In this document: positions 1 to 64,000 of the stretch, one piece after another
Numbering within the stretch: position 1 is the first letter of the stretch
How the letters are laid out: the number at the start of each line of letters is the position of its first letter
Assembly (NCBI GenBank): GCA_964291675.2
Contig: OZ219865.1
Coordinates: forward strand, 832,001 to 896,000
DNA from: Alphaproteobacteria bacterium
Lineage (GTDB): Bacteria; Pseudomonadota; Alphaproteobacteria; MPNO01
DNA length: 64,000 nt
Direction: 5' to 3'
Translations under genes and position numbers: made by a program
The notes under the pieces: model-generated
The model's database searches: none
The model's input: only the letters and a program-made list of their open reading frames with translations
Told to the model about the DNA's origin: nothing

Positions 1-2
1 AC

Positions 3-476
3 AAGGCGCTGCTGGAGCCGCTCGGCCGCGGCCAGCTCCGCGCCCTGCTCTCCTTCGACGAGACGCGGCTCGATGCGACCGGCAATGTCGAGCTGCGCTG
101 CTGGGCGATCGGCGCCGGGGCGCTCGGCGAGCGGGTGCCGGACGTGGTCCAGCTCGACCCGAGCTGGCACCACATCTACGGCTCGCTCGGCTTTCTCACA
201 CCGCGCGCCGAACCCGCCGGCACGCCGCACTACCCGCCGGTCCATGCCGAGCGGGTCGAGCTCACCCGCATCCTGCATCTGCTCTCGAACAGCGCCAGCG
301 AGCGGGCGCGCTATGTCGGCGACCCCGCGGGCTATGCCGCCGCGGCCGGGCTCGGCGCCGACGAGACCGAGGCGCTTGCCGAACTCGACATGGAGCGCAT
401 GCGCGCGCTCGGCGTCCACCCGATGGTGCCCTTCCTGACCCGGCTGCAGATCGACCACGAACGGGCGGGCCGATGA
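3..476 (+). CDS. Extradiol ring-cleavage dioxygenase, LigB-type catalytic domain fused to C-terminal LigA-like domain (5' truncated by window edge)
   Basis: Frame open from base 3 (KALLEPLGRGQ...GNVELRCW, resembles the LigB/MhpB G-x-x-E-x-R-x-W motif). C-terminal ERARYVGDPAGYAAAAGL...LGVHPM resembles LigA. Confidence 0.65.
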   Translation, partial: KALLEPLGRGQLRALLSFDETRLDATGNVELRCWAIGAGALGERVPDVVQLDPSWHHIYGSLGFLTPRAEPAGTPHYPPVHAERVELTRILHLLSNSASERARYVGDPAGYAAAAGLGADETEALAELDMERMRALGVHPMVPFLTRLQIDHERAGR

Positions 477-502
477 TCCATACCGGCCTGGCGGCGGGTC
501 GA

Positions 503-590
503 GTGGATGGCCGGAACACCCCCGGACTCGTTGCGGGGGCCGGCTCTCCATGCGCCGCCCGTGGATGGCCGGATCGAGCCCGGCCATGAC
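503..590. repeat. REP-like palindromic repeat, family B (GGATGGCCGG...CCGGCCATGAC)
   Basis: Same motifs recur at 23919, 25029-25256 and 47037-47577. Confidence 0.7.
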
Positions 591-635
591 GTGCGGGGGC
601 CGCGTCGAAGGACCGCCCGCGAGGGGTCCGCGGCG

Positions 636-1802
636 ATGATCTGGACCGGCCTCGCGGCCGCCGCGCTGGCCGCCTGGCTGGGGCTGCTGGCCGGGCGGGG
701 CGGGTTCTGGCGCGCGACCCCGCGGCTCGACGGGGCGGGCGACGCCCCTCCCCCGCCCGCTTCCTGGCCGGCGGTCGCCGCCGTGGTGCCGGCGCGGGAC
801 GAGGCGGAGACGGTCGGCGCGGCGGTGGCGTCGCTGGCGGCGCAGGACTACCCGGGCGCGTTCTCGGTCGTGGTGGTGGACGACGGCAGCGGCGACGGAA
901 CGGCGGAGATCGCGCGCGCCGCCGGGGCGGGCGCCGATGTCGCGGTTCTGCCCGCGGGCGCGCTGGCCGAGGGCTGGAAGGGCAAGGTCTGGGCGCTCGC
1001 GCGCGGCCTCGCCCATGTCGCGGAGACCCGGCCGGATGTCCGCTTTCTGTGGCTGACCGATGCCGACATCGTGCACCAGCCGGACATGCTGCGCGCGCTG
1101 GTCGCGGACTCCGAGGCGCGCCGGCTCGACCTCCTCTCGCTGATGGTGCGGCTGCGCGCAAAATCGTTCTGGGAGCGGCTGCTGATCCCGCCCTTCGTGC
1201 TGTTCTTCCGCAAGCTCTACCCCTTCGCCTGGGTCAACGACCCGAGGCGGCGGACCGCCGCGGCGGCGGGCGGCTGCGTGCTGCTCAGACGCGGCGCGCT
1301 GGAGCGGATCGGCGGGATCGGGGCGATCCGCGACGCGCTGATCGACGACATCGCGCTGGCCAGCGCGGTGAAGCCGGGCGGGCCGATCCGCATCGCGCTC
1401 ACCGCGGGCTCGCGCTCGATCCGGCGCTACCCCGGGCTCGGGCCGATCTGGTCGATGGTGGCGCGCTCGGCCTTCGACCAGCTCGGCCATTCCGCGCTCG
1501 CGCTGGCGCTCACCGTGCTCGGCATGGCGTTCGCCTATCTCCTGCCGCCGGCCGCCGTGATCGCGCTGCCGCTGCACGGCGAGCCTCTGGCCGCCGGGCT
1601 CGGCGCCGCCGCCTGGTTCGCGATCGCGTTCGCCGCCGCGCCCACCTGCCGCCTCTACGGCCGGAACCCGCTCGCCGGGTTCGCCCTGCCGGTTGCGGCG
1701 GCGCTGTTCACCGCCATGACCGTCGATTCGGCGCGCCGGCACTGGACCTGCGGCAGCGTCTGGAAGTCGCGCGTCTACGCCGCCGGGCGGGGCGATGGCT
1801 GA
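636..1802 (+). CDS. hpnB: Hopene-associated glycosyltransferase HpnB (GT2)
   Basis: VVPARDE, VVVDDGSGDGT, GWKGKVWAL, TDADI, ALIDDIALA motifs. Overlaps hpnC start. Start moved to ATG 636 because the upstream extension is a REP element. Confidence 0.85.
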   Translation: MIWTGLAAAALAAWLGLLAGRGGFWRATPRLDGAGDAPPPPASWPAVAAVVPARDEAETVGAAVASLAAQDYPGAFSVVVVDDGSGDGTAEIARAAGAGADVAVLPAGALAEGWKGKVWALARGLAHVAETRPDVRFLWLTDADIVHQPDMLRALVADSEARRLDLLSLMVRLRAKSFWERLLIPPFVLFFRKLYPFAWVNDPRRRTAAAAGGCVLLRRGALERIGGIGAIRDALIDDIALASAVKPGGPIRIALTAGSRSIRRYPGLGPIWSMVARSAFDQLGHSALALALTVLGMAFAYLLPPAAVIALPLHGEPLAAGLGAAAWFAIAFAAAPTCRLYGRNPLAGFALPVAAALFTAMTVDSARRHWTCGSVWKSRVYAAGRGDG

Positions 1803-2658
1803 GCGCGCCGCCGCGGACGCCCTGGAAGCGCCTTCCGGCAAGTGGTCGGGCGACGAGAACTTTCCGGTCGGCTCGTGGCTGCTGCCGGCCCGGCTGCGCC
1901 CGCACATCGCGGCCTACTACGCCATCGCGCGGACCACCGACGACATCGCCGACGACCCGGACCTGCTGCCGGAGGAGAAGATTCGACGGCTGGACGTCTT
2001 CGCCGCCGCGGTCGTCGGGGAGGCGGCGCCCGGGCCGGTCCCGGCGAGCGCGGCGCGCATGCGGGACAGCCTGGCCGCCACCGGGCTCGGGCCGCGCCAC
2101 GTGCTCGACATCATCGCCGCCTTCAGGCAGGACGCGACCAAGCGGCGCTACGCCTCGTGGGACGAGCTGATGGGCTATTGCAACCTGTCGGCGGCGCCGG
2201 TCGGGCGCTACGTCCTGGACCTGCACGGCGAGGACCGCGCCACCTGGGCCGTATCCGACCCGCTCTGCAACGCGCTCCAGGTGCTCAACCATCTGCAGGA
2301 TTGCCGCGACGACTACCTTGCGCTCGGCCGGGTCTATCTGCCCGAGCCCTGGCTGGCGGCGGCGGGGATCGGCGCCGACGCGCTGGCCGCCGAGCGTGCC
2401 GGCGCGGGCTTGCGCGCGGTGCTCGACCGCATGCTCGACGGCGTCGACGGGCTGATGGCAGAGGCCCGCCTGCTGCCGGGCGCGGTGCGCAGCCGGCGGC
2501 TCGCGATGGAGACCGCGGTCATCGTCCGCCTCGCCGGGCGCCTCACGGCGCTGCTGCGCGACGGCGACCCTCTCGCCCGCCGTGTCGCGCTCACCCGCCG
2601 GGACTTCGCCCGCGCCACCCTCGCCGGCGCCATCGGCGGCCTGGTGCTGCGCCGCTGA
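1795..2658 (+). CDS. hpnC: Squalene synthase-family HpnC (hydroxysqualene synthase)
   Basis: N-terminal ENFPVGSWLLP signature, RTTDDIAD, LQVLNHLQD, GRVYLP. Confidence 0.92.
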   Translation: MAERAAADALEAPSGKWSGDENFPVGSWLLPARLRPHIAAYYAIARTTDDIADDPDLLPEEKIRRLDVFAAAVVGEAAPGPVPASAARMRDSLAATGLGPRHVLDIIAAFRQDATKRRYASWDELMGYCNLSAAPVGRYVLDLHGEDRATWAVSDPLCNALQVLNHLQDCRDDYLALGRVYLPEPWLAAAGIGADALAAERAGAGLRAVLDRMLDGVDGLMAEARLLPGAVRSRRLAMETAVIVRLAGRLTALLRDGDPLARRVALTRRDFARATLAGAIGGLVLRR

Positions 2659-2718
2659 CTGAATTCGTTCGCAAAGATATTCCTGCAAATCATTGCTTAT
2701 AGGGAATTTCATGGTTTT

Positions 2719-2838
2719 GACCGGTGCCTGGCGATCGGCCGCCATGGACCGGTGACCGCGGAGCGGGCAAGGCGCATCGCCCACGAGACGCCGGGCAAGG
2801 TCGCCGCCGGGGAGGATCCGGCGGAGGGCCGCGCCCGG
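2719..2838 (+). pseudogene. Fragment of tyrosine integrase N-terminal arm-DNA-binding domain (Arm-DNA-bind_3/DUF4102-like)
   Basis: Frame 1 reads DRCLAIGRHGPVTAERARRIAHETPGKVAAGEDPAEGRAR, matching the typical TIGRHG..T.E.AR..A...L..V..G.DP pattern. No ATG, no catalytic domain. Confidence 0.7.
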
Positions 2839-3037
2839 TCGCCCAGTGGCGCGCGACGCCGCCCTCGTTCATGAGATCGACGGCTTCGACCGGCGGGCAG
2901 ACGCTCCTGACTTTCGACTTCCGGGGTTCTCAGGGTAGAGTCAGCGAGTTCTTGCTCTTTTGAACGCCGGCGTTAGTCTATATTACGTTGGACGGTCGAA
3001 AGGCCTAACACTTTGTGGAAACTGGAGGCTCACCATT

Positions 3038-3268
3038 ATGTCAGCTACAGAAGACCGTGTCAGAGAACTGTTCCGCCAACATTTGGACGCCGATCGCGAT
3101 CCGGATTTTAGTGTCGGATTGGGCGATTCGGGGATCTCGTCGATGGACGCGGTCAAATTCGTCAAGGAGGTCGGAGACGCGTTCAACGTGGAGATGCGCG
3201 CCGAGGACGTTTCGGAATTCCAGACCCTGGGGGACGTCGTCAGATATCTGGATACCCACGCCAGTTGA
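3038..3268 (+). CDS. supB: Stand-alone acyl carrier protein (SupB-like)
   Basis: 76 aa, acidic, LGDSGISSMDAV phosphopantetheine-site region, C-terminal FQTLGDVVRYL. GGAGG RBS at 3024-3028. Confidence 0.8.
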   Translation: MSATEDRVRELFRQHLDADRDPDFSVGLGDSGISSMDAVKFVKEVGDAFNVEMRAEDVSEFQTLGDVVRYLDTHAS

Positions 3269-3678
3269 TCGTCCCGGGTTAGGATATAGCCTGGGGGAAT
3301 CCATACCGGTGAAGCCGAGCACCCCGTTTTCCGGGGTGCTCGGCGCGTTGGGGGCAGGGACGCCCGGAGATGGCGGGTGTCGCAGAGGCGCCGAACGCTT
3401 CCGGTAGACCGGCACGTCACAGCGGTTCCGGCGCGCTGTCGTCTGTTCCTTGACGACGCGAAAGCCCTCTCCCTCTTTGCCGATCCCGAGTTGCAAGGAT
3501 CTTGGGGGACCGAAGCTCCGGATTGGCTCGAACATCCGGAGCATGCACGCTTGCGGGGCTTCCGGCATCCGCGGCTGAGGCACGGCTTTCCCGCTCTGCC
3601 GCGCGGCATTGGCCCGCTTCGGTTTCGTCGAGTCTTCCGCCCGGACGGTGAAGCCGAGGATCCCATGAAAGGACAACC

Positions 3679-4578
3679 GTGACTTCGGAGACGGTCTGGG
3701 AAATCCCCCAGCCGAATTCCGTGTGCGAGGTACACCTCCACGACGGATCGGTCACCACCGTGCGTCGTCACGGAAACCCATCCGGCCCCCGGCTGGTTCT
3801 AAGCCACGGCAACGGTCTTGCGATCGATCTCTACTATCCCTTCTGGTCATTGCTCGCCGACGATTTCGATGTGGTGGTCTACGACCTGCGAAACCACGGG
3901 TGGAACTCCGTTGGCGTTCGGCAAAACCACAATATTCCCATTCTGATGCATGACCACGATCTCGTTCTCGAAGCCGTGTTCCGTCGATACGGGGAACGGA
4001 CCACCGTCGGCGTGTTCCACTCGGTATCCGCTCTGATTTCGCTTCTGTCGTTTTCCAGGCGCTTCTCGGCGCAAATTCTCTTCGATCCTCCGCTGTGCAA
4101 GCCGACCGCGAACGAAGCGGAGTTCGATGCGGCCGTCGAGCGGCAGGCGGCACTGGTCCAACGGCGCGAATACCGGTTCCGGACGGAGGGGGAGTTCGCC
4201 GACTTCCTGGCGTACATGCGGGGCTTCAGGCGCGTGGTACCCGGGGTGCGCGAGCTCGTGGCCAGCACCACGCTTCGCCGATCCCCGGACGGGGAGGGTT
4301 TCGAGCTCCGATGTCCTCGGGAGTACGAAGCGCAGATCATGGAATACGTCAGGAGCTTCTCGCCGCTCATGGATCTGGAGGAGCTCTCCTGCCCGACCAA
4401 GGTCATCGGGGCCGACCCCACGCTGCCCAGCACGTACCTGCCGGCGTTCGACCTGAGCAAGATGCTGACCGTGGACTACGATTTCCTGCCCGAGTCGACC
4501 CACTTGCTCCAACTCGAGCAGCCGGCAAGATGCGCCGTGCTGCTCAAGGAGTTTCTCGCGAGCAATCGGATCGCCTAG
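3679..4578 (+). CDS. supD: Alpha/beta hydrolase (SupD-like)
   Basis: LSHGNG, YDLRNHG, VFHSVSA nucleophile elbow, THLLQLE catalytic His. Adjacent to ACP and PKS. Confidence 0.8.
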   Translation: MTSETVWEIPQPNSVCEVHLHDGSVTTVRRHGNPSGPRLVLSHGNGLAIDLYYPFWSLLADDFDVVVYDLRNHGWNSVGVRQNHNIPILMHDHDLVLEAVFRRYGERTTVGVFHSVSALISLLSFSRRFSAQILFDPPLCKPTANEAEFDAAVERQAALVQRREYRFRTEGEFADFLAYMRGFRRVVPGVRELVASTTLRRSPDGEGFELRCPREYEAQIMEYVRSFSPLMDLEELSCPTKVIGADPTLPSTYLPAFDLSKMLTVDYDFLPESTHLLQLEQPARCAVLLKEFLASNRIA

Positions 4579-4617
4579 GGCGGCGCCCGCCAGCGCGTAT
4601 GGTTGGCGGGCGAGAGA

Positions 4618-7600
4618 CTACGTCTTCGGCGCATCGACCCAATGGCGCCGGCGCTCGAACGGATAGCCCGGCACCGGGATGCGGCGCCGCGTCTCTCCCG
4701 CGAAGAGCCCGGCGAACGCGATCGGGAGCCCCGCCTCGTAGGCGCGGGCCACCGCCTGCACGAACCCGGCATCGACCTCCGGCGCAGCTCCCGGACCCGT
4801 CAGCACGACCGGCCCGCCAGCGCCATTCCCCGCCGCTACCGCGGCGCCCGCGGAGTCCGGCCAGTGAGAGGCGATCATCGGGCCGATCGACCCGCGAGGA
4901 CCGATCTCCACAACCGCCCCCACCCCCCGCTCCGCCAGCGTCCGGATGCATTGCCCGTGCGCGGCGGGCTCGCGCGGGTGTCGCAGTCCGAACGCCGTTT
5001 CAAGCATCTCTTCGGACCCCGTCACCCGGCCCGTGACGCCGCTCACCAGCGCGATGGTCGGTGGCCTGGGCACAAGTCCCGCGAGTGCCGCGTCGATACC
5101 GTCTGCCGCGCCGGCGGTTTTCGCCGTCTCCCGCGCCACGGCCAGCAGGAGCCCTTCTTCGAGGCCCAGCGCCCCAGCCGCATGTGCCGCCGCCAGCTCG
5201 CCCACGCCGAAACCGACAACCGCGCTCGGCCGGACTCCCACGCTCGACCACAGCGCGGTGAGCGCACACTGAAACGCATAGAGCGCCGGGTCGTCGAGCG
5301 TTCGCTCCGGGCCGGATTCGCCGGACAGCCAGTCGAGCAGCGACGCGCCGCGTTGCTCGCGAAGGACCGCCTCGCAGCGGTCGAAGAGCGCCCTCGCGAC
5401 CGGCTCGCCGCGATAGAGCGCTTGCGCCGCGGCAGCCGCATCGTCGCCCTCGCCGGGGTACGCGAACGCCGTCTTCGCCGGCTCGCAACCGTCTGGCCCG
5501 TTCGACCTGTCCGCGATCGCGCTCAAGCTCGCGTGGAGCGACGCCGCATCGTGAAAGACGACGCCGGCGCGGTGAGGGAAGTGGCTGCGGCCGATTCCGG
5601 CCGTCCACGCCATGTCGGCGAGCAACGACTCCGACGCGGACGGGAGGTTCGCCGCCGCCCCGTTGCGCTCGTCGAGCCAGGAGAGATACCGCCCGGCAAG
5701 CGTTCGCAAGGCGCCGTCCGACTTCCCCGAAAGCGGCAGGAGCCGAACCGCGCGCAAGCCGTCCGATTCCGTTACCGGCGCGTGGTCCCGGCCGGGATCG
5801 GGGAGAGAAATCGCGACCGTGCCCGGAGCCCCTTGCGGAGACGCCGCATCGACGGATCCATCGGTTCCGTTCGTCGCCCCGTATCCTTCCACCACGAGGT
5901 GCGCGTTCGAGCCGGAGATCCCGAAAGCGCTCACCGCCGCTCGGGGTGGCCGGCTACCGTCGAGGGGCCAGCCCGTCGGTTCCGAAGTCACCCGAACGGG
6001 AAGCCGGTCCCAGTCCAAATGCGGATTCGGCGCCTCGAAGTGCAGGTGTTTCGGGATCACGCCGCGGCGCATCGCGAGGACGACCTTGATGATCCCCGCG
6101 ACGCCCGCCGCCGCCTCGAGATGACCGATGTTGGTCTTGACCGTTCCCATCAACAGCGGGCGGGCGGGGTCTCGCCCCTCGCCGTAGACCGCCGCCGCCG
6201 CCTGCACCTCGATGGGATCCCCGAGCGCCGAGGCGGTGCCGTGCGCCTCGAGGTAATCCACCTCCGCAGGGGCGATCCCGGCCCGGGACAGGGCGTCCTC
6301 GATCACCGCCTCCTGGGCCGGCCCGTTCGGAACCGTCAGGCCTGCGCTCGCACCGTTGTGGTTCACGGCCGTTCCGCGAACGACCGCCCAAATGGGGTCG
6401 CCATCCGCCTCGGCGTCGGCGAGACGCTTGAGGACGACAATTCCGCAGCCCTCGCCGCGCACGTAACCGTCCGCGGCCGCATCGAAGGCTCTGCATTGTC
6501 CGGTCGAAGACAGCATGCCGACTTCGACGAAGAATTTGGTGATCGCGGAGGACAGGATCGCGTTGACTCCGCCTGCGAGTGCGAGGTTCACCTCGCCTCG
6601 ATGCAACGCCGAGACGGCCTCGTGCACCGCGGCGAGCGACGATGCGCAGGTCATGTCGAAGGGGATCGCCGGACCCATGAGCCCCAGCGCGAAGGCGACC
6701 CGCCCGGCGGCCACGCTCCCCGCTGTCTCGAGAACCGCGATATCCCTTCCGCTCCTGGCGATCACCTCCCGATACTCGGAGCCGCTGATCCCGACATACA
6801 CACCGGTGCGGCTGCCTTCCAGCCCGCCGGCGTCGATTCCCGCGTCCTCGAGCGCCTGCCAGCTCGTTTCGAGCAGCATCCGTTGCTGAGGGTCCACGGT
6901 CCGCGCCTCGATCGGCCGCATCCCGAAGAACCGTGCATCGAACTCGTCGATACCCGCGACAAATCCTCCGTACCGGAACGCCGCATTGTCGAAACCGGGG
7001 TCTTCGCCGGGAACCGGCTGAACAGCGGAGTCGGGCCGTCGGTCGGCGACCGCGTCGATGCCCGCCTCGAGTTGATTCCAGAACTCGGTGAGACCGCTGG
7101 CGCCGGGGAACCGGCAAGCCATGCCGACGATCGCGATCCCGTCGCGTTCGGCGGCGCGATTGTCGGCATGGGTTGGCGGCGGCCGCCGGTCGGGCCTTCG
7201 GCGGCGCGGCCGCTCAACCGGTCGCGCAGCCGTCTCGGCTGCGCCGCCCGCGCCGAGCTCTCCCAGCTCGCCTGCCAGGAATTGCGCGAGGGCGGCCGTG
7301 TGGGGATAGTCGAACATCACCGTGTTCGATGCGGTATAGACCCCGGCCAATCCCCGGTTCAGGCGGTTGCGCAGCTCCACCGCCATCAGCGAATCCATCC
7401 CGAGATCGAAGAATCTCGCGGTCGGGGACGGCGGCGACGATAGACGCAGCACCGCCTGCAACTCCTCCCGGAGGAAGGAGGCCAGCACGTCTTCCCGTTC
7501 CCCGGCGGGCACCGCCCGGAGCCGGGACAGGAGATCGTTCTCCGGAGCGGCCGCCGCGGGCTCGGCCTCGGCCGGAGTCCGGGTCATGAGATCTTCCAGG

Positions 7601-10600
7601 AGCGCCGGGCTCGCGCCGAAGCTCTCGGCATAGACCGACCAGTCGACGGCGGTCACCGCCCCGGCCGCGAGATCCTGCGACACGAGTTGATCGAAGGCCC
7701 GCAAGCCCTGCTGCGGCGTGACCCAGCGCACACCGCGGGCCGCAAGATGCTCCTCGATCCGGTCTCGTTGCTCCTCCGCCTCGCCGACCCCCGACCACGC
7801 GCCCCAGGCGATGGCCTGACCCGGCAGCCCCCGGGCGCGTCGGTGGGCAGCGAGCCGGTCGAGATAAGCATTGGCGGAGGCATGGTTCGCCTGACCCGCC
7901 GATCCGAGGATCCCCACCACGCTGGAAAAGAGGATGAAGAGATCCAGGTCGCGGTCCTCGGTCGCCCGGTGCAGGTACCAGGCGCCCAGAACCTTCGGCC
8001 ACAGGACCTGTTCGAACCGCTCCCAGCTCTGGTTCCCGAGCGCGCCGTCCGACAGCACGCCCACGCTGTGGATCACCCCGGCGAGCGGCGGAAGCTCGGC
8101 ATCCATCCGCGCGAGCATCGCATCCACAGCCGCACCGTCCGTCATGTCGGCAAGCTCCACGCGAACAGTGACGCCGCGCGCTTCGAGCGCGCGCATCGCG
8201 TCCTCGGCCGCGGGGTCCGGGGGGCGCCGCCCGTTCAGCACGATCGTCTTCGCGCCCCGGTCCGCGAGCTGGCCGGCCACCGCGCAGCCGATCCCGCCGA
8301 GGCCCCCGGTGACGAGATAGGTCCGGTCCTCCCGCAGCCGGCCCCGGGTGAGCGGCGGCATGGTGAGGACGATCTTTCCGATATGCCGGGCCGAGCGCAT
8401 GAACGCCATCGCCGGCGCCGCCTCGGCGAGCGGCCAGCGGCTGTGGGGCAGCGGGGTCAGCTCTCCCGACTCCAGCCGGTCCATCACGCCCCGCAGGGCC
8501 GCGCCCGGCCGGGCGGGATCGGATTCCTTGAGAACGTCCAGCCGCAACACCGAGTAGGCCACGTCCGGACGGGCCGCCGACATCGCCGCCTCGCTCCAGA
8601 TGTCCCGCGCGCCGAGCTCGACGAATCGGCCGGCGGGCGCGAGACATTCGAGGCTCGCCTCGATGAAGCCCGGCCCGGTGAGGCTGTTCAGCACGACGTC
8701 GACGCCCCGGCCGGCCGTCGCATCGAGGATCTCCTTGCCGAAGGCGGTCTGCCGGCTGTCGAACACCCGCGAAACGCCGAGCGAGCGGAGATAGTCCTGC
8801 TTGGATGCGCTCGCCGTCGCGATCGCTTCCGCACCGGCTGCATGGGCAAGCTGGATCGCCGCCAGCCCGACACCGCCGGCCCCGGCGTGGATCAGCACCC
8901 GCTCGCCGGCCTTCAGCCCGGCCAGATCGAACGCGAGCGCCGCGGTGGCGAAGGCTACCGGAACGGTCGCCAGCGCCGCCGCCGGCATCCGCTCCGGCGC
9001 CGGCGCCACGAGCTCGCCCCGGGTCACGACTTCCGGCCCGAACGCGCCGAACGCAAGGCCCACCACGCGGTCGCCGACGGCAACGCCCGCGACCTCCGGT
9101 CCCGCCTCGACGACCCGGCCGCACATCTCGCGGCCGAGCAATCCGGTATCGAGGGCTCCGGTCGCCCGCAGCACGTCCCGGAAGTTGAGACCCGCCGCCT
9201 CGACCGCCACCCGAACCTCTCCGGGCTCAAGCCCGTTCGATGGCGCCGTCTCCACCCGCAGGCCGTCCAGGGATCCGCCCTCGTCGGGCGCAAGCCGCCA
9301 GCCGGACTCCTCGGGGAGCGCGATCCGCGGCGTTGCGGACCCGGTCCGGACGAGGCGCGCAACATGTCGCCTGCCGCGCCGGAAGGCGATGTGGTTCTCC
9401 GAGCCGGGGAACAGCAGCTCCTCGGCAAGCTCCGACCGCTGCACGGGCTCTTCGGGGTCGAGATCGATCATCCGCGCCCCGAGCTGCAGCGCTTCTCTGG
9501 CCACCGCCTTGCCGAAGCCCCACAGCGCGGCCCCGGCAATCTCGCCATCGCGTTCGCGCTCCAGCGACTGGGCGCCCCGGGTGACGAGCCACAGGCCCTT
9601 TGCGGGCGCGGCGCCCGCGTCCAGAACCCCCTGCACGAGCGAAAGGGCGCTCGTGACCGCCTTTCTCACGTCGTGCGCGACCTGTTCTGTCGTGGCCGCC
9701 GCGCCATGTCCGTCGAGCGCCGCGAGATGGACGATGCCGTGGAGGGGCGCGTCCCCGGGCAGCCCCTCGACGAGCGAACGCCAGGACTCCCGGCGTTCCG
9801 CCTGGACGAACGCCCTGAAGACGCCGGCCCCCGTGACCGGCGCCGCGTCTGCCGCCTCGTCCTCTCCCGCGATCACCACAGTCTGATTCCGGGCTGCAAG
9901 CGCCGCAGCGAGCGCCTCGCCGGCACCGTCGCGGTCCGGCGCCACGATCCAGACTCCGCGCGGCAGCGCGACCTCCTCCGGGCCGCGCGCCACGATGATG
10001 CCCGGACCGAGCGGCCGCCCGTCGTCGAAGGTGTCGACCCCCAGCACCTCCGTCTCCGCGAAACCCGCATCCGAGAACGCCCGGCGCCATGTCTCGGGAG
10101 CCGCGAGCGCATGGTCCGGCCGGTAGCTGTCGGCGAAGCGCCACCAGCCGTCCAGCATCCCGAAGGTGAGATCCTGGAGGTGCCGGCCGCGTATGAGTTC
10201 GAGGGCCAGGAGCTGGCCCCGGGGCGCGAGCAGCGACCGGCAGTGGGCCAGCGTCTCCCCGAGATCCCGGGTGGTGTGAAGCACGTTCGCCGCGACGACC
10301 AGGTCGTAGCCATGAGGATCGAAACCCTGCGCCGCGGGATCCGTCTCGATGTCGAGCGCGCGATACTCGATCGGCGCTCCGCTCGCCGCGAAGCGTGACT
10401 CCGCCTCGGCGAAGAATCCCGCCGAGATGTCGGTGAACATGTAGTCGAAACGCCCTTCCGGAAGCTCCGACAGGATCGGCTCGGTCGCCGATCCGGTGCC
10501 CGCGCCGACCTCCAGCACCCGCAGGCGCCGGCCTTCCGGCAGGTTTTCGACGGCGGCCCGGACCGCATCGGCCAGCATCCTGTTCGCTGCGCGGGCGGCA

Positions 10601-13600
10601 GGCGCGGTGCGATACAAGTCTGCCGCGCTCGTGCCGTGGGTGCCGAAGAGCAGCGAAAGCGGATCCGTGCGGCCCTGCAGCACCTCCGCGAGGGCGCCGC
10701 CGCATTGTTCGAGGAGTCCGAGCTCGTTCGAGCCATGCGGGTGACGGGCACGCAACTGTTCCGCCAGGCGCTGCGGATCGCCGAGGCTCGCGTCCGGCAG
10801 CGCGTCCCCGGATCCGACGACCACGGCGAACCCGCCATCCGCTGCGCGCTCCAGTATCCCCGCGCCGGCCAGAATTCCGAGCAGCCGGCCGAACAGCCGC
10901 CGGTGCGGCGCCACGACACCCAACGCGCCGCGGAGGGCCTCCGCGTCGACGGCCGCGCCCGCGCTGCGCCGCCAGCCCAGCCGGTCGAGCGCCGCGAGCA
11001 CATAGGCGCCGCCAAGCCGGTCCAGGTCCCCGAGCAGGGCGGCCCGCTCTTCGGGCCGGACACCCTCGGCCGCGAGATAGTCGGGGAACGATCCGGTCCG
11101 GGCGCCGATCGATTCCGGGCCTTCGAGGAATTGTGCCGACCGAAGCCCTCCGGACAGGGGCTGTTCCCGCCAGACGACTTCGTACAGGAGATCCTTGAGC
11201 GCGTTCGACGCCGAGAGCATGGCGGTGCGCGTCGCCCGCTTCATCGTGAACCCGTCCACGCCGCCGATCGGCGCGCCGGCCGGATCGAACAGGCTCAGAT
11301 CGGCCTTGACGATTTCCGGAGAATCGTCCGCCTGCGCCTCGGAATGGCCCGTTCGGGCGGCCTCGCGCATGCGGACGTGGCAATAGATCCGTTCGGGCGG
11401 TGGCCCCGCCAGCCACAGCCGATCCCATCCGAACGGCATGTAGGTGGACTTCCCGGCGACGCGGGCCTGGTCGCGCGCCGCGAGCACGGTCTGAAAGCAG
11501 CCGTCGAGCAGGATCGGATGCAGGTCGAGGCCGCCGCCGTCCAGGCAGTCCGGGAGCGCCACCTCGCCGACCGCCTCGCCGGGGCCGGACCACACGGTCT
11601 GGAGGGGGCGAAACGCGGGCCCGAGCACCACCCTGGTGCTGACCTTGTTGCGGTAGAGCGCTGCGACGTCTCCCGGCGTCAACGCCGCCTTGAGGCCTTC
11701 GAGGTCGATCCGTTCCCCGCCTTCCGGCCGGCCGCTGCCCGGCGACATCCGGCCTTCGAGATGCAGGGTCCAGCCGTCCTCGCCGCCGCGGCTGAACACC
11801 TCGAAGCGGCGCGGCGACGCGGCGTCGGCGCCATCGAACACGATCTGGAGCTTCCGGCCGCTCTCTGCCGTCTCGTCCTGCGCATCCTCCTGCGGAAGAA
11901 TCATCGGGCTGTGCAGCTGGCAATCCTCCAGGACCACCGAACGGGCGCGCTCGCCCCACAGCACCGTGGCCGCCATGGTGGCGAACATCGCGCCCGGCAC
12001 CACGACCTGGCCGAACACCAGGTGATCCTTCACCCATGCCGGGTCCGAGGCGAATATCTCCGTCTCGAACGCGGCCTCCCCTCGCGGCGATTCGTGCCGC
12101 ACGCCCAGCAGGGGATGGCCCGTGTTCTGGCGACGCCGCCTGGGCGGCTCGATCCAATGGCGCTGGCGCTGGAACGGATAGCCCGGCAACTGGATGCGGC
12201 GGCGTTCCTCGCCGGCGAACAGGCCTTCGAAGGCGATCGGAAAGCCCGCCCCGTAGGCGCCGGCGACCGCTGCCACGAAGGCGTCGCCCCCGGCCGGCTC
12301 CGGCGAGGTCTCGGACGGCCGGCGAAGACTGGCCAGCGCTGTCGGCCCCCCGGCCTCGCCGCGCGCCGATTCCGGCCAGCTCAGCGTAGCCATCGGACCG
12401 AGCACCGCGTGCGGACCGATCTCGACGAGCGCATCGACGCCGATCTCCGCCAGCGTCTCCACGCAGGCCCGGAACGCGACCGGTTCGCGGGCCTGGCGCC
12501 GCCAGTATGCGGCGTCGAGCGTCTGCCCCGGTTCGATCGCACGGCCGGTCAGGTTGCTCACGAAAGGCAGCGACGGCGGCGAGAAGGACATCGTCGACAG
12601 CACCGCTTCCAGATCGTCCAGCGCGGGCTCGACCATGGCGCTGTGGTATGCGGGGCTCTTGCGCAGCCGCGCGACCCGGATGTCCTGCGCTTCGAAGCGC
12701 TCGAGGACTGCCGCGATCTCCGCCGCCGGCCCGCTGATCACCTGATGCGCGCCGTTATCCGCGGCGATGCACACGCCGATCCCCTTCCCGGACGCGTTGT
12801 GCCGCTCCAGGGCGTCCGCCACGCCGGCGGCCGGGGCGAACACGGCTGCCATCGCTCCCTCGCCCGGCAAGGCGCCGATCAGTGCGCCCCGCGCCGCGGC
12901 GAATCGCAGACCGTCCTCCAGGCTGAACACACCGGCGGCGTGCGCGGCGGCAATCTCTCCGAGGCTGTGCCCGAACACCGCGTCCGGCCGCACGCCGATG
13001 CCGGACCACAGCGCCGTCAGCGCGCATTCGAGCGCGTAGATCGCGGGCTGTTTCCACTGCGGATCGTCCAGGTCTCCCGTGGCGCCGGGCCTGCCGAACA
13101 TCGCGTCGAGCAGCGAGCCGTTCCGCTCTTTCCCGAGCAGGGCGTCGCAACGGTCGAGAACGGCGCGCACCGCGGGCTCGGTCTCGTAGAGATCGGCGCC
13201 CATGCCGACCCACTGGCTCGCCTGGCCGGTATAGGCGAACGCGACCTTCGCAGGCGCCGTCGCGGCAGGCCTCTCGCCGCCCTCGGCGCAGCTCCGCAAG
13301 CCGGCGCGCAGGTCCTCGGCGTCGCGAAACGTCACGGCGCAGCGATGGCTGAAATGGCTGCGCCCGACACCTGCGGTCCACGCCATGTCGGCGAGCGGGG
13401 AGCCGTTCCCATCCGCTTGGTCGAGCCACGAGAGATACCGGCCCGTGAGCTCCCTGAGGGCTGCGTCGGACTTCCCGGAAAGCGGCAAGATTCGAAGCTC
13501 GCGCGGAGAGAGCCCGGCGATCGACGGAATGTTCTCGAACGGACCGGGCAGGGAAACGGACACCGGGGTCGGCGCGCCGGCCGGCCACGGCCTCGCGCCG

Positions 13601-15006
13601 TTCGCGGCCGCGTCTGCGCCGTCTCCGTACCCTTCCACGATGACGTGGGAGTTGGTTCCGGAGAAGCCGAACGAGCTGACGCCGGCCAGCGGCCCGCGGC
13701 CGGACGCGGCCGGCCAGTCGGTCTCCGCCGCGGTGACCTGTACCGGAAAGCTGTCCCAGTCGATCTGCGGGTTGGGTGTGCGGAAGTTGAGATGCCTCGG
13801 GATCGTGCCCCGGCGCATCGAGAGCAGGACCTTGATGAGACCCGCGGCCCCCGCCGCGGCCGCCAGATGACCGATATTGGTCTTCACCGAGCCGACAAGC
13901 AGCGGACTGTCCGCCGCCCGTCCCCTGCCGTAGACCGATCCCGCCGCGGCCAGCTCCGTCGGGTCGCCCAGCTTGGTCCCGGTCCCGTGCGCTTCCAGGT
14001 AGTCCACCTGCGCGGGCGGAATGCCGGCCCGCGCCAACGCCGCCTCGATCACATGCGCCTGGGTCAGGGCCCGCGGGGCGGGCAGTCCCGGGCGTTCCCC
14101 GTCCTGGTTTATGGCCGAGCCGCGGATCACCCCCCAGATCCGGTCGCCGGCCGCCTCCGCCTCGCTCAGGCGCTTGAGAACCAGCATGCCGCAGCCTTCG
14201 CTGCGCACGAACCCGTCCGCGCGTTCGTCGAAGGTCCAGCACTGGCCGGTGGGCGACAGCATGCCGGCGTTCGCGAAGGCTTCCGTGGTCGTGGGCGACA
14301 GGATCACGCAAACCCCGCCGGTCAGCGCAATATCCGCCTCGCCGCGCTGGAGGCCCGCCACGGCCTGATGGACGGCGACCAGCGCCGAAGAGCAGGCGGT
14401 GTCCACGGCGATCGACGGGCCCTCGAGGCCCAGCGCGAAGGAAACGCGCCCGGTTGCGGTGCTGAAGCGGTTGCCCGTCACCAGATAGAGCGGCGTGTCG
14501 GGCCCGACCGAGCCGCCTTCGTCGCGGACGATTTCCTGATATTCGTAACTGCCGATACCGGCATAGACTCCGGTGCGGCTGCCGACCAGCCGGTCCGGGC
14601 CGATGCCCGCGTCCTCCAGAGCCTCCCAGCTCAATTCCAACAGCAGCCGCTGCTGCGGGTCGAGCGACTGCGCCTCCAGCGGCGAGATGCGGAAGAACGC
14701 CTCGTCGAACCGGTCGATGTCGGAAAGGAAGGCGCCGTAGCGACTGGCGTCGTGCACGGTCACGTCGTCGGGAAACATCTCGTTCACCCGTCCGTCGCCC
14801 GGACCGGGCGAGCCGTGGGTCACGGCGTTGCCGCCCGACGCCAGCAGCTTCCAGAAGGCGTCCAGATTCTCGGCGCCGGGAAACCGGCACGCCATACCCA
14901 CCACGGCGATCGGATCGTCGCCCGTCCTGGCGGATTCCGGGGCCGGGAGGTCGGCGCCTCCGGTATGCGCTTCGTCGTGAGGTTGAGATTGTGCCCGTTC
15001 CGCCAT
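4618..15006 (-). CDS. supA: Type I PKS, SupA-like: KS-AT-DH-cMT-ER-KR-ACP-KS-AT(inactive)
   Basis: KS1 DTACSS/EAHGTGT/KTNIGH; AT1 GHSLG, AYHS; DH HLVFGQVVVP; MT LEVGAGTG, ANVLH; ER LIHAGAGGVG; KR VTGGLGGIG; ACP LGMDSL; KS2 DMTCASS/EAHGTAS/KTNIGH; AT2 GFGVG. Architecture matches the sponge-symbiont sup PKS. Start could also be at 15081. Confidence 0.92.
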   Translation of the reverse strand: MAERAQSQPHDEAHTGGADLPAPESARTGDDPIAVVGMACRFPGAENLDAFWKLLASGGNAVTHGSPGPGDGRVNEMFPDDVTVHDASRYGAFLSDIDRFDEAFFRISPLEAQSLDPQQRLLLELSWEALEDAGIGPDRLVGSRTGVYAGIGSYEYQEIVRDEGGSVGPDTPLYLVTGNRFSTATGRVSFALGLEGPSIAVDTACSSALVAVHQAVAGLQRGEADIALTGGVCVILSPTTTEAFANAGMLSPTGQCWTFDERADGFVRSEGCGMLVLKRLSEAEAAGDRIWGVIRGSAINQDGERPGLPAPRALTQAHVIEAALARAGIPPAQVDYLEAHGTGTKLGDPTELAAAGSVYGRGRAADSPLLVGSVKTNIGHLAAAAGAAGLIKVLLSMRRGTIPRHLNFRTPNPQIDWDSFPVQVTAAETDWPAASGRGPLAGVSSFGFSGTNSHVIVEGYGDGADAAANGARPWPAGAPTPVSVSLPGPFENIPSIAGLSPRELRILPLSGKSDAALRELTGRYLSWLDQADGNGSPLADMAWTAGVGRSHFSHRCAVTFRDAEDLRAGLRSCAEGGERPAATAPAKVAFAYTGQASQWVGMGADLYETEPAVRAVLDRCDALLGKERNGSLLDAMFGRPGATGDLDDPQWKQPAIYALECALTALWSGIGVRPDAVFGHSLGEIAAAHAAGVFSLEDGLRFAAARGALIGALPGEGAMAAVFAPAAGVADALERHNASGKGIGVCIAADNGAHQVISGPAAEIAAVLERFEAQDIRVARLRKSPAYHSAMVEPALDDLEAVLSTMSFSPPSLPFVSNLTGRAIEPGQTLDAAYWRRQAREPVAFRACVETLAEIGVDALVEIGPHAVLGPMATLSWPESARGEAGGPTALASLRRPSETSPEPAGGDAFVAAVAGAYGAGFPIAFEGLFAGEERRRIQLPGYPFQRQRHWIEPPRRRRQNTGHPLLGVRHESPRGEAAFETEIFASDPAWVKDHLVFGQVVVPGAMFATMAATVLWGERARSVVLEDCQLHSPMILPQEDAQDETAESGRKLQIVFDGADAASPRRFEVFSRGGEDGWTLHLEGRMSPGSGRPEGGERIDLEGLKAALTPGDVAALYRNKVSTRVVLGPAFRPLQTVWSGPGEAVGEVALPDCLDGGGLDLHPILLDGCFQTVLAARDQARVAGKSTYMPFGWDRLWLAGPPPERIYCHVRMREAARTGHSEAQADDSPEIVKADLSLFDPAGAPIGGVDGFTMKRATRTAMLSASNALKDLLYEVVWREQPLSGGLRSAQFLEGPESIGARTGSFPDYLAAEGVRPEERAALLGDLDRLGGAYVLAALDRLGWRRSAGAAVDAEALRGALGVVAPHRRLFGRLLGILAGAGILERAADGGFAVVVGSGDALPDASLGDPQRLAEQLRARHPHGSNELGLLEQCGGALAEVLQGRTDPLSLLFGTHGTSAADLYRTAPAARAANRMLADAVRAAVENLPEGRRLRVLEVGAGTGSATEPILSELPEGRFDYMFTDISAGFFAEAESRFAASGAPIEYRALDIETDPAAQGFDPHGYDLVVAANVLHTTRDLGETLAHCRSLLAPRGQLLALELIRGRHLQDLTFGMLDGWWRFADSYRPDHALAAPETWRRAFSDAGFAETEVLGVDTFDDGRPLGPGIIVARGPEEVALPRGVWIVAPDRDGAGEALAAALAARNQTVVIAGEDEAADAAPVTGAGVFRAFVQAERRESWRSLVEGLPGDAPLHGIVHLAALDGHGAAATTEQVAHDVRKAVTSALSLVQGVLDAGAAPAKGLWLVTRGAQSLERERDGEIAGAALWGFGKAVAREALQLGARMIDLDPEEPVQRSELAEELLFPGSENHIAFRRGRRHVARLVRTGSATPRIALPEESGWRLAPDEGGSLDGLRVETAPSNGLEPGEVRVAVEAAGLNFRDVLRATGALDTGLLGREMCGRVVEAGPEVAGVAVGDRVVGLAFGAFGPEVVTRGELVAPAPERMPAAALATVPVAFATAALAFDLAGLKAGERVLIHAGAGGVGLAAIQLAHAAGAEAIATASASKQDYLRSLGVSRVFDSRQTAFGKEILDATAGRGVDVVLNSLTGPGFIEASLECLAPAGRFVELGARDIWSEAAMSAARPDVAYSVLRLDVLKESDPARPGAALRGVMDRLESGELTPLPHSRWPLAEAAPAMAFMRSARHIGKIVLTMPPLTRGRLREDRTYLVTGGLGGIGCAVAGQLADRGAKTIVLNGRRPPDPAAEDAMRALEARGVTVRVELADMTDGAAVDAMLARMDAELPPLAGVIHSVGVLSDGALGNQSWERFEQVLWPKVLGAWYLHRATEDRDLDLFILFSSVVGILGSAGQANHASANAYLDRLAAHRRARGLPGQAIAWGAWSGVGEAEEQRDRIEEHLAARGVRWVTPQQGLRAFDQLVSQDLAAGAVTAVDWSVYAESFGASPALLEDLMTRTPAEAEPAAAAPENDLLSRLRAVPAGEREDVLASFLREELQAVLRLSSPPSPTARFFDLGMDSLMAVELRNRLNRGLAGVYTASNTVMFDYPHTAALAQFLAGELGELGAGGAAETAARPVERPRRRRPDRRPPPTHADNRAAERDGIAIVGMACRFPGASGLTEFWNQLEAGIDAVADRRPDSAVQPVPGEDPGFDNAAFRYGGFVAGIDEFDARFFGMRPIEARTVDPQQRMLLETSWQALEDAGIDAGGLEGSRTGVYVGISGSEYREVIARSGRDIAVLETAGSVAAGRVAFALGLMGPAIPFDMTCASSLAAVHEAVSALHRGEVNLALAGGVNAILSSAITKFFVEVGMLSSTGQCRAFDAAADGYVRGEGCGIVVLKRLADAEADGDPIWAVVRGTAVNHNGASAGLTVPNGPAQEAVIEDALSRAGIAPAEVDYLEAHGTASALGDPIEVQAAAAVYGEGRDPARPLLMGTVKTNIGHLEAAAGVAGIIKVVLAMRRGVIPKHLHFEAPNPHLDWDRLPVRVTSEPTGWPLDGSRPPRAAVSAFGISGSNAHLVVEGYGATNGTDGSVDAASPQGAPGTVAISLPDPGRDHAPVTESDGLRAVRLLPLSGKSDGALRTLAGRYLSWLDERNGAAANLPSASESLLADMAWTAGIGRSHFPHRAGVVFHDAASLHASLSAIADRSNGPDGCEPAKTAFAYPGEGDDAAAAAQALYRGEPVARALFDRCEAVLREQRGASLLDWLSGESGPERTLDDPALYAFQCALTALWSSVGVRPSAVVGFGVGELAAAHAAGALGLEEGLLLAVARETAKTAGAADGIDAALAGLVPRPPTIALVSGVTGRVTGSEEMLETAFGLRHPREPAAHGQCIRTLAERGVGAVVEIGPRGSIGPMIASHWPDSAGAAVAAGNGAGGPVVLTGPGAAPEVDAGFVQAVARAYEAGLPIAFAGLFAGETRRRIPVPGYPFERRRHWVDAPKT

Positions 15007-15147
15007 CGAAGACCCCTGTCGCGAGTTCAGCAAGGTTCCAGCCCGTCTCCCATCTTCTCTCACCCAGGCCCGCTTTTCCATCCGTCAGCGGTCAGGGAAC
15101 GAATCGGGAGGCAACGCGACGGGAAGGGCGTCCCGCACGCGCGCCCA

Positions 15148-16911
15148 CTACGCCCGCCCGGTCGCCGCCGGGAGGTTGACCCGGACGGTGACGATATCCA
15201 GGTCATGGTATTGCTGATGGCGCACGGACGATGCGAGGTGCCGGAGAAGCCGCAGCGGGACCTCCTGCTCGATCTGCGTCTCGTCGCCGTGATCCCCGAG
15301 CAGAGCGAGTCTGTCCTCGATGTTCTCCCCTTGCGGAGCGACCGCGAGCTCCAGAACCACGTCGTCCTCGACCCGGGCGGCGACCAGCCGCAGGCGGCGC
15401 TGGCGACCGGATTCCGCGGCGCCGTCCTGCGGCCGGGCAAGGCTCGACAGAGCCTCCTCGCCGACCGCGTCGAGACGGTCCGCCATGCCGGCGTCCAGGC
15501 CGTGGCGCGCGGCGAATGCGCGAAGGAACTCCCTGATCCTTGCGAGCGCGGCCGGATCGAGCGCCACCTCCATCCGGCTGCGGCGCGGCCCGGTCAGGTC
15601 CGTCAACATCGTCATGACGATGGCCGCGAGCCCGCCGGAGACCACGCCGTTGGCGAACAGGCCGCCGGCGAATTGCGACACCTGCGCCGGGAATATCATG
15701 CCGCTCTGGAAGCCGACCCCGGTCCAGAAGGCGAGGCCGGCGATCAGCCCCTTGCGGTAATCGAGGCCGTTCTGAACCAGGACCTTGATTCCGACCAGGA
15801 AGAGCAGCGCCAGCAACACCGTGAGAAACGCGCCGCTGACCGCGCCGGGGATCGCCAGGACGGCGGCGAGCGCCTTGGGCAGGAATGCGAGGATGACGAA
15901 GAGCGCCCCGGCCGCGATCCCGATGCCGCGGGCCGCGACGCCGGTAAGCTCGGTGAGCGACGCGCCGACGGAATTGGCATTGTTGGGCACGGTTCCGGCG
16001 AGACCGCTGAGAAGGTTGCTCAGCCCGTCGACGTTCACCGCGCCCTGCACCGCCCGGTAATCCACGGCGCGCCGCTGGCGCCACGATACCGCTTGCACGG
16101 CAACGCAACTGCCGATCGTGCGCAGCGTCACGATCGGGGTCAACAACAGGAATACCGGAAGCAGCGACCAGAAAGCGGGGCCGAAGTCGAGATCAAAGCC
16201 CGGCCACTCGATGCCGGGAACGCCGATCCACGGGGCGTCGACGACGCGGCCCACGTCGTAGAGACCGACGATGCCCGCCACCGCCGAGCCGACAAGGACC
16301 CCGATGACCGGCGCCCAGAGGCGCGGGCTCCGCGTCGACTTGAGCGCGATGCCGGCGATGACGACAACCGTGACGGCGGCGCATAGCGGCGCGGCGTAGG
16401 CGGGCGTTCCCTCCGGCGCGCGGGTCAGCAAGCCGAAGACGGCGGGCGTTGCGCTGACCGGCACCAGCATCAGCACGGTGCCCGAAACGGTCGGCGTCAG
16501 GATGCGGCGAAACCAGACGATCCGCGCCGACAGCACGAATTGCAGCAGCGCCGAGACGACGACCAGGGTCGCGAGCAATGCACCGCCGCCGCGTTCGACC
16601 GCCGCGATGCAGGGCGCGATGAAGGCGGTCGAGCTGTTCAGCACCAGCACGTGGCCCGAGCCGATTCGGCCGTAACGGATCGCCTGCAGCGCCGTGGCCA
16701 CGCCGCACACCGCTATGGAGGCGAACACCGCCCAGGACAGGTAGGCGTCGCTCGCGCCGGCGGCCCGCATGATCACCGTCGGAATCAGTATCGAGGCCGC
16801 GACGATCAGAACCGCGAGCTGCGCGCCGAGGCCGATGGCGAGCGCGGGAGGAATCCTGTCGTCGGCCTGGTAGCGGAGCGCCGGTCCGCGCGGCGAAGGA
16901 TCTCCGGTCAT
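15148..16911 (-). CDS. supE: NCS2 (xanthine/uracil) family permease with C-terminal RsbW/HATPase-like domain (SupE-like)
   Basis: Many hydrophobic segments with NCS2-like motifs (LTPTVSGTV, DGLSNLLSGLAGTVPN). Soluble C-terminal ~140 aa. Directly upstream of supA on the same strand. Confidence 0.8.
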   Translation of the reverse strand: MTGDPSPRGPALRYQADDRIPPALAIGLGAQLAVLIVAASILIPTVIMRAAGASDAYLSWAVFASIAVCGVATALQAIRYGRIGSGHVLVLNSSTAFIAPCIAAVERGGGALLATLVVVSALLQFVLSARIVWFRRILTPTVSGTVLMLVPVSATPAVFGLLTRAPEGTPAYAAPLCAAVTVVVIAGIALKSTRSPRLWAPVIGVLVGSAVAGIVGLYDVGRVVDAPWIGVPGIEWPGFDLDFGPAFWSLLPVFLLLTPIVTLRTIGSCVAVQAVSWRQRRAVDYRAVQGAVNVDGLSNLLSGLAGTVPNNANSVGASLTELTGVAARGIGIAAGALFVILAFLPKALAAVLAIPGAVSGAFLTVLLALLFLVGIKVLVQNGLDYRKGLIAGLAFWTGVGFQSGMIFPAQVSQFAGGLFANGVVSGGLAAIVMTMLTDLTGPRRSRMEVALDPAALARIREFLRAFAARHGLDAGMADRLDAVGEEALSSLARPQDGAAESGRQRRLRLVAARVEDDVVLELAVAPQGENIEDRLALLGDHGDETQIEQEVPLRLLRHLASSVRHQQYHDLDIVTVRVNLPAATGRA

Positions 16912-17254
16912 GCCGTGCGCGCTCCCCTGCGCGGCTCAGCGTCGCGCCGGCTCGACGGGCCGGCCGGTCACGCGCTCTCGGCGCTTCACCGGGAAATCCC
17001 CGAGATACACCTCACGGTCCTTCCCTGGAACTCTGATTGGCGGGCGGTTGGCACAGTATTGTACGGTCGAATGTTCGTCGACGGGCGATTGGCGCCATCG
17101 ACGGACGGCCCTGCGAACCGGGCGGCCGATTCCCCGCACCGCAGCGGGAGAGCGTCCTCCTCGGTGGAATGGACACTCCGAAGGTCCCGGCGCCGGTCGG
17201 AACCGCGGCGGCGCCACGATGGCAGCGTCGACCGGCGCACTCTCCTCGCCGGCG

Positions 17255-17466
17255 CGCCGCGAGGTCGAGAGTGTCGATGAGAAGCCGGGAACCGTCCGTC
17301 CGAAGGACGCAAGGGGCGATCTCGTCGACTGGAAGCCGGTCCGCATCGCGGCCGCCAAGGGCGGTCTCGAGGTCTACCGGAGCGAGACGACGGAGTCGCG
17401 CGCCGGCGACCGGCTGCGGTTCACCCGCAACGACCCGGCCCGGGGCTCGCCAACGGGCAGCTCGCG
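17255..17466 (+). pseudogene. Fragment of TrwC/TraI (MOB-F) conjugative relaxase-helicase
   Basis: RREVESVDEKPGTVRPKDARGDLVDWKPVRIAAAKGGLEVYRSETTESRAGDRLRFTRNDPA, continuing after a frameshift as GLANGQLA. Matches the GD(R)xRFTRND..GLxNG helicase segment of TrwC/TraI. Confidence 0.7.
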
Positions 17467-17708
17467 AGACCCGACGGGCTGGAATCGGCACGGTCCGGCG
17501 GATTACTTGCATTTTACGTCGGCAACCCGGGAATACCGGGTCCACGGCCAGAGCGACTTGTCGGGATAGTGTCGATACTTGACTTGAGAGCATCCTGCGG
17601 CTCGGAAATGAAAGGCCAAGAGAGGTTGAAGACATGGAGCTCTCGGGCTCTGTTCGGCCCCAGCCAGATCGATTGGTCCCAGATCGATTCAATGTGAAAC
17701 ATTAGGGC

Positions 17709-18368
17709 CTACTCTCCCGCCTCCGCCGCCAGCCCGGCCGCGGTCTCGCCGATCCGACGGACCAGCGAGTCCACCCCCTCCCGGCGCAGGATCGCCGCGT
17801 ACTCGGACCGCTTGGTCGCCACCTCGCTGATCGTGCCCTTGAGGTAGACATCGACCGCGTGCCAGCCGTCTCGCAGGCGGCGCAGCACGTAGTTGAGCCG
17901 GATCGGCGCCTTGCCCGGCGCGACCACCTCGGTCTTGACCAGCACGGCGTTGGGGCGCAGCTCGGACGCGCCCAGGGTCCGAAAGCTCTGGCCGGACCAG
18001 CCGTCGAAGCGATGCGCGTAGGTGGCGGCGACGAGGCCGGAGAAGGCCTCGACGAAGCGATTCCTCTGGGTCTTGGAGAACCCCTTCCAGTGGCGCCGCC
18101 CGGCCACCATGCGGCTCATCAGGCGGAGATGGAAGGTCTTGCCGATGGCCGGCGCGATCAGGCGGTGCCGCCCGGCATAGCCGAGCGCCTCGGCGTTCTT
18201 CATCGCCTCGAGCAGGGTCGCGTGGAACCCCTCGACGAGCTTGACCGGGTCGGACCGGTCGGCCGCCGCCGGCGCGGCGAGGAAGACGGCTATGACGCCC
18301 GGGGCGAGCGCCCGGGCGGCGGACCGGATAGCCGGGGTCAATCGCGCCTCCACTCCTGGCGCCCTCAT
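17709..18368 (-). CDS. hpnM: Hopanoid-associated periplasmic protein HpnM (MlaC/Ttg2D family)
   Basis: Signal-peptide-like N-terminus, VDVYLKGTISEVATKRSEY MlaC-like motif, divergent from hpnH. Confidence 0.8.
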   Translation of the reverse strand: MRAPGVEARLTPAIRSAARALAPGVIAVFLAAPAAADRSDPVKLVEGFHATLLEAMKNAEALGYAGRHRLIAPAIGKTFHLRLMSRMVAGRRHWKGFSKTQRNRFVEAFSGLVAATYAHRFDGWSGQSFRTLGASELRPNAVLVKTEVVAPGKAPIRLNYVLRRLRDGWHAVDVYLKGTISEVATKRSEYAAILRREGVDSLVRRIGETAAGLAAEAGE

Positions 18369-18451
18369 CCTAGCGCCTCGCGCGGGCCCGCGACATTGGA
18401 CATCGACGCCGCATCGCCGGATAATCCGGCCCCGGTGGACAAGGGTCTCGC

Positions 18452-19591
18452 ATGGGCGTTCAGCTCTCGCAACAGCTCCGCATCGGCGCCTATATCCTGA
18501 AGCAGCGGCTCTCGGGGGTCAGGCGCTACCCGCTGGTCCTCATGCTGGAGCCGCTGTTCCGCTGCAACCTCGCCTGCGCCGGCTGCGGCAAGATCGACTA
18601 CCCCGACTCGATCCTCGACCGGCGGATGAGCGTCGCCGAGGCGATCGGCGCGGTCGAGGAATGCGGCGCCCCGGTGGTCTCGATCGCCGGCGGCGAGCCG
18701 CTGATCCACCGCGAGATCGACCGCATCGTCGAGGCCGTCGTGGCGCGCCGGCGCTACGTCTATCTCTGCACCAACGCGCTCTTGCTGGAGAAGAAGCTCG
18801 ACCTGTTCGAGCCGGGACCGTTCTTCTCGTTCTCCATCCATCTCGACGGTCCCCGCGCGGTGCACGACCGCTCGGTGTGCCGGGACGGGGTCTACGACGT
18901 AGCCCTCGGCGCGCTCGCCGCCGCACGGGCGCGCGGCTTCCGGGTGTCGGTCAACTGCACCCTGTTCGACGGCGTGGACGCCGGCGAGGTCGCCGGGTTC
19001 TTCGATACCGTCACCGGGCTCGGGGTCGACGGGATCACGGTCTCGCCAGGCTACGCCTATGAGCGGGCGCCGGACCAGCAGCACTTCCTCAACCGGCACA
19101 AGACAAGGGCGCTGTTCCGCGCCGTCTTCGCCCGCGCGAGCGGACGCCGATGGCCGCTCAGCCACTCGGCGCTCTATCTCGACTTCCTGGCCGGCAACCG
19201 GAGCTATCGCTGCACGCCGTGGGGCAACCCGACGCGCAACGTGTTCGGCTGGCAGCGCCCCTGCTACCTGCTCGGCGAGGGCTACGCGCCCAGCTTCCGC
19301 GCGCTGATGGAGGAGACCGACTGGGACTCCTACGGCACCGGCAACTACCAGAAATGCGCCGACTGCATGGCCCATTGCGGCTACGAGGCGACGGCGGTGG
19401 CGGACCTCGCCGCGCATCCCTGGAAGGCGCTCCCGATCGCGCTGTCGGGCATCCGCACCGAGGGGGAGATGGCGCCCGACATCCCGCTCGCCGGCGCCCG
19501 CCCGGCGGAGTACGTGTTCGCCGGGCTGGTCGAGGAACGCGCCGGGGCTCAACCCCCGGCGGGCGCGAGGGCGAACCCGTCGGGGCAGTAG
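18452..19591 (+). CDS. hpnH: Adenosyl-hopene transferase HpnH (radical SAM)
   Basis: YPLVLMLEPLFRCNLACAGCGKI, CTPWGNPTRNVFGWQRPCYL, CADCMAHCGYE. Confidence 0.95.
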   Translation: MGVQLSQQLRIGAYILKQRLSGVRRYPLVLMLEPLFRCNLACAGCGKIDYPDSILDRRMSVAEAIGAVEECGAPVVSIAGGEPLIHREIDRIVEAVVARRRYVYLCTNALLLEKKLDLFEPGPFFSFSIHLDGPRAVHDRSVCRDGVYDVALGALAAARARGFRVSVNCTLFDGVDAGEVAGFFDTVTGLGVDGITVSPGYAYERAPDQQHFLNRHKTRALFRAVFARASGRRWPLSHSALYLDFLAGNRSYRCTPWGNPTRNVFGWQRPCYLLGEGYAPSFRALMEETDWDSYGTGNYQKCADCMAHCGYEATAVADLAAHPWKALPIALSGIRTEGEMAPDIPLAGARPAEYVFAGLVEERAGAQPPAGARANPSGQ

Positions 19592-19797
19592 GCGTCGCCG
19601 TTGGCGCGCCACAGGATTTCGGTCTTGCGCTCGGCGGCGAAGAGCGTTTCCGAATCGCCGGTGCAGACGCAGTCCATAGTCTGACAGGCGAGCGCGAGGT
19701 CGGGCGCCTCGCGGTCGGGCCCGTCCCCGCCGCAGGCGGCGAGCGCAAGGACGAGCGCGGCGGCGAGCGAAATCGCGGCTGCACGCTTCGAGGTCAT
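19549..19797 (-). CDS. Small cysteine-rich lipoprotein, unknown function
   Basis: Lipobox LAAC after a basic/hydrophobic signal. Four further Cys. ATGA overlap with the upstream SBP gene. Confidence 0.7.
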   Translation of the reverse strand: MTSKRAAAISLAAALVLALAACGGDGPDREAPDLALACQTMDCVCTGDSETLFAAERKTEILWRANGDAYCPDGFALAPAGG

Positions 19798-20777
19798 CGC
19801 CGCATGCCCATCCCGTGCCCCTTGTTGACGAAGCCGAGGTCGAAGGCGGCCATGTGGTCCATCGCCGCCTTGTACACCCCGGCGCGCACCATCGCATCGA
19901 AGAACGCCGCGAGCCGGGCCTCGGTCATGGCGCCGATGCCGAGCTTCAGCGCATCGCCCGAATCGACGATGCCGTGCTCCTTCATCTTGGCGATCCCGTA
20001 GTCGATCAGGGCGTCGGGCATATCAGGATTAGTTTTTTTTATCAACAGGTTGCCCGGGGTCGGATCGCCGTAGAGATAGCTGTACCAGCCCTCGATCGAG
20101 GCATCGACAAAGCGCTGCACGACGTGCGGGCGCGTTGCCGCGAGCGCCTTGGAGACCGTCACCAGCGTGGAATAGGCCGGCCAGCCCGTCTCGGCGATCA
20201 GGAAGACCTTCGGCCGGACGCCGGCGTTCAGCGCCATGAAGGGCTCGGAGGTGACGTAGCCCTGCTGGATCGCGTCGGGGTTCACCAGGAACGGCGCGAG
20301 GTTGAAGGTGTAGCGCCGGATCTGGCTCTCGTCGAAGCCGAAGCGCAGCTCGAAATAGCGCCACCAGGTGTCGCGCGCATCGGCCGAGATCATGATCGGC
20401 CTTCCCTTCATCCCGGCGATCGAGCGGATCGGCGAGCCGGGATGGGTCAACAGCACCTGCGGGTCCTTCTGGAAGAACGCGGCCACGGTGACCATGGGAA
20501 TGCCGTGTTTGAGGAAGTTGAGCGCCTCGGCGTTGTTGCTGATCATCGCCGCATCGAGCACGCCCGCGGCGAGCAGCTGGTTGTGGTTCACCTGCGGCCC
20601 GCCCTCGCGGATCGTCACCTCCAGCCCGTGGCGCAAATAGCGGCCCTCGGCGAGCGCCTGGTAGAACCCGCCATGCTCCGCCTCGGCCTTCCAGTTGGTG
20701 CCGAACACGAATCTGTCCGCCGCCCCGGCCGGCAGCGCGAGCCAGAGCGCGGCGAGAAGCGCGATCGCCCGGGTCAT
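19794..20777 (-). CDS. ABC transporter substrate-binding protein, NMT1/THI5 family
   Basis: Signal peptide, TNWKAEAEHGGFYQA, GGPQVN, FQKDPQ, QGYVTSEPF. Confidence 0.88.
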   Translation of the reverse strand: MTRAIALLAALWLALPAGAADRFVFGTNWKAEAEHGGFYQALAEGRYLRHGLEVTIREGGPQVNHNQLLAAGVLDAAMISNNAEALNFLKHGIPMVTVAAFFQKDPQVLLTHPGSPIRSIAGMKGRPIMISADARDTWWRYFELRFGFDESQIRRYTFNLAPFLVNPDAIQQGYVTSEPFMALNAGVRPKVFLIAETGWPAYSTLVTVSKALAATRPHVVQRFVDASIEGWYSYLYGDPTPGNLLIKKTNPDMPDALIDYGIAKMKEHGIVDSGDALKLGIGAMTEARLAAFFDAMVRAGVYKAAMDHMAAFDLGFVNKGHGMGMRR

Positions 20778-20787
20778 CGGCGGTCCC

Positions 20788-21966
20788 TCACAGCCGCGGG
20801 TCGACCGACGGCAGGCCGAAGCGGATGCGCCCGGCATTGGTCGCCTGCATGTCCCAAGCCTGGGTGATCTGCTGCCCCACGGCATGCACGTCGCGCCAGG
20901 CGCGCATGAACGGATTGGCCGCATCCAGCCCGCGCGCGCCCAAGAGCGGATAGAGCCGCTCGACCGCGCGGATCGAGAGCTGGGTCGCGTAGGCGTTGTT
21001 GAGCCGCCAGCGGGCGCGCTGTTCGAGCTCGGGGTGGATGTCGCGCTCGGCGAACTCGTTCGCCTCGGCGCTGACCTGGAGAAGCAGCGCCAGCGCCGCG
21101 TCGATCTCGGCATTGGCCTCGGCGACCCGGGCCTGGGCGGTCGGCAGCTCGGCGAGCTTGACGCCGACGACGCCCACCCGGTCGCGGAATTCGTGCTCGA
21201 CATAGTCGAGCGCGCCGCGCGCGATGCCGACCGCCGGGGCGGGGAAGATCTGGGTGCCCGACGACCAGATGGAGATCTGGTAGAGCGGCGCCGAGTTGAT
21301 GTGCCGGCTGAGCCCCCTGCCGCCGGACAGCACGCCGGCGGCGACGGTCCGGTAGTTCGGCACGAACACCTCCTTCAGCCGCACCGACTTGCTGCCGGTC
21401 GCCAGCAGCCCGGTCGCGTTCCAGTCGTCGACGATCTCGAACGAGCCCTTGGGCACCAGCGCGAAGCGCGGCTCGGGCGGGCCGTCCTCCTGCGGCACGA
21501 AGACCTGGAGGTGGAGATAGTCGGCGAAGTCGACGCCGCTGGAAAAGCTCCACAGCCCGTCGAGCAGCACGCCGTCGTCCACCGGCGTCGCGGTCGCGCC
21601 GGAGACCGAGAGGCCGGAGGCGATCAGCGCCTCCGGGTTGTCGCCCCAGACGTCGTCCTGGGCCTCGACGCAGTTCATCGACAGCACCAGGCTGTGCGCC
21701 ACCAGGTTGGTGAACACCCAGGCGCTCGACCCGCAGCCGCGGCCGAGCTGGACGGCGATGTCGATGATCGTCCGGTTCTCGCATTCCAGCCCGCCATAGC
21801 GCCTCGGCTGGAAGATCCGGTAGAACCCGGCGTCGAGGAAATCCCGATGGGTCGAATCGGGCATCCGGCGCAGCGCGTCCGCCTCCTTCTGGCGTTCCAG
21901 CAGCACCGGCACCATCGCCGCCGCCTTCCCGGTCAGCGACTCGCGCAGGCTTCCATCCGCGGCCAT
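20788..21966 (-). CDS. Acyl-CoA-dehydrogenase-like flavin-dependent monooxygenase (HsaA/HpaH-C2 type)
   Basis: QPRRYGGLE, GCGSSAW, WSFSSG, DDWNATGLLATGS, RAWRDVH. Confidence 0.85.
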   Translation of the reverse strand: MAADGSLRESLTGKAAAMVPVLLERQKEADALRRMPDSTHRDFLDAGFYRIFQPRRYGGLECENRTIIDIAVQLGRGCGSSAWVFTNLVAHSLVLSMNCVEAQDDVWGDNPEALIASGLSVSGATATPVDDGVLLDGLWSFSSGVDFADYLHLQVFVPQEDGPPEPRFALVPKGSFEIVDDWNATGLLATGSKSVRLKEVFVPNYRTVAAGVLSGGRGLSRHINSAPLYQISIWSSGTQIFPAPAVGIARGALDYVEHEFRDRVGVVGVKLAELPTAQARVAEANAEIDAALALLLQVSAEANEFAERDIHPELEQRARWRLNNAYATQLSIRAVERLYPLLGARGLDAANPFMRAWRDVHAVGQQITQAWDMQATNAGRIRFGLPSVDPRL

Positions 21967-22043
21967 TGGGTTCTCTCCGCCTCTAGGGTTTTGGTTGCGC
22001 AGTTTCGTGTCTTGCCATGCCCTGTCACTTCACCCGTCTTGCC

Positions 22044-22155
22044 CGTCCTTCGATACGCCCGCCTCCGGCGGGCTACTCAGGATGAGGAGGGGTTGGTTGG
22101 CCGCAAGAGAAATCTCCTCATCCCGAGTAGCCCCGCAGGGGCGTATCGAGGGACG
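22044..22155. repeat. REP-like inverted repeat pair, family A (CGTCCTTCGATACG...CTCAGGATGAGG / CCTCATCCYGAG...CGTATCGARGGACG)
   Basis: Two inverted units. Related copies at 33377, 37202, 39069 and 61025. Confidence 0.85.
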
Positions 22156-22187
22156 CCTCAGCGCATCGCTCCCTGCCGAAACGGGCA

Positions 22188-23822
22188 CTACCCCTCCCCC
22201 TCCACGTCGCGCACCGAGGTCTCGGGCACCAGACCGGGGCGCTGGCGTTGCAGGGTGCGCCGTCCGTTCTCCAGATAATGCCCGCCCGCCGCGCGGCGCG
22301 CCGCCTGCTCCCAATCGTCCGACCAGTCGCCGAGCGAGTAGCCGTGCCACGGCGATTCGGGCTTGAGCTTCGGCAGGCCGAGCCGGTCCCAGAGCGCCTT
22401 CGCGCCCTCCATGTAGTCGCGCCCGGGCAGCGCGAGCGGCGGCATGGGCGACTTCATCGTCGCGTCGATCAGCAGCGTCGAGTCCTCCTCGCCCGCATGC
22501 TCGCGCTTGGGCCCGTGGCCCTGCCCGCGATGCGGCAGGGCGACCACGTCCTCGACCGGGTTGTGGCGGTAGGCCATCGCCCACAGCAGCGCGTCCGCGT
22601 TGTCGGGGTCGATGTCGTCGTTGACCGCGATGCAGATCTTGCCGCAATCGCCCTTGAAGCTCGCGGCGCCGTAGAGCGCGCGCCATACCTCGGTGCGCGG
22701 CGCGCCGCGTTCCAGGGTGACGATCGTCACCCGGAGCAGCCCGGTCAGCTTCTCGTGCAGCGCCACCCCGGTGACCGCCTTGACGCCGAGCGCGTCCCGC
22801 AAATGGCCGAGGAACAGCGGCTCGTAGGCGACCCGCTTGATGACGCTCGATTCCGACGGCGCGACCTGGCTGATATAGGACGGGATGACCGGGCTCGCCT
22901 TGCGGGTGATCGCGGTGATGCGCATCGGCATGTTGAACTCTTCGAGCGCGACATGGCCGTGGCTCTCGCCGAACGGCCCCTCGGGCTCCAGCAAGTGGGT
23001 GTCGATCTCGCCCTCGATCACCAGCTCGGCCTCGGCCGGGACCAGCAGGTCCACCGTCTTCGCGCGCACCACGTTGATCGGCTCGCCGGCGAGCCCGCCC
23101 GCGATGTCGAGCTCGTCCACGTCCAGCCCGAGCTTCTGCGGCCCCATGAAGGCCACATAGGGCGGGCAGCCGAGCACGATGGCGCAGGGCAGGGTCTCGC
23201 CCTTCGCCTTGTGCTTCTTCCAGTGGACGTAGCCGCCGGCGCCGCCCACCCGGGTCGCCATGCGGACGACCAGCCGGTCCGGCGCCTTGAGCGCGGCGCG
23301 GTAGGTGCCCATATTCTGCACCCCGGTCTCGGGATCGCGGGTGATCACGTTGGTCGCCGCCAGCGTCGGCGCGCTGTCGAAGCCCGGCGTCGAGATCGGG
23401 ATCGGCAGGGCGTCGAGCCCGTTGCCCTCGCCGGCAAGCGCCTCGCCCGCGACCACCACCTCCTGGCAGGGTGCGGCATTGACCCGGCGCGGCGGCACCG
23501 GCCGGGCGATGGCGCGGTCCCAGCGCGCCGGGATGTCGGCGATCCCGGCCCGCATGCCGACGCCGTAGACCGCCCGGTTGGCGGCCAGCGCGCCGATCAC
23601 CACGGGGATGTCGTAGCGCCGGTCCAGGCTGTCGGTCACGTTGCGGAACAGGAAGGCGCGGCGCTCTTCCTCGTCGAGCCCGCCGCGGAACTGCCAGCGC
23701 ACCAGGGGCACCATCTCGGTGTCCTTGTTGACCGGCTCGTCGACGGTCAGCAGCAGCCCGGCCGCATCGAGCGCGGCCAGATGGTCCTGCAAATCGGCAT
23801 AGCCGCGGTTGGCGCCCGCCAT
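22188..23822 (-). CDS. UbiD-family (prFMN-dependent) decarboxylase
   Basis: QNMGTYR, PAEAELVIEG, EPEGPFGESHG, VNDDIDP, LIDATMK. True start MAGANRGYADL at 23822. Confidence 0.9.
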   Translation of the reverse strand: MAGANRGYADLQDHLAALDAAGLLLTVDEPVNKDTEMVPLVRWQFRGGLDEEERRAFLFRNVTDSLDRRYDIPVVIGALAANRAVYGVGMRAGIADIPARWDRAIARPVPPRRVNAAPCQEVVVAGEALAGEGNGLDALPIPISTPGFDSAPTLAATNVITRDPETGVQNMGTYRAALKAPDRLVVRMATRVGGAGGYVHWKKHKAKGETLPCAIVLGCPPYVAFMGPQKLGLDVDELDIAGGLAGEPINVVRAKTVDLLVPAEAELVIEGEIDTHLLEPEGPFGESHGHVALEEFNMPMRITAITRKASPVIPSYISQVAPSESSVIKRVAYEPLFLGHLRDALGVKAVTGVALHEKLTGLLRVTIVTLERGAPRTEVWRALYGAASFKGDCGKICIAVNDDIDPDNADALLWAMAYRHNPVEDVVALPHRGQGHGPKREHAGEEDSTLLIDATMKSPMPPLALPGRDYMEGAKALWDRLGLPKLKPESPWHGYSLGDWSDDWEQAARRAAGGHYLENGRRTLQRQRPGLVPETSVRDVEGEG

Positions 23823-23918
23823 CAGCACTTCTCCCCCACAGCGGCGGACCGCGCCGCGCCGGCATGATGCCACCGCGCGCCCGGCGGGCCAATGCCGGGG
23901 GCGTCCTTCGCCCAGCCC

Positions 23919-23954
23919 GTCATGCCCGGCCCCTGGAACAAGTCCGGCCATGAC
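23919..23954. repeat. Short family-B palindromic repeat (GTCATGCCCGG...CCGGCCATGAC)
   Basis: Terminal inverted motif shared with other family-B copies. Confidence 0.7.
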
Positions 23955-23962
23955 GCGGGAGG

Positions 23963-24400
23963 CTACCCCGGCGCGTCGACCAGCACGGCGGCGAAGCGGC
24001 AGGGGCGGTCGCCGGTGTTGCGCCAGGCGTGGTTGGTGCCGCGCTGCACCAGGCAGTCGCCGGGCCGCAGCGGGACCTCGCTGTCGTCCAGCACCAGGTT
24101 CATCTCGCCCTCGATCATCACCACGTAGTCGATGGTCGCGGTGCGGTGCATCTCCAGCTCCTGGTCGGGCTGGAGCTCGAGCACCCGGAAGATGGTGCCG
24201 CCGCCCGGCGGCGGGCGGCCGACCTCGCGCGCGCCGGCGTCCTCGTTCCCCCGATTGGGCGGAGTCTCGCCGTCGGTGGTCCAGATCAGCCGCGAATCGT
24301 GGCCCGGCCGCCGCGACGTCGCATTGGCCGCGAAGTCGTCGACGATCGCCACCGACCTGCCGGCCTCGTCGTGACCGGTGACCACCCGCCTCACCTTCAT
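23963..24400 (-). CDS. Cupin domain protein
   Basis: VRRVVTGHD N-terminus, MHRTATIDY, VQRGTNHAWRN. Confidence 0.88.
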   Translation of the reverse strand: MKVRRVVTGHDEAGRSVAIVDDFAANATSRRPGHDSRLIWTTDGETPPNRGNEDAGAREVGRPPPGGGTIFRVLELQPDQELEMHRTATIDYVVMIEGEMNLVLDDSEVPLRPGDCLVQRGTNHAWRNTGDRPCRFAAVLVDAPG

Positions 24401-24425
24401 CGCTCGCCTCCCCTGCCGCCCCGGA

Positions 24426-24431
24426 TATAAT
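24426..24431 (+). promoter_or_regulatory. Candidate sigma70 -10 box (TATAAT) for the cysteine-dioxygenase-like gene
   Basis: Perfect TATAAT in the short divergent intergenic region, 33 nt before ATG 24465. Confidence 0.45.
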
Positions 24432-24464
24432 GCGCGCCGTTTCCAATCGCCCGGAGACCGGACC

Positions 24465-24968
24465 ATGACCTACACGCTCGAACGGCTTGCCGCAGACTGC
24501 CACGCGGCGATCGCTGCCGACAACGGGCCGGACGGCCGCGAGAGGGTGCGCAGGCATGTCGAGACGGCGCTCGGGGACGCGGCGTTCGTCGCCGCCCATC
24601 TCGGCCCCGACAACGATTCGCCGCGCAAGATCCTGTACGAGGACCCCGATCACGGGTTCTGCATCCTCGCCCATGTCTACGAGGGGGCGAAGGGCAGCAC
24701 GCCGCACGACCACGGCCCGTCCTGGGCGATCTACGGCCAGGCCGAGGGGGTGACCGAGATGACCGAATGGCGCAAGCTCAAGGCGCCCGAGGGCGACGCG
24801 CCCGGCGTGGTCGAGCCGGTCCGGGTCTACGACCTCGAGCCCGGCATGGCGGCCTGCTACAACGAGGGCGACCTGCACTCGCCGAGGCGCGAGGACACCA
24901 CGCGGCTGATCCGCATCGAAGGCACCAATCTCGAAGGTATGAAGCGCGACCGCTACGTCCCGGCGTGA
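24465..24968 (+). CDS. Cysteine dioxygenase-like cupin metalloenzyme
   Basis: PHDHGPSWAIYG and GDLHSP putative metal-binding His triad. Confidence 0.7.
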   Translation: MTYTLERLAADCHAAIAADNGPDGRERVRRHVETALGDAAFVAAHLGPDNDSPRKILYEDPDHGFCILAHVYEGAKGSTPHDHGPSWAIYGQAEGVTEMTEWRKLKAPEGDAPGVVEPVRVYDLEPGMAACYNEGDLHSPRREDTTRLIRIEGTNLEGMKRDRYVPA

Positions 24969-25028
24969 GGGTGCGGATCGGCAACGGCAGCGCCGCGCCG
25001 ATACGCGGGACCGTCTGCGGCCCCCTTT

Positions 25029-25256
25029 GTCACCCCGGACTCGTTACCGGGCGCCCATGGGCAGGGCGGGGTGGACCGGGTGCAGCCCGCGTCGTCGTCA
25101 CACCTCCACCCCTCGTCATGCCCGGCCCCCGGAACGAGTCCGGGGGCGATCCGGGCACCCACTGCCGCCGCCGCCCCTCTCGCCCGGCCGCCGTGCGCGG
25201 AGGGGCCGCATGGATGGCCGGAACCCCCCGGACTCGTTCCGGGGGCCGGCCATGAC
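25029..25256. repeat. Composite family-B palindromic repeat with nested CCCCGGACTCGTTCCGGGG units
   Basis: GTCATGCCCGG...ATGGATGGCCGG...CCGGCCATGAC with internal palindromes. Confidence 0.75.
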
Positions 25257-25440
25257 GAATGAAAGGACGGCAAGAATAACCGGTGCGCGCAGGGTCCTGC
25301 CGGTCGGGAGCGTCGGCCTGTCCGACCGCGAAACGGTCTTTCGCACGCTGGCCGGCACGGTCGGCGAGCTCGCCCCGTGCCTGCCGGACGGCGAATGCGG
25401 CGAGCGGACCAGCTGGATCGGCGGCGTCGCGGGGGCGTAG
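25252..25440 (+). pseudogene. N-terminal remnant of a MetE-like (methionine synthase II-related) protein
   Basis: VLPVGSVGLSDRETVFRTLAGTVGELAPCLPDGECGERTSWI resembles the LVGSV...VF...PDGE.GER..WI N-terminus of that family. Stops after ~62 aa. Confidence 0.55.
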
Positions 25441-25510
25441 CTGCGGCTCGTCCGGGCGACGAAGCTCGGCGCCGAGGCGAGCTTCATCGTCGTCTCTCCC
25501 ACGGGAGCCG

Positions 25511-26278
25511 TCACGCGTCCCCCGTGCCGTCCGGCGCGACATCGAATATCTCGACGGCGAGCGAGCGGTTCTCGGGGCCGCTCGACCCTCCCGGGCAGGC
25601 CGAGACCGCCGCCAGGCAGTCGATCTCGGCGATCAGCTCGACATGGTCGCCCTTGCGGGCATCGGACGGCAGGTAGAACGGCCGGCCGTCGGCGTTGAGC
25701 CCGGTGGTCATGAAGATGTTGAACGGATCGGGGACGTGCTCGGGGCCGAGGCCGAACGGCGCGATGGCGGCGGCCAGATTGTCCTGGCAGTTGGGCTGGC
25801 CGATGCGGCCGTGCACCAGCTCGTAGAGCCGCGCGTCGCAGCGGCAGAACAGGAGGTCGTGCGAGCGCGCCCCGTCCGGCAGGTCCAGATGCGCGACCGT
25901 GTCGGCGATCAGCGTCATCATCGGACGCGTCCTCGGCGGCGTGCTCCACAGCCGGTCGCCGACATCGAGGTGGCCGCCATGGACCACCCGCGTCCGCGCC
26001 GACCAGAACCGCTCGCTCGGATCGTCGGCCGAGAAGACGATGAAATCGGCCACCTGCGGGCCCTCGGGGCAGCCGATCCTGAGCACCTGGCCGGCGGCGA
26101 CGGCAAATCCCCGCCCCTCGCGCGCCGGGACCTCGAAGCGCTCGACGAGGGTGGCTGCGATCTCGCGCCGGGCGATCCGGGCGTAGCGGGCGCTCAGCGC
26201 GGCGTCTGGGCCGAACGCCGCGTAGCCCTCCGTGCCGGCCATCGAAAGGGTCGCCCGTCCGGCTTCGGCATCGGCCAT
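25511..26278 (-). CDS. DUF1989 / urea carboxylase-associated family protein
   Basis: GPQVADF, SHDLLFCRC, NCQDNL, DPFNIFM, AVSACPG. Confidence 0.85.
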   Translation of the reverse strand: MADAEAGRATLSMAGTEGYAAFGPDAALSARYARIARREIAATLVERFEVPAREGRGFAVAAGQVLRIGCPEGPQVADFIVFSADDPSERFWSARTRVVHGGHLDVGDRLWSTPPRTRPMMTLIADTVAHLDLPDGARSHDLLFCRCDARLYELVHGRIGQPNCQDNLAAAIAPFGLGPEHVPDPFNIFMTTGLNADGRPFYLPSDARKGDHVELIAEIDCLAAVSACPGGSSGPENRSLAVEIFDVAPDGTGDA

Positions 26279-26299
26279 GTCCCGTCTCCCCGCTCGGGT

Positions 26300-27640
26300 T
26301 CACTCCAGCATCGTGTTGGGCAGGATGAGCGATAGCTGCGGGAACGCGACCAGGATCGCCAGGCACACCATCATCGCCGCCCAGAACGGCAGGATGCCGA
26401 CATATATGTCCCGCATCGGCACGTCGCGCGCCACCCCCTTGACCACGAAGACGTTCATGCCGACCGGCGGGCTGATCAGCGCCATCTCCAGGATGATCAC
26501 CATCAGGACCCCGAACCAGATGCGCAGATCGCTGGACTCGGGCCGCATGCCGAGGAATTCCGGGATCTGCGACTGCTCCACGATCGGCAGCACGATCGGC
26601 AGCACCAGGACCATCATCGCGAACCCGTCGAGGAAGGTGCCGAGCGCGATGAAGGCGAGCAGGATGATCGCCAGCAACTCGATCGGCCCCAGATCGAGCG
26701 CGGTCAACGCGCCCGCCAGGTTCTCGGGGATCTGGGTCAGCGCCAGGAACGGCGAGAACACCGCCGCGCCGATGATGATGAAATAGATCATGACCGTCGT
26801 CGAGACGGTGTTCAGCAGCACCGAGCGGACGGCCGATGGCGGGAGGCGCCGGCGGAGGGCGGCGAACAACACCGCCAGCACCGCGCCCACCGCCGCCGCC
26901 TCCACCGGGGTGAAGACGCCGCCATAGATGCCGCCGATGGAGACCGCGATGATGAAGACGATCGACAGCCCGCGCGCCAGCGTGCGGCGCTTCTCGCGCC
27001 AGTCGTAGCGGCGGGCGGCGGGGCCGATGCCCGGGCGGATGGCGATCTGGATGAAGATCGTGACCAGGAAGATCGAGGCCAGCAGGATGCCGGGAATCAC
27101 GCCGGCGAGGAACAGCCGGCCGATCGACTCCTCGGTCAGGATGGCGTAAATCACGAACCCGGCCGAGGGCGGGATCAGGATGCCGAGCGTGCCGCCGGCG
27201 GCGACCGCCCCGGCGGCGAGCTTGCGGTCGTAGCCGAAGCGCGCCATCTCCGGCAGGGCGACCCGCCCGATGGTGAGCGCGGACGCCACCGACGAGCCCG
27301 ACAGCGCGGCGAAGCCGGTGCAGCCCAGCACCGTGCCGTGCGCCAGCCCGCCGCGCATCCAGCCGACCCATGCGTTCGCCGCGTCGTACAGGTCGCGGCT
27401 CATGCCGCACGCCCCGGCGACGTTGCCCATCAGGACGAAGAACGGGATCACGATCAGCTCGTAGAAGATCGCCGTCGACCAGGTCTCGGTGACCAGCGTC
27501 GCCAGCGCGGCGGGCCAGCTATTGAGGATCCAGAGCCCGGCGAACCCGACCGCGATCATGGCGATGGCGACCGGGACGCGCTGGCTCATCAGCACCAGGA
27601 TCGACGCCAGGCCGATTATGCCGAGCAGCGTGGGGTCCAT
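26300..27640 (-). CDS. dctM: TRAP transporter large permease DctM
   Basis: LSGSSVAS, GGTLGILIPPS, GVFTPVEAAAVG, ISPPVGMNVF. Confidence 0.93.
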   Translation of the reverse strand: MDPTLLGIIGLASILVLMSQRVPVAIAMIAVGFAGLWILNSWPAALATLVTETWSTAIFYELIVIPFFVLMGNVAGACGMSRDLYDAANAWVGWMRGGLAHGTVLGCTGFAALSGSSVASALTIGRVALPEMARFGYDRKLAAGAVAAGGTLGILIPPSAGFVIYAILTEESIGRLFLAGVIPGILLASIFLVTIFIQIAIRPGIGPAARRYDWREKRRTLARGLSIVFIIAVSIGGIYGGVFTPVEAAAVGAVLAVLFAALRRRLPPSAVRSVLLNTVSTTVMIYFIIIGAAVFSPFLALTQIPENLAGALTALDLGPIELLAIILLAFIALGTFLDGFAMMVLVLPIVLPIVEQSQIPEFLGMRPESSDLRIWFGVLMVIILEMALISPPVGMNVFVVKGVARDVPMRDIYVGILPFWAAMMVCLAILVAFPQLSLILPNTMLE

Positions 27641-27654
27641 CGCCGGGGCCGCGA

Positions 27655-28179
27655 TCAGTCGGCGGGCGCGGCGGCGTGGCCCTGCGCGGCCCAGGCCAGG
27701 GTGAGGCCGATGCTCCGTCCGGCGGCGAGGCGCGCGCACTCCACGGCGAGCACCAGGCTCTGGAACCCGGCCGCCGCCGCCAGCACCCAGTAGAACGGCT
27801 GGAACGGGATCTCGATCATGTTGGTCGCGCGGTTGAACAGCTCCGCGTCGTCACCCTCGATCCAGCCCCGCCAGGCCAGCAGGACGAAGATCGCGATGCC
27901 GATCGACCGCACCGCGAGATCGCGCGCCGCCGTCAGCGCCCGCGCGCCGTAGTCGGGGATGAGATCGACCACGATGTGGCCGCCGACGCGCCAGGTGAAG
28001 GGGAAGGCCAGCGAGATCACCAGCACCATCCCCATCTCCAGCAAATCCTTGCCGCCGAGGATCGGCGCATCGAACAGGTAGCGCAGAATCACGTCGACGA
28101 AGGTGAGCCCGATCAGCCCGAGCAGGGCCGCGCCGGCGGCCAGCGCGAGAGCCGCGCAGAGGATGTCGAGCGCTCTCAC
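27655..28179 (-). CDS. dctQ: TRAP transporter small permease DctQ
   Basis: DVILRYLFDAPI, GHIVVD, 4 TM segments, between dctP and dctM. Confidence 0.9.
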   Translation of the reverse strand: MRALDILCAALALAAGAALLGLIGLTFVDVILRYLFDAPILGGKDLLEMGMVLVISLAFPFTWRVGGHIVVDLIPDYGARALTAARDLAVRSIGIAIFVLLAWRGWIEGDDAELFNRATNMIEIPFQPFYWVLAAAAGFQSLVLAVECARLAAGRSIGLTLAWAAQGHAAAPAD

Positions 28180-28206
28180 CGCCGCGCGGCTCGCGCCCGG
28201 GCGCGG

Positions 28207-29208
28207 TCAGTTCTTCATCGCCTCGACCACCCGGCTCGCCGGCAGCCCCCTGCCGTCGAGTTCCTTGAGCACCCCGGCGACGGCGGCGGCGGCGCGCGCA
28301 TCGAACGCCTTGCGCGCCTCCGGCGTCAGCTCGATCACGGTCTTGCCGGGCGCCGCGCGGAACTTGGTCAGCGCGATGTCGCCGAACTTGGCAAGCAGCG
28401 CGGCCGAGCGCAGGCTGATGCCGAGGCCGGTGAGCTTGTCGAGCGCCGCCCGGTGGCCGGCCGGGAGCTCGTTATAGGCATCCTCGTTCATCACCATGAA
28501 GATCGTCGTCGGCATCTCGGGCAGGCCGATGGTGACGTATTTGGAGGTCTCGATCAGCTTGAAGATCAGCAGCGAGTCCACGCCCATCAGCGCGCCGTCG
28601 ACCACGCCGGTGCTCATCGACGTATAGACCTTGGTCGCCGGCATCGGCACCGGCGTCGCGCCGTAGGCGGCGACCACGGAAGCCGCCGACCTGGAGGCGA
28701 CGCGCAGCTTCATCCCCTTGAGATCGGCGAGCGTCCGCACCGGCTTGTCGCGCATCATGAACACCGCGGGCGGGGTGACGAACAGGGCCAGCGGGACGGT
28801 GCGCTTGAACTCGTCGCGCAAATGGGCGTCCATCGTCTTCCACAGCTTGCGCGTCGCATCCTCGGACCCGGCGGTGACGCCGGGGAGCTCGATCAGCAGC
28901 GTCTTGGGGAAGGCCGAGGAGGTATAGCCCGGCAGGCCGTAGGAGATCTCGGCGATGCGCCGCACCGCGCGCTGGTATTGCTCGACCGGACCCTTGCCGA
29001 GGGCGCCCGCGGCGTAGACCTTCATCTTGACCGCGCCGCCGGTCGCCGCTGCGAGATCGTCGCCGAGCTTGAGAAACACCGGCTTGTGCAGGATGTACTG
29101 CGTCGGCACGAAGCTCGCGAATTTGAGCACCGTCTCGGCCGCCGCCGGCGCGTGCAGCCAGGCCAGCGTCAAGAGCAGAGCTGTTGCGCCAAAGGCCGAT
29201 TTTCTCAT
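28207..29208 (-). CDS. dctP: TRAP transporter substrate-binding protein DctP
   Basis: Signal peptide, DLKGMKLR, GATPVPMP, GVVDG. Confidence 0.92.
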   Translation of the reverse strand: MRKSAFGATALLLTLAWLHAPAAAETVLKFASFVPTQYILHKPVFLKLGDDLAAATGGAVKMKVYAAGALGKGPVEQYQRAVRRIAEISYGLPGYTSSAFPKTLLIELPGVTAGSEDATRKLWKTMDAHLRDEFKRTVPLALFVTPPAVFMMRDKPVRTLADLKGMKLRVASRSAASVVAAYGATPVPMPATKVYTSMSTGVVDGALMGVDSLLIFKLIETSKYVTIGLPEMPTTIFMVMNEDAYNELPAGHRAALDKLTGLGISLRSAALLAKFGDIALTKFRAAPGKTVIELTPEARKAFDARAAAAVAGVLKELDGRGLPASRVVEAMKN

Positions 29209-29314
29209 CGTCTCTTCTCCTTCAACTCCGACTCCAAGGGGATTCGATTCGAACCGTATCCGATCGGCCGGCGGGTGTCGAACGACGCGGCGGATGCCCC
29301 AGGCTCGCTCTCGG

Positions 29315-30502
29315 CTACGCGGCCGAGCCCGGCCACAAGCGCTGCGTGGCGATCCGCGCGCCCTCCGCCAGGGCCTCGAACTTGGCCCAGACGACCGAGG
29401 TGGCGACCTGCGGCTCGGCGGCGGCGAAGGTGCCGAAGCCGCAATCGGCGCCGGCGATCACCCGCTCGCGTCCTACGATGCCGGCGTAGCGGCACAGCCG
29501 CTGGGCGATCAGCCGGGGGTGCTCGACGAAATTCGACGTGGAATCGATCACGCCCGGGATCAGCACCTTGTCGGCGGGGATGTCGCCGCGGGCGAGGTCC
29601 TCCCATTCGTGCTCGTGGCGCGGGTTGGCGCCCTCGAACAGGAAGCCGGCCGGGCGCGCCTTCATGCAGATCGGCAGCACGCTCGCCAGCGCCACGTCAT
29701 GGGTGTGCGGGCCCTCGTAATTGCCCCAGCAGATATGCAGCCGCATGCGGTCGGCGGGGATGCCGGCGGTGGCGTGGTTGACCGCCTCGACATTGCGCTC
29801 GGCGATCCTGAGGAACGCCCTCTCGTCGAGATGCTGGTACTGGTTGTGCCGCGCCGAGCCGAGATCGGGGCAATCGATCTGCAACAGAAACCCGGCGTCC
29901 ACGATCGCCTCGTACTCGGTCTTCATCGCATCGGCGAGCGCCGCCACGTAGGCGTCCTCGCTGGGGTAGTGGGCGTTGGGCACGAACTTGGTCAAAACGC
30001 CCGGCGAGGCCGCGTTCATGAACGCCTCGGTCGGCGCGGCGGCGGCGACCGCCTCGCCGAGATTGGCCAGGTCGCGCTCCAGCGGACCGCGATCGGCATA
30101 GGCGACCGGCCCGATGCAGCAGGGGCGCTCGAACGCCCCGATCCATTGCCCCTGCGAGGCGCGCACCCGGTCGTGAAAATCGGGATGGTCCAGCAGGTCG
30201 CGGCCCGGCAGCGCGCCGGTGCCGCGATCGATTTCGGGTCCGGCGGCGCCGATGCCGTCCAGCCGGTGCTTGACGTAGAAGGTGTAGGCGATCTTGCTCA
30301 TCTCGCCGTCGCTGACGATGTCGATCCCGGCATCGACCTGCCGCGCGACCGCTGCCGCGACCGCGGCCCGCGCCGCCGCCTCGAGCTCGGCCGCATCGTG
30401 CTCCAGGCCCCGCTCCTCGTCCTCCAGCAGCGCCAGCAGGCCGTCCGGCCTCGGCAGGCTGCCGACATGGGTGGTCAGGATGCGATCGGTGCCGAGCTTC
30501 AA
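29315..30502 (-). CDS. Cobalamin-independent methionine synthase II family (single-barrel MetE/XecA-like Zn enzyme)
   Basis: TTHVGSLPRP, SDGEMSK, HICWGNY (HxC), DCGF. TTG start. Confidence 0.88.
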   Translation of the reverse strand: MKLGTDRILTTHVGSLPRPDGLLALLEDEERGLEHDAAELEAAARAAVAAAVARQVDAGIDIVSDGEMSKIAYTFYVKHRLDGIGAAGPEIDRGTGALPGRDLLDHPDFHDRVRASQGQWIGAFERPCCIGPVAYADRGPLERDLANLGEAVAAAAPTEAFMNAASPGVLTKFVPNAHYPSEDAYVAALADAMKTEYEAIVDAGFLLQIDCPDLGSARHNQYQHLDERAFLRIAERNVEAVNHATAGIPADRMRLHICWGNYEGPHTHDVALASVLPICMKARPAGFLFEGANPRHEHEWEDLARGDIPADKVLIPGVIDSTSNFVEHPRLIAQRLCRYAGIVGRERVIAGADCGFGTFAAAEPQVATSVVWAKFEALAEGARIATQRLWPGSAA

Positions 30503-30576
30503 TTTCGCGCCCTCCTGCGTCCCGGGCGAAAACAGACCGACGACCTTTCGAGATCGCCGCTAGCCCGGAACGGCCG

Positions 30577-31101
30577 TCAATCGGCGTGGCTTCGCGCCGG
30601 GTTCACGTGGCCGCAGTCCGGGCAGGTCCGCAGCGCCGGATCGGCGGCATATTCCTCCAGCACGCCGTTGACGCCCTGCTCCAGCCCGGCCACCTGGATC
30701 TCCCGCCGGTGCACCCGGGCGTCGCATTTCTCGCAGAACCATTCGAAGGCGTCGATGACGCCGGGCGCGCGGGTGCGCTCCACGATCAGCCCGATCGTGT
30801 CGGCGCCGCGCTGCGGGGAATGCAGCACGTGCGGCGGAAGCAGGAAGATCTCGCCCTCCCGGATCGGGATGTCCCGGCGCGCGCCGTCGTCGATCACCCT
30901 GAGCGTCATGTCGCCTCTGAGCTGGAAGAACAGCTCCTCGAGCGGGTCGTCGTGATAGTCGGGCCGTTGGTTCGGGCCGCCGACGACGGTCACGATGAAA
31001 TCCGCATCGGCCCAGATCGTCCGCCCGCCCGCGGGCGGCTTGAGCTCGTCCCGGTGCTCCTCGATCCATCCGGCCAGGTTGAGCGGCATCGCCAGGGCCA
31101 T
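30577..31101 (-). CDS. nbaC: 3-hydroxyanthranilate 3,4-dioxygenase
   Basis: VGGPNQRPDYH, EELFFQ, HSPQR, rubredoxin-like CEKC...CPDC. Confidence 0.92.
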   Translation of the reverse strand: MALAMPLNLAGWIEEHRDELKPPAGGRTIWADADFIVTVVGGPNQRPDYHDDPLEELFFQLRGDMTLRVIDDGARRDIPIREGEIFLLPPHVLHSPQRGADTIGLIVERTRAPGVIDAFEWFCEKCDARVHRREIQVAGLEQGVNGVLEEYAADPALRTCPDCGHVNPARSHAD

Positions 31102-31204
31102 CGATCTTCTCCCGAACGAATCGGCGGACCAGGACACTATGCCGGGTCTTCCGGGGAGTCCAACCGCGCCGATCCGTTCGACGGCCGCGCGCCGGCGGTC
31201 CGCC

Positions 31205-32443
31205 TTACCCGGCGGCCAGCCTGACCAGGGTCTCGGCCAGCACCCTGGCGCCATCGGCGAGGTCGGAGGGGGATGCGTTCTCGGCTTCGTTGTGGCTGAT
31301 CCCCTTCTCGCAAGGGACGAAGATCATGCCGGTCGGGCAGACATGGCTGAGCTGGCGCGCATCGTGCCCGGCCCCGGAGAAGATGCGCATGTGGCCGAGC
31401 CCGAGATCTTCGGCCGCCGCTTCGACGGTGTCGACCACCCTGTCGTCGAAGCGGATCGAGGGCGCCTCGGCGATGGTCCAGCTCTCGAAGCCGCAGGCAA
31501 GCGACGCGCCGCGGCAGATCTTCGCGACCCCGGCTTCGAGCGCCGCGAGCGTTTCGCTGTCGGGGTGGCGGATGTCGATCGAGAACAGCACGTCCGCGGC
31601 GACCACCGAGGGCACGTTGGGCCGGATCTCCATCATGCCGACGGTGAAGCGGTGCTCTTCGGTGCGATGCATGTTGCGCTGCAGCGCATCGATCATCCGC
31701 GCCGCCTCCCACAGCGCGTCGCGGCGCGCCGACAGGGGCGTGGTGCCGGCATGCGCCTCCTCGCCCGTCACCCGGACGCGCATGCGCCGCACCCCCTGGA
31801 TCCCGGTCACCACGCCGATGGGCAGCCCGGCGCGTTCGAGCGCCGGACCCTGCTCGATATGCGCCTCGACGAAGGCGGCGACGGGAAACCCGATCCCGCG
31901 CGGTTCCGCGCCCGGCGTGGCGGCGAGCGCGCGCGGCAGCTCGTCGGCGACGCTCACCCCCGCGCGGTCGGTTACCGCGAGGATGTCGTCGAGCGGGCGC
32001 AGGCCGCAAAACGCCTCCGATCCCATCATGCCCGGCGCGAAGCGCGAGCCCTCCTCGTTGAGCCAGGCCACCGCCTCGATCGGCCGCGCGGTCTCGATCC
32101 CGGCAGCGTCCAGCGCCTGCAACGCCTCCAGCGCGGCGAGCACCCCGTAGGCGCCGTCGAACTTGCCGCCGGTCGGCTGGCTGTCGATATGCGATCCGGT
32201 CAGCACCGGGGCGAGGGTCGGGTCGGTGCCCTCGCGCCGGACGAACAGGTTGGAGATGCCGTCGACCGTTACAAGGTAGCCGAGCTCCCCCGCCCATTCG
32301 GCGAGCAGGGCGCGGGCGCGCGCCTCCTCGGCGCTCAGCGCCTGGCGGTTGACCCCGCCCTTCTCGGTCGCGCCGATCCGGGCCAGCGCCATGTGGCGCT
32401 GCCAGAGCCGCTCCTCGTCGACCGCGGCGGCGGCTGCGCTCAC
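31205..32443 (-). CDS. M20 Zn amidohydrolase (N-carbamoyl-amino acid/allantoate amidohydrolase family)
   Basis: GSHIDSQPTGGKFDG, NEEGSRF, EAHIEQG, HAGTTP, GAGHDA, SHNEAE. GTG start overlaps the upstream stop. Confidence 0.9.
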   Translation of the reverse strand: MSAAAAAVDEERLWQRHMALARIGATEKGGVNRQALSAEEARARALLAEWAGELGYLVTVDGISNLFVRREGTDPTLAPVLTGSHIDSQPTGGKFDGAYGVLAALEALQALDAAGIETARPIEAVAWLNEEGSRFAPGMMGSEAFCGLRPLDDILAVTDRAGVSVADELPRALAATPGAEPRGIGFPVAAFVEAHIEQGPALERAGLPIGVVTGIQGVRRMRVRVTGEEAHAGTTPLSARRDALWEAARMIDALQRNMHRTEEHRFTVGMMEIRPNVPSVVAADVLFSIDIRHPDSETLAALEAGVAKICRGASLACGFESWTIAEAPSIRFDDRVVDTVEAAAEDLGLGHMRIFSGAGHDARQLSHVCPTGMIFVPCEKGISHNEAENASPSDLADGARVLAETLVRLAAG

Positions 32444-33336
32444 CCGCCGGGCTCCGCGTCGTGGAAGCCGGACAGCAGCGCCGAGGCGCCCTGCGCGAAG
32501 GGGCGTGCGGTCCAGCGCCCGGCCTCGACGGTGGCGAAGAAATCGGCGAGCGCCTGGTTGAACAGCGCCGGCTCCTCCAGGTTCACCGCATGCCCGGTCT
32601 TGGGCAGGATCAGCAGCGCCGCCGTCGGTATGGTGCGCTTGAGGTAGATCCCGGGCTCCAGGCACCAGTCGTCCTCGTCGCCGGCGACCACCAGCGCCGG
32701 CACCGACATCTCCGCGAGCCCGTCCAGGCGCCACAGCGAGGGGCGGTGCTTCTGCACCCCCCGCATGGTGCGCGCCGAGCCTGCGGTGGAGTGCTCGGCG
32801 AGCTGGTCGCGGAACTCGGCCCAGCCGCGCGGGTCCTTCTCCTTCAGCTGCAGGCGGTAGGCGCCGCTGGCGTAGATCTCCGCCACCTCGGCGGCGCCGC
32901 GCGTCTCGTACTCGACCGCGATGGCCTCCGAATCGAGGGCGTATTGCGCGCTCTCCTCGGGCTTGGCGCCATAGCCGCAGGCGCCGACCACGATGGAGCG
33001 CGCCATGTCGGCATAGCGCAGCCCGAAATGGAGCGCCGCGAACCCGCCCATCGACATGCCGACGACATGCGCGCGCCCGATGCCGGCGCCCCGCATCACG
33101 GCGGCGATGTCGTCGGTCGCGATATCCTGCGAGTAGAGCGCCTGGTCGTCCGGCACCTCGGACGGCGGGTAGCCGCGCGCGTTGAAGGCGATGCAGCGGT
33201 AGCGGCGCGAGAAGTGTCGGACCTGCGGCTCCCAGCTTCGGCAGTCGCCGGCGAATTCGTGGACGAAGACGATGGCATCGCCCGCGCCCGCCTCCTCGTA
33301 GTAGAGCCTCGCCCCGTCGGCCTGGGCGAACGGCAT
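32440..33336 (-). CDS. Alpha/beta hydrolase
   Basis: FVHEFAG, RGYPPS, GMSMG, TGHAVNLEEP. Confidence 0.88.
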   Translation of the reverse strand: MPFAQADGARLYYEEAGAGDAIVFVHEFAGDCRSWEPQVRHFSRRYRCIAFNARGYPPSEVPDDQALYSQDIATDDIAAVMRGAGIGRAHVVGMSMGGFAALHFGLRYADMARSIVVGACGYGAKPEESAQYALDSEAIAVEYETRGAAEVAEIYASGAYRLQLKEKDPRGWAEFRDQLAEHSTAGSARTMRGVQKHRPSLWRLDGLAEMSVPALVVAGDEDDWCLEPGIYLKRTIPTAALLILPKTGHAVNLEEPALFNQALADFFATVEAGRWTARPFAQGASALLSGFHDAEPGG

Positions 33337-33376
33337 CGGCGCCTCCCTTCAGTTCACCATGGAACGCACGCGGCCA

Positions 33377-33494
33377 GCCGTCCTTCGATACGCGGCTTCG
33401 CCGCTACTCAGGATGAGGGTGGGGCGTGGGGCAGCCCCGATCACCCGCCCTCATCCTGAGTAGCCCGCCGGAGGCGGGCGTATCGAAGGACGGC
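33377..33494. repeat. REP-like inverted repeat pair, family A
   Basis: GCCGTCCTTCGATACG...GGATGAGG and CCTCATCCTGAG...TATCGAAGGACGGC. Confidence 0.85.
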
Positions 33495-33526
33495 CGCGCG
33501 GCACTCCCATCCATAACGGATACTCC

Positions 33527-34525
33527 CTACCGCTCGGCACCGGTCGTGGTCCGGGTGAGCTTGGCGCGGCGGTACTGCCAGGCGACCACCGGTTCGTGCT
33601 TCGGCGGCTCGCCCGGGACGCGGCAGCTCTCGATGCATTCGATCACCGCGTCGTAGTTGGGCTGGACGAAGAAGGCGACCGACTGGCGCCTGGCGCCGCC
33701 GGAGGCATCGGCCGGCGGGTTGACCACGCGGTGGAAGTTGGAAAGCCAGCGGTCGTTGGTCCAGGTCATCAGCAGATCGCCGATATTGACCACATAGGAG
33801 CCGGGCGGCGGCGACACGTCGACCCAGCGCCCCGAAAGGTCGCGCACCTGGAGTCCGCCGGGGGCGTCGTCGACCATGAGCAGCGTATGCGAGCCGAAAT
33901 CGGTGTGCGCGCCGCAGCGCAGCTGTCCAGGCACCGGCGGGGCGTCCTGCTCGGGATAGTCGATGGCACGCAATATCGAGGCGTGGCGGTCGAAATGGCG
34001 TTGCAGGAATCCCTCTTCCAGCCCGAGGGCGCATTCGAAGATCGCGAGCAGCAGCGCGTTCAGCCCTTCGAGCGCGGCGTAATACTCGCGCGCGGTCTCG
34101 GCCAGCCCCTCCACCTCGGTGGGCAGGATGTTGGGCTCGTAGGCGTAGGCCGCCTCGGGATCGCTGAAATAGGGATCGTCGTCAGGCACGTCGAAGCGGC
34201 CGAAGCCGAAGGTCTCGCGCCAGTCCGGCGGCGAGGCCCCGCCGGCCGAGGCGGCGACGAAATCCCGTCCGTAAGGCAGATAGCCCCGGTTCTTGCTGTT
34301 GGCCGTGGCGCCGTATTTCGCCTTCGCGTCCCCTGGCAGGTCGAAGAAGGCGGCGAGCCGCGCCTGGGTCCGCCGCATGAGGTCTTCGGGAACGCCGTGC
34401 CCGGTGACGGCGAAGAAGCCGATGGTCTCCACCGCCCGGGCCACCGCGCCGGCGATGTCCCGCCGTTCGGCTTCGCCGCCGCGGGCGAAGCCGGAAATGT
34501 CGATCCGCGGGACGCCGACGCCCAT
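33527..34525 (-). CDS. 2OG-Fe(II) oxygenase, isopenicillin N synthase family
   Basis: PRIDIS, GFFAVTGHGV, HTD, HRV, RQS motifs. Confidence 0.9.
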   Translation of the reverse strand: MGVGVPRIDISGFARGGEAERRDIAGAVARAVETIGFFAVTGHGVPEDLMRRTQARLAAFFDLPGDAKAKYGATANSKNRGYLPYGRDFVAASAGGASPPDWRETFGFGRFDVPDDDPYFSDPEAAYAYEPNILPTEVEGLAETAREYYAALEGLNALLLAIFECALGLEEGFLQRHFDRHASILRAIDYPEQDAPPVPGQLRCGAHTDFGSHTLLMVDDAPGGLQVRDLSGRWVDVSPPPGSYVVNIGDLLMTWTNDRWLSNFHRVVNPPADASGGARRQSVAFFVQPNYDAVIECIESCRVPGEPPKHEPVVAWQYRRAKLTRTTTGAER

Positions 34526-34536
34526 CCCCCCTCCCC

Positions 34537-35676
34537 TCAATAGAGCGCGCGCCCGCTGCGCCCGCGGTCGATCGCGGCGGCGGTAAGCCCGGGCAGCAGC
34601 GCGCAGAACCTGGCCGCATCCTCCTGCTGCACGGTGGTCGACACCTTGACGAAGCGGTCGGCGAACAGCTTCGACTGGTAGGCCGCCTGGCGGATCATGA
34701 TGCCCTGTTCGAGATACAGCTCGCAGAGCGTCTCCGGCGCGATCCCCGCGGCGCTCACGTCGATCGCCACGAAATTCCCGTTCGACGGGTAGACCGGCAT
34801 GTCGAGCCCGTTGATCGGCCGCACCGCCTCGTAAATCGCGTGCTGGTTGGCGCGCTGGATGCGGTTGACCTCGGGGAACCATTCGTCCCGGGTCCGCAGC
34901 CCGGCGATCGCGCCCCGCTGCGAGACCAAATTGGAGCCGAGGCTGTTGGGCTGGCCGTCGGACAGCATCTCGATTACCGACGGGCGGGCCATCAGGCCGC
35001 CCACCCGGAGCCCGGCGAGGCCGAGCCACTTGGAGAAGCTGTAGGTGGTGACGGTCTTCTCCGGGTAGTGGCGCCAGGCGAGCGTGTGGTCGTGCGCGAA
35101 ATGGCGGTAGGTGCAGTCGTGGATCAGCCAGGCCCCGGCCTCGCGCGCGATATTGGCGAAGGCCGCGATCTCGTCCGCCGAATAGCCGATTCCGAGCGGG
35201 TTGAGCGGATCGATCAGGTAGATCAGCCCGGCCCCGCCGGCCGCCACCGCCTCGGCAAGCTGGCCGGGCGTCAGCCTGAAACCCTGCTCGGCGCGGTAGA
35301 TGGGGAGCGCCACCACCTCGGCGCCCGACAGCCGGGAGAAGGCTTCCGGCCAAGGCCAGCCGGGGTCGGTCGCGATCATCCGCTGGCCGGGGCGCAGCAC
35401 GTGGCGGCAGGCATGGTACAGCCCCTCGACCGCGCCGTCGGTGATCAGCACGTCGGCATCCTCGACCGCGAAATCTTCCAGGATCAGCCGGCGCAGCTCC
35501 TCCAGCCCGGTCGGCGGCGCGTAGGCGTGGTAGTCCTCATGCTCGATCGCTTCGATCATCGCGCGCTTGACCGCGGGGTGGGTGGGCAGGTGGTTGGTGT
35601 TCTGCCCCATCCAGACCGTCCCGCGCCGTTGCGCGAGCGCCTCGAAATGCCGGTTCCGCTCCTGGTAAGGTTGCAT
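34537..35676 (-). CDS. PLP-dependent aminotransferase class I/II
   Basis: PLNPLG, HDCTY, SFSKWLGLAGLRVG (PLP Lys). Confidence 0.88.
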   Translation of the reverse strand: MQPYQERNRHFEALAQRRGTVWMGQNTNHLPTHPAVKRAMIEAIEHEDYHAYAPPTGLEELRRLILEDFAVEDADVLITDGAVEGLYHACRHVLRPGQRMIATDPGWPWPEAFSRLSGAEVVALPIYRAEQGFRLTPGQLAEAVAAGGAGLIYLIDPLNPLGIGYSADEIAAFANIAREAGAWLIHDCTYRHFAHDHTLAWRHYPEKTVTTYSFSKWLGLAGLRVGGLMARPSVIEMLSDGQPNSLGSNLVSQRGAIAGLRTRDEWFPEVNRIQRANQHAIYEAVRPINGLDMPVYPSNGNFVAIDVSAAGIAPETLCELYLEQGIMIRQAAYQSKLFADRFVKVSTTVQQEDAARFCALLPGLTAAAIDRGRSGRALY

Positions 35677-35768
35677 CGCGCAAGTGTAGAGCATAAGCGC
35701 CCGCGCCGCTGGAAAACGGAGGCGTCCCGGCGCTACCATGCGCATCGTCCAGAGCGCCGGGGGAGGAG

Positions 35769-36779
35769 ATGGCCGAGCACCCCGTACCCACCATCGACAT
35801 CGCGCCCTTCGTCGAGGGCGGCGAGGCGGGGCGCGACGCGGTGGCCCGCGCCGTCGGGCGCGCCTGCGAGGAGACCGGCTTCTTCGCGATCGTCGGCCAC
35901 GGCGTGGCGGAGGAGGAGATCGAGGCGCTGCGCGCCGAGGCCGTCCGTTTCTTCGCCCTGCCGGAAGAGCGCAAACGCCTCGTCGAGCGCCCGGCCGACC
36001 GCATCAGCCGGGGCTGGAATTCGCTCTGCGACCGCTCGCTCGCCTATTCGCTCGGCAAGGAGACCCCGCCCGATTTGCAGGAGAGCTTCGCCATGGGGCC
36101 GGTCGCGGTGCCGGACGAGCCCTACTTCACCTGCGAGCGTGCGCGCGCCTTCTTCGCGCCCAATCTCTGGCCGGAGGGGCGGCCCGCATTCCGCCGGGCG
36201 ATGGAGCGCTACTACCGGTCTATGGAGGGGCTCTCGCAGACGGTGATGCGCATCTTCGCCCGCGCGCTCGGGCGGGACGACGGCTATTTCGACGGCCGCA
36301 TCGACCGGCACTCGTCGAGCCTCCGCCTGATCCGCTACCCCGGGCGCGTCGACGGCGCGGCGGACGGCCAGCGCCGGGCGGGCGAACATCACGACTACGG
36401 ATCGCTCACCATCTTGCGCGGCGACAACCTGCCGGGCGGGCTCCAGGTCAAGCTGCGCCATGGCGGGTGGATCAACGTGGTCAGGCCCAACGGCGGGTTC
36501 ATCTGCAATATCGGCGACGCGATGATGCGCTGGACCAACGACCGCTGGGTGTCGACGCTGCACCGCGTCGGCCTGCCGGAAGGGCCGGACAGCCCCGACC
36601 GGATCTCGCTCGTGTTCTTCCACAACCCCAACTACGACGCCGAGATCCGCTGCATCGCGGCCGACGGCGAGGCGGCGCGCTACCCGCCGTCGGCTTTCGA
36701 TTCCTTCTATGTCGACAAGCTCAGGCGCGGCTCGTTCGGCGCCGCCATGCCGGCGGGGCTTGCAACGCGGGCCGACTGA
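35769..36779 (+). CDS. 2OG-Fe(II) oxygenase, isopenicillin N synthase family
   Basis: PTIDI, GFFAIVGHGV, HHD, HRV, RIS motifs. Confidence 0.9.
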   Translation: MAEHPVPTIDIAPFVEGGEAGRDAVARAVGRACEETGFFAIVGHGVAEEEIEALRAEAVRFFALPEERKRLVERPADRISRGWNSLCDRSLAYSLGKETPPDLQESFAMGPVAVPDEPYFTCERARAFFAPNLWPEGRPAFRRAMERYYRSMEGLSQTVMRIFARALGRDDGYFDGRIDRHSSSLRLIRYPGRVDGAADGQRRAGEHHDYGSLTILRGDNLPGGLQVKLRHGGWINVVRPNGGFICNIGDAMMRWTNDRWVSTLHRVGLPEGPDSPDRISLVFFHNPNYDAEIRCIAADGEAARYPPSAFDSFYVDKLRRGSFGAAMPAGLATRAD

Positions 36780-36933
36780 TGCCAAGAAAGCGCCGGATGG
36801 CGCAAAATACCAAGACGTATCTTGTTAGGCTCTAACCGCGTCTTATCAAGCTGCTCCTGGACTTGACCATCTCGATAACGTCCGCCGCGGGCGAGCGTCC
36901 GGGCGGATCGGCGACAACGCGAAAGGAGTAGCG

Positions 36934-37143
36934 ATGCCTACCGGTACGGTGAAATGGTTCAACGCGACGAAGGGCTACGGCTTTATTCAGCCGAGCGACG
37001 GGTCGAAGGACGCCTTCGTGCATATCTCCGCGGTCGAGCGGGCGGGCCTCAACGGCCTTCGCGAAGGCCAGAAGATCGAGTACGAACTCGTCCCGGGCCG
37101 CGACGGCCGGACGTCCGCGGAGAACCTCGTCGCCCTCGACTGA
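36934..37143 (+). CDS. cspA: Cold-shock protein (CspA family)
   Basis: GTVKWFNATKGYGFI, AFVHISAV. AAGGAG RBS and a long AT-richer leader. Confidence 0.95.
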   Translation: MPTGTVKWFNATKGYGFIQPSDGSKDAFVHISAVERAGLNGLREGQKIEYELVPGRDGRTSAENLVALD

Positions 37144-37201
37144 CCGGCCGGGGCGGGTGCCCCGCGCACCCGTCTCACGGCTTCCTTCCCTCCTTGACCG
37201 A

Positions 37202-37293
37202 TCCCTCGATGCGGCGTCTCGCGCCTGCTCGGGATGAAGAGAAGAACACAACCTCATCCTGAGTAGCGGCGAAGCCGCGTATCGAAGGACGGC
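37202..37293. repeat. REP-like inverted repeat pair, family A (left unit degenerate)
   Basis: CCTCATCCTGAGTAGC...CGTATCGAAGGACGG, between convergent genes. Confidence 0.8.
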
Positions 37294-37296
37294 GCC

Positions 37297-38532
37297 TCAC
37301 GCCGCGCGCATCGTCTCCGGCGGGCAGACGTCGCGCAGCAGGCGGCGGTCGGGGACGATCTCCCTGCCCTCGCGGAACACCGTCTCCGGCACCAGCCGGC
37401 GCTCGACCGCGAGCTCCTCGCCCGTCGAATCGGCGAGCGTCCAGCGCCCTTCCGCCAGATCCAGCACCGTGATGTCGGCCCGGCTGCCGGGCGCCAGCGT
37501 GCCGATCTCGCCGGCCTCGCCCAGGATCAGGGCCGGGTTGAGCGTCGCCCGCGTCACCACGTCGGCGAGATCCATGCCGAGCGCCCACAGCTTCGACATC
37601 GCGCCGCACAGGCTGTAGTCGAGCTTCGAATCGTCGTGATAGGCGTGGAAGTCGGAATGCACGTCGCTGGAGATCGTGTTGGGCAGCACGCCTTCGGCCA
37701 TCATCCGGCGCGCGATGTCGAAGGAGAAATTGACCCCGTGGCCGATATCGAAGTGGATGCCGCGCTCCAGCGCCTCGTGGACCGCGCGCGGCACATCGTC
37801 GCCCTCCCCCATGATCCCGTCGGGCATGGTTGAGTAAACATGGGCGAGCGTGGTCCCGGGGTTCAGCACCGGCACGACCTCGGCGAGCACGCTTGCCGGG
37901 TCGGGTCGCCTCGCCTCGTCGACCGGGAACAGCTCGCCGGTGTGAACGTAGAGCGGCAGCCCGGTCGCCGCCCCGGCCTCGACCGCCATTCTCAGCACCT
38001 CCAGCCCCCAATGGGAGAGCCCGCCCGATTCGCCGTGGCTCTTGATGCCCTTGACCAGGTTCGGCCAGGCGGCGGCCGCCTCGGCGATGGCCTCGATGCG
38101 CATCATGCCGGGGTTGTGCAGCGTGGTCCCCTCCATGCCGCCCTTGAGCGCGCCGGCGAGGTTGGCGGAGACGAAGGCGCGCACGTCGGTCTCGGCCGGG
38201 CGCGCGACATAGGCGTCGAACCCGCCGATCGTCCAGGCCCCGGCGCTCCCCTGGTCGACGATCGTGGTGGCGCCCGAATGCACCCCCGCCTCGTCCGGGT
38301 GCAGGCCGAAATTGGTCACCCATTCGTAGACATGGACGTGCAGGTCGATCAGCCCGGGACAGACCAGCTTGCCGCGCGCGTCGAAATGCCGCGCCGCGCG
38401 GTGCGGCGGAAGCGCGGGCGCGAACGCCGCGATCCGCCCGTCGCTGACGGCGATCTCGGCGGGTCCGCGGAAGCCGCTGCCGGGATCGACCGCATCGTCG
38501 CAGGCGATGACGAGGTCGTAGGCCTCCGCCAT
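37297..38532 (-). CDS. Amidohydrolase/deacetylase (dihydroorotase-like metallohydrolase)
   Basis: PGLIDLHVH, TTIVDQGSAG, IKSH, DIGHG, ISSDVH. Confidence 0.85.
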   Translation of the reverse strand: MAEAYDLVIACDDAVDPGSGFRGPAEIAVSDGRIAAFAPALPPHRAARHFDARGKLVCPGLIDLHVHVYEWVTNFGLHPDEAGVHSGATTIVDQGSAGAWTIGGFDAYVARPAETDVRAFVSANLAGALKGGMEGTTLHNPGMMRIEAIAEAAAAWPNLVKGIKSHGESGGLSHWGLEVLRMAVEAGAATGLPLYVHTGELFPVDEARRPDPASVLAEVVPVLNPGTTLAHVYSTMPDGIMGEGDDVPRAVHEALERGIHFDIGHGVNFSFDIARRMMAEGVLPNTISSDVHSDFHAYHDDSKLDYSLCGAMSKLWALGMDLADVVTRATLNPALILGEAGEIGTLAPGSRADITVLDLAEGRWTLADSTGEELAVERRLVPETVFREGREIVPDRRLLRDVCPPETMRAA

Positions 38533-38537
38533 CGCCC

Positions 38538-38972
38538 CTACTCCGCGGCTTCCGCCGTCGGCGCCGGCTCCGCGGCGGGCACGACCTCCTTGACCGCGCC
38601 CTTCCAGCCGTTCTCGGTGAGGTCGAAGATCTGGCCCAGAGGGTCGCGGTACTTGACCTCGTAGAAGGTGTTCGGGTTGCCGGTCGGCTCGCCCATCACA
38701 TGGGTGGCGCCCGCCGCCTCGACCTTGCGGCGCGCCTCGTCGATGTCGTCGACCCAGATGCCGAAATGCTCGATTCCGTAGAACGGCTCCTCGCCCTCGT
38801 AGCCGAGCGGGCGGCCTTCGCGGGCGAGCAGGGCGACGTTGATCGTGCCGTCCGACATGTAGACGCCCGAGCCGGCCTTGCCGACCGCCGTCATGTCGAA
38901 GGCCTCTTCGAAGAATTTCTGTGCGACCTCCAGATCGGCGACCGAGATCGCGATATGCCGCAGCTTGGCCAT
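38538..38972 (-). CDS. VOC (glyoxalase/bleomycin resistance) family protein
   Basis: LRHIAISV, HFGIWVDD, EVKYRDP. Confidence 0.85.
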   Translation of the reverse strand: MAKLRHIAISVADLEVAQKFFEEAFDMTAVGKAGSGVYMSDGTINVALLAREGRPLGYEGEEPFYGIEHFGIWVDDIDEARRKVEAAGATHVMGEPTGNPNTFYEVKYRDPLGQIFDLTENGWKGAVKEVVPAAEPAPTAEAAE

Positions 38973-39068
38973 GAGACTCCTCCCGTTGGGCCGGGCGATG
39001 CTCTCAGCCGCAAGCGGGGGTGTCAACGATTCGTGGAACGCGGGCCGCGCCGCTATGCCGCCGTCTGG

Positions 39069-39155
39069 CGTCCCTCGATACAGCGCTGGCGCGCCTGCTC
39101 GGGACGAGGGCGGTTTGCTGTTGCCCGCTCACCCCTCATCCTGAGTAGCCCGCCG
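39069..39155. repeat. REP-like repeat, family A (partial)
   Basis: CGTCCCTCGATAC...CCCTCATCCTGAGTAGCCCG. Confidence 0.7.
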
Positions 39156-39228
39156 GGCTGCGGCGCCGGGCCCGGCGTGGTAGAGCAGTGCCGGGGCGGA
39201 CCGCCCCGGGGCATTACGGACGGCAGAT

Positions 39229-40140
39229 TTGACCTTTCCCGGCGGCGCGGCCGCCTTCCATGGCCTTCCGGGCGCGGTACGCGCCGCGTTCTGGTTCGTC
39301 GCGGCCGGTACGCTGTTCCTGCTGATGATGGCGCTGTCGCGGCTGGTGACCGACGAGCTCCACGTGCTGCTGGTCGTGTTCTGGCGCGCCGCGTTCGGCC
39401 TCGTCGCCATGGCGCCCTGGCTCGCCGGGCGCGGCATGGCGGCGATGGCAACGCGCAAGCTCGGCTTCCACGCGCTGCGCACCGCGCTCGGCTATGGCGG
39501 GCTGCTCTGCACCTTCTACGCCGTCACCATGCTGCCGATCGCCGACATCACCGCGATCACCTTCATCCGCCCGGTGGTCGCGACCCTGCTCGCCATCGCC
39601 ATCCTCGGCGAGAAATCGCGCGCCCGGCGCTGGACCGCCATCGCGGTCGGCATCGTCGGCGCGGCCATCGTCATCCGCCCCGGCTTCGCGGAGATCAATC
39701 CGGGCGTGTTCCTGGTGTTCGGGGTGGTGCTGTCGGGGGCGATGCATGCCATCCTCGCGCGCTATATCGTGCGCACCGATTCCCCCGACACCATGGCGAT
39801 GTACATGGTGCTGTTCCTGCTGCTGTTCTCGGCCGGGCCCGCGGTCGCGGTCTGGCAATGGCCGAGCCTCGACCAGCTCCCCTATCTGGTGGCGATCGGC
39901 GTGTTCGGCACCTTCAGCCAGCGCTGCCTCGCCCGCGCCTTCCATGCCGCCGATGCCTCGGTCGTGGTCTCGTTCGACTATCTCCGCCTGCCGATCGCGG
40001 CGGCGATCGGCTTCCTGTTCTTCGCCGAGATCCCGGACATCTGGGTGTGGGCCGGGGCGGGCGTGATCTGCGTCTCTTCGGTGCTGCTCGCGCGGCGCGA
40101 ATCGGCGGCCGAGCGCGCCGGCAGGGGATCGGCGCGGTGA
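39229..40140 (+). CDS. DMT/EamA family transporter
   Basis: ~10 hydrophobic segments, ILGEK, IRPG, FDYLRLP. TTG start. Confidence 0.88.
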   Translation: MTFPGGAAAFHGLPGAVRAAFWFVAAGTLFLLMMALSRLVTDELHVLLVVFWRAAFGLVAMAPWLAGRGMAAMATRKLGFHALRTALGYGGLLCTFYAVTMLPIADITAITFIRPVVATLLAIAILGEKSRARRWTAIAVGIVGAAIVIRPGFAEINPGVFLVFGVVLSGAMHAILARYIVRTDSPDTMAMYMVLFLLLFSAGPAVAVWQWPSLDQLPYLVAIGVFGTFSQRCLARAFHAADASVVVSFDYLRLPIAAAIGFLFFAEIPDIWVWAGAGVICVSSVLLARRESAAERAGRGSAR

Positions 40141-41021
40141 CCGGGGACGCGTTCCGCCGCATGCCGGGCGCAATGCGGGGCGCGCTCTGGATGCTGCTCG
40201 CCGCCGCCTTCTTCTCGGCGATGACCGCCTGCATCCGCCACCTCGCCGAGACCGGCTTCCACCCGCTGATGACCTCGTTCTGGCGCAGCGTCATCGGCAT
40301 GGCGCTGCTGCTGCCCTTCTTCCTGCGGCAGGGCGTGGCCGGGCTGGCCACGAAGCGGCACGGGCTGTTCCTCGGCCGCGGTCTCGCCTCGGCGGCGGCC
40401 CAGGCGGCGTTCTTCCTCGCGGTCGCCTTCCTGCCGCTGGCGGACGCGGTCTCGCTCACCTTCACCGCGCCGCTGTTCGGCGCGCTGCTTGCCGTCCTGT
40501 TCCTCGGCGAGTCGGTCGGTCTGCGCCGCGCCGCGGTGCTCGCCGCGGGCTTCCTCGGCGTGCTGGTCATCCTCCGGCCGGGCTTCAAGGAGGTCGACTG
40601 GCAGTTCTCGATGCCGCTGGTCGCGGCGCTCGGCATGGCGACGATCTGGATACTGGTGAAGCGGCTGTCGGCGACCGAGCCGACCGAGCGCATCGTGTTC
40701 TACATGATCGCCTACACCGTACCGGTCAGCTTCGCGATGGCGCTGTTCGTCTGGCAGACGCCAACCCTCGAACAGCTCGCATGGCTGGTGGTCACCGCCG
40801 TGGTCGCCAATAGCGGCCAGTTCGCGATGACCAACTCCTACCGCGCGGCCGAGGCCACATCGGTCTTCCCCTTCGACTTCGCGCGTCTCCCGCTGACCGC
40901 GCTGCTCGCCTGGCTCGCCTTCTCCGAGAAGCCGGATTTCTGGACGTGGGCGGGCGCTGCGGTCATCTTCGCCGCCTCGGCGCAGCAGATGCGCGCCGAA
41001 CGGCGGCGCCCCGGTCCATGA
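40137..41021 (+). CDS. DMT/EamA family transporter
   Basis: FTAPLF, LFLGE, LRPG, FDFARLP. GTGA overlap with the previous gene. Confidence 0.88.
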   Translation: MTGDAFRRMPGAMRGALWMLLAAAFFSAMTACIRHLAETGFHPLMTSFWRSVIGMALLLPFFLRQGVAGLATKRHGLFLGRGLASAAAQAAFFLAVAFLPLADAVSLTFTAPLFGALLAVLFLGESVGLRRAAVLAAGFLGVLVILRPGFKEVDWQFSMPLVAALGMATIWILVKRLSATEPTERIVFYMIAYTVPVSFAMALFVWQTPTLEQLAWLVVTAVVANSGQFAMTNSYRAAEATSVFPFDFARLPLTALLAWLAFSEKPDFWTWAGAAVIFAASAQQMRAERRRPGP

Positions 41022-41878
41022 TGCTGGAGCGCATCCGCGCCCTGCCGGGCAACGCGCAGGGCGCGGTCTGGATCCTCGTCGGATCGCTGTTCCTGTCGGC
41101 CAACGACGCGGTGGTGAAGACGCTGGGCGCCGATTTCCACCCGATCCAGATGGCGCTGTTCCGCTATGCGATCGGCATGGCGCTGCTCGCCCCCTGGTTC
41201 GTGAAGGCGGGGCGCGAGAGCTGGCGGACCGAGCGCCTCGGCACCCATCTCGCCCGCGCCGTGGTCGCCGGAATCGGCCAGGCCGCGGTCTATTACGGGG
41301 TGATCCACCTCTACCTGGCCGATGCGACCGCGGTCGCCTTCAGCCGTCCCCTGTTCCTGACCCTGCTCGCGGTGCTGATCCTCGGCGAGGTGGTCGGCTG
41401 GCGGCGCTGGGCGGCGACCGCTTTCGGCTTTCTCGGCGTCCTGGTGATGGTGCGCCCGGGCGGCGCGCCGTTCGACATCGCCTGGGCGGTGGCGCTGCTG
41501 GCGGCGGTGCTGTTCGCGCTCGGCATCGTCTTCATCCGCACCCTCGCGACCACCGAGCCGCCGATCCGCATCCTGTTCTACTACCACGTCTTCGGCATCG
41601 CGCTGTTCCTCGGGCCCGCCATCGCGCTCTGGCAGCCGCCGGAGCCGGGACAGCTCGCCCTGCTCGCGCTGATCGGCGCGCTGACCTGCGCCGGGATGGT
41701 CTGCTTCGTGCAGGGTTTCAGCGTCGGCGAGGCGAGCTTCGTCGGGCCGTTCGAGTATCTCCGGCTGATCTACGCCGCGTCGATCGGCTACTACATGTTC
41801 GCCGAGATCCCCTCGGTCTGGACCGGGGTCGGCGCGCTGATGATCATCGCCAGCGCGCTCTACATCGCGCGCCGGTGA
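41018..41878 (+). CDS. DMT/EamA family transporter
   Basis: FSRPLF, ILGE, VRPG, FEYLRL. ATGA overlap. Confidence 0.88.
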   Translation: MMLERIRALPGNAQGAVWILVGSLFLSANDAVVKTLGADFHPIQMALFRYAIGMALLAPWFVKAGRESWRTERLGTHLARAVVAGIGQAAVYYGVIHLYLADATAVAFSRPLFLTLLAVLILGEVVGWRRWAATAFGFLGVLVMVRPGGAPFDIAWAVALLAAVLFALGIVFIRTLATTEPPIRILFYYHVFGIALFLGPAIALWQPPEPGQLALLALIGALTCAGMVCFVQGFSVGEASFVGPFEYLRLIYAASIGYYMFAEIPSVWTGVGALMIIASALYIARR

Positions 41879-41964
41879 GGCCCGCCGGCCACGCCCCGTC
41901 GGCAGCCGTCCCGCGCGGGCCGCCGGTTTCGACCGGGGGCGTTCGCGCCCGCGCCCGGCCGGGT

Positions 41965-42975
41965 TCAGCGCGCCCGTGAACGGGCCGATCCGCGGAAGCT
42001 CACCATCCGGTCGCGATCCTCGTCCCACAGAACCAGGCGCAAGGCCGCGAGCCCCTCGCGCAAGGTGAGTGCCGGAACGTCGCAATGCGTGGCGACCCGC
42101 TCGTGGCATTTCTGGAGCCGGTAATTGGGCACGCGCGGGTTCAGGTGATGCACGTGATGGAACCCGATATTCCCGGTGAACCATTGCAGCACCGCCGGCA
42201 GGCGCAGATAGGTCGCCCCCTGCAAGGAGGCGGAGGTCCGGTCCCAGGCATGGTGACGGGCCCATCGAGTCCTTTCGCTGCGGTGCTGCACCGAGAACAG
42301 CCAGACGCCGATGATCGCCGCCAGAACCACGACCGGCGCCTGGACCGCCGCGACCGACCCGTAGCCGAGCGGCAGGCCGGCGACGCCGACGGTCGCGGCG
42401 ACCGCGAGCGTGGTCAGATGCACCATGCGCCGTTCCCGCCGCCAGGATTTCGGCATGTCGAACGGCAGGCGGTAGAGCAAGGCGAACACCAGGGGCGGCA
42501 GCAGGATGTTGGCGACCAGCGGATGCCGCAAGGCGCGGTAGCGCCAACGCCTCCCCGGGGTCAGCGCCCGGTATTCGGCGACGGTCAGGCAGGAGGAATA
42601 GATGTCGACGCCGCTTTGGCGCCGGTCCAGATTGTTCCATGCGCTGTGGTGATCGGCGTGCTGCCGCCGCCAGGACGCGAAGGGCGTCAGCGTCAGAAGG
42701 CTGCACGCGAAGCCGACGATCTGGTTTGCCCGGCGTGCGCGGAAGAACGCCAGATGGCCGCAATCGTGCTGAATGATGAAGATGCGCACCAGAAACCCGG
42801 CGGCCAGCGGCGCGAGCGCGGGCGCCGCCCAATGCGACAGGTCGGTGACGGCGTACATCGCCGCGCACGTGGCGAAGAACCCGCCGAACGAGGTTGCGAT
42901 CTGCGACAGGCTCTTGCGCAGGATGGGCGTCTGAAACCGCGCCACCTCGCGGCGCAGATGCGATTTTGCGATCAT
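41965..42975 (-). CDS. Membrane fatty acid desaturase
   Basis: Three His boxes HDCGH, HADHH, HHVHH; GNIGFH, PNYRL. Confidence 0.92.
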   Translation of the reverse strand: MIAKSHLRREVARFQTPILRKSLSQIATSFGGFFATCAAMYAVTDLSHWAAPALAPLAAGFLVRIFIIQHDCGHLAFFRARRANQIVGFACSLLTLTPFASWRRQHADHHSAWNNLDRRQSGVDIYSSCLTVAEYRALTPGRRWRYRALRHPLVANILLPPLVFALLYRLPFDMPKSWRRERRMVHLTTLAVAATVGVAGLPLGYGSVAAVQAPVVVLAAIIGVWLFSVQHRSERTRWARHHAWDRTSASLQGATYLRLPAVLQWFTGNIGFHHVHHLNPRVPNYRLQKCHERVATHCDVPALTLREGLAALRLVLWDEDRDRMVSFRGSARSRAR

Positions 42976-43086
42976 GTGCGGGATTCCGTGGTTGAAGTGG
43001 CAAGGGCGCGCGGCCCGGCTGGCGGTCAGCGGGCCCTCCCCTCCGCGACTATCCCTGGCGGCCGCCGGCGCCCCGTCGCGTATCGC

Positions 43087-43092
43087 ATTATA
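43087..43092 (-). promoter_or_regulatory. Candidate -10 box (TATAAT) for the desaturase
   Basis: Perfect TATAAT on the minus strand ~110 nt upstream of the ATG in GC-rich DNA. No clear -35. Confidence 0.35.
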
Positions 43093-43250
43093 CTACCGCA
43101 ACCCGGCGGACCCGGCGAGGCGCGCACCCCGCCGTTCCCCCGCCGCCACCGCGAACCCGAGCCGGGAGCCTCTGCCGGAACGGGGCCGGGGTGGCGGCTT
43201 CGGGCTCCGCGGCAATGCGGCCGATCGCCGGGCGTCGTGGAGAACGCCGC

Positions 43251-43895
43251 TCAGCCCGCCGGGCTCCAGACGACGACGCGGATCGGGGTCGGGTTGTAGT
43301 CGTTGACCGGGTTGTTGATCTGCGGGCAGTTGGAGATCACCGCGAGAACGTCGTTCTCGGCCCTGAGATCGACGTAGTCGCCGGGCTTGGACAGGCTCGG
43401 CCCGACATCCATCTCGCCGTTTTCGCGCACCGGCACGTACATGAAGAAATTGACGTTGGCGACGATGTCGTCCTTGCCCATGCCGTGCCTGCCGAGCTCG
43501 GCGATGAAGTTGTCGCGGCAGTTGGGCTGGTGGGGCGTGCCGTAGCGGAAGGCGTTGATCGGCGCGCTGCAGCACCCGCCGATGGTGTCGTGGAAGCCGC
43601 AGCTGTCGGCGACGATGGTAAAGAGCGGCGTGACCTCGACGCTGTAGAGCACCGTGCCGGTGGTGAGGTAGATGCCCGCCGCGTTGACCTTCATCGTGTC
43701 GGCGGCGGCGTAGCGATCGCTCGGGTCCTTGGCGTTGTAGCACAGGAAATCGACCGCCTGGCGGCCCTCCAGGTCGACGATCCGCAGCATTTGGCCCTTC
43801 TCGATCACCCGGCTCCACGGAGCCCGCGCGGCGACCACGGTGTCCTCGACGACGGTGCCGTCGATCGCCGATCCCGCTATGTCGGAGGCGGCCAT
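43251..43895 (-). CDS. DUF1989 / urea carboxylase-associated family protein
   Basis: EGRQAVDF, HDTIGGCC, NCRDNF, NFFMYVP, ISNCPQINNP. Confidence 0.88.
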   Translation of the reverse strand: MAASDIAGSAIDGTVVEDTVVAARAPWSRVIEKGQMLRIVDLEGRQAVDFLCYNAKDPSDRYAAADTMKVNAAGIYLTTGTVLYSVEVTPLFTIVADSCGFHDTIGGCCSAPINAFRYGTPHQPNCRDNFIAELGRHGMGKDDIVANVNFFMYVPVRENGEMDVGPSLSKPGDYVDLRAENDVLAVISNCPQINNPVNDYNPTPIRVVVWSPAG

Positions 43896-43911
43896 GGCGT
43901 GCCCTCCCGGC

Positions 43912-46242
43912 TCAGTCCACCAGCTCGGATACCTTGTCGGGGTCCGAGCCGCTCTTCTTCGGACGCTTGGGCTTGGCGGGCACCGGCTCGACGAAATCGA
44001 AGGTCAGCCGGTCGTCCTTGAGGTCGACCTGCACGGTGCCGCCCTTGGCGAGCCTGCCGAACAGGAGCTCGTCGGCGAGCGGCGTCTTGATGTGCTCCTG
44101 GATGCGCCGGGCGAGCGGCCTGGCGCCATAGGTCGCGTCATAGCCGGTCCTGACCAGCCAGTCGCGCGCCGCGGGCGTCAGCTCGATGGTGACGTTGCGG
44201 TCCTGGAGCTGCGCCTCGAGCTGGATGATGAACTTGTCGACCACCCGGGCGACGATCGCCGGCGGCAGCGAGGCGAACTGGATGGTCTTGTCGAGCCGGT
44301 TGCGGAACTCCGGCGTGAACATCCGCTTGATCGCCTCCTCGTCCTCGCCGACCCGGGCCTCGCGCTCGAAGCCGATGGCCGGCCTGGCGAGCTCGGCGGC
44401 GCCGGCATTGGTGGTCATGATCAGGATCGCGTTGCGGAAGTCGACGCTCTTGCCGTTGTGATCGGTGAGCTTCCCGTGATCCATGATCTGCAGCAGGATG
44501 TTGAACAAATCGGGATGCGCCTTCTCGATCTCGTCGAGCAGCAGGACGGCGTGCGGGTGCTGGTCGATCGCATCGGTCAGCAGCCCGCCCTGGTCGAATC
44601 CGACATAGCCCGGCGGCGCGCCGATCAGCCGCGAGACCGAGTGGCGCTCCATGTATTCCGACATGTCGAAGCGGATCAGCTCGATGCCCATGGTCATGGC
44701 GAGCTGGCGCGCGACCTCGGTCTTGCCGACCCCGGTGGGGCCGGAGAACAGGTAGCAGCCGATCGGCTTCTCGGGCTCGCGCAGCCCGGCGCGGGCGAGC
44801 TTGATCGCCGATGTCAGCGCCTCGATGGCGCTGTCCTGGCCGAACACGACCGTCTTGAGGTCGCGCTCCAGGTTCTGCAGCGTCTCCTGGTCGTTGCGCG
44901 AGACCGATTTGGGCGGGATGCGGGCGATCTTGGCGACCACCGCCTCCACGTCCTTGACCGTGATCAGCTTCTTGCGCCGGCTCTCGGGCACCAGGTTCTG
45001 GGCCGCGCCGGTCTCGTCGATCACGTCGATCGCCTTGTCGGGCAGCTTGCGGTCGTTGATGTAGCGGGCGGCCAGCTCGACGGCGGTGCGGATCGCCTCC
45101 GCCGTGTAGCGCACCCGGTGATGCTTCTCGTAATAGGGCTTGAGCCCGCGCAGGATCTTCACCGCGTCGTCGATCGAGGGCTCGATCACGTCGATCTTCT
45201 GGAACCGGCGCGCCAGCGCCCGGTCCTTCTCGAAATAGGAGCGGTATTCCTTGTAGGTGGTCGAGCCGATGCAGCGCAGCGTGCCCGATTGCAGCGCCGG
45301 CTTGAGCAGGTTGGAGGCATCCATCGAGCCGCCGCTGGTCGCGCCGGCGCCGATCACGGTGTGGATCTCGTCGATGAACAGCACCGCGCCGTCATAGGCT
45401 TCGAGCTCTGCGACCACCGCCTTGAGCCGTTCCTCGAAATCGCCGCGGTATCGCGTGCCGGCGAGCAGCGCGCCCATGTCGAGGCAGAAGATCGTCGCGT
45501 CCTGCAGGACGTCCGGCACCTCCGACTTGACGATGCGCCGCGCCAGCCCCTCGGCCAGCGCGGTCTTGCCGACGCCGGAATCGCCGACATAGAGCGGGTT
45601 GTTCTTGGTGCGGCGGCACAGCACCTGGATGGTGCGCTCGATCTCGGCCTCGCGGCCGATCAGCGGGTCGACCTTGCCCGAGGCCGCCTTCTCGTTGAGG
45701 TTGACGCAATAGGTGGCGAGCGCCTCGTTCTGGCGCTTCCCCGGCTTGTCGGGCTTGTCGTCTTCGGCCTGGCGGGTGCCCTGCACGCTGCGGCTCTCCG
45801 AACGGCCGGGCACCTTGGCGATTCCGTGCGAGATGTAGTTGACCGCATCGAACCGCGACATGTCCTGTTCCTGAAGGTAGTAGACGGCGTGCGACTCGCG
45901 CTCGGAGAACATCGCCACCAGGACATTGGCGCCGGTCACCTCCTGACGCCCCGAGGACTGCACGTGGATCGCCGCGCGCTGGACGACGCGCTGGAAGCTC
46001 GCCGTGGGCTTCGGGTCCTCGCCCGAGCTGACCACCAGGTTGGACAGCTCCTTGTCGAGATAGGTCGTCAGATCCTTGCCGAGACGGTCGATCTCGACCC
46101 CGCAGGCGCGCAGGACCGCGACCGCGTCCTGGTCCTCGGTCAGCGCCATCAGCAAATGTTCCAGCGTCGCGTATTCGTGGCTTCGCGCGCTGGCGAGCGC
46201 CAGGGCTCTGTGCAGGCTCTTCTCGAGATTGCGCGACAACAT
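43912..46242 (-). CDS. clpA: ATP-dependent Clp protease ATP-binding subunit ClpA
   Basis: Two AAA+ modules ([16 protein letters not shown]), IGF loop, follows clpS. Confidence 0.97.
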
Positions 46243-46247
46243 CGGGG

Positions 46248-46613
46248 CTATGCCTTCTCAAGGGTACATTGAAGAGGATGCTGGTGCTGGCGGGCAAGGT
46301 CCATCACCTGCGACACTTTGGTTTCCGCGATCTCGTAGGTATAGACGCCGCAAATGCCGACCCCTTTCTGGTGCACGTGCATCATGATGTGGGTCGCCTC
46401 GTCATGCGACTTGTTGAAGAACCGTTCCAGCACCATGACGACGAACTCCATCGGCGTATAGTCGTCGTTGAGCATGACGACCTTGTACATCGACGGTTTC
46501 TTGACCCTGGCCGCGGGTTTGACCGCGACGCCGGTGCCGGGCCCCCGCTCGTCGTCCCCCGCGCCCCGTCGGCTGAGACGGATATCCGATCCGTGGCCGG
46601 GCCGTCCGGTCAT
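46248..46613 (-). CDS. clpS: Clp protease adaptor ClpS
   Basis: [25 protein letters not shown]. Start uncertain. Confidence 0.95.
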
Positions 46614-46744
46614 CCAAGGCACCTCCTGCAACCATGATATGAGAAGCGTCTGAGCGAGGCAAAGCGGTTTGCGCGCGACCACCGCGCCCGGATTCGCTTT
46701 GGTGTAGACTGGCATACCGGGCCGGCCGCAAGGGACATCGCGCG

Positions 46745-47023
46745 ATGCTCTACGTACTCCACATGATCGACAAGCCGGGCGTGCTCGACAAACGCATGGC
46801 CGCGCTGCCCGCGCACCGGGACTACCTGGAGCAGGCGCCGATCGAGGTCGTCATGTCGGGCCCGCTGCAGGCGGAAGACGGCGAGACCATCGTCGGCAGC
46901 CTCTATCTGGTGGAGGTCGAGAAGCGCGAGGACATCGACGCCTTCCTCGCCGAGGACCCGCTCGCCAATGCCGGGGTGTGGGACCGGGTCGACATCAACC
47001 GGTTCTTCCGCCGCGTCGGCTAG
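46745..47023 (+). CDS. YciI family protein
   Basis: AHRDYL, SGPL, GSL, DP motifs. Confidence 0.85.
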
Positions 47024-47036
47024 CCCCACCCCCTAC

Positions 47037-47577
47037 GTCATGGCCGGACTTGGTCCACTGCTGTCCGGTTTGTATGAGCTGGACCGGGCGCAAGGCCTTG
47101 TTCCGGGCCGGATATCGGCCCATCCGCCGGATCGGGACACGGATCGCCGCACGCCCGCACTTGCCGTCCCTGCCCCTCCGTTGTCACGCCGGCCTCGTTC
47201 CGGGCACCAACGGGCGGGGCGGGCCGCACCCGGCTCCCGTGCTTCTCCACCGCCACCCCCACCCCGTCATGGCCGGACTTGATCCGGCCACCCATGCGCG
47301 GACTTGATCCGCGCAACCACTGGCGCCACCGGTACAACGCCCCGTCGGGAAGAGCGGCGGCGCCAGTGGATGCCCGGATCAAGTCCGGGCATGACGATGG
47401 GGGGAGGCATGGTGATGGGGCGGAAAACGCCGGGCGCGACGCGCGTCGAAGGCTAAACCGGACAGCAGTGGACTTGGTCCGGGCATCTCTCTCCGCAAGG
47501 CCCGCCCGTCGCCGGGCGAACGCGTGGATGGCCGGAGCAAGCCCCGGACTGCGATCCGGGGCAAGTCGGGCCATGAC
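47037..47577. repeat. Cluster of nested family-B palindromic repeats (GTCATGGCCGGACTTGATCCGG / CCGGATCAAGTCCGGGCATGAC)
   Basis: Several direct and inverted copies, plus an inverted pair GGTCCACTGCTGTCCGGTTT (~47052) / AAACCGGACAGCAGTGGAC (~47455). Lies between convergent genes. Confidence 0.8.
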
Positions 47578-47648
47578 GGGGTGGGTCGCTGGGCGCAGGA
47601 TTTCCCCGCTCCGGTCGAAGTGACGCGGGGCGCCGCGCTTGAGCCGCC

Positions 47649-48758
47649 CTACCGGTCCCAGAACGGGTAGTCGGTGTAGCCCTCCGCCCCGCCGCCGTAA
47701 TAGGTCTTGCGCACCGGCTCGTTGAGCGGCCCGCCGCCGAACAGCCGTTTCGGCAGGTCGGGGTTGGCGAGGAACAGGGTGGCGTAGGACACCAGATCGG
47801 CCTGCCCCGCCTCCAGCACCGCCTCGCCGCGCGGGCCGTCATAGGCCGAGTTGACGATCAGCGCGCGGCCGAATTTTTCGCGCAGCGTGCGGAACAGCGG
47901 CGGACGGGCGGCGACGAACTCGCGCGGCTCGCTCGCTTCGGCGTCGCGCCCGGGCGCATCCGATTCGACGACGTGGAGCCAGGCGATGCCCAGGCGATCC
48001 AGCGCCCCGGCCAGCGCCGCGAAGGTGGAATCGGGCGCGCTGTCCGTCATGTCGTTGAAGCGCTGATAGGGCGAGATCCGGTAGCCCACCCGGTCGGCGC
48101 CCCAGATCTCCGACACCGCTTCCGCGACCTCCAGCGGCAGACGCAGCCGGTTGGCGAGCGTCCCGCCATAGGCGTCGCGCCGCGCGTTGGTGCCGTCGCG
48201 GACGAACTGGTCGAGCAGGTAGCCGTTGCCGCCATGGATCTCGACCGCGTCGAACCCGGCCTCCATGGCGTTGCGCGCGCCCTGGCGGAACTGCTGGACG
48301 ATGCCGGGGATCTCGGCGGTCTGGAGCGCCCTCGGCGTCTCGAAGGGCTGCATGCCGGCGAAGGTCATGGCCTCTCCCGCGGCGGCGATCGCCGACGGCG
48401 CCACGGGCAACGCCCCGCCGGGCTGGAGCGAGGAGTGGGAGATCCGCCCGACATGCCAGAGCTGCAGCGCGATCCGCCCGCCGCCGCGGTGGACCGCGTC
48501 GGTCACCGCCCGCCAGCCGGCGACCTGCTCGGGCGAATGGATGCCGGGCGTGAGCGGGTAGCCGACGCCCTGCTCGCTCACCTGCGTGGCCTCGGTGATG
48601 ACCAGCGCCGCCGATGCGCGCTGGCGGTAGTACTCGGCATTCAGCGCCTGCGGCACATTGCCGCTTCCGGCCCGGTTGCGCGTCATCGGCGCCATCGCGA
48701 CCCGGTGCGGCAGCTCCAGCGGGCCGATACGGCAGGGCCGCGCCAGCGCCTCGCTCAT
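47649..48758 (-). CDS. Old yellow enzyme-family alkene reductase (NemA-like)
   Basis: MAPMTRNRA, QLWHVGRISH, EIHGGNGYL, ANPDL, GYTDYP. Confidence 0.92.
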   Translation of the reverse strand: MSEALARPCRIGPLELPHRVAMAPMTRNRAGSGNVPQALNAEYYRQRASAALVITEATQVSEQGVGYPLTPGIHSPEQVAGWRAVTDAVHRGGGRIALQLWHVGRISHSSLQPGGALPVAPSAIAAAGEAMTFAGMQPFETPRALQTAEIPGIVQQFRQGARNAMEAGFDAVEIHGGNGYLLDQFVRDGTNARRDAYGGTLANRLRLPLEVAEAVSEIWGADRVGYRISPYQRFNDMTDSAPDSTFAALAGALDRLGIAWLHVVESDAPGRDAEASEPREFVAARPPLFRTLREKFGRALIVNSAYDGPRGEAVLEAGQADLVSYATLFLANPDLPKRLFGGGPLNEPVRKTYYGGGAEGYTDYPFWDR

Positions 48759-48773
48759 CGCCGGCGACCCGCC

Positions 48774-49556
48774 CTAGAGCAGGAAATCACGCAGCGCGGC
48801 GGTGTAGCCCTCGGGCTGCTCGACGTTCGAGAGATGGCCGGCGGGGGAGAGCTCCACATACCGCGCGCCCTCGACCAGCCCGGCGATGCGGCTCATCGTC
48901 GCCGCCGGGGTCGCCCCGTCCTCCTTGCCGGCGATGAACAGCGTGCGCGTCCTGATCTCGCCCAGGCGCTTCTCGAAATCGAGCCCCTGGAGCGCGCGGG
49001 CGCAGCCGATGAAGCCGCCGGATGGGGTGGCGGCGACCATCGCGCGCAGATCTTCGAGCACCGGCGTCGCCGAATCGAGGAAATGGTCGGACGACCAGCG
49101 TTCGACCGTCGGCTGGGCGAGCGCCTGCATCCCCTGCTGCTCGACGATGGCGATGCGCTCGTCCCAGGCGGCGACGAAGGGCGCCGGCGCCTCGGCGATG
49201 GCGTTGGAGATCACGATGGAGTTCAGCCGGTCGGGGTGGTCGAGCGCGAGCCCCATCGCCGTCATGCCGCCGATGGAGAGCCCGACGAAGTGGCTATTTT
49301 CGATACCGAGCGCGTCCCACAGACCGATCACGTCGCCGACCAGCATCGAGAAGTCGTAGGCGCCGTCCGGCACGTCGCTCCCGCCGTGGCCGCGCTTGTC
49401 GTAGCGCAGGATGCGGAAATCGTCGGCGAGCGCGGCGGCCTGGTCGTCCCACATATGGAGGTTGGTGGCCAGCGAGTTCGAGAAGGTGAGCCAGGGCGCG
49501 CCCTCCCTGCCCTCGACCTCGCAGTTCAACGCCACCCCGTTCGCCTCGATTTTCAT
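48774..49556 (-). CDS. pcaD: 3-oxoadipate enol-lactonase-like hydrolase
   Basis: SNSLATNLHMWD, YDKRGHG, GLSIGG, GHLSNVEQP. Confidence 0.8.
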   Translation of the reverse strand: MKIEANGVALNCEVEGREGAPWLTFSNSLATNLHMWDDQAAALADDFRILRYDKRGHGGSDVPDGAYDFSMLVGDVIGLWDALGIENSHFVGLSIGGMTAMGLALDHPDRLNSIVISNAIAEAPAPFVAAWDERIAIVEQQGMQALAQPTVERWSSDHFLDSATPVLEDLRAMVAATPSGGFIGCARALQGLDFEKRLGEIRTRTLFIAGKEDGATPAATMSRIAGLVEGARYVELSPAGHLSNVEQPEGYTAALRDFLL

Positions 49557-49679
49557 CGCCGCGCTCCGCCGGTTGTCCCGATTCGCGGCGCCACCATAGG
49601 GATGCCCGCACAGGGTGTCACGGGGCGGCGGCGTTCTCCGGTCTGCGCCCCGTCCTGCGGAGCGGAGCGGAGCCGACCG

Positions 49680-50096
49680 TCACGAAGACCGCAACAGGTT
49701 GTGGAAGGGCTCGGTGTCCTTCCAGCGATACGCGTCGAAATCGCGCCAATCGGTGGAGAGTATCCGGCCGTCGCCGCGCTCGGTCGCCGCAAGAACGAGC
49801 GTGGCGTCTGCCAGGTCCATCGGAAGACTCGCGTATTTCTCCATCAACCTGCGGATCGCGCCGAGATGCGCATGGCCGATGCCGTGGATTTCGACATTTT
49901 GCGAAATCTGTTCGACGAAGCGCGACTGCGCCGTCGCGCCCAGACGGGTCAGGATCAAATGGCAGGCCTCGGTAACGACCGGCCATGTCACGACCAGCGT
50001 GTCGTCGAGCTCCCGGCTGGCCGCCACCGCCGTCTCGTGCCAACGATCCCGGGCATTGGCCAGCGCCACCCAGTAGCCGGTATCAGCCAGCGCCAT
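49680..50096 (-). CDS. vapC: PIN-domain toxin (VapC family)
   Basis: LADTG, VVTEA, MDLADA, TDWRDF acidic PIN residues. Confidence 0.9.
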   Translation of the reverse strand: MALADTGYWVALANARDRWHETAVAASRELDDTLVVTWPVVTEACHLILTRLGATAQSRFVEQISQNVEIHGIGHAHLGAIRRLMEKYASLPMDLADATLVLAATERGDGRILSTDWRDFDAYRWKDTEPFHNLLRSS

Positions 50097-50343
50097 GCTT
50101 GTCGTCGAGGCTTCGCGTGAGATAGCGCTTGTAATCGCTGGCGAGATCTTCGGGGCCCTCGGCGCAACCGATGAAATCGCTGGACAGCAGGTCGTCGATC
50201 TTCTTGCGCGATTGCTCCGCCCTCTGCCGATGCAGGAGGTCTATGGCCTGCCTGACGATTTCGCTCGTGCCGAGACGCGTCGAGGTCTGGATCTGCTTCA
50301 GCTTCTCGGCCCGCTCTTCATCAAGCCTGGCGTTGATCCTCAT
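50083..50343 (-). CDS. vapB: Ribbon-helix-helix antitoxin (VapB/CopG-like)
   Basis: RINARLDE...SEIVRQAI RHH pattern. Overlaps the toxin start. Confidence 0.85.
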   Translation of the reverse strand: MRINARLDEERAEKLKQIQTSTRLGTSEIVRQAIDLLHRQRAEQSRKKIDDLLSSDFIGCAEGPEDLASDYKRYLTRSLDDKHGAG

Positions 50344-50368
50344 TCCTCGACCCTTCCATTCGAAACTG

Positions 50369-50409
50369 CCGATACCGGTTGTATGACATGGTCATACAAC
50401 CGGTATCGG
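50369..50409. promoter_or_regulatory. Perfect 19-bp inverted repeat, probable TA autoregulatory operator
   Basis: CCGATACCGGTTGTATGAC-ATG-GTCATACAACCGGTATCGG, 25 nt upstream of the antitoxin ATG. Confidence 0.75.
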
Positions 50410-50460
50410 TCAACGTCCTCCGGCGATGGAGATGCGCGAACGGGCGATTCTGCGCGGAAC

Positions 50461-51597
50461 CTATCTGAGCCCCGCCTCGACCATCAGCGGGTAGGTGTCG
50501 ACGGCGAATTCCGCCATCCCCTCCTCGTAGCGCGCCCAGGAGGTCAGCACGCCGTCGATCCCGGTGTCGGCGAGCTTGAGATAGGTGTCGACGATCTGCT
50601 CGCGCGTGCCGATCACCGGCCAGCCCGCCCAGCCGGCGATGAAGTGCTCGCGCAGGAAGTCGAGCGCCTCGGGCGGCACGGTCTGGGCGTTGATGCCGAG
50701 CCCCTCGGTGAGGTTGGTCGCGGCCTCCCAGTCGCCGTGCTGGTGGACGTAGTAGTCGTAGAAGTCGCGCGCGTCCTTCTCGGTGTCGCCCTGGACGATA
50801 TAGGTGTGGGTCCACACCGCCACCTCGCGGCCGTATTCCCTGCGCGCGAGGTCCTTGTAGGTGGCGATCTGCGCCGCCAGATCGTCCATGTCGTGGTTGA
50901 CCACGACGATGAACGCGACGTCGCAGTACTTGGCGGCGAAATGGCGCCCGCGCTCCGACCCGCCGGCGTTCATGAAGGGCGGGCGCGGCGACTGGATCGG
51001 CTTGGGGAGGAGCTGGCCGCCGCCGATGCGATAGAACTCGCCCTCGTAGTCGAACAGCTCGTGCTCGGTCCACAGCCGGCGGATGATCTCGACCCACTCG
51101 ACCGCCATGTCGTAGCGCCGGTCGTGGTCCGGCACGTCGATGCCGAACAGCCGGAACTCGGACTCGTTCCACCCGGTCACCACGTTGAGCACGAAGCGCC
51201 CGCCCGAGATGTGGTCGATCGTGGTGGCCTGCTTGGCCGCCATCACCGGGTGGACGGTGGGCACGTGCGAGGTCGCGAATATGGCGGAATTCTCGTTGAC
51301 CCCGGCGATCCCGGCGGCCCAGGAATAGCACTCGAACCCGGCGCCGTTGAAATCGGTGGTCCCGCCGAAGCCGCGCCAGCGCCCGACCGGCACCAGGGCC
51401 TCGTAGTCCATCCGGTCGGCGAGCTCGGCGAGCGCCACCGTCGCCGGCCAGGTCGCCTCCAGCGTGCCCTCGATCGAGGAGATGGCGCAGCCCTGCTTCA
51501 GGTTGGAGCAGAACGTCCCCATCTTGAGCCGGCGGTCGCCGAACAGCGGGTTGGTCGCCGGCGGATCGGCGAGCAGGCTCGGGACCTCCGGTTTCAC
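50461..51597 (-). CDS. Luciferase-like (LLM) flavin-dependent monooxygenase
   Basis: PVGRWRG, HPVMAAKQ, DHISGGRFVLNVVTGW, NAGGS. GTG start overlaps the upstream stop. Confidence 0.88.
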   Translation of the reverse strand: MKPEVPSLLADPPATNPLFGDRRLKMGTFCSNLKQGCAISSIEGTLEATWPATVALAELADRMDYEALVPVGRWRGFGGTTDFNGAGFECYSWAAGIAGVNENSAIFATSHVPTVHPVMAAKQATTIDHISGGRFVLNVVTGWNESEFRLFGIDVPDHDRRYDMAVEWVEIIRRLWTEHELFDYEGEFYRIGGGQLLPKPIQSPRPPFMNAGGSERGRHFAAKYCDVAFIVVVNHDMDDLAAQIATYKDLARREYGREVAVWTHTYIVQGDTEKDARDFYDYYVHQHGDWEAATNLTEGLGINAQTVPPEALDFLREHFIAGWAGWPVIGTREQIVDTYLKLADTGIDGVLTSWARYEEGMAEFAVDTYPLMVEAGLR

Positions 51598-52700
51598 TCG
51601 GCCGCCTCGTCGACGCCGATGGCCGCGTTCAGCCGCGGCATCACCTCGTTCGCCATCAGATCCATCGAGCGCCGCGACAGCGCCTTGTCGACCCAGTCGT
51701 GCCCGGCATAGACCAGGGTGCCGAAATCGCCGATGAATTCGCGGAAGGCGAGGAGCTGGTCGACCACGCTGTCGACCGTGCCGGCGATGACCAGCCGGTC
51801 GGTCACGTAGTCCAGCGTCACCGCCTCGTCGGGCATCGACTGGTCGTGCTTGAACAGGTTCGACCGCCCGGCGCTGATCAGCTTCTGCATCAACTGCCTG
51901 TAGTAGAAGCGGTAGGGGCCGTTCGCGTTCTCCAGCGCGTATGCGCGCGCCGTCCTCTCGTCGTCGGCGACGAACACGCTCTTCGCCACCCGCCAGTCGG
52001 CGGGGTCGGCGACGCGCCCCGCCCGCTCGCACCCCTCGACGTATTTGGGCCAATGCGTCCGGACCCATTCCGGCATCAGGAAGTTGGCCGAGATCGAGGT
52101 CCAGCCGCGCGCCGCCGCCTCGACCAGCCCCTTCGAATAGGGCGCCACCACGGTGACCACGATCGGCGGGTGCGGCTTCTGGTAGGGGCCGACGATCACC
52201 CCCTGGCCGATCTCCTCGATCAGCGACTCCTCGGTCGTGATGGTCCAGTACTTGCCCTTGAGCCGGTAGGGCGGGTCGGTCGACCAGATCGCCAGCACGT
52301 GGTCGATCGATTCCACGAACATCTCGTTCCTGTCCCGGTGCAGGATGCCGAGCGCCTCGGCGTCGGATTTGAGCGCGCCCGGGCTGATCCCGAACAGGAA
52401 CCGGCCTTCGAGGATGTTGTCGATCATCGCCACCTGGCCGGCGATGATCGCCGGGTGGTTGAGCGACATGTTCACCGTGCCGCTGCCGAGCACGATGTCG
52501 CGCGTGTCGTGCGCGAGGCTCGCGATGAACATCAGGCACGAGGTCACCGTCTCGGCGCGGTCGGTGACATGCTCGCCGATGAACGCCTCGGCGAAGCCGA
52601 GCCGGTCGGCGAGCAGGATCGCCTCGCGGTCCTCCTTCAGCGTCTCCGCGTAGTTCCGCGACGGCGGGTGCAGCGGCATGGTGAAATAGCTGAGCTTCAT
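51594..52700 (-). CDS. Luciferase-like (LLM) flavin-dependent monooxygenase
   Basis: FTMPLHP, FIGEH, GRFLFGISPG, PYQKPHPPI. Confidence 0.88.
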   Translation of the reverse strand: MKLSYFTMPLHPPSRNYAETLKEDREAILLADRLGFAEAFIGEHVTDRAETVTSCLMFIASLAHDTRDIVLGSGTVNMSLNHPAIIAGQVAMIDNILEGRFLFGISPGALKSDAEALGILHRDRNEMFVESIDHVLAIWSTDPPYRLKGKYWTITTEESLIEEIGQGVIVGPYQKPHPPIVVTVVAPYSKGLVEAAARGWTSISANFLMPEWVRTHWPKYVEGCERAGRVADPADWRVAKSVFVADDERTARAYALENANGPYRFYYRQLMQKLISAGRSNLFKHDQSMPDEAVTLDYVTDRLVIAGTVDSVVDQLLAFREFIGDFGTLVYAGHDWVDKALSRRSMDLMANEVMPRLNAAIGVDEAAE

Positions 52701-52730
52701 CAACGCTCCTCCCGGCGCCGCGGGCGCCGC

Positions 52731-53672
52731 CTATTCGGTGGCGTGGGCGACGAACTTTTCCGGGATCGGCTCGCCCCATTGCGAGTTGAGCCCGTCCTCG
52801 AAGGCGATCAGATTGGCCGGCGTGTCGCTGTTCAGGCGGTCGGAATCGGTCCAGTGCTCGTGCACCCGGCCCCAGGGGTCCGCCCAGTAGTCATAGACCT
52901 GGCTCCCCAGGACATGGCGGCCGAGCCCCCAGAAATGCTCGTACTTGTCGAGCGTCCGCATGTGCTCGTGCCCCATGATCACGTCGTCGATGTCCTGCAC
53001 CTCGAAGGCCATGTGGTTGAGCCCGGCCTTGGGCCCGTCGATATAGAGGAACACGTGGTGGTCGACATATTCCTTGCCCTTGTCGATCCGGTTGAAGGAC
53101 AGGATGATGTTGTCCTTCTCGCCGGCATAGACGTCGTCCGAGCACACCAGCCCGAGGGTCGCGCGCACCCAGGCGATGGATTTCTTGAGGTCGGGCGTCA
53201 TCATCACCGCGTGGCCGATGCGCTTGACATGCGACGGACCGCGGTCGATGCGCGTCAGCTCGCCCTTCCGCGCCAGCCGCTCGGGTCCCATGTTGAGCGC
53301 GAAACGCGGGATCTCGATGGGCTCCAGCATCTCGATCCCGTGCACGATCTCGATGGTGTAGCCGTTGGGCTCGCTGAGCCGCACCCGCCTGCCGCCGCCC
53401 GGCTCGTCCATCTCCTCGACCGGCGAGGCGCCGTCGATGCGGGCGGCCTTCTCCAGCTCGTCCGCGCTGTCGACGTTGAAGGCGAGCGAGACGAAGCCCG
53501 GATCGCCGAGCTCGGTGACGTGGATGTGGTGCTCGGGATCGGTGCCGCGCATGTAGAGCGCGGTCTTGGTCCGCTCCGCCCGCACCATGCCGAAATTGGT
53601 CAGGAACTCCTCCTGCCGGTCGAGGTCCGGAGACCGTATCCGGCCATAGGCGACATCGCTCACCTTGATCAT
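52731..53672 (-). CDS. Two-domain VOC extradiol dioxygenase-like protein
   Basis: RIGHAV, DHH, LNHMAFEV, WGLGRHVLGSQVYDYWADPWG..EH. Confidence 0.85.
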   Translation of the reverse strand: MIKVSDVAYGRIRSPDLDRQEEFLTNFGMVRAERTKTALYMRGTDPEHHIHVTELGDPGFVSLAFNVDSADELEKAARIDGASPVEEMDEPGGGRRVRLSEPNGYTIEIVHGIEMLEPIEIPRFALNMGPERLARKGELTRIDRGPSHVKRIGHAVMMTPDLKKSIAWVRATLGLVCSDDVYAGEKDNIILSFNRIDKGKEYVDHHVFLYIDGPKAGLNHMAFEVQDIDDVIMGHEHMRTLDKYEHFWGLGRHVLGSQVYDYWADPWGRVHEHWTDSDRLNSDTPANLIAFEDGLNSQWGEPIPEKFVAHATE

Positions 53673-53825
53673 CGCTGCTCTCCCGATCTTCGATTTCGGC
53701 GATATTAGGTGCACCCGCGCGATACCGAAAGGTCTATCGGCTGCGTCCGGCGCCGCGACTTCGCCCTGTTGCGTTACCCCCGCCGGAAGTATGGAATGCC
53801 CCGCGACCACGACAGGGAGGACGAC

Positions 53826-54611
53826 ATGGATCTCGGTCTCAAGGGACGGAAGGCGGCGATCTCGGGCGCGAGCGACGGGCTGGGCTACGCGGCGGCGCTG
53901 GCGCTCGCCGGGGAGGGTTGCGACATCGCGATCTCGGCGCGCGGCCAGGAACAGCTCGACAAGGCGGCGGCGTCCATCGAGGCCAGGGGGGTGAGCGCCG
54001 TCGGAATCGCCTGCGACATGTCGAGCGAGCAGGGCTGCGCGGCGTTCGTGAACCGGGCCGCCGACGGGCTCGGCGGGATCGACATCCTGATCAACTGCGT
54101 CGGCGGCATGACCCCGGGCAACCTGGATTCGCTGAGCGCCGACAACTGGGACGAGATCGTCAACCGCAACCTGATGGCCTACGTCCACACCACCAAGGCG
54201 GCGGTGCCGCATCTGGAGAAGTCGGACGCGGCGCGCGTGCTCAACGTCTCCGGCATCTCCGGCAAGCAGCTCATGCCGGGCTCGTTCTCCACCGCGATCC
54301 CGAATGCCGGCATCAACGCGTTCACCAAGCTGATGGCGGGCGAGCTGGCGGCCCGGGGGATCCTGGTCAATAATCTCTGCCCGGGCATCGTGGATACGCC
54401 GCGCTGGACGCCGCGCCGCGAGGCGATGGCCAAGGTCAGGGGCGTCACCGCGGACGAGGTCGAGAAGCAGTTCGCGGCCAACGCCATGCTCGGCCGCTGG
54501 GGCAAGCCGGAGGAGATCGGCGACGTCGCCGCCTTCATGGTCTCGCCGCGCAACAGCTACATGACCGGCTCGACGGTTGAAGTCTGCGGCGGCTGGGGCA
54601 AGTATTTCTGA
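53826..54611 (+). CDS. SDR family oxidoreductase (atypical active site)
   Basis: SGASDGLG, DILINCVG, PGIVDT. No YxxxK. Confidence 0.88.
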   Translation: MDLGLKGRKAAISGASDGLGYAAALALAGEGCDIAISARGQEQLDKAAASIEARGVSAVGIACDMSSEQGCAAFVNRAADGLGGIDILINCVGGMTPGNLDSLSADNWDEIVNRNLMAYVHTTKAAVPHLEKSDAARVLNVSGISGKQLMPGSFSTAIPNAGINAFTKLMAGELAARGILVNNLCPGIVDTPRWTPRREAMAKVRGVTADEVEKQFAANAMLGRWGKPEEIGDVAAFMVSPRNSYMTGSTVEVCGGWGKYF

Positions 54612-54634
54612 TCCAACCAAGGACGGAGGACACG

Positions 54635-55150
54635 ATGGCGGAACAGGCTGAACTGCCGGCGGTCGAGACCGCGGCCGAGCCCGCGCTCAAGCTCAACTTC
54701 CTGTCGCACGGCACGCTGGAGTCGAAGAACCTGGAGCGCGCGCGCGAGTTCTACACCGATTTCCTCGGGCTCCAGGTGGTCCGCACCAGCCCGATCTCCC
54801 TGCTCATCCGCCTCGGCGGGCCCAACACGATCGCCGTGGTCGAGCAGAAGAACCGCACCGAGGAAATGCCGATGCTCAACCACAACGGGCTCGACGTGGA
54901 GACCCAGGAGGAGGTCGACGCGGCGCACGGGACCGTGGTCGCGGAGGCCGAGAAATGGGGGCTGCACCGGATCTCCAGGCCCAAGCTGCAGCACGGCACC
55001 TACAGCTTCTTCTTCTGGGACATGGACAACAATTGCTGGGAGATCCTGACCAACCCGCAGGGCGGCTACAGCTGGCTGTTCGAGAAGGGGGACCTCGCCG
55101 GCAAGGGGCATCTCGACCGGAACTTCGAGCGCCCCGGCATGCGCGAGTAG
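54635..55150 (+). CDS. VOC family protein
   Basis: LSHGTL, HNGLDV, SFFFWDMDNNCWEI. Confidence 0.82.
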   Translation: MAEQAELPAVETAAEPALKLNFLSHGTLESKNLERAREFYTDFLGLQVVRTSPISLLIRLGGPNTIAVVEQKNRTEEMPMLNHNGLDVETQEEVDAAHGTVVAEAEKWGLHRISRPKLQHGTYSFFFWDMDNNCWEILTNPQGGYSWLFEKGDLAGKGHLDRNFERPGMRE

Positions 55151-55432
55151 CCATCCGCCTCCGGCTCCGCACGGGAAGTCGTGCGGCCACCGGTTCGCAC
55201 GCCGACGCGCAATCTATGGTGAAAGTGCAGGCAAGCGGGCAAGTCGGGGGCGTGGATAGAATCCAGGGCGCGCGAGTATCGGTATGCCTGCAATGGGAAG
55301 GCGCAAGAGACCGCCACGGTGGCAGGAAGGCAGCCACGAGTTTGAAGTCGCCATCCCCGTAGAAGAGGCCGGGGCGTCGAAGAGGGAACGGTCCGGGTCG
55401 GGATCGCCTGGAAAGTACCCCGGAGCAGGTCG

Positions 55433-56953
55433 ATGAACGCCCGCGAGGAGACCCTGTGGGAAATCGACCGTGCCCAGCACGAGATGGCGATCGTCCGGGC
55501 CTCGCTGAACGAGGACCAGGAGGAAATGACCGTCCGGCAGGCGGACGGTCTCCACCGGGCTCTCCTGCACGCGTGCCGGGCCTGGTGCAGGACGCACCTG
55601 CGCTGTAAAGACGCGAGACAAGACAACGAAGCCATCTATTCGGCCTTACTCCAGAAAGCTCCGGAAGACCTGCGGCAAGCGTTCGCCGAAGCCTTCGCAA
55701 TGACGTCTTTCGCAGTGCGCTGGGCCTCGACCGCGGAGGCCCTGACGGCGGTACAGAGCGCGGTGGACGCCTTGCTGGAGGCTGCCTCCAACCCGCCCCG
55801 AAACCGCCGCCGGTTTCCGGCGAATCTCAGGACCAATCGTCCCATTCGAAAGCCCCGCGCGGGGCCGGGAAGCATGATCGATACCGGGCGCTACCGGCCG
55901 GCCGTGGTCGTCGAGACGACACCCGAACCGCCTCACGTCATGAAACTGTCCTACGGCGATGAGATCGACGAGGATTTTCGCCCGCACATCTCCGACTGGA
56001 AGTCGGTCCGCAAGCGGAAGCGGCTTCCGTCGCTCCGGGACGTATTCTCGCCCGGCGACTGGATCCGCCACCCCTATTCCGGGTTTGGCCGGGTTGTCGA
56101 GGTACGAAATTCGACCATGGACGTGGACTACCGGGGTAGAACTGCGACCGTCGCCCCGCCGGCCGATCTGTCGCGATTCGAAAAAGTGGACGATCCCGGC
56201 CCCGAAGACTCCTCGCCGGTTGCCGAACGCTTGCCGCCGGGCACCTGGATCGAGCAGGACCGCTTCGGCCGTGGCGTCGTTCTCGCCGTCGAAGACGACG
56301 TACTCAGCGTGCTCTTCAACGACCGAGTCGTTCGAATCTTCGAACCCGGGGACCGGGAGGGGCCGGTTATCTGGAAGCTGGACACGGCACCGCTCGATCT
56401 GCGCACGCCTTGGGGCCGACGGTGGGTCTGGTGGTGGCAACACACGGATATCTGCCCCGAAACCGTGTGCCCATGTTGCGGGTATCCCAATTACGGTTCG
56501 GGCGATAGGAGCTCAGAACCGCGCGAATGTATCATCTGCGGATATCCCGATTTCGGAACCGGGATCGAATGCGACGATGAGCCACTCGTCCTCAGGGACG
56601 GGGTCTGGTGGGAACATATCGACGATTACTATCATACGGAACCGGAAGAATCGGAACCTACGTTCGTCGGTCCGACCCGTCGAGATTGGGAGACTTCGGG
56701 GTACAGCCTGCGGGAAGCCCGGCGCAACTTCGAGCGCACGGGCACCATGTTTCGCCCGGGAGACGACGACGCTTTGGCCTTCGGTAAGTCGGCGGGTCTT
56801 CGCCGATCGCTGGTCGGGCTCTTGGAGGAGACGATGGCCGAACCCGCCCGCTGGAACGAGGGAGTCGGCGAGACCGTGGAACGGGTCAAGCGGGAGATCC
56901 TCTCGGAACGAAAATGGGGGGCCGCGGCCGCGCGGAACGGGACACGCTCATGA
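55433..56953 (+). CDS. Hypothetical multidomain protein: HEPN-like N-terminus, two Tudor/SH3-like repeats, CPCC Cys-rich domain
   Basis: 506-aa ORF with non-shadow composition. CPCCGY...CIICGY...SLREARRNF. Repeats FSPGDWIRHPYSGFGRVVEV and LPPGTWIEQDRFGRGVVLAV. Confidence 0.7.
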   Translation: MNAREETLWEIDRAQHEMAIVRASLNEDQEEMTVRQADGLHRALLHACRAWCRTHLRCKDARQDNEAIYSALLQKAPEDLRQAFAEAFAMTSFAVRWASTAEALTAVQSAVDALLEAASNPPRNRRRFPANLRTNRPIRKPRAGPGSMIDTGRYRPAVVVETTPEPPHVMKLSYGDEIDEDFRPHISDWKSVRKRKRLPSLRDVFSPGDWIRHPYSGFGRVVEVRNSTMDVDYRGRTATVAPPADLSRFEKVDDPGPEDSSPVAERLPPGTWIEQDRFGRGVVLAVEDDVLSVLFNDRVVRIFEPGDREGPVIWKLDTAPLDLRTPWGRRWVWWWQHTDICPETVCPCCGYPNYGSGDRSSEPRECIICGYPDFGTGIECDDEPLVLRDGVWWEHIDDYYHTEPEESEPTFVGPTRRDWETSGYSLREARRNFERTGTMFRPGDDDALAFGKSAGLRRSLVGLLEETMAEPARWNEGVGETVERVKREILSERKWGAAAARNGTRS

Positions 56954-57064
56954 ACCGCAAACTTCGCGTTCGACGTTGCATCGGTGCATCGACGACTCAA
57001 ATCGGACCGCCCCGACTGCGCGAGAAACCGGCCTGGGCGGGCCGGAACTCGGAAAGGAACATGG

Positions 57065-58759
57065 ATGGCCAGTGACGCGCGCGACGGCGCGAAACGGTAC
57101 TCCATGCGCGTCGATTCGGGCGTCTGCGTCACCATGCGCGACGGCACGCGCATCGCGCTGCGCATCTACCGCCCGGACGGGGACGGCGCGCACCCGGCGC
57201 TGTTCGCCGCCTCGCCCTACATGTACGCGACCGACGACATCCCGCATTCCCGCCTCTTCCTGTGGCGCGAGGTGGGGCCCGTCCAGTGGTACGTGGAGCA
57301 GCACGGCTATGCCTATGTGCATGCCGACGTGCGCGGGTCGGGCGAGTCGGAGGGGGTCTACAACTTCCTCGACAGGGAGGAGCAGCAGGACCTCTACGAG
57401 CTGATCGAGTGGATCGCGCGCCAGCGCTGGTGCGACGGCAATGTGGGCGGCATCGGCCAGTCCTACTACGCCTGGTCGCAGTGGTTCATGGGCATCGTCA
57501 ACCCGCCGAGCCTCAGATGCATCGCGCCCTATGACGGCGCCGTCGACCCCTATCGCGGGACCGCCTATCACGGCGGGATCTACTGCGAATTCATGACCTG
57601 GTGGTACAACCTGGTGCGGGTCAACAACCTGCACCGGGCCGCCAACGACCCGTCGGGCAAGGCGATGCCGCTCGACATCGGCTGGGAGTTCCAGCGCCGG
57701 CAGACCTATGACGACTGGTGGCGCGAACGCACGCCCTGGGAACGGCTGGACGAGATCGAGGTGCCGGTGCTGTCGATCGGCCACTGGGGCAAGATGGGCC
57801 TCCACCTGCGCGGCAACATTTTGGGCTACGAGGAGGTGCGCGCGCCCAAGCGGCTGGTCATCACCGGCGCCAGCGACGTGTTCGAGGCGCACGACTACTT
57901 CGACCGGATCGACTACCACGAGGCCGAGCTGCTGCCGTTCTACGACCGCTACCTCAAGGGCAAGGACAACGGCTACGAGCGCCAGGCGCCGGTCAAGCTC
58001 TACGTGCGCGGCGCCGAGGCGTATCGCGAGGAACGGGAATGGCCGCTGGCGCGGGCCCGGATGACGCCGTTCCACCTCGCCGCCGGGCCGTCGGCAAGCC
58101 TCGCCTCGCTCAACGACGGCCGGCTCGCCGCGGAGCCGCCGCCCGCCGACGGCGGCGCCACCGGCTACACCTATCCCGACGACGGCTGGAAGCTCGGCGT
58201 CGTCGCGATGGGGCCGCAGGGCCCCGACCCGATCCGCCGCGTGCTCACCTTCGTCACCGACCCGCTGGAGGAAGACCTCGAGGTCACCGGGCCGGTAGTC
58301 CTCGAGCTCTACGCCTCCTCGACCGCGACCGACACCGACTTCGTGGTCAGGATCGCCGACCAGCACCCGCAATCCGACGAGGACCGCGCGGCCGGTCTCC
58401 AGCCCGCGTCGGTCAACGTCTCGAAGGGCTGGCTGAGGGCGTCGCACCGCGACAGGGACGAGGCGCGGAGCACGCCGCACCGGCCGATCTACACCCACGC
58501 CGACCCGCAGCCGATCGAGCCCGGACGGGTCTATCGCTACGAGATCGAGGTGATGCCGTTCTCCAACGTCTTCCGCAAGGGACACCGCATCCGGCTGGAG
58601 ATCGTCAACGGCGATTCGCCGCTGACCGACTCGATCTTCACCCACCAGTATCTCTGGTACAAGGTCGGCACCGACACGTTGCACCACGACGCCGAGCGTC
58701 CCTCGCGGCTATGGCTCCCGGTGGTGCCGGCGGAGGCGGGTCAGACTACTGCGCCTTGA
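57065..58759 (+). CDS. CocE/NonD family serine hydrolase
   Basis: MRDGTRIA, DVRGSGESEG, GQSYY nucleophile, C-terminal PepX_C-like domain. Confidence 0.9.
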   Translation: MASDARDGAKRYSMRVDSGVCVTMRDGTRIALRIYRPDGDGAHPALFAASPYMYATDDIPHSRLFLWREVGPVQWYVEQHGYAYVHADVRGSGESEGVYNFLDREEQQDLYELIEWIARQRWCDGNVGGIGQSYYAWSQWFMGIVNPPSLRCIAPYDGAVDPYRGTAYHGGIYCEFMTWWYNLVRVNNLHRAANDPSGKAMPLDIGWEFQRRQTYDDWWRERTPWERLDEIEVPVLSIGHWGKMGLHLRGNILGYEEVRAPKRLVITGASDVFEAHDYFDRIDYHEAELLPFYDRYLKGKDNGYERQAPVKLYVRGAEAYREEREWPLARARMTPFHLAAGPSASLASLNDGRLAAEPPPADGGATGYTYPDDGWKLGVVAMGPQGPDPIRRVLTFVTDPLEEDLEVTGPVVLELYASSTATDTDFVVRIADQHPQSDEDRAAGLQPASVNVSKGWLRASHRDRDEARSTPHRPIYTHADPQPIEPGRVYRYEIEVMPFSNVFRKGHRIRLEIVNGDSPLTDSIFTHQYLWYKVGTDTLHHDAERPSRLWLPVVPAEAGQTTAP

Positions 58760-59592
58760 GCGCGCCACACCACGGGGAACAGGTCGTCGTCGGCGGGGAA
58801 GGCGCCGACCTCCAGAACCGCCTCCGCGGCGCCGGGGATATTGAACCGGGTACGGGGGCCGTACCAGGTGATGTCGCCGCCGAAGAACCGGCACGACAGC
58901 GCCACTCTGCGGACCGCGTCGGACGGGTTGCCGCCCGCGCCGTGCACCGCCAGCGGATGGTGAACGATGCAGTCGCCGGGCTCCATGTCCCAGGAGAGGA
59001 AGCGGTAGGCCGGGTTGTCGAACTCCTTGTGGAACATCGGGCAATCGGGAAACGCGTCGGCCTCGGCGAGCGCGAAGCCCTCGCGCGGCACCGCGGGTAC
59101 GGGACGGTACATCCCGCCCCACCTGTGCGAGCCCGCGACATAGACCAGCCCGCTGGTCTCCCGCGTCACCGGGGTGAACGCGAGCCAGACCGAGGCCACG
59201 TGGTTGCCCGCGAGCGGCCAGAACGGCAGGTCGTGGTGCCACGCCGTCGGCATACGGGTGCCCGGTTCCTTGACGAAGAGCTGGTCGTAGAAGAACCGCA
59301 CCTCGTCGAGCCGCATCAGCCGCGCCGCGATCTCCCGCGCCGGCGAGGTCTTCACGAAGTCCATGAACGCGGGGTTGCCGCGCGCCATGTGCGAGTTGGC
59401 GATGACCTTGCCGGGCTCGTCGTCGCCCGAGGCCAGCACGGTGCCGGCAGGGTTCTTCAGATTGGCGTCGATGACGGCCAGCATGCGGTCGATCCATTCC
59501 CGGTCGAACTGGCCGCGAATGCACACCGCGCCGTCGTCGGCATAGGCGCGGATCTCGTCGCCGGCGATCGGCCGCAGCAATTCCCGGTTCAT
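58741..59592 (-). CDS. Phytanoyl-CoA dioxygenase (PhyH) family 2OG-Fe(II) oxygenase
   Basis: FVKEPG, WHHD, GSHRW, HGA..N, RRVA. Confidence 0.88.
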   Translation of the reverse strand: MNRELLRPIAGDEIRAYADDGAVCIRGQFDREWIDRMLAVIDANLKNPAGTVLASGDDEPGKVIANSHMARGNPAFMDFVKTSPAREIAARLMRLDEVRFFYDQLFVKEPGTRMPTAWHHDLPFWPLAGNHVASVWLAFTPVTRETSGLVYVAGSHRWGGMYRPVPAVPREGFALAEADAFPDCPMFHKEFDNPAYRFLSWDMEPGDCIVHHPLAVHGAGGNPSDAVRRVALSCRFFGGDITWYGPRTRFNIPGAAEAVLEVGAFPADDDLFPVVWRAQGAVV

Positions 59593-59741
59593 GGCGCTCC
59601 CCCGCCGCCGCGGACTTCCTCCCGCACCGGGGCGCAGCATATCATCCGCAGGGTGGCATAGCGGGCGCAACCGCTATATGTCTTTTGCCTTGCGCCGTTC
59701 CGCCGAGCCGGCGGGCGGGAGGAACCGGTGGGGTCGGCGAC

Positions 59742-60215
59742 ATGCAGCTTACGCGATACAGCGACTATTCCCTGAGGGCGCTGATCTATCTCGGCCTGAA
59801 CGGGGACCGGCGCTGCACCATCCGGGAGATCGCCGACGCCTACGGCATCTCGGACAACCACCTGATGAAGGTGATCCACCGGCTCGGCCGGGAGGGCTAC
59901 GTCGCGACGACCAGGGGCCGGAACGGCGGGCTGGAGCTGGCGATGCCGGCGAGCGAGATCAACCTCGGCGCGGTGGTCAGGGCGACCGAGGGGACTCTCG
60001 ACCTGGTCGAGTGCTTCGCTTCCGGGGAGAAGAACGCCTGCCCGATTTCCGGGCCCTGCGCGCTCACGCATATCCTGGAGACGGCGCTGGAGGCCTTTTT
60101 CGACGTGCTGGACCGGCACACGCTGGAGGATCTGCTGCGCCCGGCCGACGCGTTGAAGCTCATATTCGCCGCCCGCAACCGGCACGCCCTGACGGAAGGC
60201 CCGGTCGCGGGGTAG
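59742..60215 (+). CDS. nsrR: Rrf2-family regulator NsrR (NO-sensing)
   Basis: MQLTRYSDYSLRALIYL, HLMKV, RGRNGG, three Cys ECF...CPISGPC. Next to nirKV. Confidence 0.85.
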   Translation: MQLTRYSDYSLRALIYLGLNGDRRCTIREIADAYGISDNHLMKVIHRLGREGYVATTRGRNGGLELAMPASEINLGAVVRATEGTLDLVECFASGEKNACPISGPCALTHILETALEAFFDVLDRHTLEDLLRPADALKLIFAARNRHALTEGPVAG

Positions 60216-60217
60216 CT

Positions 60218-60994
60218 CTACGACTCCCTGACCACGCGGAAGCCGAAATTGCCCGGCATCGGTCGTACCGAACACCCGCCGCTGCCGATGTCGCGGACGA
60301 AGCTCGGCATCGGGCTGCGGTGCTCGCCCTGCAGGATCCTGACCCCGCAGTTCTTCTTCGACACCGTGCGGCCCCCCGCATCGTAGGTCTGCACCCGGCA
60401 GGAGTCGGTCCACTCCCAGACATTGTCGCGGGTGCCGAACACGCCGAACCGGTTGCCCGCGCCGGAACCGACCGGTTCGGTCCGCCTGGTCCGGCGCGGG
60501 GTGAGCGCATAGCTGGCGGCCCAGGCGAGGCGCGGGTCGGTGAACAGCGGCGGCTTCCCGGCCGGGGCACCCGCGCCCGCGCGCGCGGCGTATTCCCATT
60601 CCTCCTCGCTCGGCAGGCGGTAGCGCTCGCCGGTGGCATCCGACAGCCAGTCGAGATACTCGGCCGCGTCGTCCCAGCTCACGTCGATGACCGGGCGCCC
60701 GCCGCGCCCCCACCCCCTGTCCCTCGGCCTGTGTGTGCAGCCTCCGGCGCGGTGGCAGTAATCCCACTGCGCGAAGGTGACCTCGTACCTGCCGATCAGG
60801 AAGGGGCGCTCGAACGCCACGCGCCGCGAGCCGTCGAGCGTCATCTCGCCGGCCGGGACCAGCACCAGCTCCGGCAGGTATTCTTCGGGAACCGGCGCGC
60901 GCAGGAGGGCGCCCGCCGCGAGGACGGACACCCCCGCGACGATCGCAAGGATGCCGCCCGCCATCAGCATGCGCCGCCCGGTGAGCCCCGCCAT
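60218..60994 (-). CDS. nirV: NirV (FGE-sulfatase domain protein)
   Basis: YEVT, PVIDVSWDDA, RLPSEEEWEYAAR, NVWEW, GFRVVR. Downstream of nirK. Confidence 0.85.
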   Translation of the reverse strand: MAGLTGRRMLMAGGILAIVAGVSVLAAGALLRAPVPEEYLPELVLVPAGEMTLDGSRRVAFERPFLIGRYEVTFAQWDYCHRAGGCTHRPRDRGWGRGGRPVIDVSWDDAAEYLDWLSDATGERYRLPSEEEWEYAARAGAGAPAGKPPLFTDPRLAWAASYALTPRRTRRTEPVGSGAGNRFGVFGTRDNVWEWTDSCRVQTYDAGGRTVSKKNCGVRILQGEHRSPMPSFVRDIGSGGCSVRPMPGNFGFRVVRES

Positions 60995-61024
60995 CGCCTG
61001 CCCAGCCCTATCTCGCTCCACCGG

Positions 61025-61137
61025 GCCGTCCCTCGATACGCGGCTTCGCCGCTACCCGGGATGAAGAGACTTCGGTTGCCGCACCGTACGACCCCTCATC
61101 CCGAGCAGCCCCCGCAGGGGGCGAATCGAAGGACGGC
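61025..61137. repeat. REP-like inverted repeat pair, family A, between nirK and nirV
   Basis: GCCGTCCCTCGATACG...GGATGA and CCTCATCCCGAG...ATCGAAGGACGGC. Confidence 0.85.
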
Positions 61138-61145
61138 AACCGGTC

Positions 61146-62267
61146 TCAGGCGGGGATCGGCCCCGGCTTGCTCACCTGGGTCATCAGGTCGTCGTCCCAC
61201 TTGCCGTCGACCACGAAATGGGCCAGCGCGCCGAGCTGCACCGCCTCGATCAGGTTGTGCGAGAGATAGGCGTAGACCCCCGGCTGGAGGAAGGTGTAGA
61301 GCGCCGCGCCCGCCGAGCCGCCGCGGATGAACCAGGTCTCCAGCCCCTCCTCCGGCGGGTCGGCGAAGGAGCCCGCCTCCCAGACATAGTCGCCATGGCC
61401 GCCGATCAGATGCGGCCTGGAATCGCGGTTGGCCTGGGAGTGGACGATCAGCACGCTCTCGCCGACCTTGGCCTTCATCGCGCCGTCGCCGGTGAGCGCG
61501 CCGACCTTGCCGTTGAGCACGACGTGGCTCGGGGTGAGCGTGCGCATCACCTCGAAGACCTCCTCCATCGCCTCGGCGTGGGTTTCGAAGTTCCTGTAGT
61601 TCCCCTCGGCGTCGCGCGGCACGTAGAAATCCTGCTCGCCGACGTAATAGACCCGGTCGTAGCTGAGCCGCTTGCCGGCGCGGTCCCTGAGCCCGTCCTT
61701 GGGCAGCACCATCACCGCCCCGCTCATCCCGGAAACCACGTGGTAGGGGATCATCACCCCGCCCGGCGCGCAGTGATAGATGTAGGTGCCGGGCTTGGTC
61801 GCCTTCCAGCGCAGCACCACCTGCTGGCCCGGCTCGACCAGAGTGAGCCCGCCGCCGCCGAGCGCGCCGGTCGACGCGTGGAAGTCGATATTGTGCTCCA
61901 TCACGTTGTCCGGCGAATTCTTGAGGGTGAGCTCGATGTAGTCGCCCTCGTGGCAGATCATCAGCGGCCCCGGGATCGACCCGTTGAAGGTCGAGGCGTT
62001 GATCTCGGTGCCGTCGTCGTCGACCGCCCACTTCATCTCCTTGGCGACCAGCTCCACCTCGACGATCTTGGCACTCCCCGAGTACTCCTGGTCGTAGTCC
62101 GGCGCGAACGGCGGCGCGACGAGCGTCTGCTTGACCCGCTTCATGCCGCTCATCTCGGGCTTCACCGCGGCATCGCTCTTGGCCGCCATCACCATCGGAC
62201 TCACAGCCGACACGACACCCAGCGTGCCGCCGGCCTGCAAGACCTGACGCCTGTTCAGCTTCTGCAT
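61146..62267 (-). CDS. nirK: Copper-containing nitrite reductase NirK (Tat signal)
   Basis: NRRQVL Tat signal; [28 protein letters not shown] copper ligands. Confidence 0.96.
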
Positions 62268-62361
62268 GGCACGTACCTCCTGTCTCGATCTGCCCCGCGG
62301 CCGCAACCGCGGCGTGCATCCTCCACCAGCGCATGCGACGCCCCGCGCAAGCGGGGAATCT

Positions 62362-62386
62362 AAAGAAGTATTCTGAATGAAGGTTT
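62362..62386. promoter_or_regulatory. Candidate NsrR binding site upstream of nirK
   Basis: AAAGAAGTAT-TCTGA-ATGAAGGTTT, an AT-rich imperfect palindrome resembling gATGyAT-N5-ATrCATc. Confidence 0.5.
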
Positions 62387-62474
62387 TCGGGCGTCAAGCG
62401 GGATTCGGCGTGCGGCCGGATATCGGCGGTCTCCCGAAATATCCCGACCGACCGCCTCCAAATTCGGGGGCAAC

Positions 62475-62490
62475 CCTCCCGTTTGGGAGG
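62475..62490. promoter_or_regulatory. CCTCCC-N4-GGGAGG palindrome, candidate operator of the LuxR-type regulator
   Basis: Same box recurs at 63827-63842. Degenerate copy at 62455-62470. Confidence 0.5.
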
Positions 62491-62613
62491 GGGCGCCGAA
62501 ACACCGGGTCACTATGATCGAGTCGGTGGACAATTATGGTGGGCATTTTGGCATGCGGTCGGAGCCCGACGGTCACGACCTTTGTCCGTTGCCGGCCTAT
62601 TGGCGGAACCGTC

Positions 62614-63765
62614 ATGAGCAACCACGAGCTGTTCGAGCGCATTCTCGGATCGTTGCACGAAGCCGCCTTCGATGACGCGCGCTGGCCGGCAGTCTCCGGC
62701 TTGATCGACGAAGCCTGGTCGTCCAAGGGCAATTCCCTGACCTTCGCCGACGGCGTGTCCCCGGACAGTACCGAGGTCTTCTTTGCACGGTTCTGCAACC
62801 GCGGCCAGCGTCGCGAGGACCTGGAGCGGTTGTATTTCGAAAGCTACTACGCGCTTGACGAGCGCGTCCCGCGATATTGGCAACTGCCGGACAGCCGCGT
62901 GGTACCCGGCAGCTCGCTCTATACGGAAGAAGAGAAGAAAGCCTCGCCGGTCTTTAACGAGTTGTTGTCCTTCACGCAGGGACAAGACGGTCTGATCGCG
63001 CGTCTCGACGGGCCGTATGGCGGCAGAATCGGCGTAGTGATCGGCGACCCCGCCGATGACGAGGGATGGTCCGCCGCCCGGGTCGAGACGGTCGTGCACC
63101 TGCTGCCCCACATCCGGCAATATGTGCGGGTAAGACAGGCGCTGGTGGATGCGCGCGCGCTGGGATCTTCGGTCGCCGCGCTGCTCCAAAATACCAAGTG
63201 CGGGCTTGTCCAGCTCGACCCGCGCGGCCGGATTCTGGCGGCGAACGAGCCGGCCCACGACCTGCTCCGCAGGGGCGACGGGCTGGTGGATCGCCGCGGC
63301 CTGCTGTCGGCCGTCTTCGCTGACGACGACGACGCGCTCCAAGCGCTGCTCGCCCGCGCCCTGCCGCGCTTCGGGGGTCCGGGGGAAAGCGGCTCGATCA
63401 CGGTGCGACGCCGCGCGGTGTCGCCCCGGCTGGTGCTGCATGCGAGCCCTGTAGGCGGCGCGGGGCTGGATGCGCGGGCAGGCCGCGTGGCCGCGCTGGT
63501 GCTGGTTGTCGACCCGGCGATGCGCGGCATCGTCGATCCGGGTGTGGTGGGCACCGTCCTCGGCCTCACGCCGGCGGAAAGCCGGATCGCCGTGCTGCTG
63601 GCCCAAAGCCGCACCATCCGCGACATCGCCGTCGCCACCGGCCGCAGCGAGGGAACCGTCCGCTGGCACGTCAAGCGGGTCCTCGGCAAGCTCGGCCTCT
63701 CCCGCCAGATGGAGCTGGTGCAGCTGGTGATGTCGTTGTCCAACGTCCCGCGGCCACGATCCTGA
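62614..63765 (+). CDS. LuxR-type HTH transcriptional regulator with N-terminal sensor and PAS-like domain
   Basis: C-terminal LTPAESRIA...SEGTVRWHVKRVLGKLG..RQ. Central GRILAAN PAS-like segment. Confidence 0.88.
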   Translation: MSNHELFERILGSLHEAAFDDARWPAVSGLIDEAWSSKGNSLTFADGVSPDSTEVFFARFCNRGQRREDLERLYFESYYALDERVPRYWQLPDSRVVPGSSLYTEEEKKASPVFNELLSFTQGQDGLIARLDGPYGGRIGVVIGDPADDEGWSAARVETVVHLLPHIRQYVRVRQALVDARALGSSVAALLQNTKCGLVQLDPRGRILAANEPAHDLLRRGDGLVDRRGLLSAVFADDDDALQALLARALPRFGGPGESGSITVRRRAVSPRLVLHASPVGGAGLDARAGRVAALVLVVDPAMRGIVDPGVVGTVLGLTPAESRIAVLLAQSRTIRDIAVATGRSEGTVRWHVKRVLGKLGLSRQMELVQLVMSLSNVPRPRS

Positions 63766-63826
63766 CGCGCGCCGCGCGCGCCGGATAGCCGTCAGGCCCA
63801 GGCCTTTCGCAATTTTCGATTGAACA

Positions 63827-63842
63827 CCTCCCATCTGGGAGG
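63827..63842. promoter_or_regulatory. CCTCCC-N4-GGGAGG palindrome, second copy
   Basis: CCTCCCATCTGGGAGG, just downstream of the regulator gene. Confidence 0.5.
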
Positions 63843-64000
63843 CGCGGGGCGAGGCGCGGTCTGGATAGGGTTTCTCCTGCGCACAGGACGCCATGTCTTT
63901 CAGTGCGCTGCATCCGTTTCGAAGTAAGCGTTCGGGGTAGCCGCCCTTGTCAGGGGTAGGTTCGGGACCGCAGTCTCTGTTCCGGGATTTGGCGGCCGAT

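Follow-up and report, generated by a model that had tools for sequence, protein, structure and literature searches.

A segment of ~15 kb between the hpnC and hpnM genes of an alphaproteobacterial genome (G000) was found to be a real, horizontally acquired insertion, which carries a polyketide synthase (PKS) cassette that fits the published sup cluster, together with short pieces related to mobile-element genes. It is somewhat probable that the cassette was brought in by an integrative mobilizable element that integrated at an att site beside hpnM, and that this element then decayed. Unless a contig is named, coordinates refer to the window, i.e. the whole 64 000-nucleotide stretch that was analysed.

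The sup cassette, described as among the commonest biosynthetic loci of sponge microbiomes, is already known, and the novelty here is modest, lying in its mobile-element context. Horizontal spread of sup has long been suspected, and to our knowledge the mode of its movement has never been demonstrated. This copy offers a base-exact empty site, discordant relatedness within one genus and the sole vehicle relics among the loci examined, and supplies a concrete transfer hypothesis made up of an integrase, an 11-bp core and a palindromic target.

Insertion site in the hopanoid locus

The left host flank includes hpnB (507–1802, plus strand; hopene-associated glycosyltransferase, TIGR03469, 476 bits against a cut-off of 379; GC3 0.94) and ends with hpnC (1795–2658, plus strand; squalene synthase HpnC, TIGR03464, 263 bits against 250). 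On the right, the first host gene is hpnM (17709–18368, minus strand; TIGR03481, 170 bits against 160), beyond which lies hpnH (18452–19591, plus strand; adenosyl-hopene transferase, TIGR03470, 540 bits against 225). HpnB, HpnC, HpnM and HpnH all exceed the NCBIfam cut-offs, on both sides of the island, and these four genes form the whole hopanoid set here, the neighbours beyond being unrelated catabolic and transport genes.

The insertion (2650–17694) occupies the tail-to-tail spacer between hpnC and hpnM. An empty hpnC/hpnM site in relatives, as anticipated in a first-pass annotation of the sequence, was found using blastn in the congener G010, where window base 2649 is fused to 17695 in a base-exact join. 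More generally, 9 of 11 congeners have the two genes side by side and converging, with between tens of nucleotides and ~300 nt separating them and no scar. The hpnC alignment to congeners extends to between 2649 and 2676, and a spacer at 2659–2676 is common to G000 and its closest relative G009 (pairwise alignment; blastn of G009 contig C108 reaches 2676). Foreign DNA begins after 2676, and the island proper covers ~2677–17684. In G009 itself, hpnC and hpnM are separated by rearrangements, with partner sites at C1:944785 and C1:339683 of G000; this genome was considered as a case of relics without a cassette and set aside as uninformative, as it is rearranged at exactly this point.

Base composition also sets the island apart, with GC3 of 0.63–0.88 across the island versus 0.94 in host genes. 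The low GC of the acyl carrier protein and hydrolase genes is, however, intrinsic to the cassette, as it recurs at all five other loci examined, and does not date its arrival.

The side-by-side placement of two lipid pathways, to which the first-pass annotation had drawn attention, is real, but most simply looks like an accident of att-site position: the two would be adjacent because a palindromic att site lay there. The pairing should not be taken as functional coupling of sup with hopanoid synthesis.

The cassette and its relationship to sup

Pfam and NCBIfam searches recovered the annotated parts (hpnBC, ACP, hydrolase, PKS, permease and hpnM-hpnH) at or near the positions first assigned to them. 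The cassette encodes a discrete acyl carrier protein (ACP; 3038–3268, plus strand; PP-binding, E 1e-9; GC 54%), the start of which was adjusted on inspection of the sequence and which is 80% identical in a related locus, L067. An alpha/beta hydrolase (3679–4578, plus strand; Abhydrolase_6, E 4e-11) probably serves in chain release. A further open reading frame, orf101 (3377–3682), was dropped as a gene, being unconserved and without a family match, with window 3405–3557 missing from L067. A scan of 2500–4700 for promoters and terminators revealed nothing above shuffled sequences.

The type I PKS gene (4618–15081, minus strand) encodes 3487 aa without a stop, and a Pfam domain search gave the order KS-AT-DH-cMT-ER-KR-ACP-KS-AT, the last AT being dead. 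Motifs and an alignment of KS1-AT1 with KS2-AT2 revealed that the second KS keeps Cys-His-His, and that the second AT is degenerate, with GHS changed to GFG and ~110 aa missing. Many homologues of 3.4–3.6 kaa have an identical domain list. An Rfam scan produced only a sub-threshold ASpks match inside KS2, taken as an echo of a conserved KS motif, and the KS/AT paralogy inside the PKS was all that emerged from a repeat search of the island, which found no flanking direct or inverted repeats.

The remaining gene encodes an NCS2-family permease (15148–16911, minus strand; Xan_ur_permease, E 2e-33) with a C-terminal extension weakly like HATPase_c_2 (E 0.006), and 4613 homologues were found at E≤1e-30. 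Genome contigs hold 591 relatives of the hydrolase, the best 78 of which are 57–89% identical. Among these 78 related loci, a KS co-occurs in 68, the ACP is present in 62 and the permease is adjacent in 23.

The name sup reportedly stands for 'sponge symbiont ubiquitous PKS', with components SupA–SupE, and is said to have been used by Fieseler et al. in 2007 and Hochmuth et al. in 2010. The founding sup papers are said to give SupA the domain order KS-AT-DH-MT-ER-KR-ACP, and a single full module with this Pfam order is present in the 3487-aa protein, plus the extra KS and degenerate AT. The likeness to sup extends to the PKS, which is type I, small, of the lipid type and essentially of one module, with a C-methyltransferase, and to accessory genes beside it that include a permease, here those for the ACP, the hydrolase and the NCS2 permease. 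SupE appears as a permease in a BLAST table (PMC3908369), and the parts of the literature retrieved held nothing of the sup gene list beyond this 'SupE permease'; a paper on Palauibacterales had no sup content. The cluster is described as widespread in sponge microbiomes, and its product has been proposed, and never demonstrated, to be mid-chain or methyl-branched fatty acids (PMC4245539). The sup-related passages retrieved make no mention of mobile-element relics around a sup cluster.

By architecture, gene set and distribution across phyla, the cassette fits sup as first annotated; no protein named Sup was present among the best 120 of 2423 PKS matches or the best 120 of 4613 permease matches. 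It recurs in MAGs of at least eight phyla, judged by MAG titles for the best 78 of 591 loci: Pseudomonadota (37), Acidobacteriota (16), Nitrospirota (8), Latescibacterota (6), Gemmatimonadota (4), Chloroflexota (2), Nitrospinota (1) and Verrucomicrobiota (1), with four rows of the hydrolase tree carrying no recorded phylum. A sup-type two-KS PKS was detected in 6 of 11 congeners, always away from the hpn locus, and in none of 49 searched genomes outside the genus (E≤1e-40).

Relics of mobile elements at the island ends

An integrase fragment had been annotated at 2719–2838, and the corresponding internal relic of a tyrosine integrase was located at 2695–2847 (plus strand; aa 87–129 of a 429-aa protein). 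A match to Pfam Arm-DNA-bind_3 at ~2695–2835 (E 7e-6) scored 26.5 bits, just below the cut-off of 27, and tblastn revealed 79% aa identity over 43 aa (2719–2847; E 5e-14) to an intact integrase of the same genome. At the DNA level, the relic shares 84% identity over 123 nt with G000 C2:3217941–3219230. Nothing remains of the 5' part of the gene, of the catalytic domain or of the att site that would adjoin the gene.

Close to the opposite end, where a MOB-F relaxase fragment had been annotated at 17255–17466, an internal relic of a TrwC/TraI-type (MOBF) relaxase-helicase was found at 17258–17446 (plus strand; aa 817–879 of 1053; NCBIfam TraI, E 2e-4). It matches MobF/TraI genes in five plasmid records (E 4e-5 to 5e-3) and is 51% identical over 63 aa to the TrwC relaxases encoded at C2:81955–85116 and C1:235981–239637 of G000 (E 8e-11). 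Neither the integrase nor the relaxase fragment is a whole gene in decay; each is a very short stretch from the interior of one. The matches are far above chance, with E values computed, for these two relics and for the terminus described below, against one 4.8-Mb genome, and indicate that the fragments are genuine relics.

The integrase relic is closest to two resident elements of G000, E63 (C2:1568855–1632197, ~63 kb) and E47 (C2:3217773–3264361, ~47 kb), to whose intact integrases it is 79% identical. Both elements are bounded by the same 11-bp direct repeat, TAATGTTTCAC. E63 is itself an insertion, because its two flanks adjoin in G001 and G008; the palindrome described below is absent from the empty E63 sites of these two species. 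The relaxase relic gave no match better than E 0.1 with the relaxases of E63 and E47 and belongs to a different lineage, which suggests more than one event; more than one element may have contributed to the island.

A third relic, which the first-pass annotation had missed, is an integrase-distal element terminus at 17506–17684 (minus strand). This ~180-nt sequence has homologues at the distal termini of E63 and E47 (tblastn E 5e-7 to C2:1568877–1569020; conserved blocks in a three-way DNA alignment). Directly adjoining it is the 11-bp att core TAATGTTTCAC, read on the minus strand (17685–17695), which forms the right boundary of the island by hpnM and coincides with the G010 blastn join at 17695. 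The topology, with integrase at one end and terminus plus att core at the other, is that of E63 and E47. At the left junction, no REP or att remnant was detected, the alignment score being within the range of shuffles, and the right-end att core alone survives.

E63 and E47 carry an integrase, a TrwC relaxase, SSB and many IS, and no transfer apparatus was found among the 44 ORFs scanned. The first-pass annotation had offered 'ICE/IME' as the vehicle. The relics support the mobilizable half of that label, but ICE self-transfer is unsupported because no VirB4/TrbE-family ATPase was found (PF03135; no matches) anywhere in the genome, with its completeness of 94%, or among the 44 ORFs scanned in E63 and E47. 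Family searches also found no type IV secretion genes in the island. ICEs resemble what was found in having an integrase and a relaxase, with a coupling protein beside the relaxase in two other elements of this genome, but differ in the ATPase that was not found here. Integrative mobilizable element is thus the better label.

Known elements of this kind, and genomic islands, that combine a P4-type tyrosine integrase with a MOBF (TrwC) relaxase share with the island an integrase with an Arm-DNA-bind_3 N-terminus at one end, reading inward, and share with the residents short terminal direct repeats, a TrwC+AAA_30 relaxase, SSB, and cargo and IS. The island differs in retaining just three short relics and one att core, and in a target that is not a tRNA gene, none being found in the window, but a palindromic REP-like unit, GTTTCACGTGAAAC, present in 25 copies in the genome.

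History of the island

Cassette relatedness is incongruent with host relatedness, as the first-pass annotation had foreseen. In the nearest relative, G009, the flanks are 92.6–96.4% identical in nucleotide sequence and the cassette 81.6%, whereas in the distant congener G006 the hpn genes are 68–81% and the cassette 89–92% identical. In L067, the cassette is 91.7% and its own flank 76% identical. Members of the genus fall into three separate clades of the hydrolase tree, on which phylum labels require 20 changes versus a minimum of seven. The first-pass annotation had named three findings that would count against it, namely relatives without hpnC next to hpnM, flanking fragments without profile hits, and a SupA tree congruent with the host tree; none of the three was borne out.

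In the history that we favour, with reservation, a cassette-bearing element would have entered the spacer by site-specific recombination, using as attB a palindromic, REP-like sequence downstream of hpnM. Subsequent deletions would have stripped away most of the integrase along with its att site, as well as the relaxase and what else there was of the backbone, and the cargo would thereby have been fixed in place. The payload is a complete cassette, comprising the free ACP and the hydrolase, the permease, and a PKS that has one methylating, fully reducing module with a spare KS and a dead AT. It is enclosed by an integrase scrap on the left and by a TrwC relaxase scrap and the integrase-distal terminus with TAATGTTTCAC on the right. 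The insertion, the relics, the att core and the incongruent relatedness of the cassette are established; that the cassette travelled in the element when it integrated, as first annotated, we infer, as we do its product.

A survey of other sup loci for similar remnants, also suggested at the outset, does not extend this picture. None of the 78 best related cassette loci (with 10-kb flanks where the contig allows) matched two integrase and four relaxase queries by tblastn, a search limited to relatives of the integrases and relaxases found in this genome, and neither family was found near eight in-genus copies (G002 (2), G004, G006, G008, G009, G011 (2)). Vehicle relics were found only at this copy among the cassette loci examined. 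These results speak for two arrivals, in which an element would have integrated by hpnM and decayed, and a sup cassette would later have replaced its interior via recombination with another element or incoming DNA. We regard such a sequence of events as a serious possibility, though not the probable one.

Two arrivals would also account for relics of two lineages, the integrase and terminus being like E63/E47 and the relaxase like those near 82 kb of C2 and 236 kb of C1, and recombination partners abound, with six TrwC genes and at least 12 integrase paralogues in the genome. Moreover, the unit in which the cassette moves is smaller than the island: its homology to the closest copies is confined to 3014–14561 (L067, contig end) or 3677–15148 (G006), the relic-bearing DNA is absent from these shared stretches, and relatives have the permease inverted or at another place. 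Against this, the cassette lies exactly within the two ends of the element, no second set of junction scars was found, and no relative has the relics without the cassette, the nearest, G009, being uninformative.

It is rather unlikely, though worth stating, that sup cassettes in general are carried among bacteria associated with sponges by integrative mobilizable elements of MOBF type, with integrases that target REP-like palindromes. If so, the vehicle's integrase, relaxase and att terminus would here have been found for the first time still joined to a copy of the cassette, and the suspected horizontal spread of sup would become mechanistically testable.

It is highly improbable that the cassette is ancestral at hpnC/hpnM and was lost from other congeners, the relics being chance similarities, for although 6 of 11 congener genomes hold a sup-type cassette somewhere, those cassettes are at other loci and in different clades, hpnC adjoins hpnM without a scar in 9 of 11 congeners (one join base-exact), GC3 is 0.94 in host genes versus 0.63–0.88 in the island, and the relic matches reach E 5e-14, 8e-11 and 5e-7 against a single 4.8-Mb genome.

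Equally improbable is an assembly or binning artefact, in which a contig of another community member was joined into the genome. Contamination is reported as 6.7%, and read depth over the PKS was several-fold that of the flanks in the runs mapped, an effect of the many related cassettes that these contain. However, an 830-nt Logan contig of run X1, possibly the data set from which this genome derives, spans the left junction with no differences, linking hpnC, the integrase relic and the ACP gene (2429–3258), the right junction is the att core used by the genome's own elements, and the relics best match its own integrases. Independent confirmation concerns the left side alone, as no bridging record for the right junction was among those listed, nor was any contig of the empty-site allele (2650 joined to 17695). 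Contigs from an RNA library, 90–95% alike, lie on the hydrolase, PKS and permease; they reveal related cassettes in the library and not transcription of this copy. Thirteen of the 20 runs listed are labelled 'sponge metagenome', and the three that were mapped (X2–X4) contain pieces that are 90–100% alike.

Insertion between hpnC and hpnM

Genes in the window, where G+C is ~70–76%, were chosen by codon-position G+C and secondarily by family matches. hpnB (507–1802, plus strand), hpnC (1795–2658, plus), hpnM (17709–18368, minus) and hpnH (18452–19591, plus), each of which passed the NCBIfam curated cut-off, are the only four hpn genes here, the genes beyond hpnB and hpnH being unrelated. A non-coding stretch of 380 nt after hpnC is followed by genes for a 76 aa ACP (3038–3268, plus), an alpha/beta hydrolase (3679–4578, plus), a 3487 aa PKS (4618–15081, minus) and an NCS2 permease (15148–16911, minus), and then by ~800 nt free of genes before hpnM.

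hpnC and hpnM were found tail to tail, separated by tens to ~300 nt and followed by hpnH, in nine of 11 congeners (G001, G002, G004, G005, G006, G007, G008, G010 and G011), while G003 gave no HpnM-level match. HpnM-type proteins are encoded by 55 of 61 genomes. In G010, blastn joined window position 2649 straight to 17695, and the stop codons of hpnC and hpnM overlap. This empty site and the hpnC/hpnM adjacency establish the island as an insertion, confirming the first-pass annotation on this point. G010 is without hpnB, an upstream gene running directly into hpnC (window 470–1784 compared with its locus L041); at least part of hpnB adjoins hpnC in the other eight, except G004, where the fetched stretch ends at hpnC.

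The closest relative, G009 (loci L042 and L056), is uninformative on an element lacking the cassette at this site. Past hpnC its DNA continues as C1:944785 of G000, the genome carrying the window, and past hpnM as an intact double palindrome and then 34 kb collinear with C1:339683–378833; the two genomes are therefore separated by large rearrangements with breakpoints in the hpnC/hpnM spacer, the hpnM-side breakpoint being at the double palindrome.

Remnants of an integrative element

A reading frame at 2689–2871 aligns with Pfam Arm-DNA-bind_3 over the C-terminal half of the domain (E 7e-6; score 26.5 bits, where the cut-off is 27), and window 2719–2847 corresponds to residues 87–129 of intact G000 integrases of 429 aa (C2:3217941–3219230; 79% identity) and 455 aa (C2:1630660–1632027; 74%). 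As the DNA match (84% identity) covers exactly 123 nt, with homology absent on either side, this relic is a fragment with deletion breakpoints at both ends. On the right, window 17258–17446 shares 51% identity with residues 817–879 of two G000 TrwC-type relaxases (C2:81955–85116 and C1:235981–239637) and matches MobF/TraI genes in five plasmid records. Both fragments noticed in the first-pass annotation are thus real. A third relic, absent from that annotation, lies at 17506–17688 on the minus strand and is homologous to the stretch immediately within one end of the resident element E63. In a three-way alignment of E63, a second resident element (E47) and the island, CCTAATGTTTCAC is invariant and conserved blocks come after it. 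The island ends on the right with the 11 bp att core, directly beside hpnM; at the left end no integrase-side att was detected, an alignment there scoring within the range of shuffled sequence.

E63 (C2:1568855–1632197, 63 kb; L145–L148) and its sister E47 (C2:3217773–3264361, 47 kb; L149–L151) each have the 11 bp direct repeat TAATGTTTCAC at both ends, and an integrase at the end opposite the conserved terminus, reading inward. Each carries genes for a ~1390 aa TrwC+AAA_30 relaxase and for SSB, YAcAr and NYN proteins, together with many IS, and E63 also includes group II intron reverse transcriptase, fatty-acid desaturase and TRAP transporter genes. Their G+C, in 2 kb steps, is 0.51–0.75 against 0.694 for the genome. 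As the two flanks of E63 adjoin each other in G001 and G008, this element is indeed an insertion. The target was reconstructed as the palindromic unit GTTTCACGTGAAAC, present in 25 copies in G000, which looks like a REP-like unit acting as attB for an integrase family. Copies are often paired, 37 nt or 2–6.6 kb apart (e.g. C1:339672–339730), and those separated by kilobases might mark the ends of small elements.

G000 carries six TrwC genes, at least 12 integrase paralogues and two coupling-protein genes adjoining relaxases. PF03135 (VirB4/TrbE), the sole T4SS family searched, had no match in this 94% complete genome, and no transfer apparatus was seen among the 44 ORFs scanned in E63 and E47. 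As relaxases, integrases and coupling proteins are present but PF03135 is not matched, the vehicle was probably mobilizable, not conjugative, and the G000 mobilome appears helper-dependent. Of the initial attribution to an ICE or IME, the integrase and relaxase components are retained, but the ICE option is not supported.

The cassette and its relatives

Pfam domains gave the order KS-AT-DH-cMT-ER-KR-ACP-KS-AT, in which a single full module of the SupA order, KS-AT-DH-MT-ER-KR-ACP, is followed by an extra KS and AT. By textbook PKS motifs, Cys-His-His residues are present in both KS1 and KS2. AT2 is a structural remnant, as GFG replaces GHS, the GQ.SQ-type motif is lost and ~110 residues are missing. 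In the KS2-AT2 portion (window 4618–7200), the KS2 catalytic triad is intact, AT2 is dead and truncated, and no ACP lies downstream; since none follows, KS2 is probably partnered by the free ACP of the cassette. A sub-threshold Rfam ASpks match lying antisense to KS2 (6136–6210, plus), which scored 35 bits where the threshold is 52, is probably no more than an echo of a conserved KS coding motif. The C-terminal ~150 aa of the permease (window 15148–15600) form a soluble extension weakly resembling HATPase_c_2 (E 0.006), an anti-sigma-factor kinase fold, and PF13581 is in the precomputed domain list of one of the best 120 of 4613 permease homologues. Passages of PMC3908369 list SupE as a permease and place anti-anti-sigma factor genes beside a SupE-like permease.

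By architecture, gene set and distribution the cassette fits the known sup family, which the literature collectively describes as small, monomodular and sponge-specific (PMC4245539, PMC3908369, PMC9864124, PMC12795557, PMC4849084, PMC11351353, PMC10469786) and as a proposed, unproven source of branched fatty acids (PMC4245539 among them).

Using KS1 as query, the two-KS synthase was found in six of the 11 congeners (G004, G006, G008 and G009, and twice each in G002 and G011), and in none of 49 genomes searched outside the genus at E<=1e-40; G007 has only a KS of another PKS, 39% identical to the query. The cassette is 1.37 Mb from the hpn genes in the complete genome G008, and sits between aroC and tlyA-dxs-ispA in G006. 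The G006 copy (C15; L045/L046) looks to be decaying: its hydrolase gene is split by an IS66-family element, its PKS frame is broken, with KS2 reachable only via a frame change, and neither ACP nor permease was found beside it.

Cassette and host relatedness disagreed, as a transferred cluster had been expected to show. G009 shares 92.6–96.4% nt identity with G000 in the flanks but 81.6% in the cassette, whereas G006 shares 68–81% in hpn genes and 89–92% in the cassette. In L067, a record titled Rhodospirillaceae MAG, homology begins at window 3014 and the cassette is 91.7% identical over window 3598–14561, against 76% for its own flank, which matched a different G000 locus (C1:376917–378620).

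A hydrolase alignment was scanned against one genome per species, giving 591 relatives, of which the best 78 loci were kept; these may overlap the G-numbered genomes, and the two sets were kept separate and never summed. Record titles of these 78 come from eight phyla, and ACP, KS and MT were found in 62, 68 and 63, respectively, with a permease in 23 within the stretch examined. A quick maximum-likelihood hydrolase tree required 20 phylum-label changes against a minimum of seven, some of which could come from MAG binning errors. Several mixed-phylum pairs were on starred branches, and members of the genus were split over three separate clades. The only hpn-like neighbour among these 78 loci is a radical SAM gene resembling hpnH (40% identity) in a Bryobacterales record (L097 3962–5020), ~5 kb from the ACP gene.

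The cassette as possible cargo of the element

Here the cassette is enclosed by what is left of an integrative mobilizable element, located at a palindromic att site; the example is useful, though single. We lean towards the cassette having ridden in on the element, as the relics flank it in the expected order and orientation and nothing else lies between them. A two-step history of element and cassette is possible, but less probable. Against the cassette as cargo, the flanking remnants sought at other cassette loci were not found, two integrase and four relaxase queries giving no match in any of the best 78 of 591 loci, nor did cassette copies within the genus match integrase or relaxase queries. 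The nearest cassettes have only the cassette itself in common with the island, and the relaxase relic falls in a different lineage from those of E63 and E47. The G+C profile proposed earlier did reveal a gradient (ACP < hydrolase < PKS), but as this recurs in five of five other cassette loci checked and is thus intrinsic to the cassette, composition does not date its arrival.

Sequencing run X1, possibly the source data set, contained 98% of sampled words of window 1800–3700, and an 830 nt X1 contig covers window 2429–3258 exactly. Three 'sponge metagenome' runs held pieces 90–100% alike, mostly on the PKS. Read depth over the PKS exceeded that over the flanks several times, which would fit a community harbouring many related cassettes.
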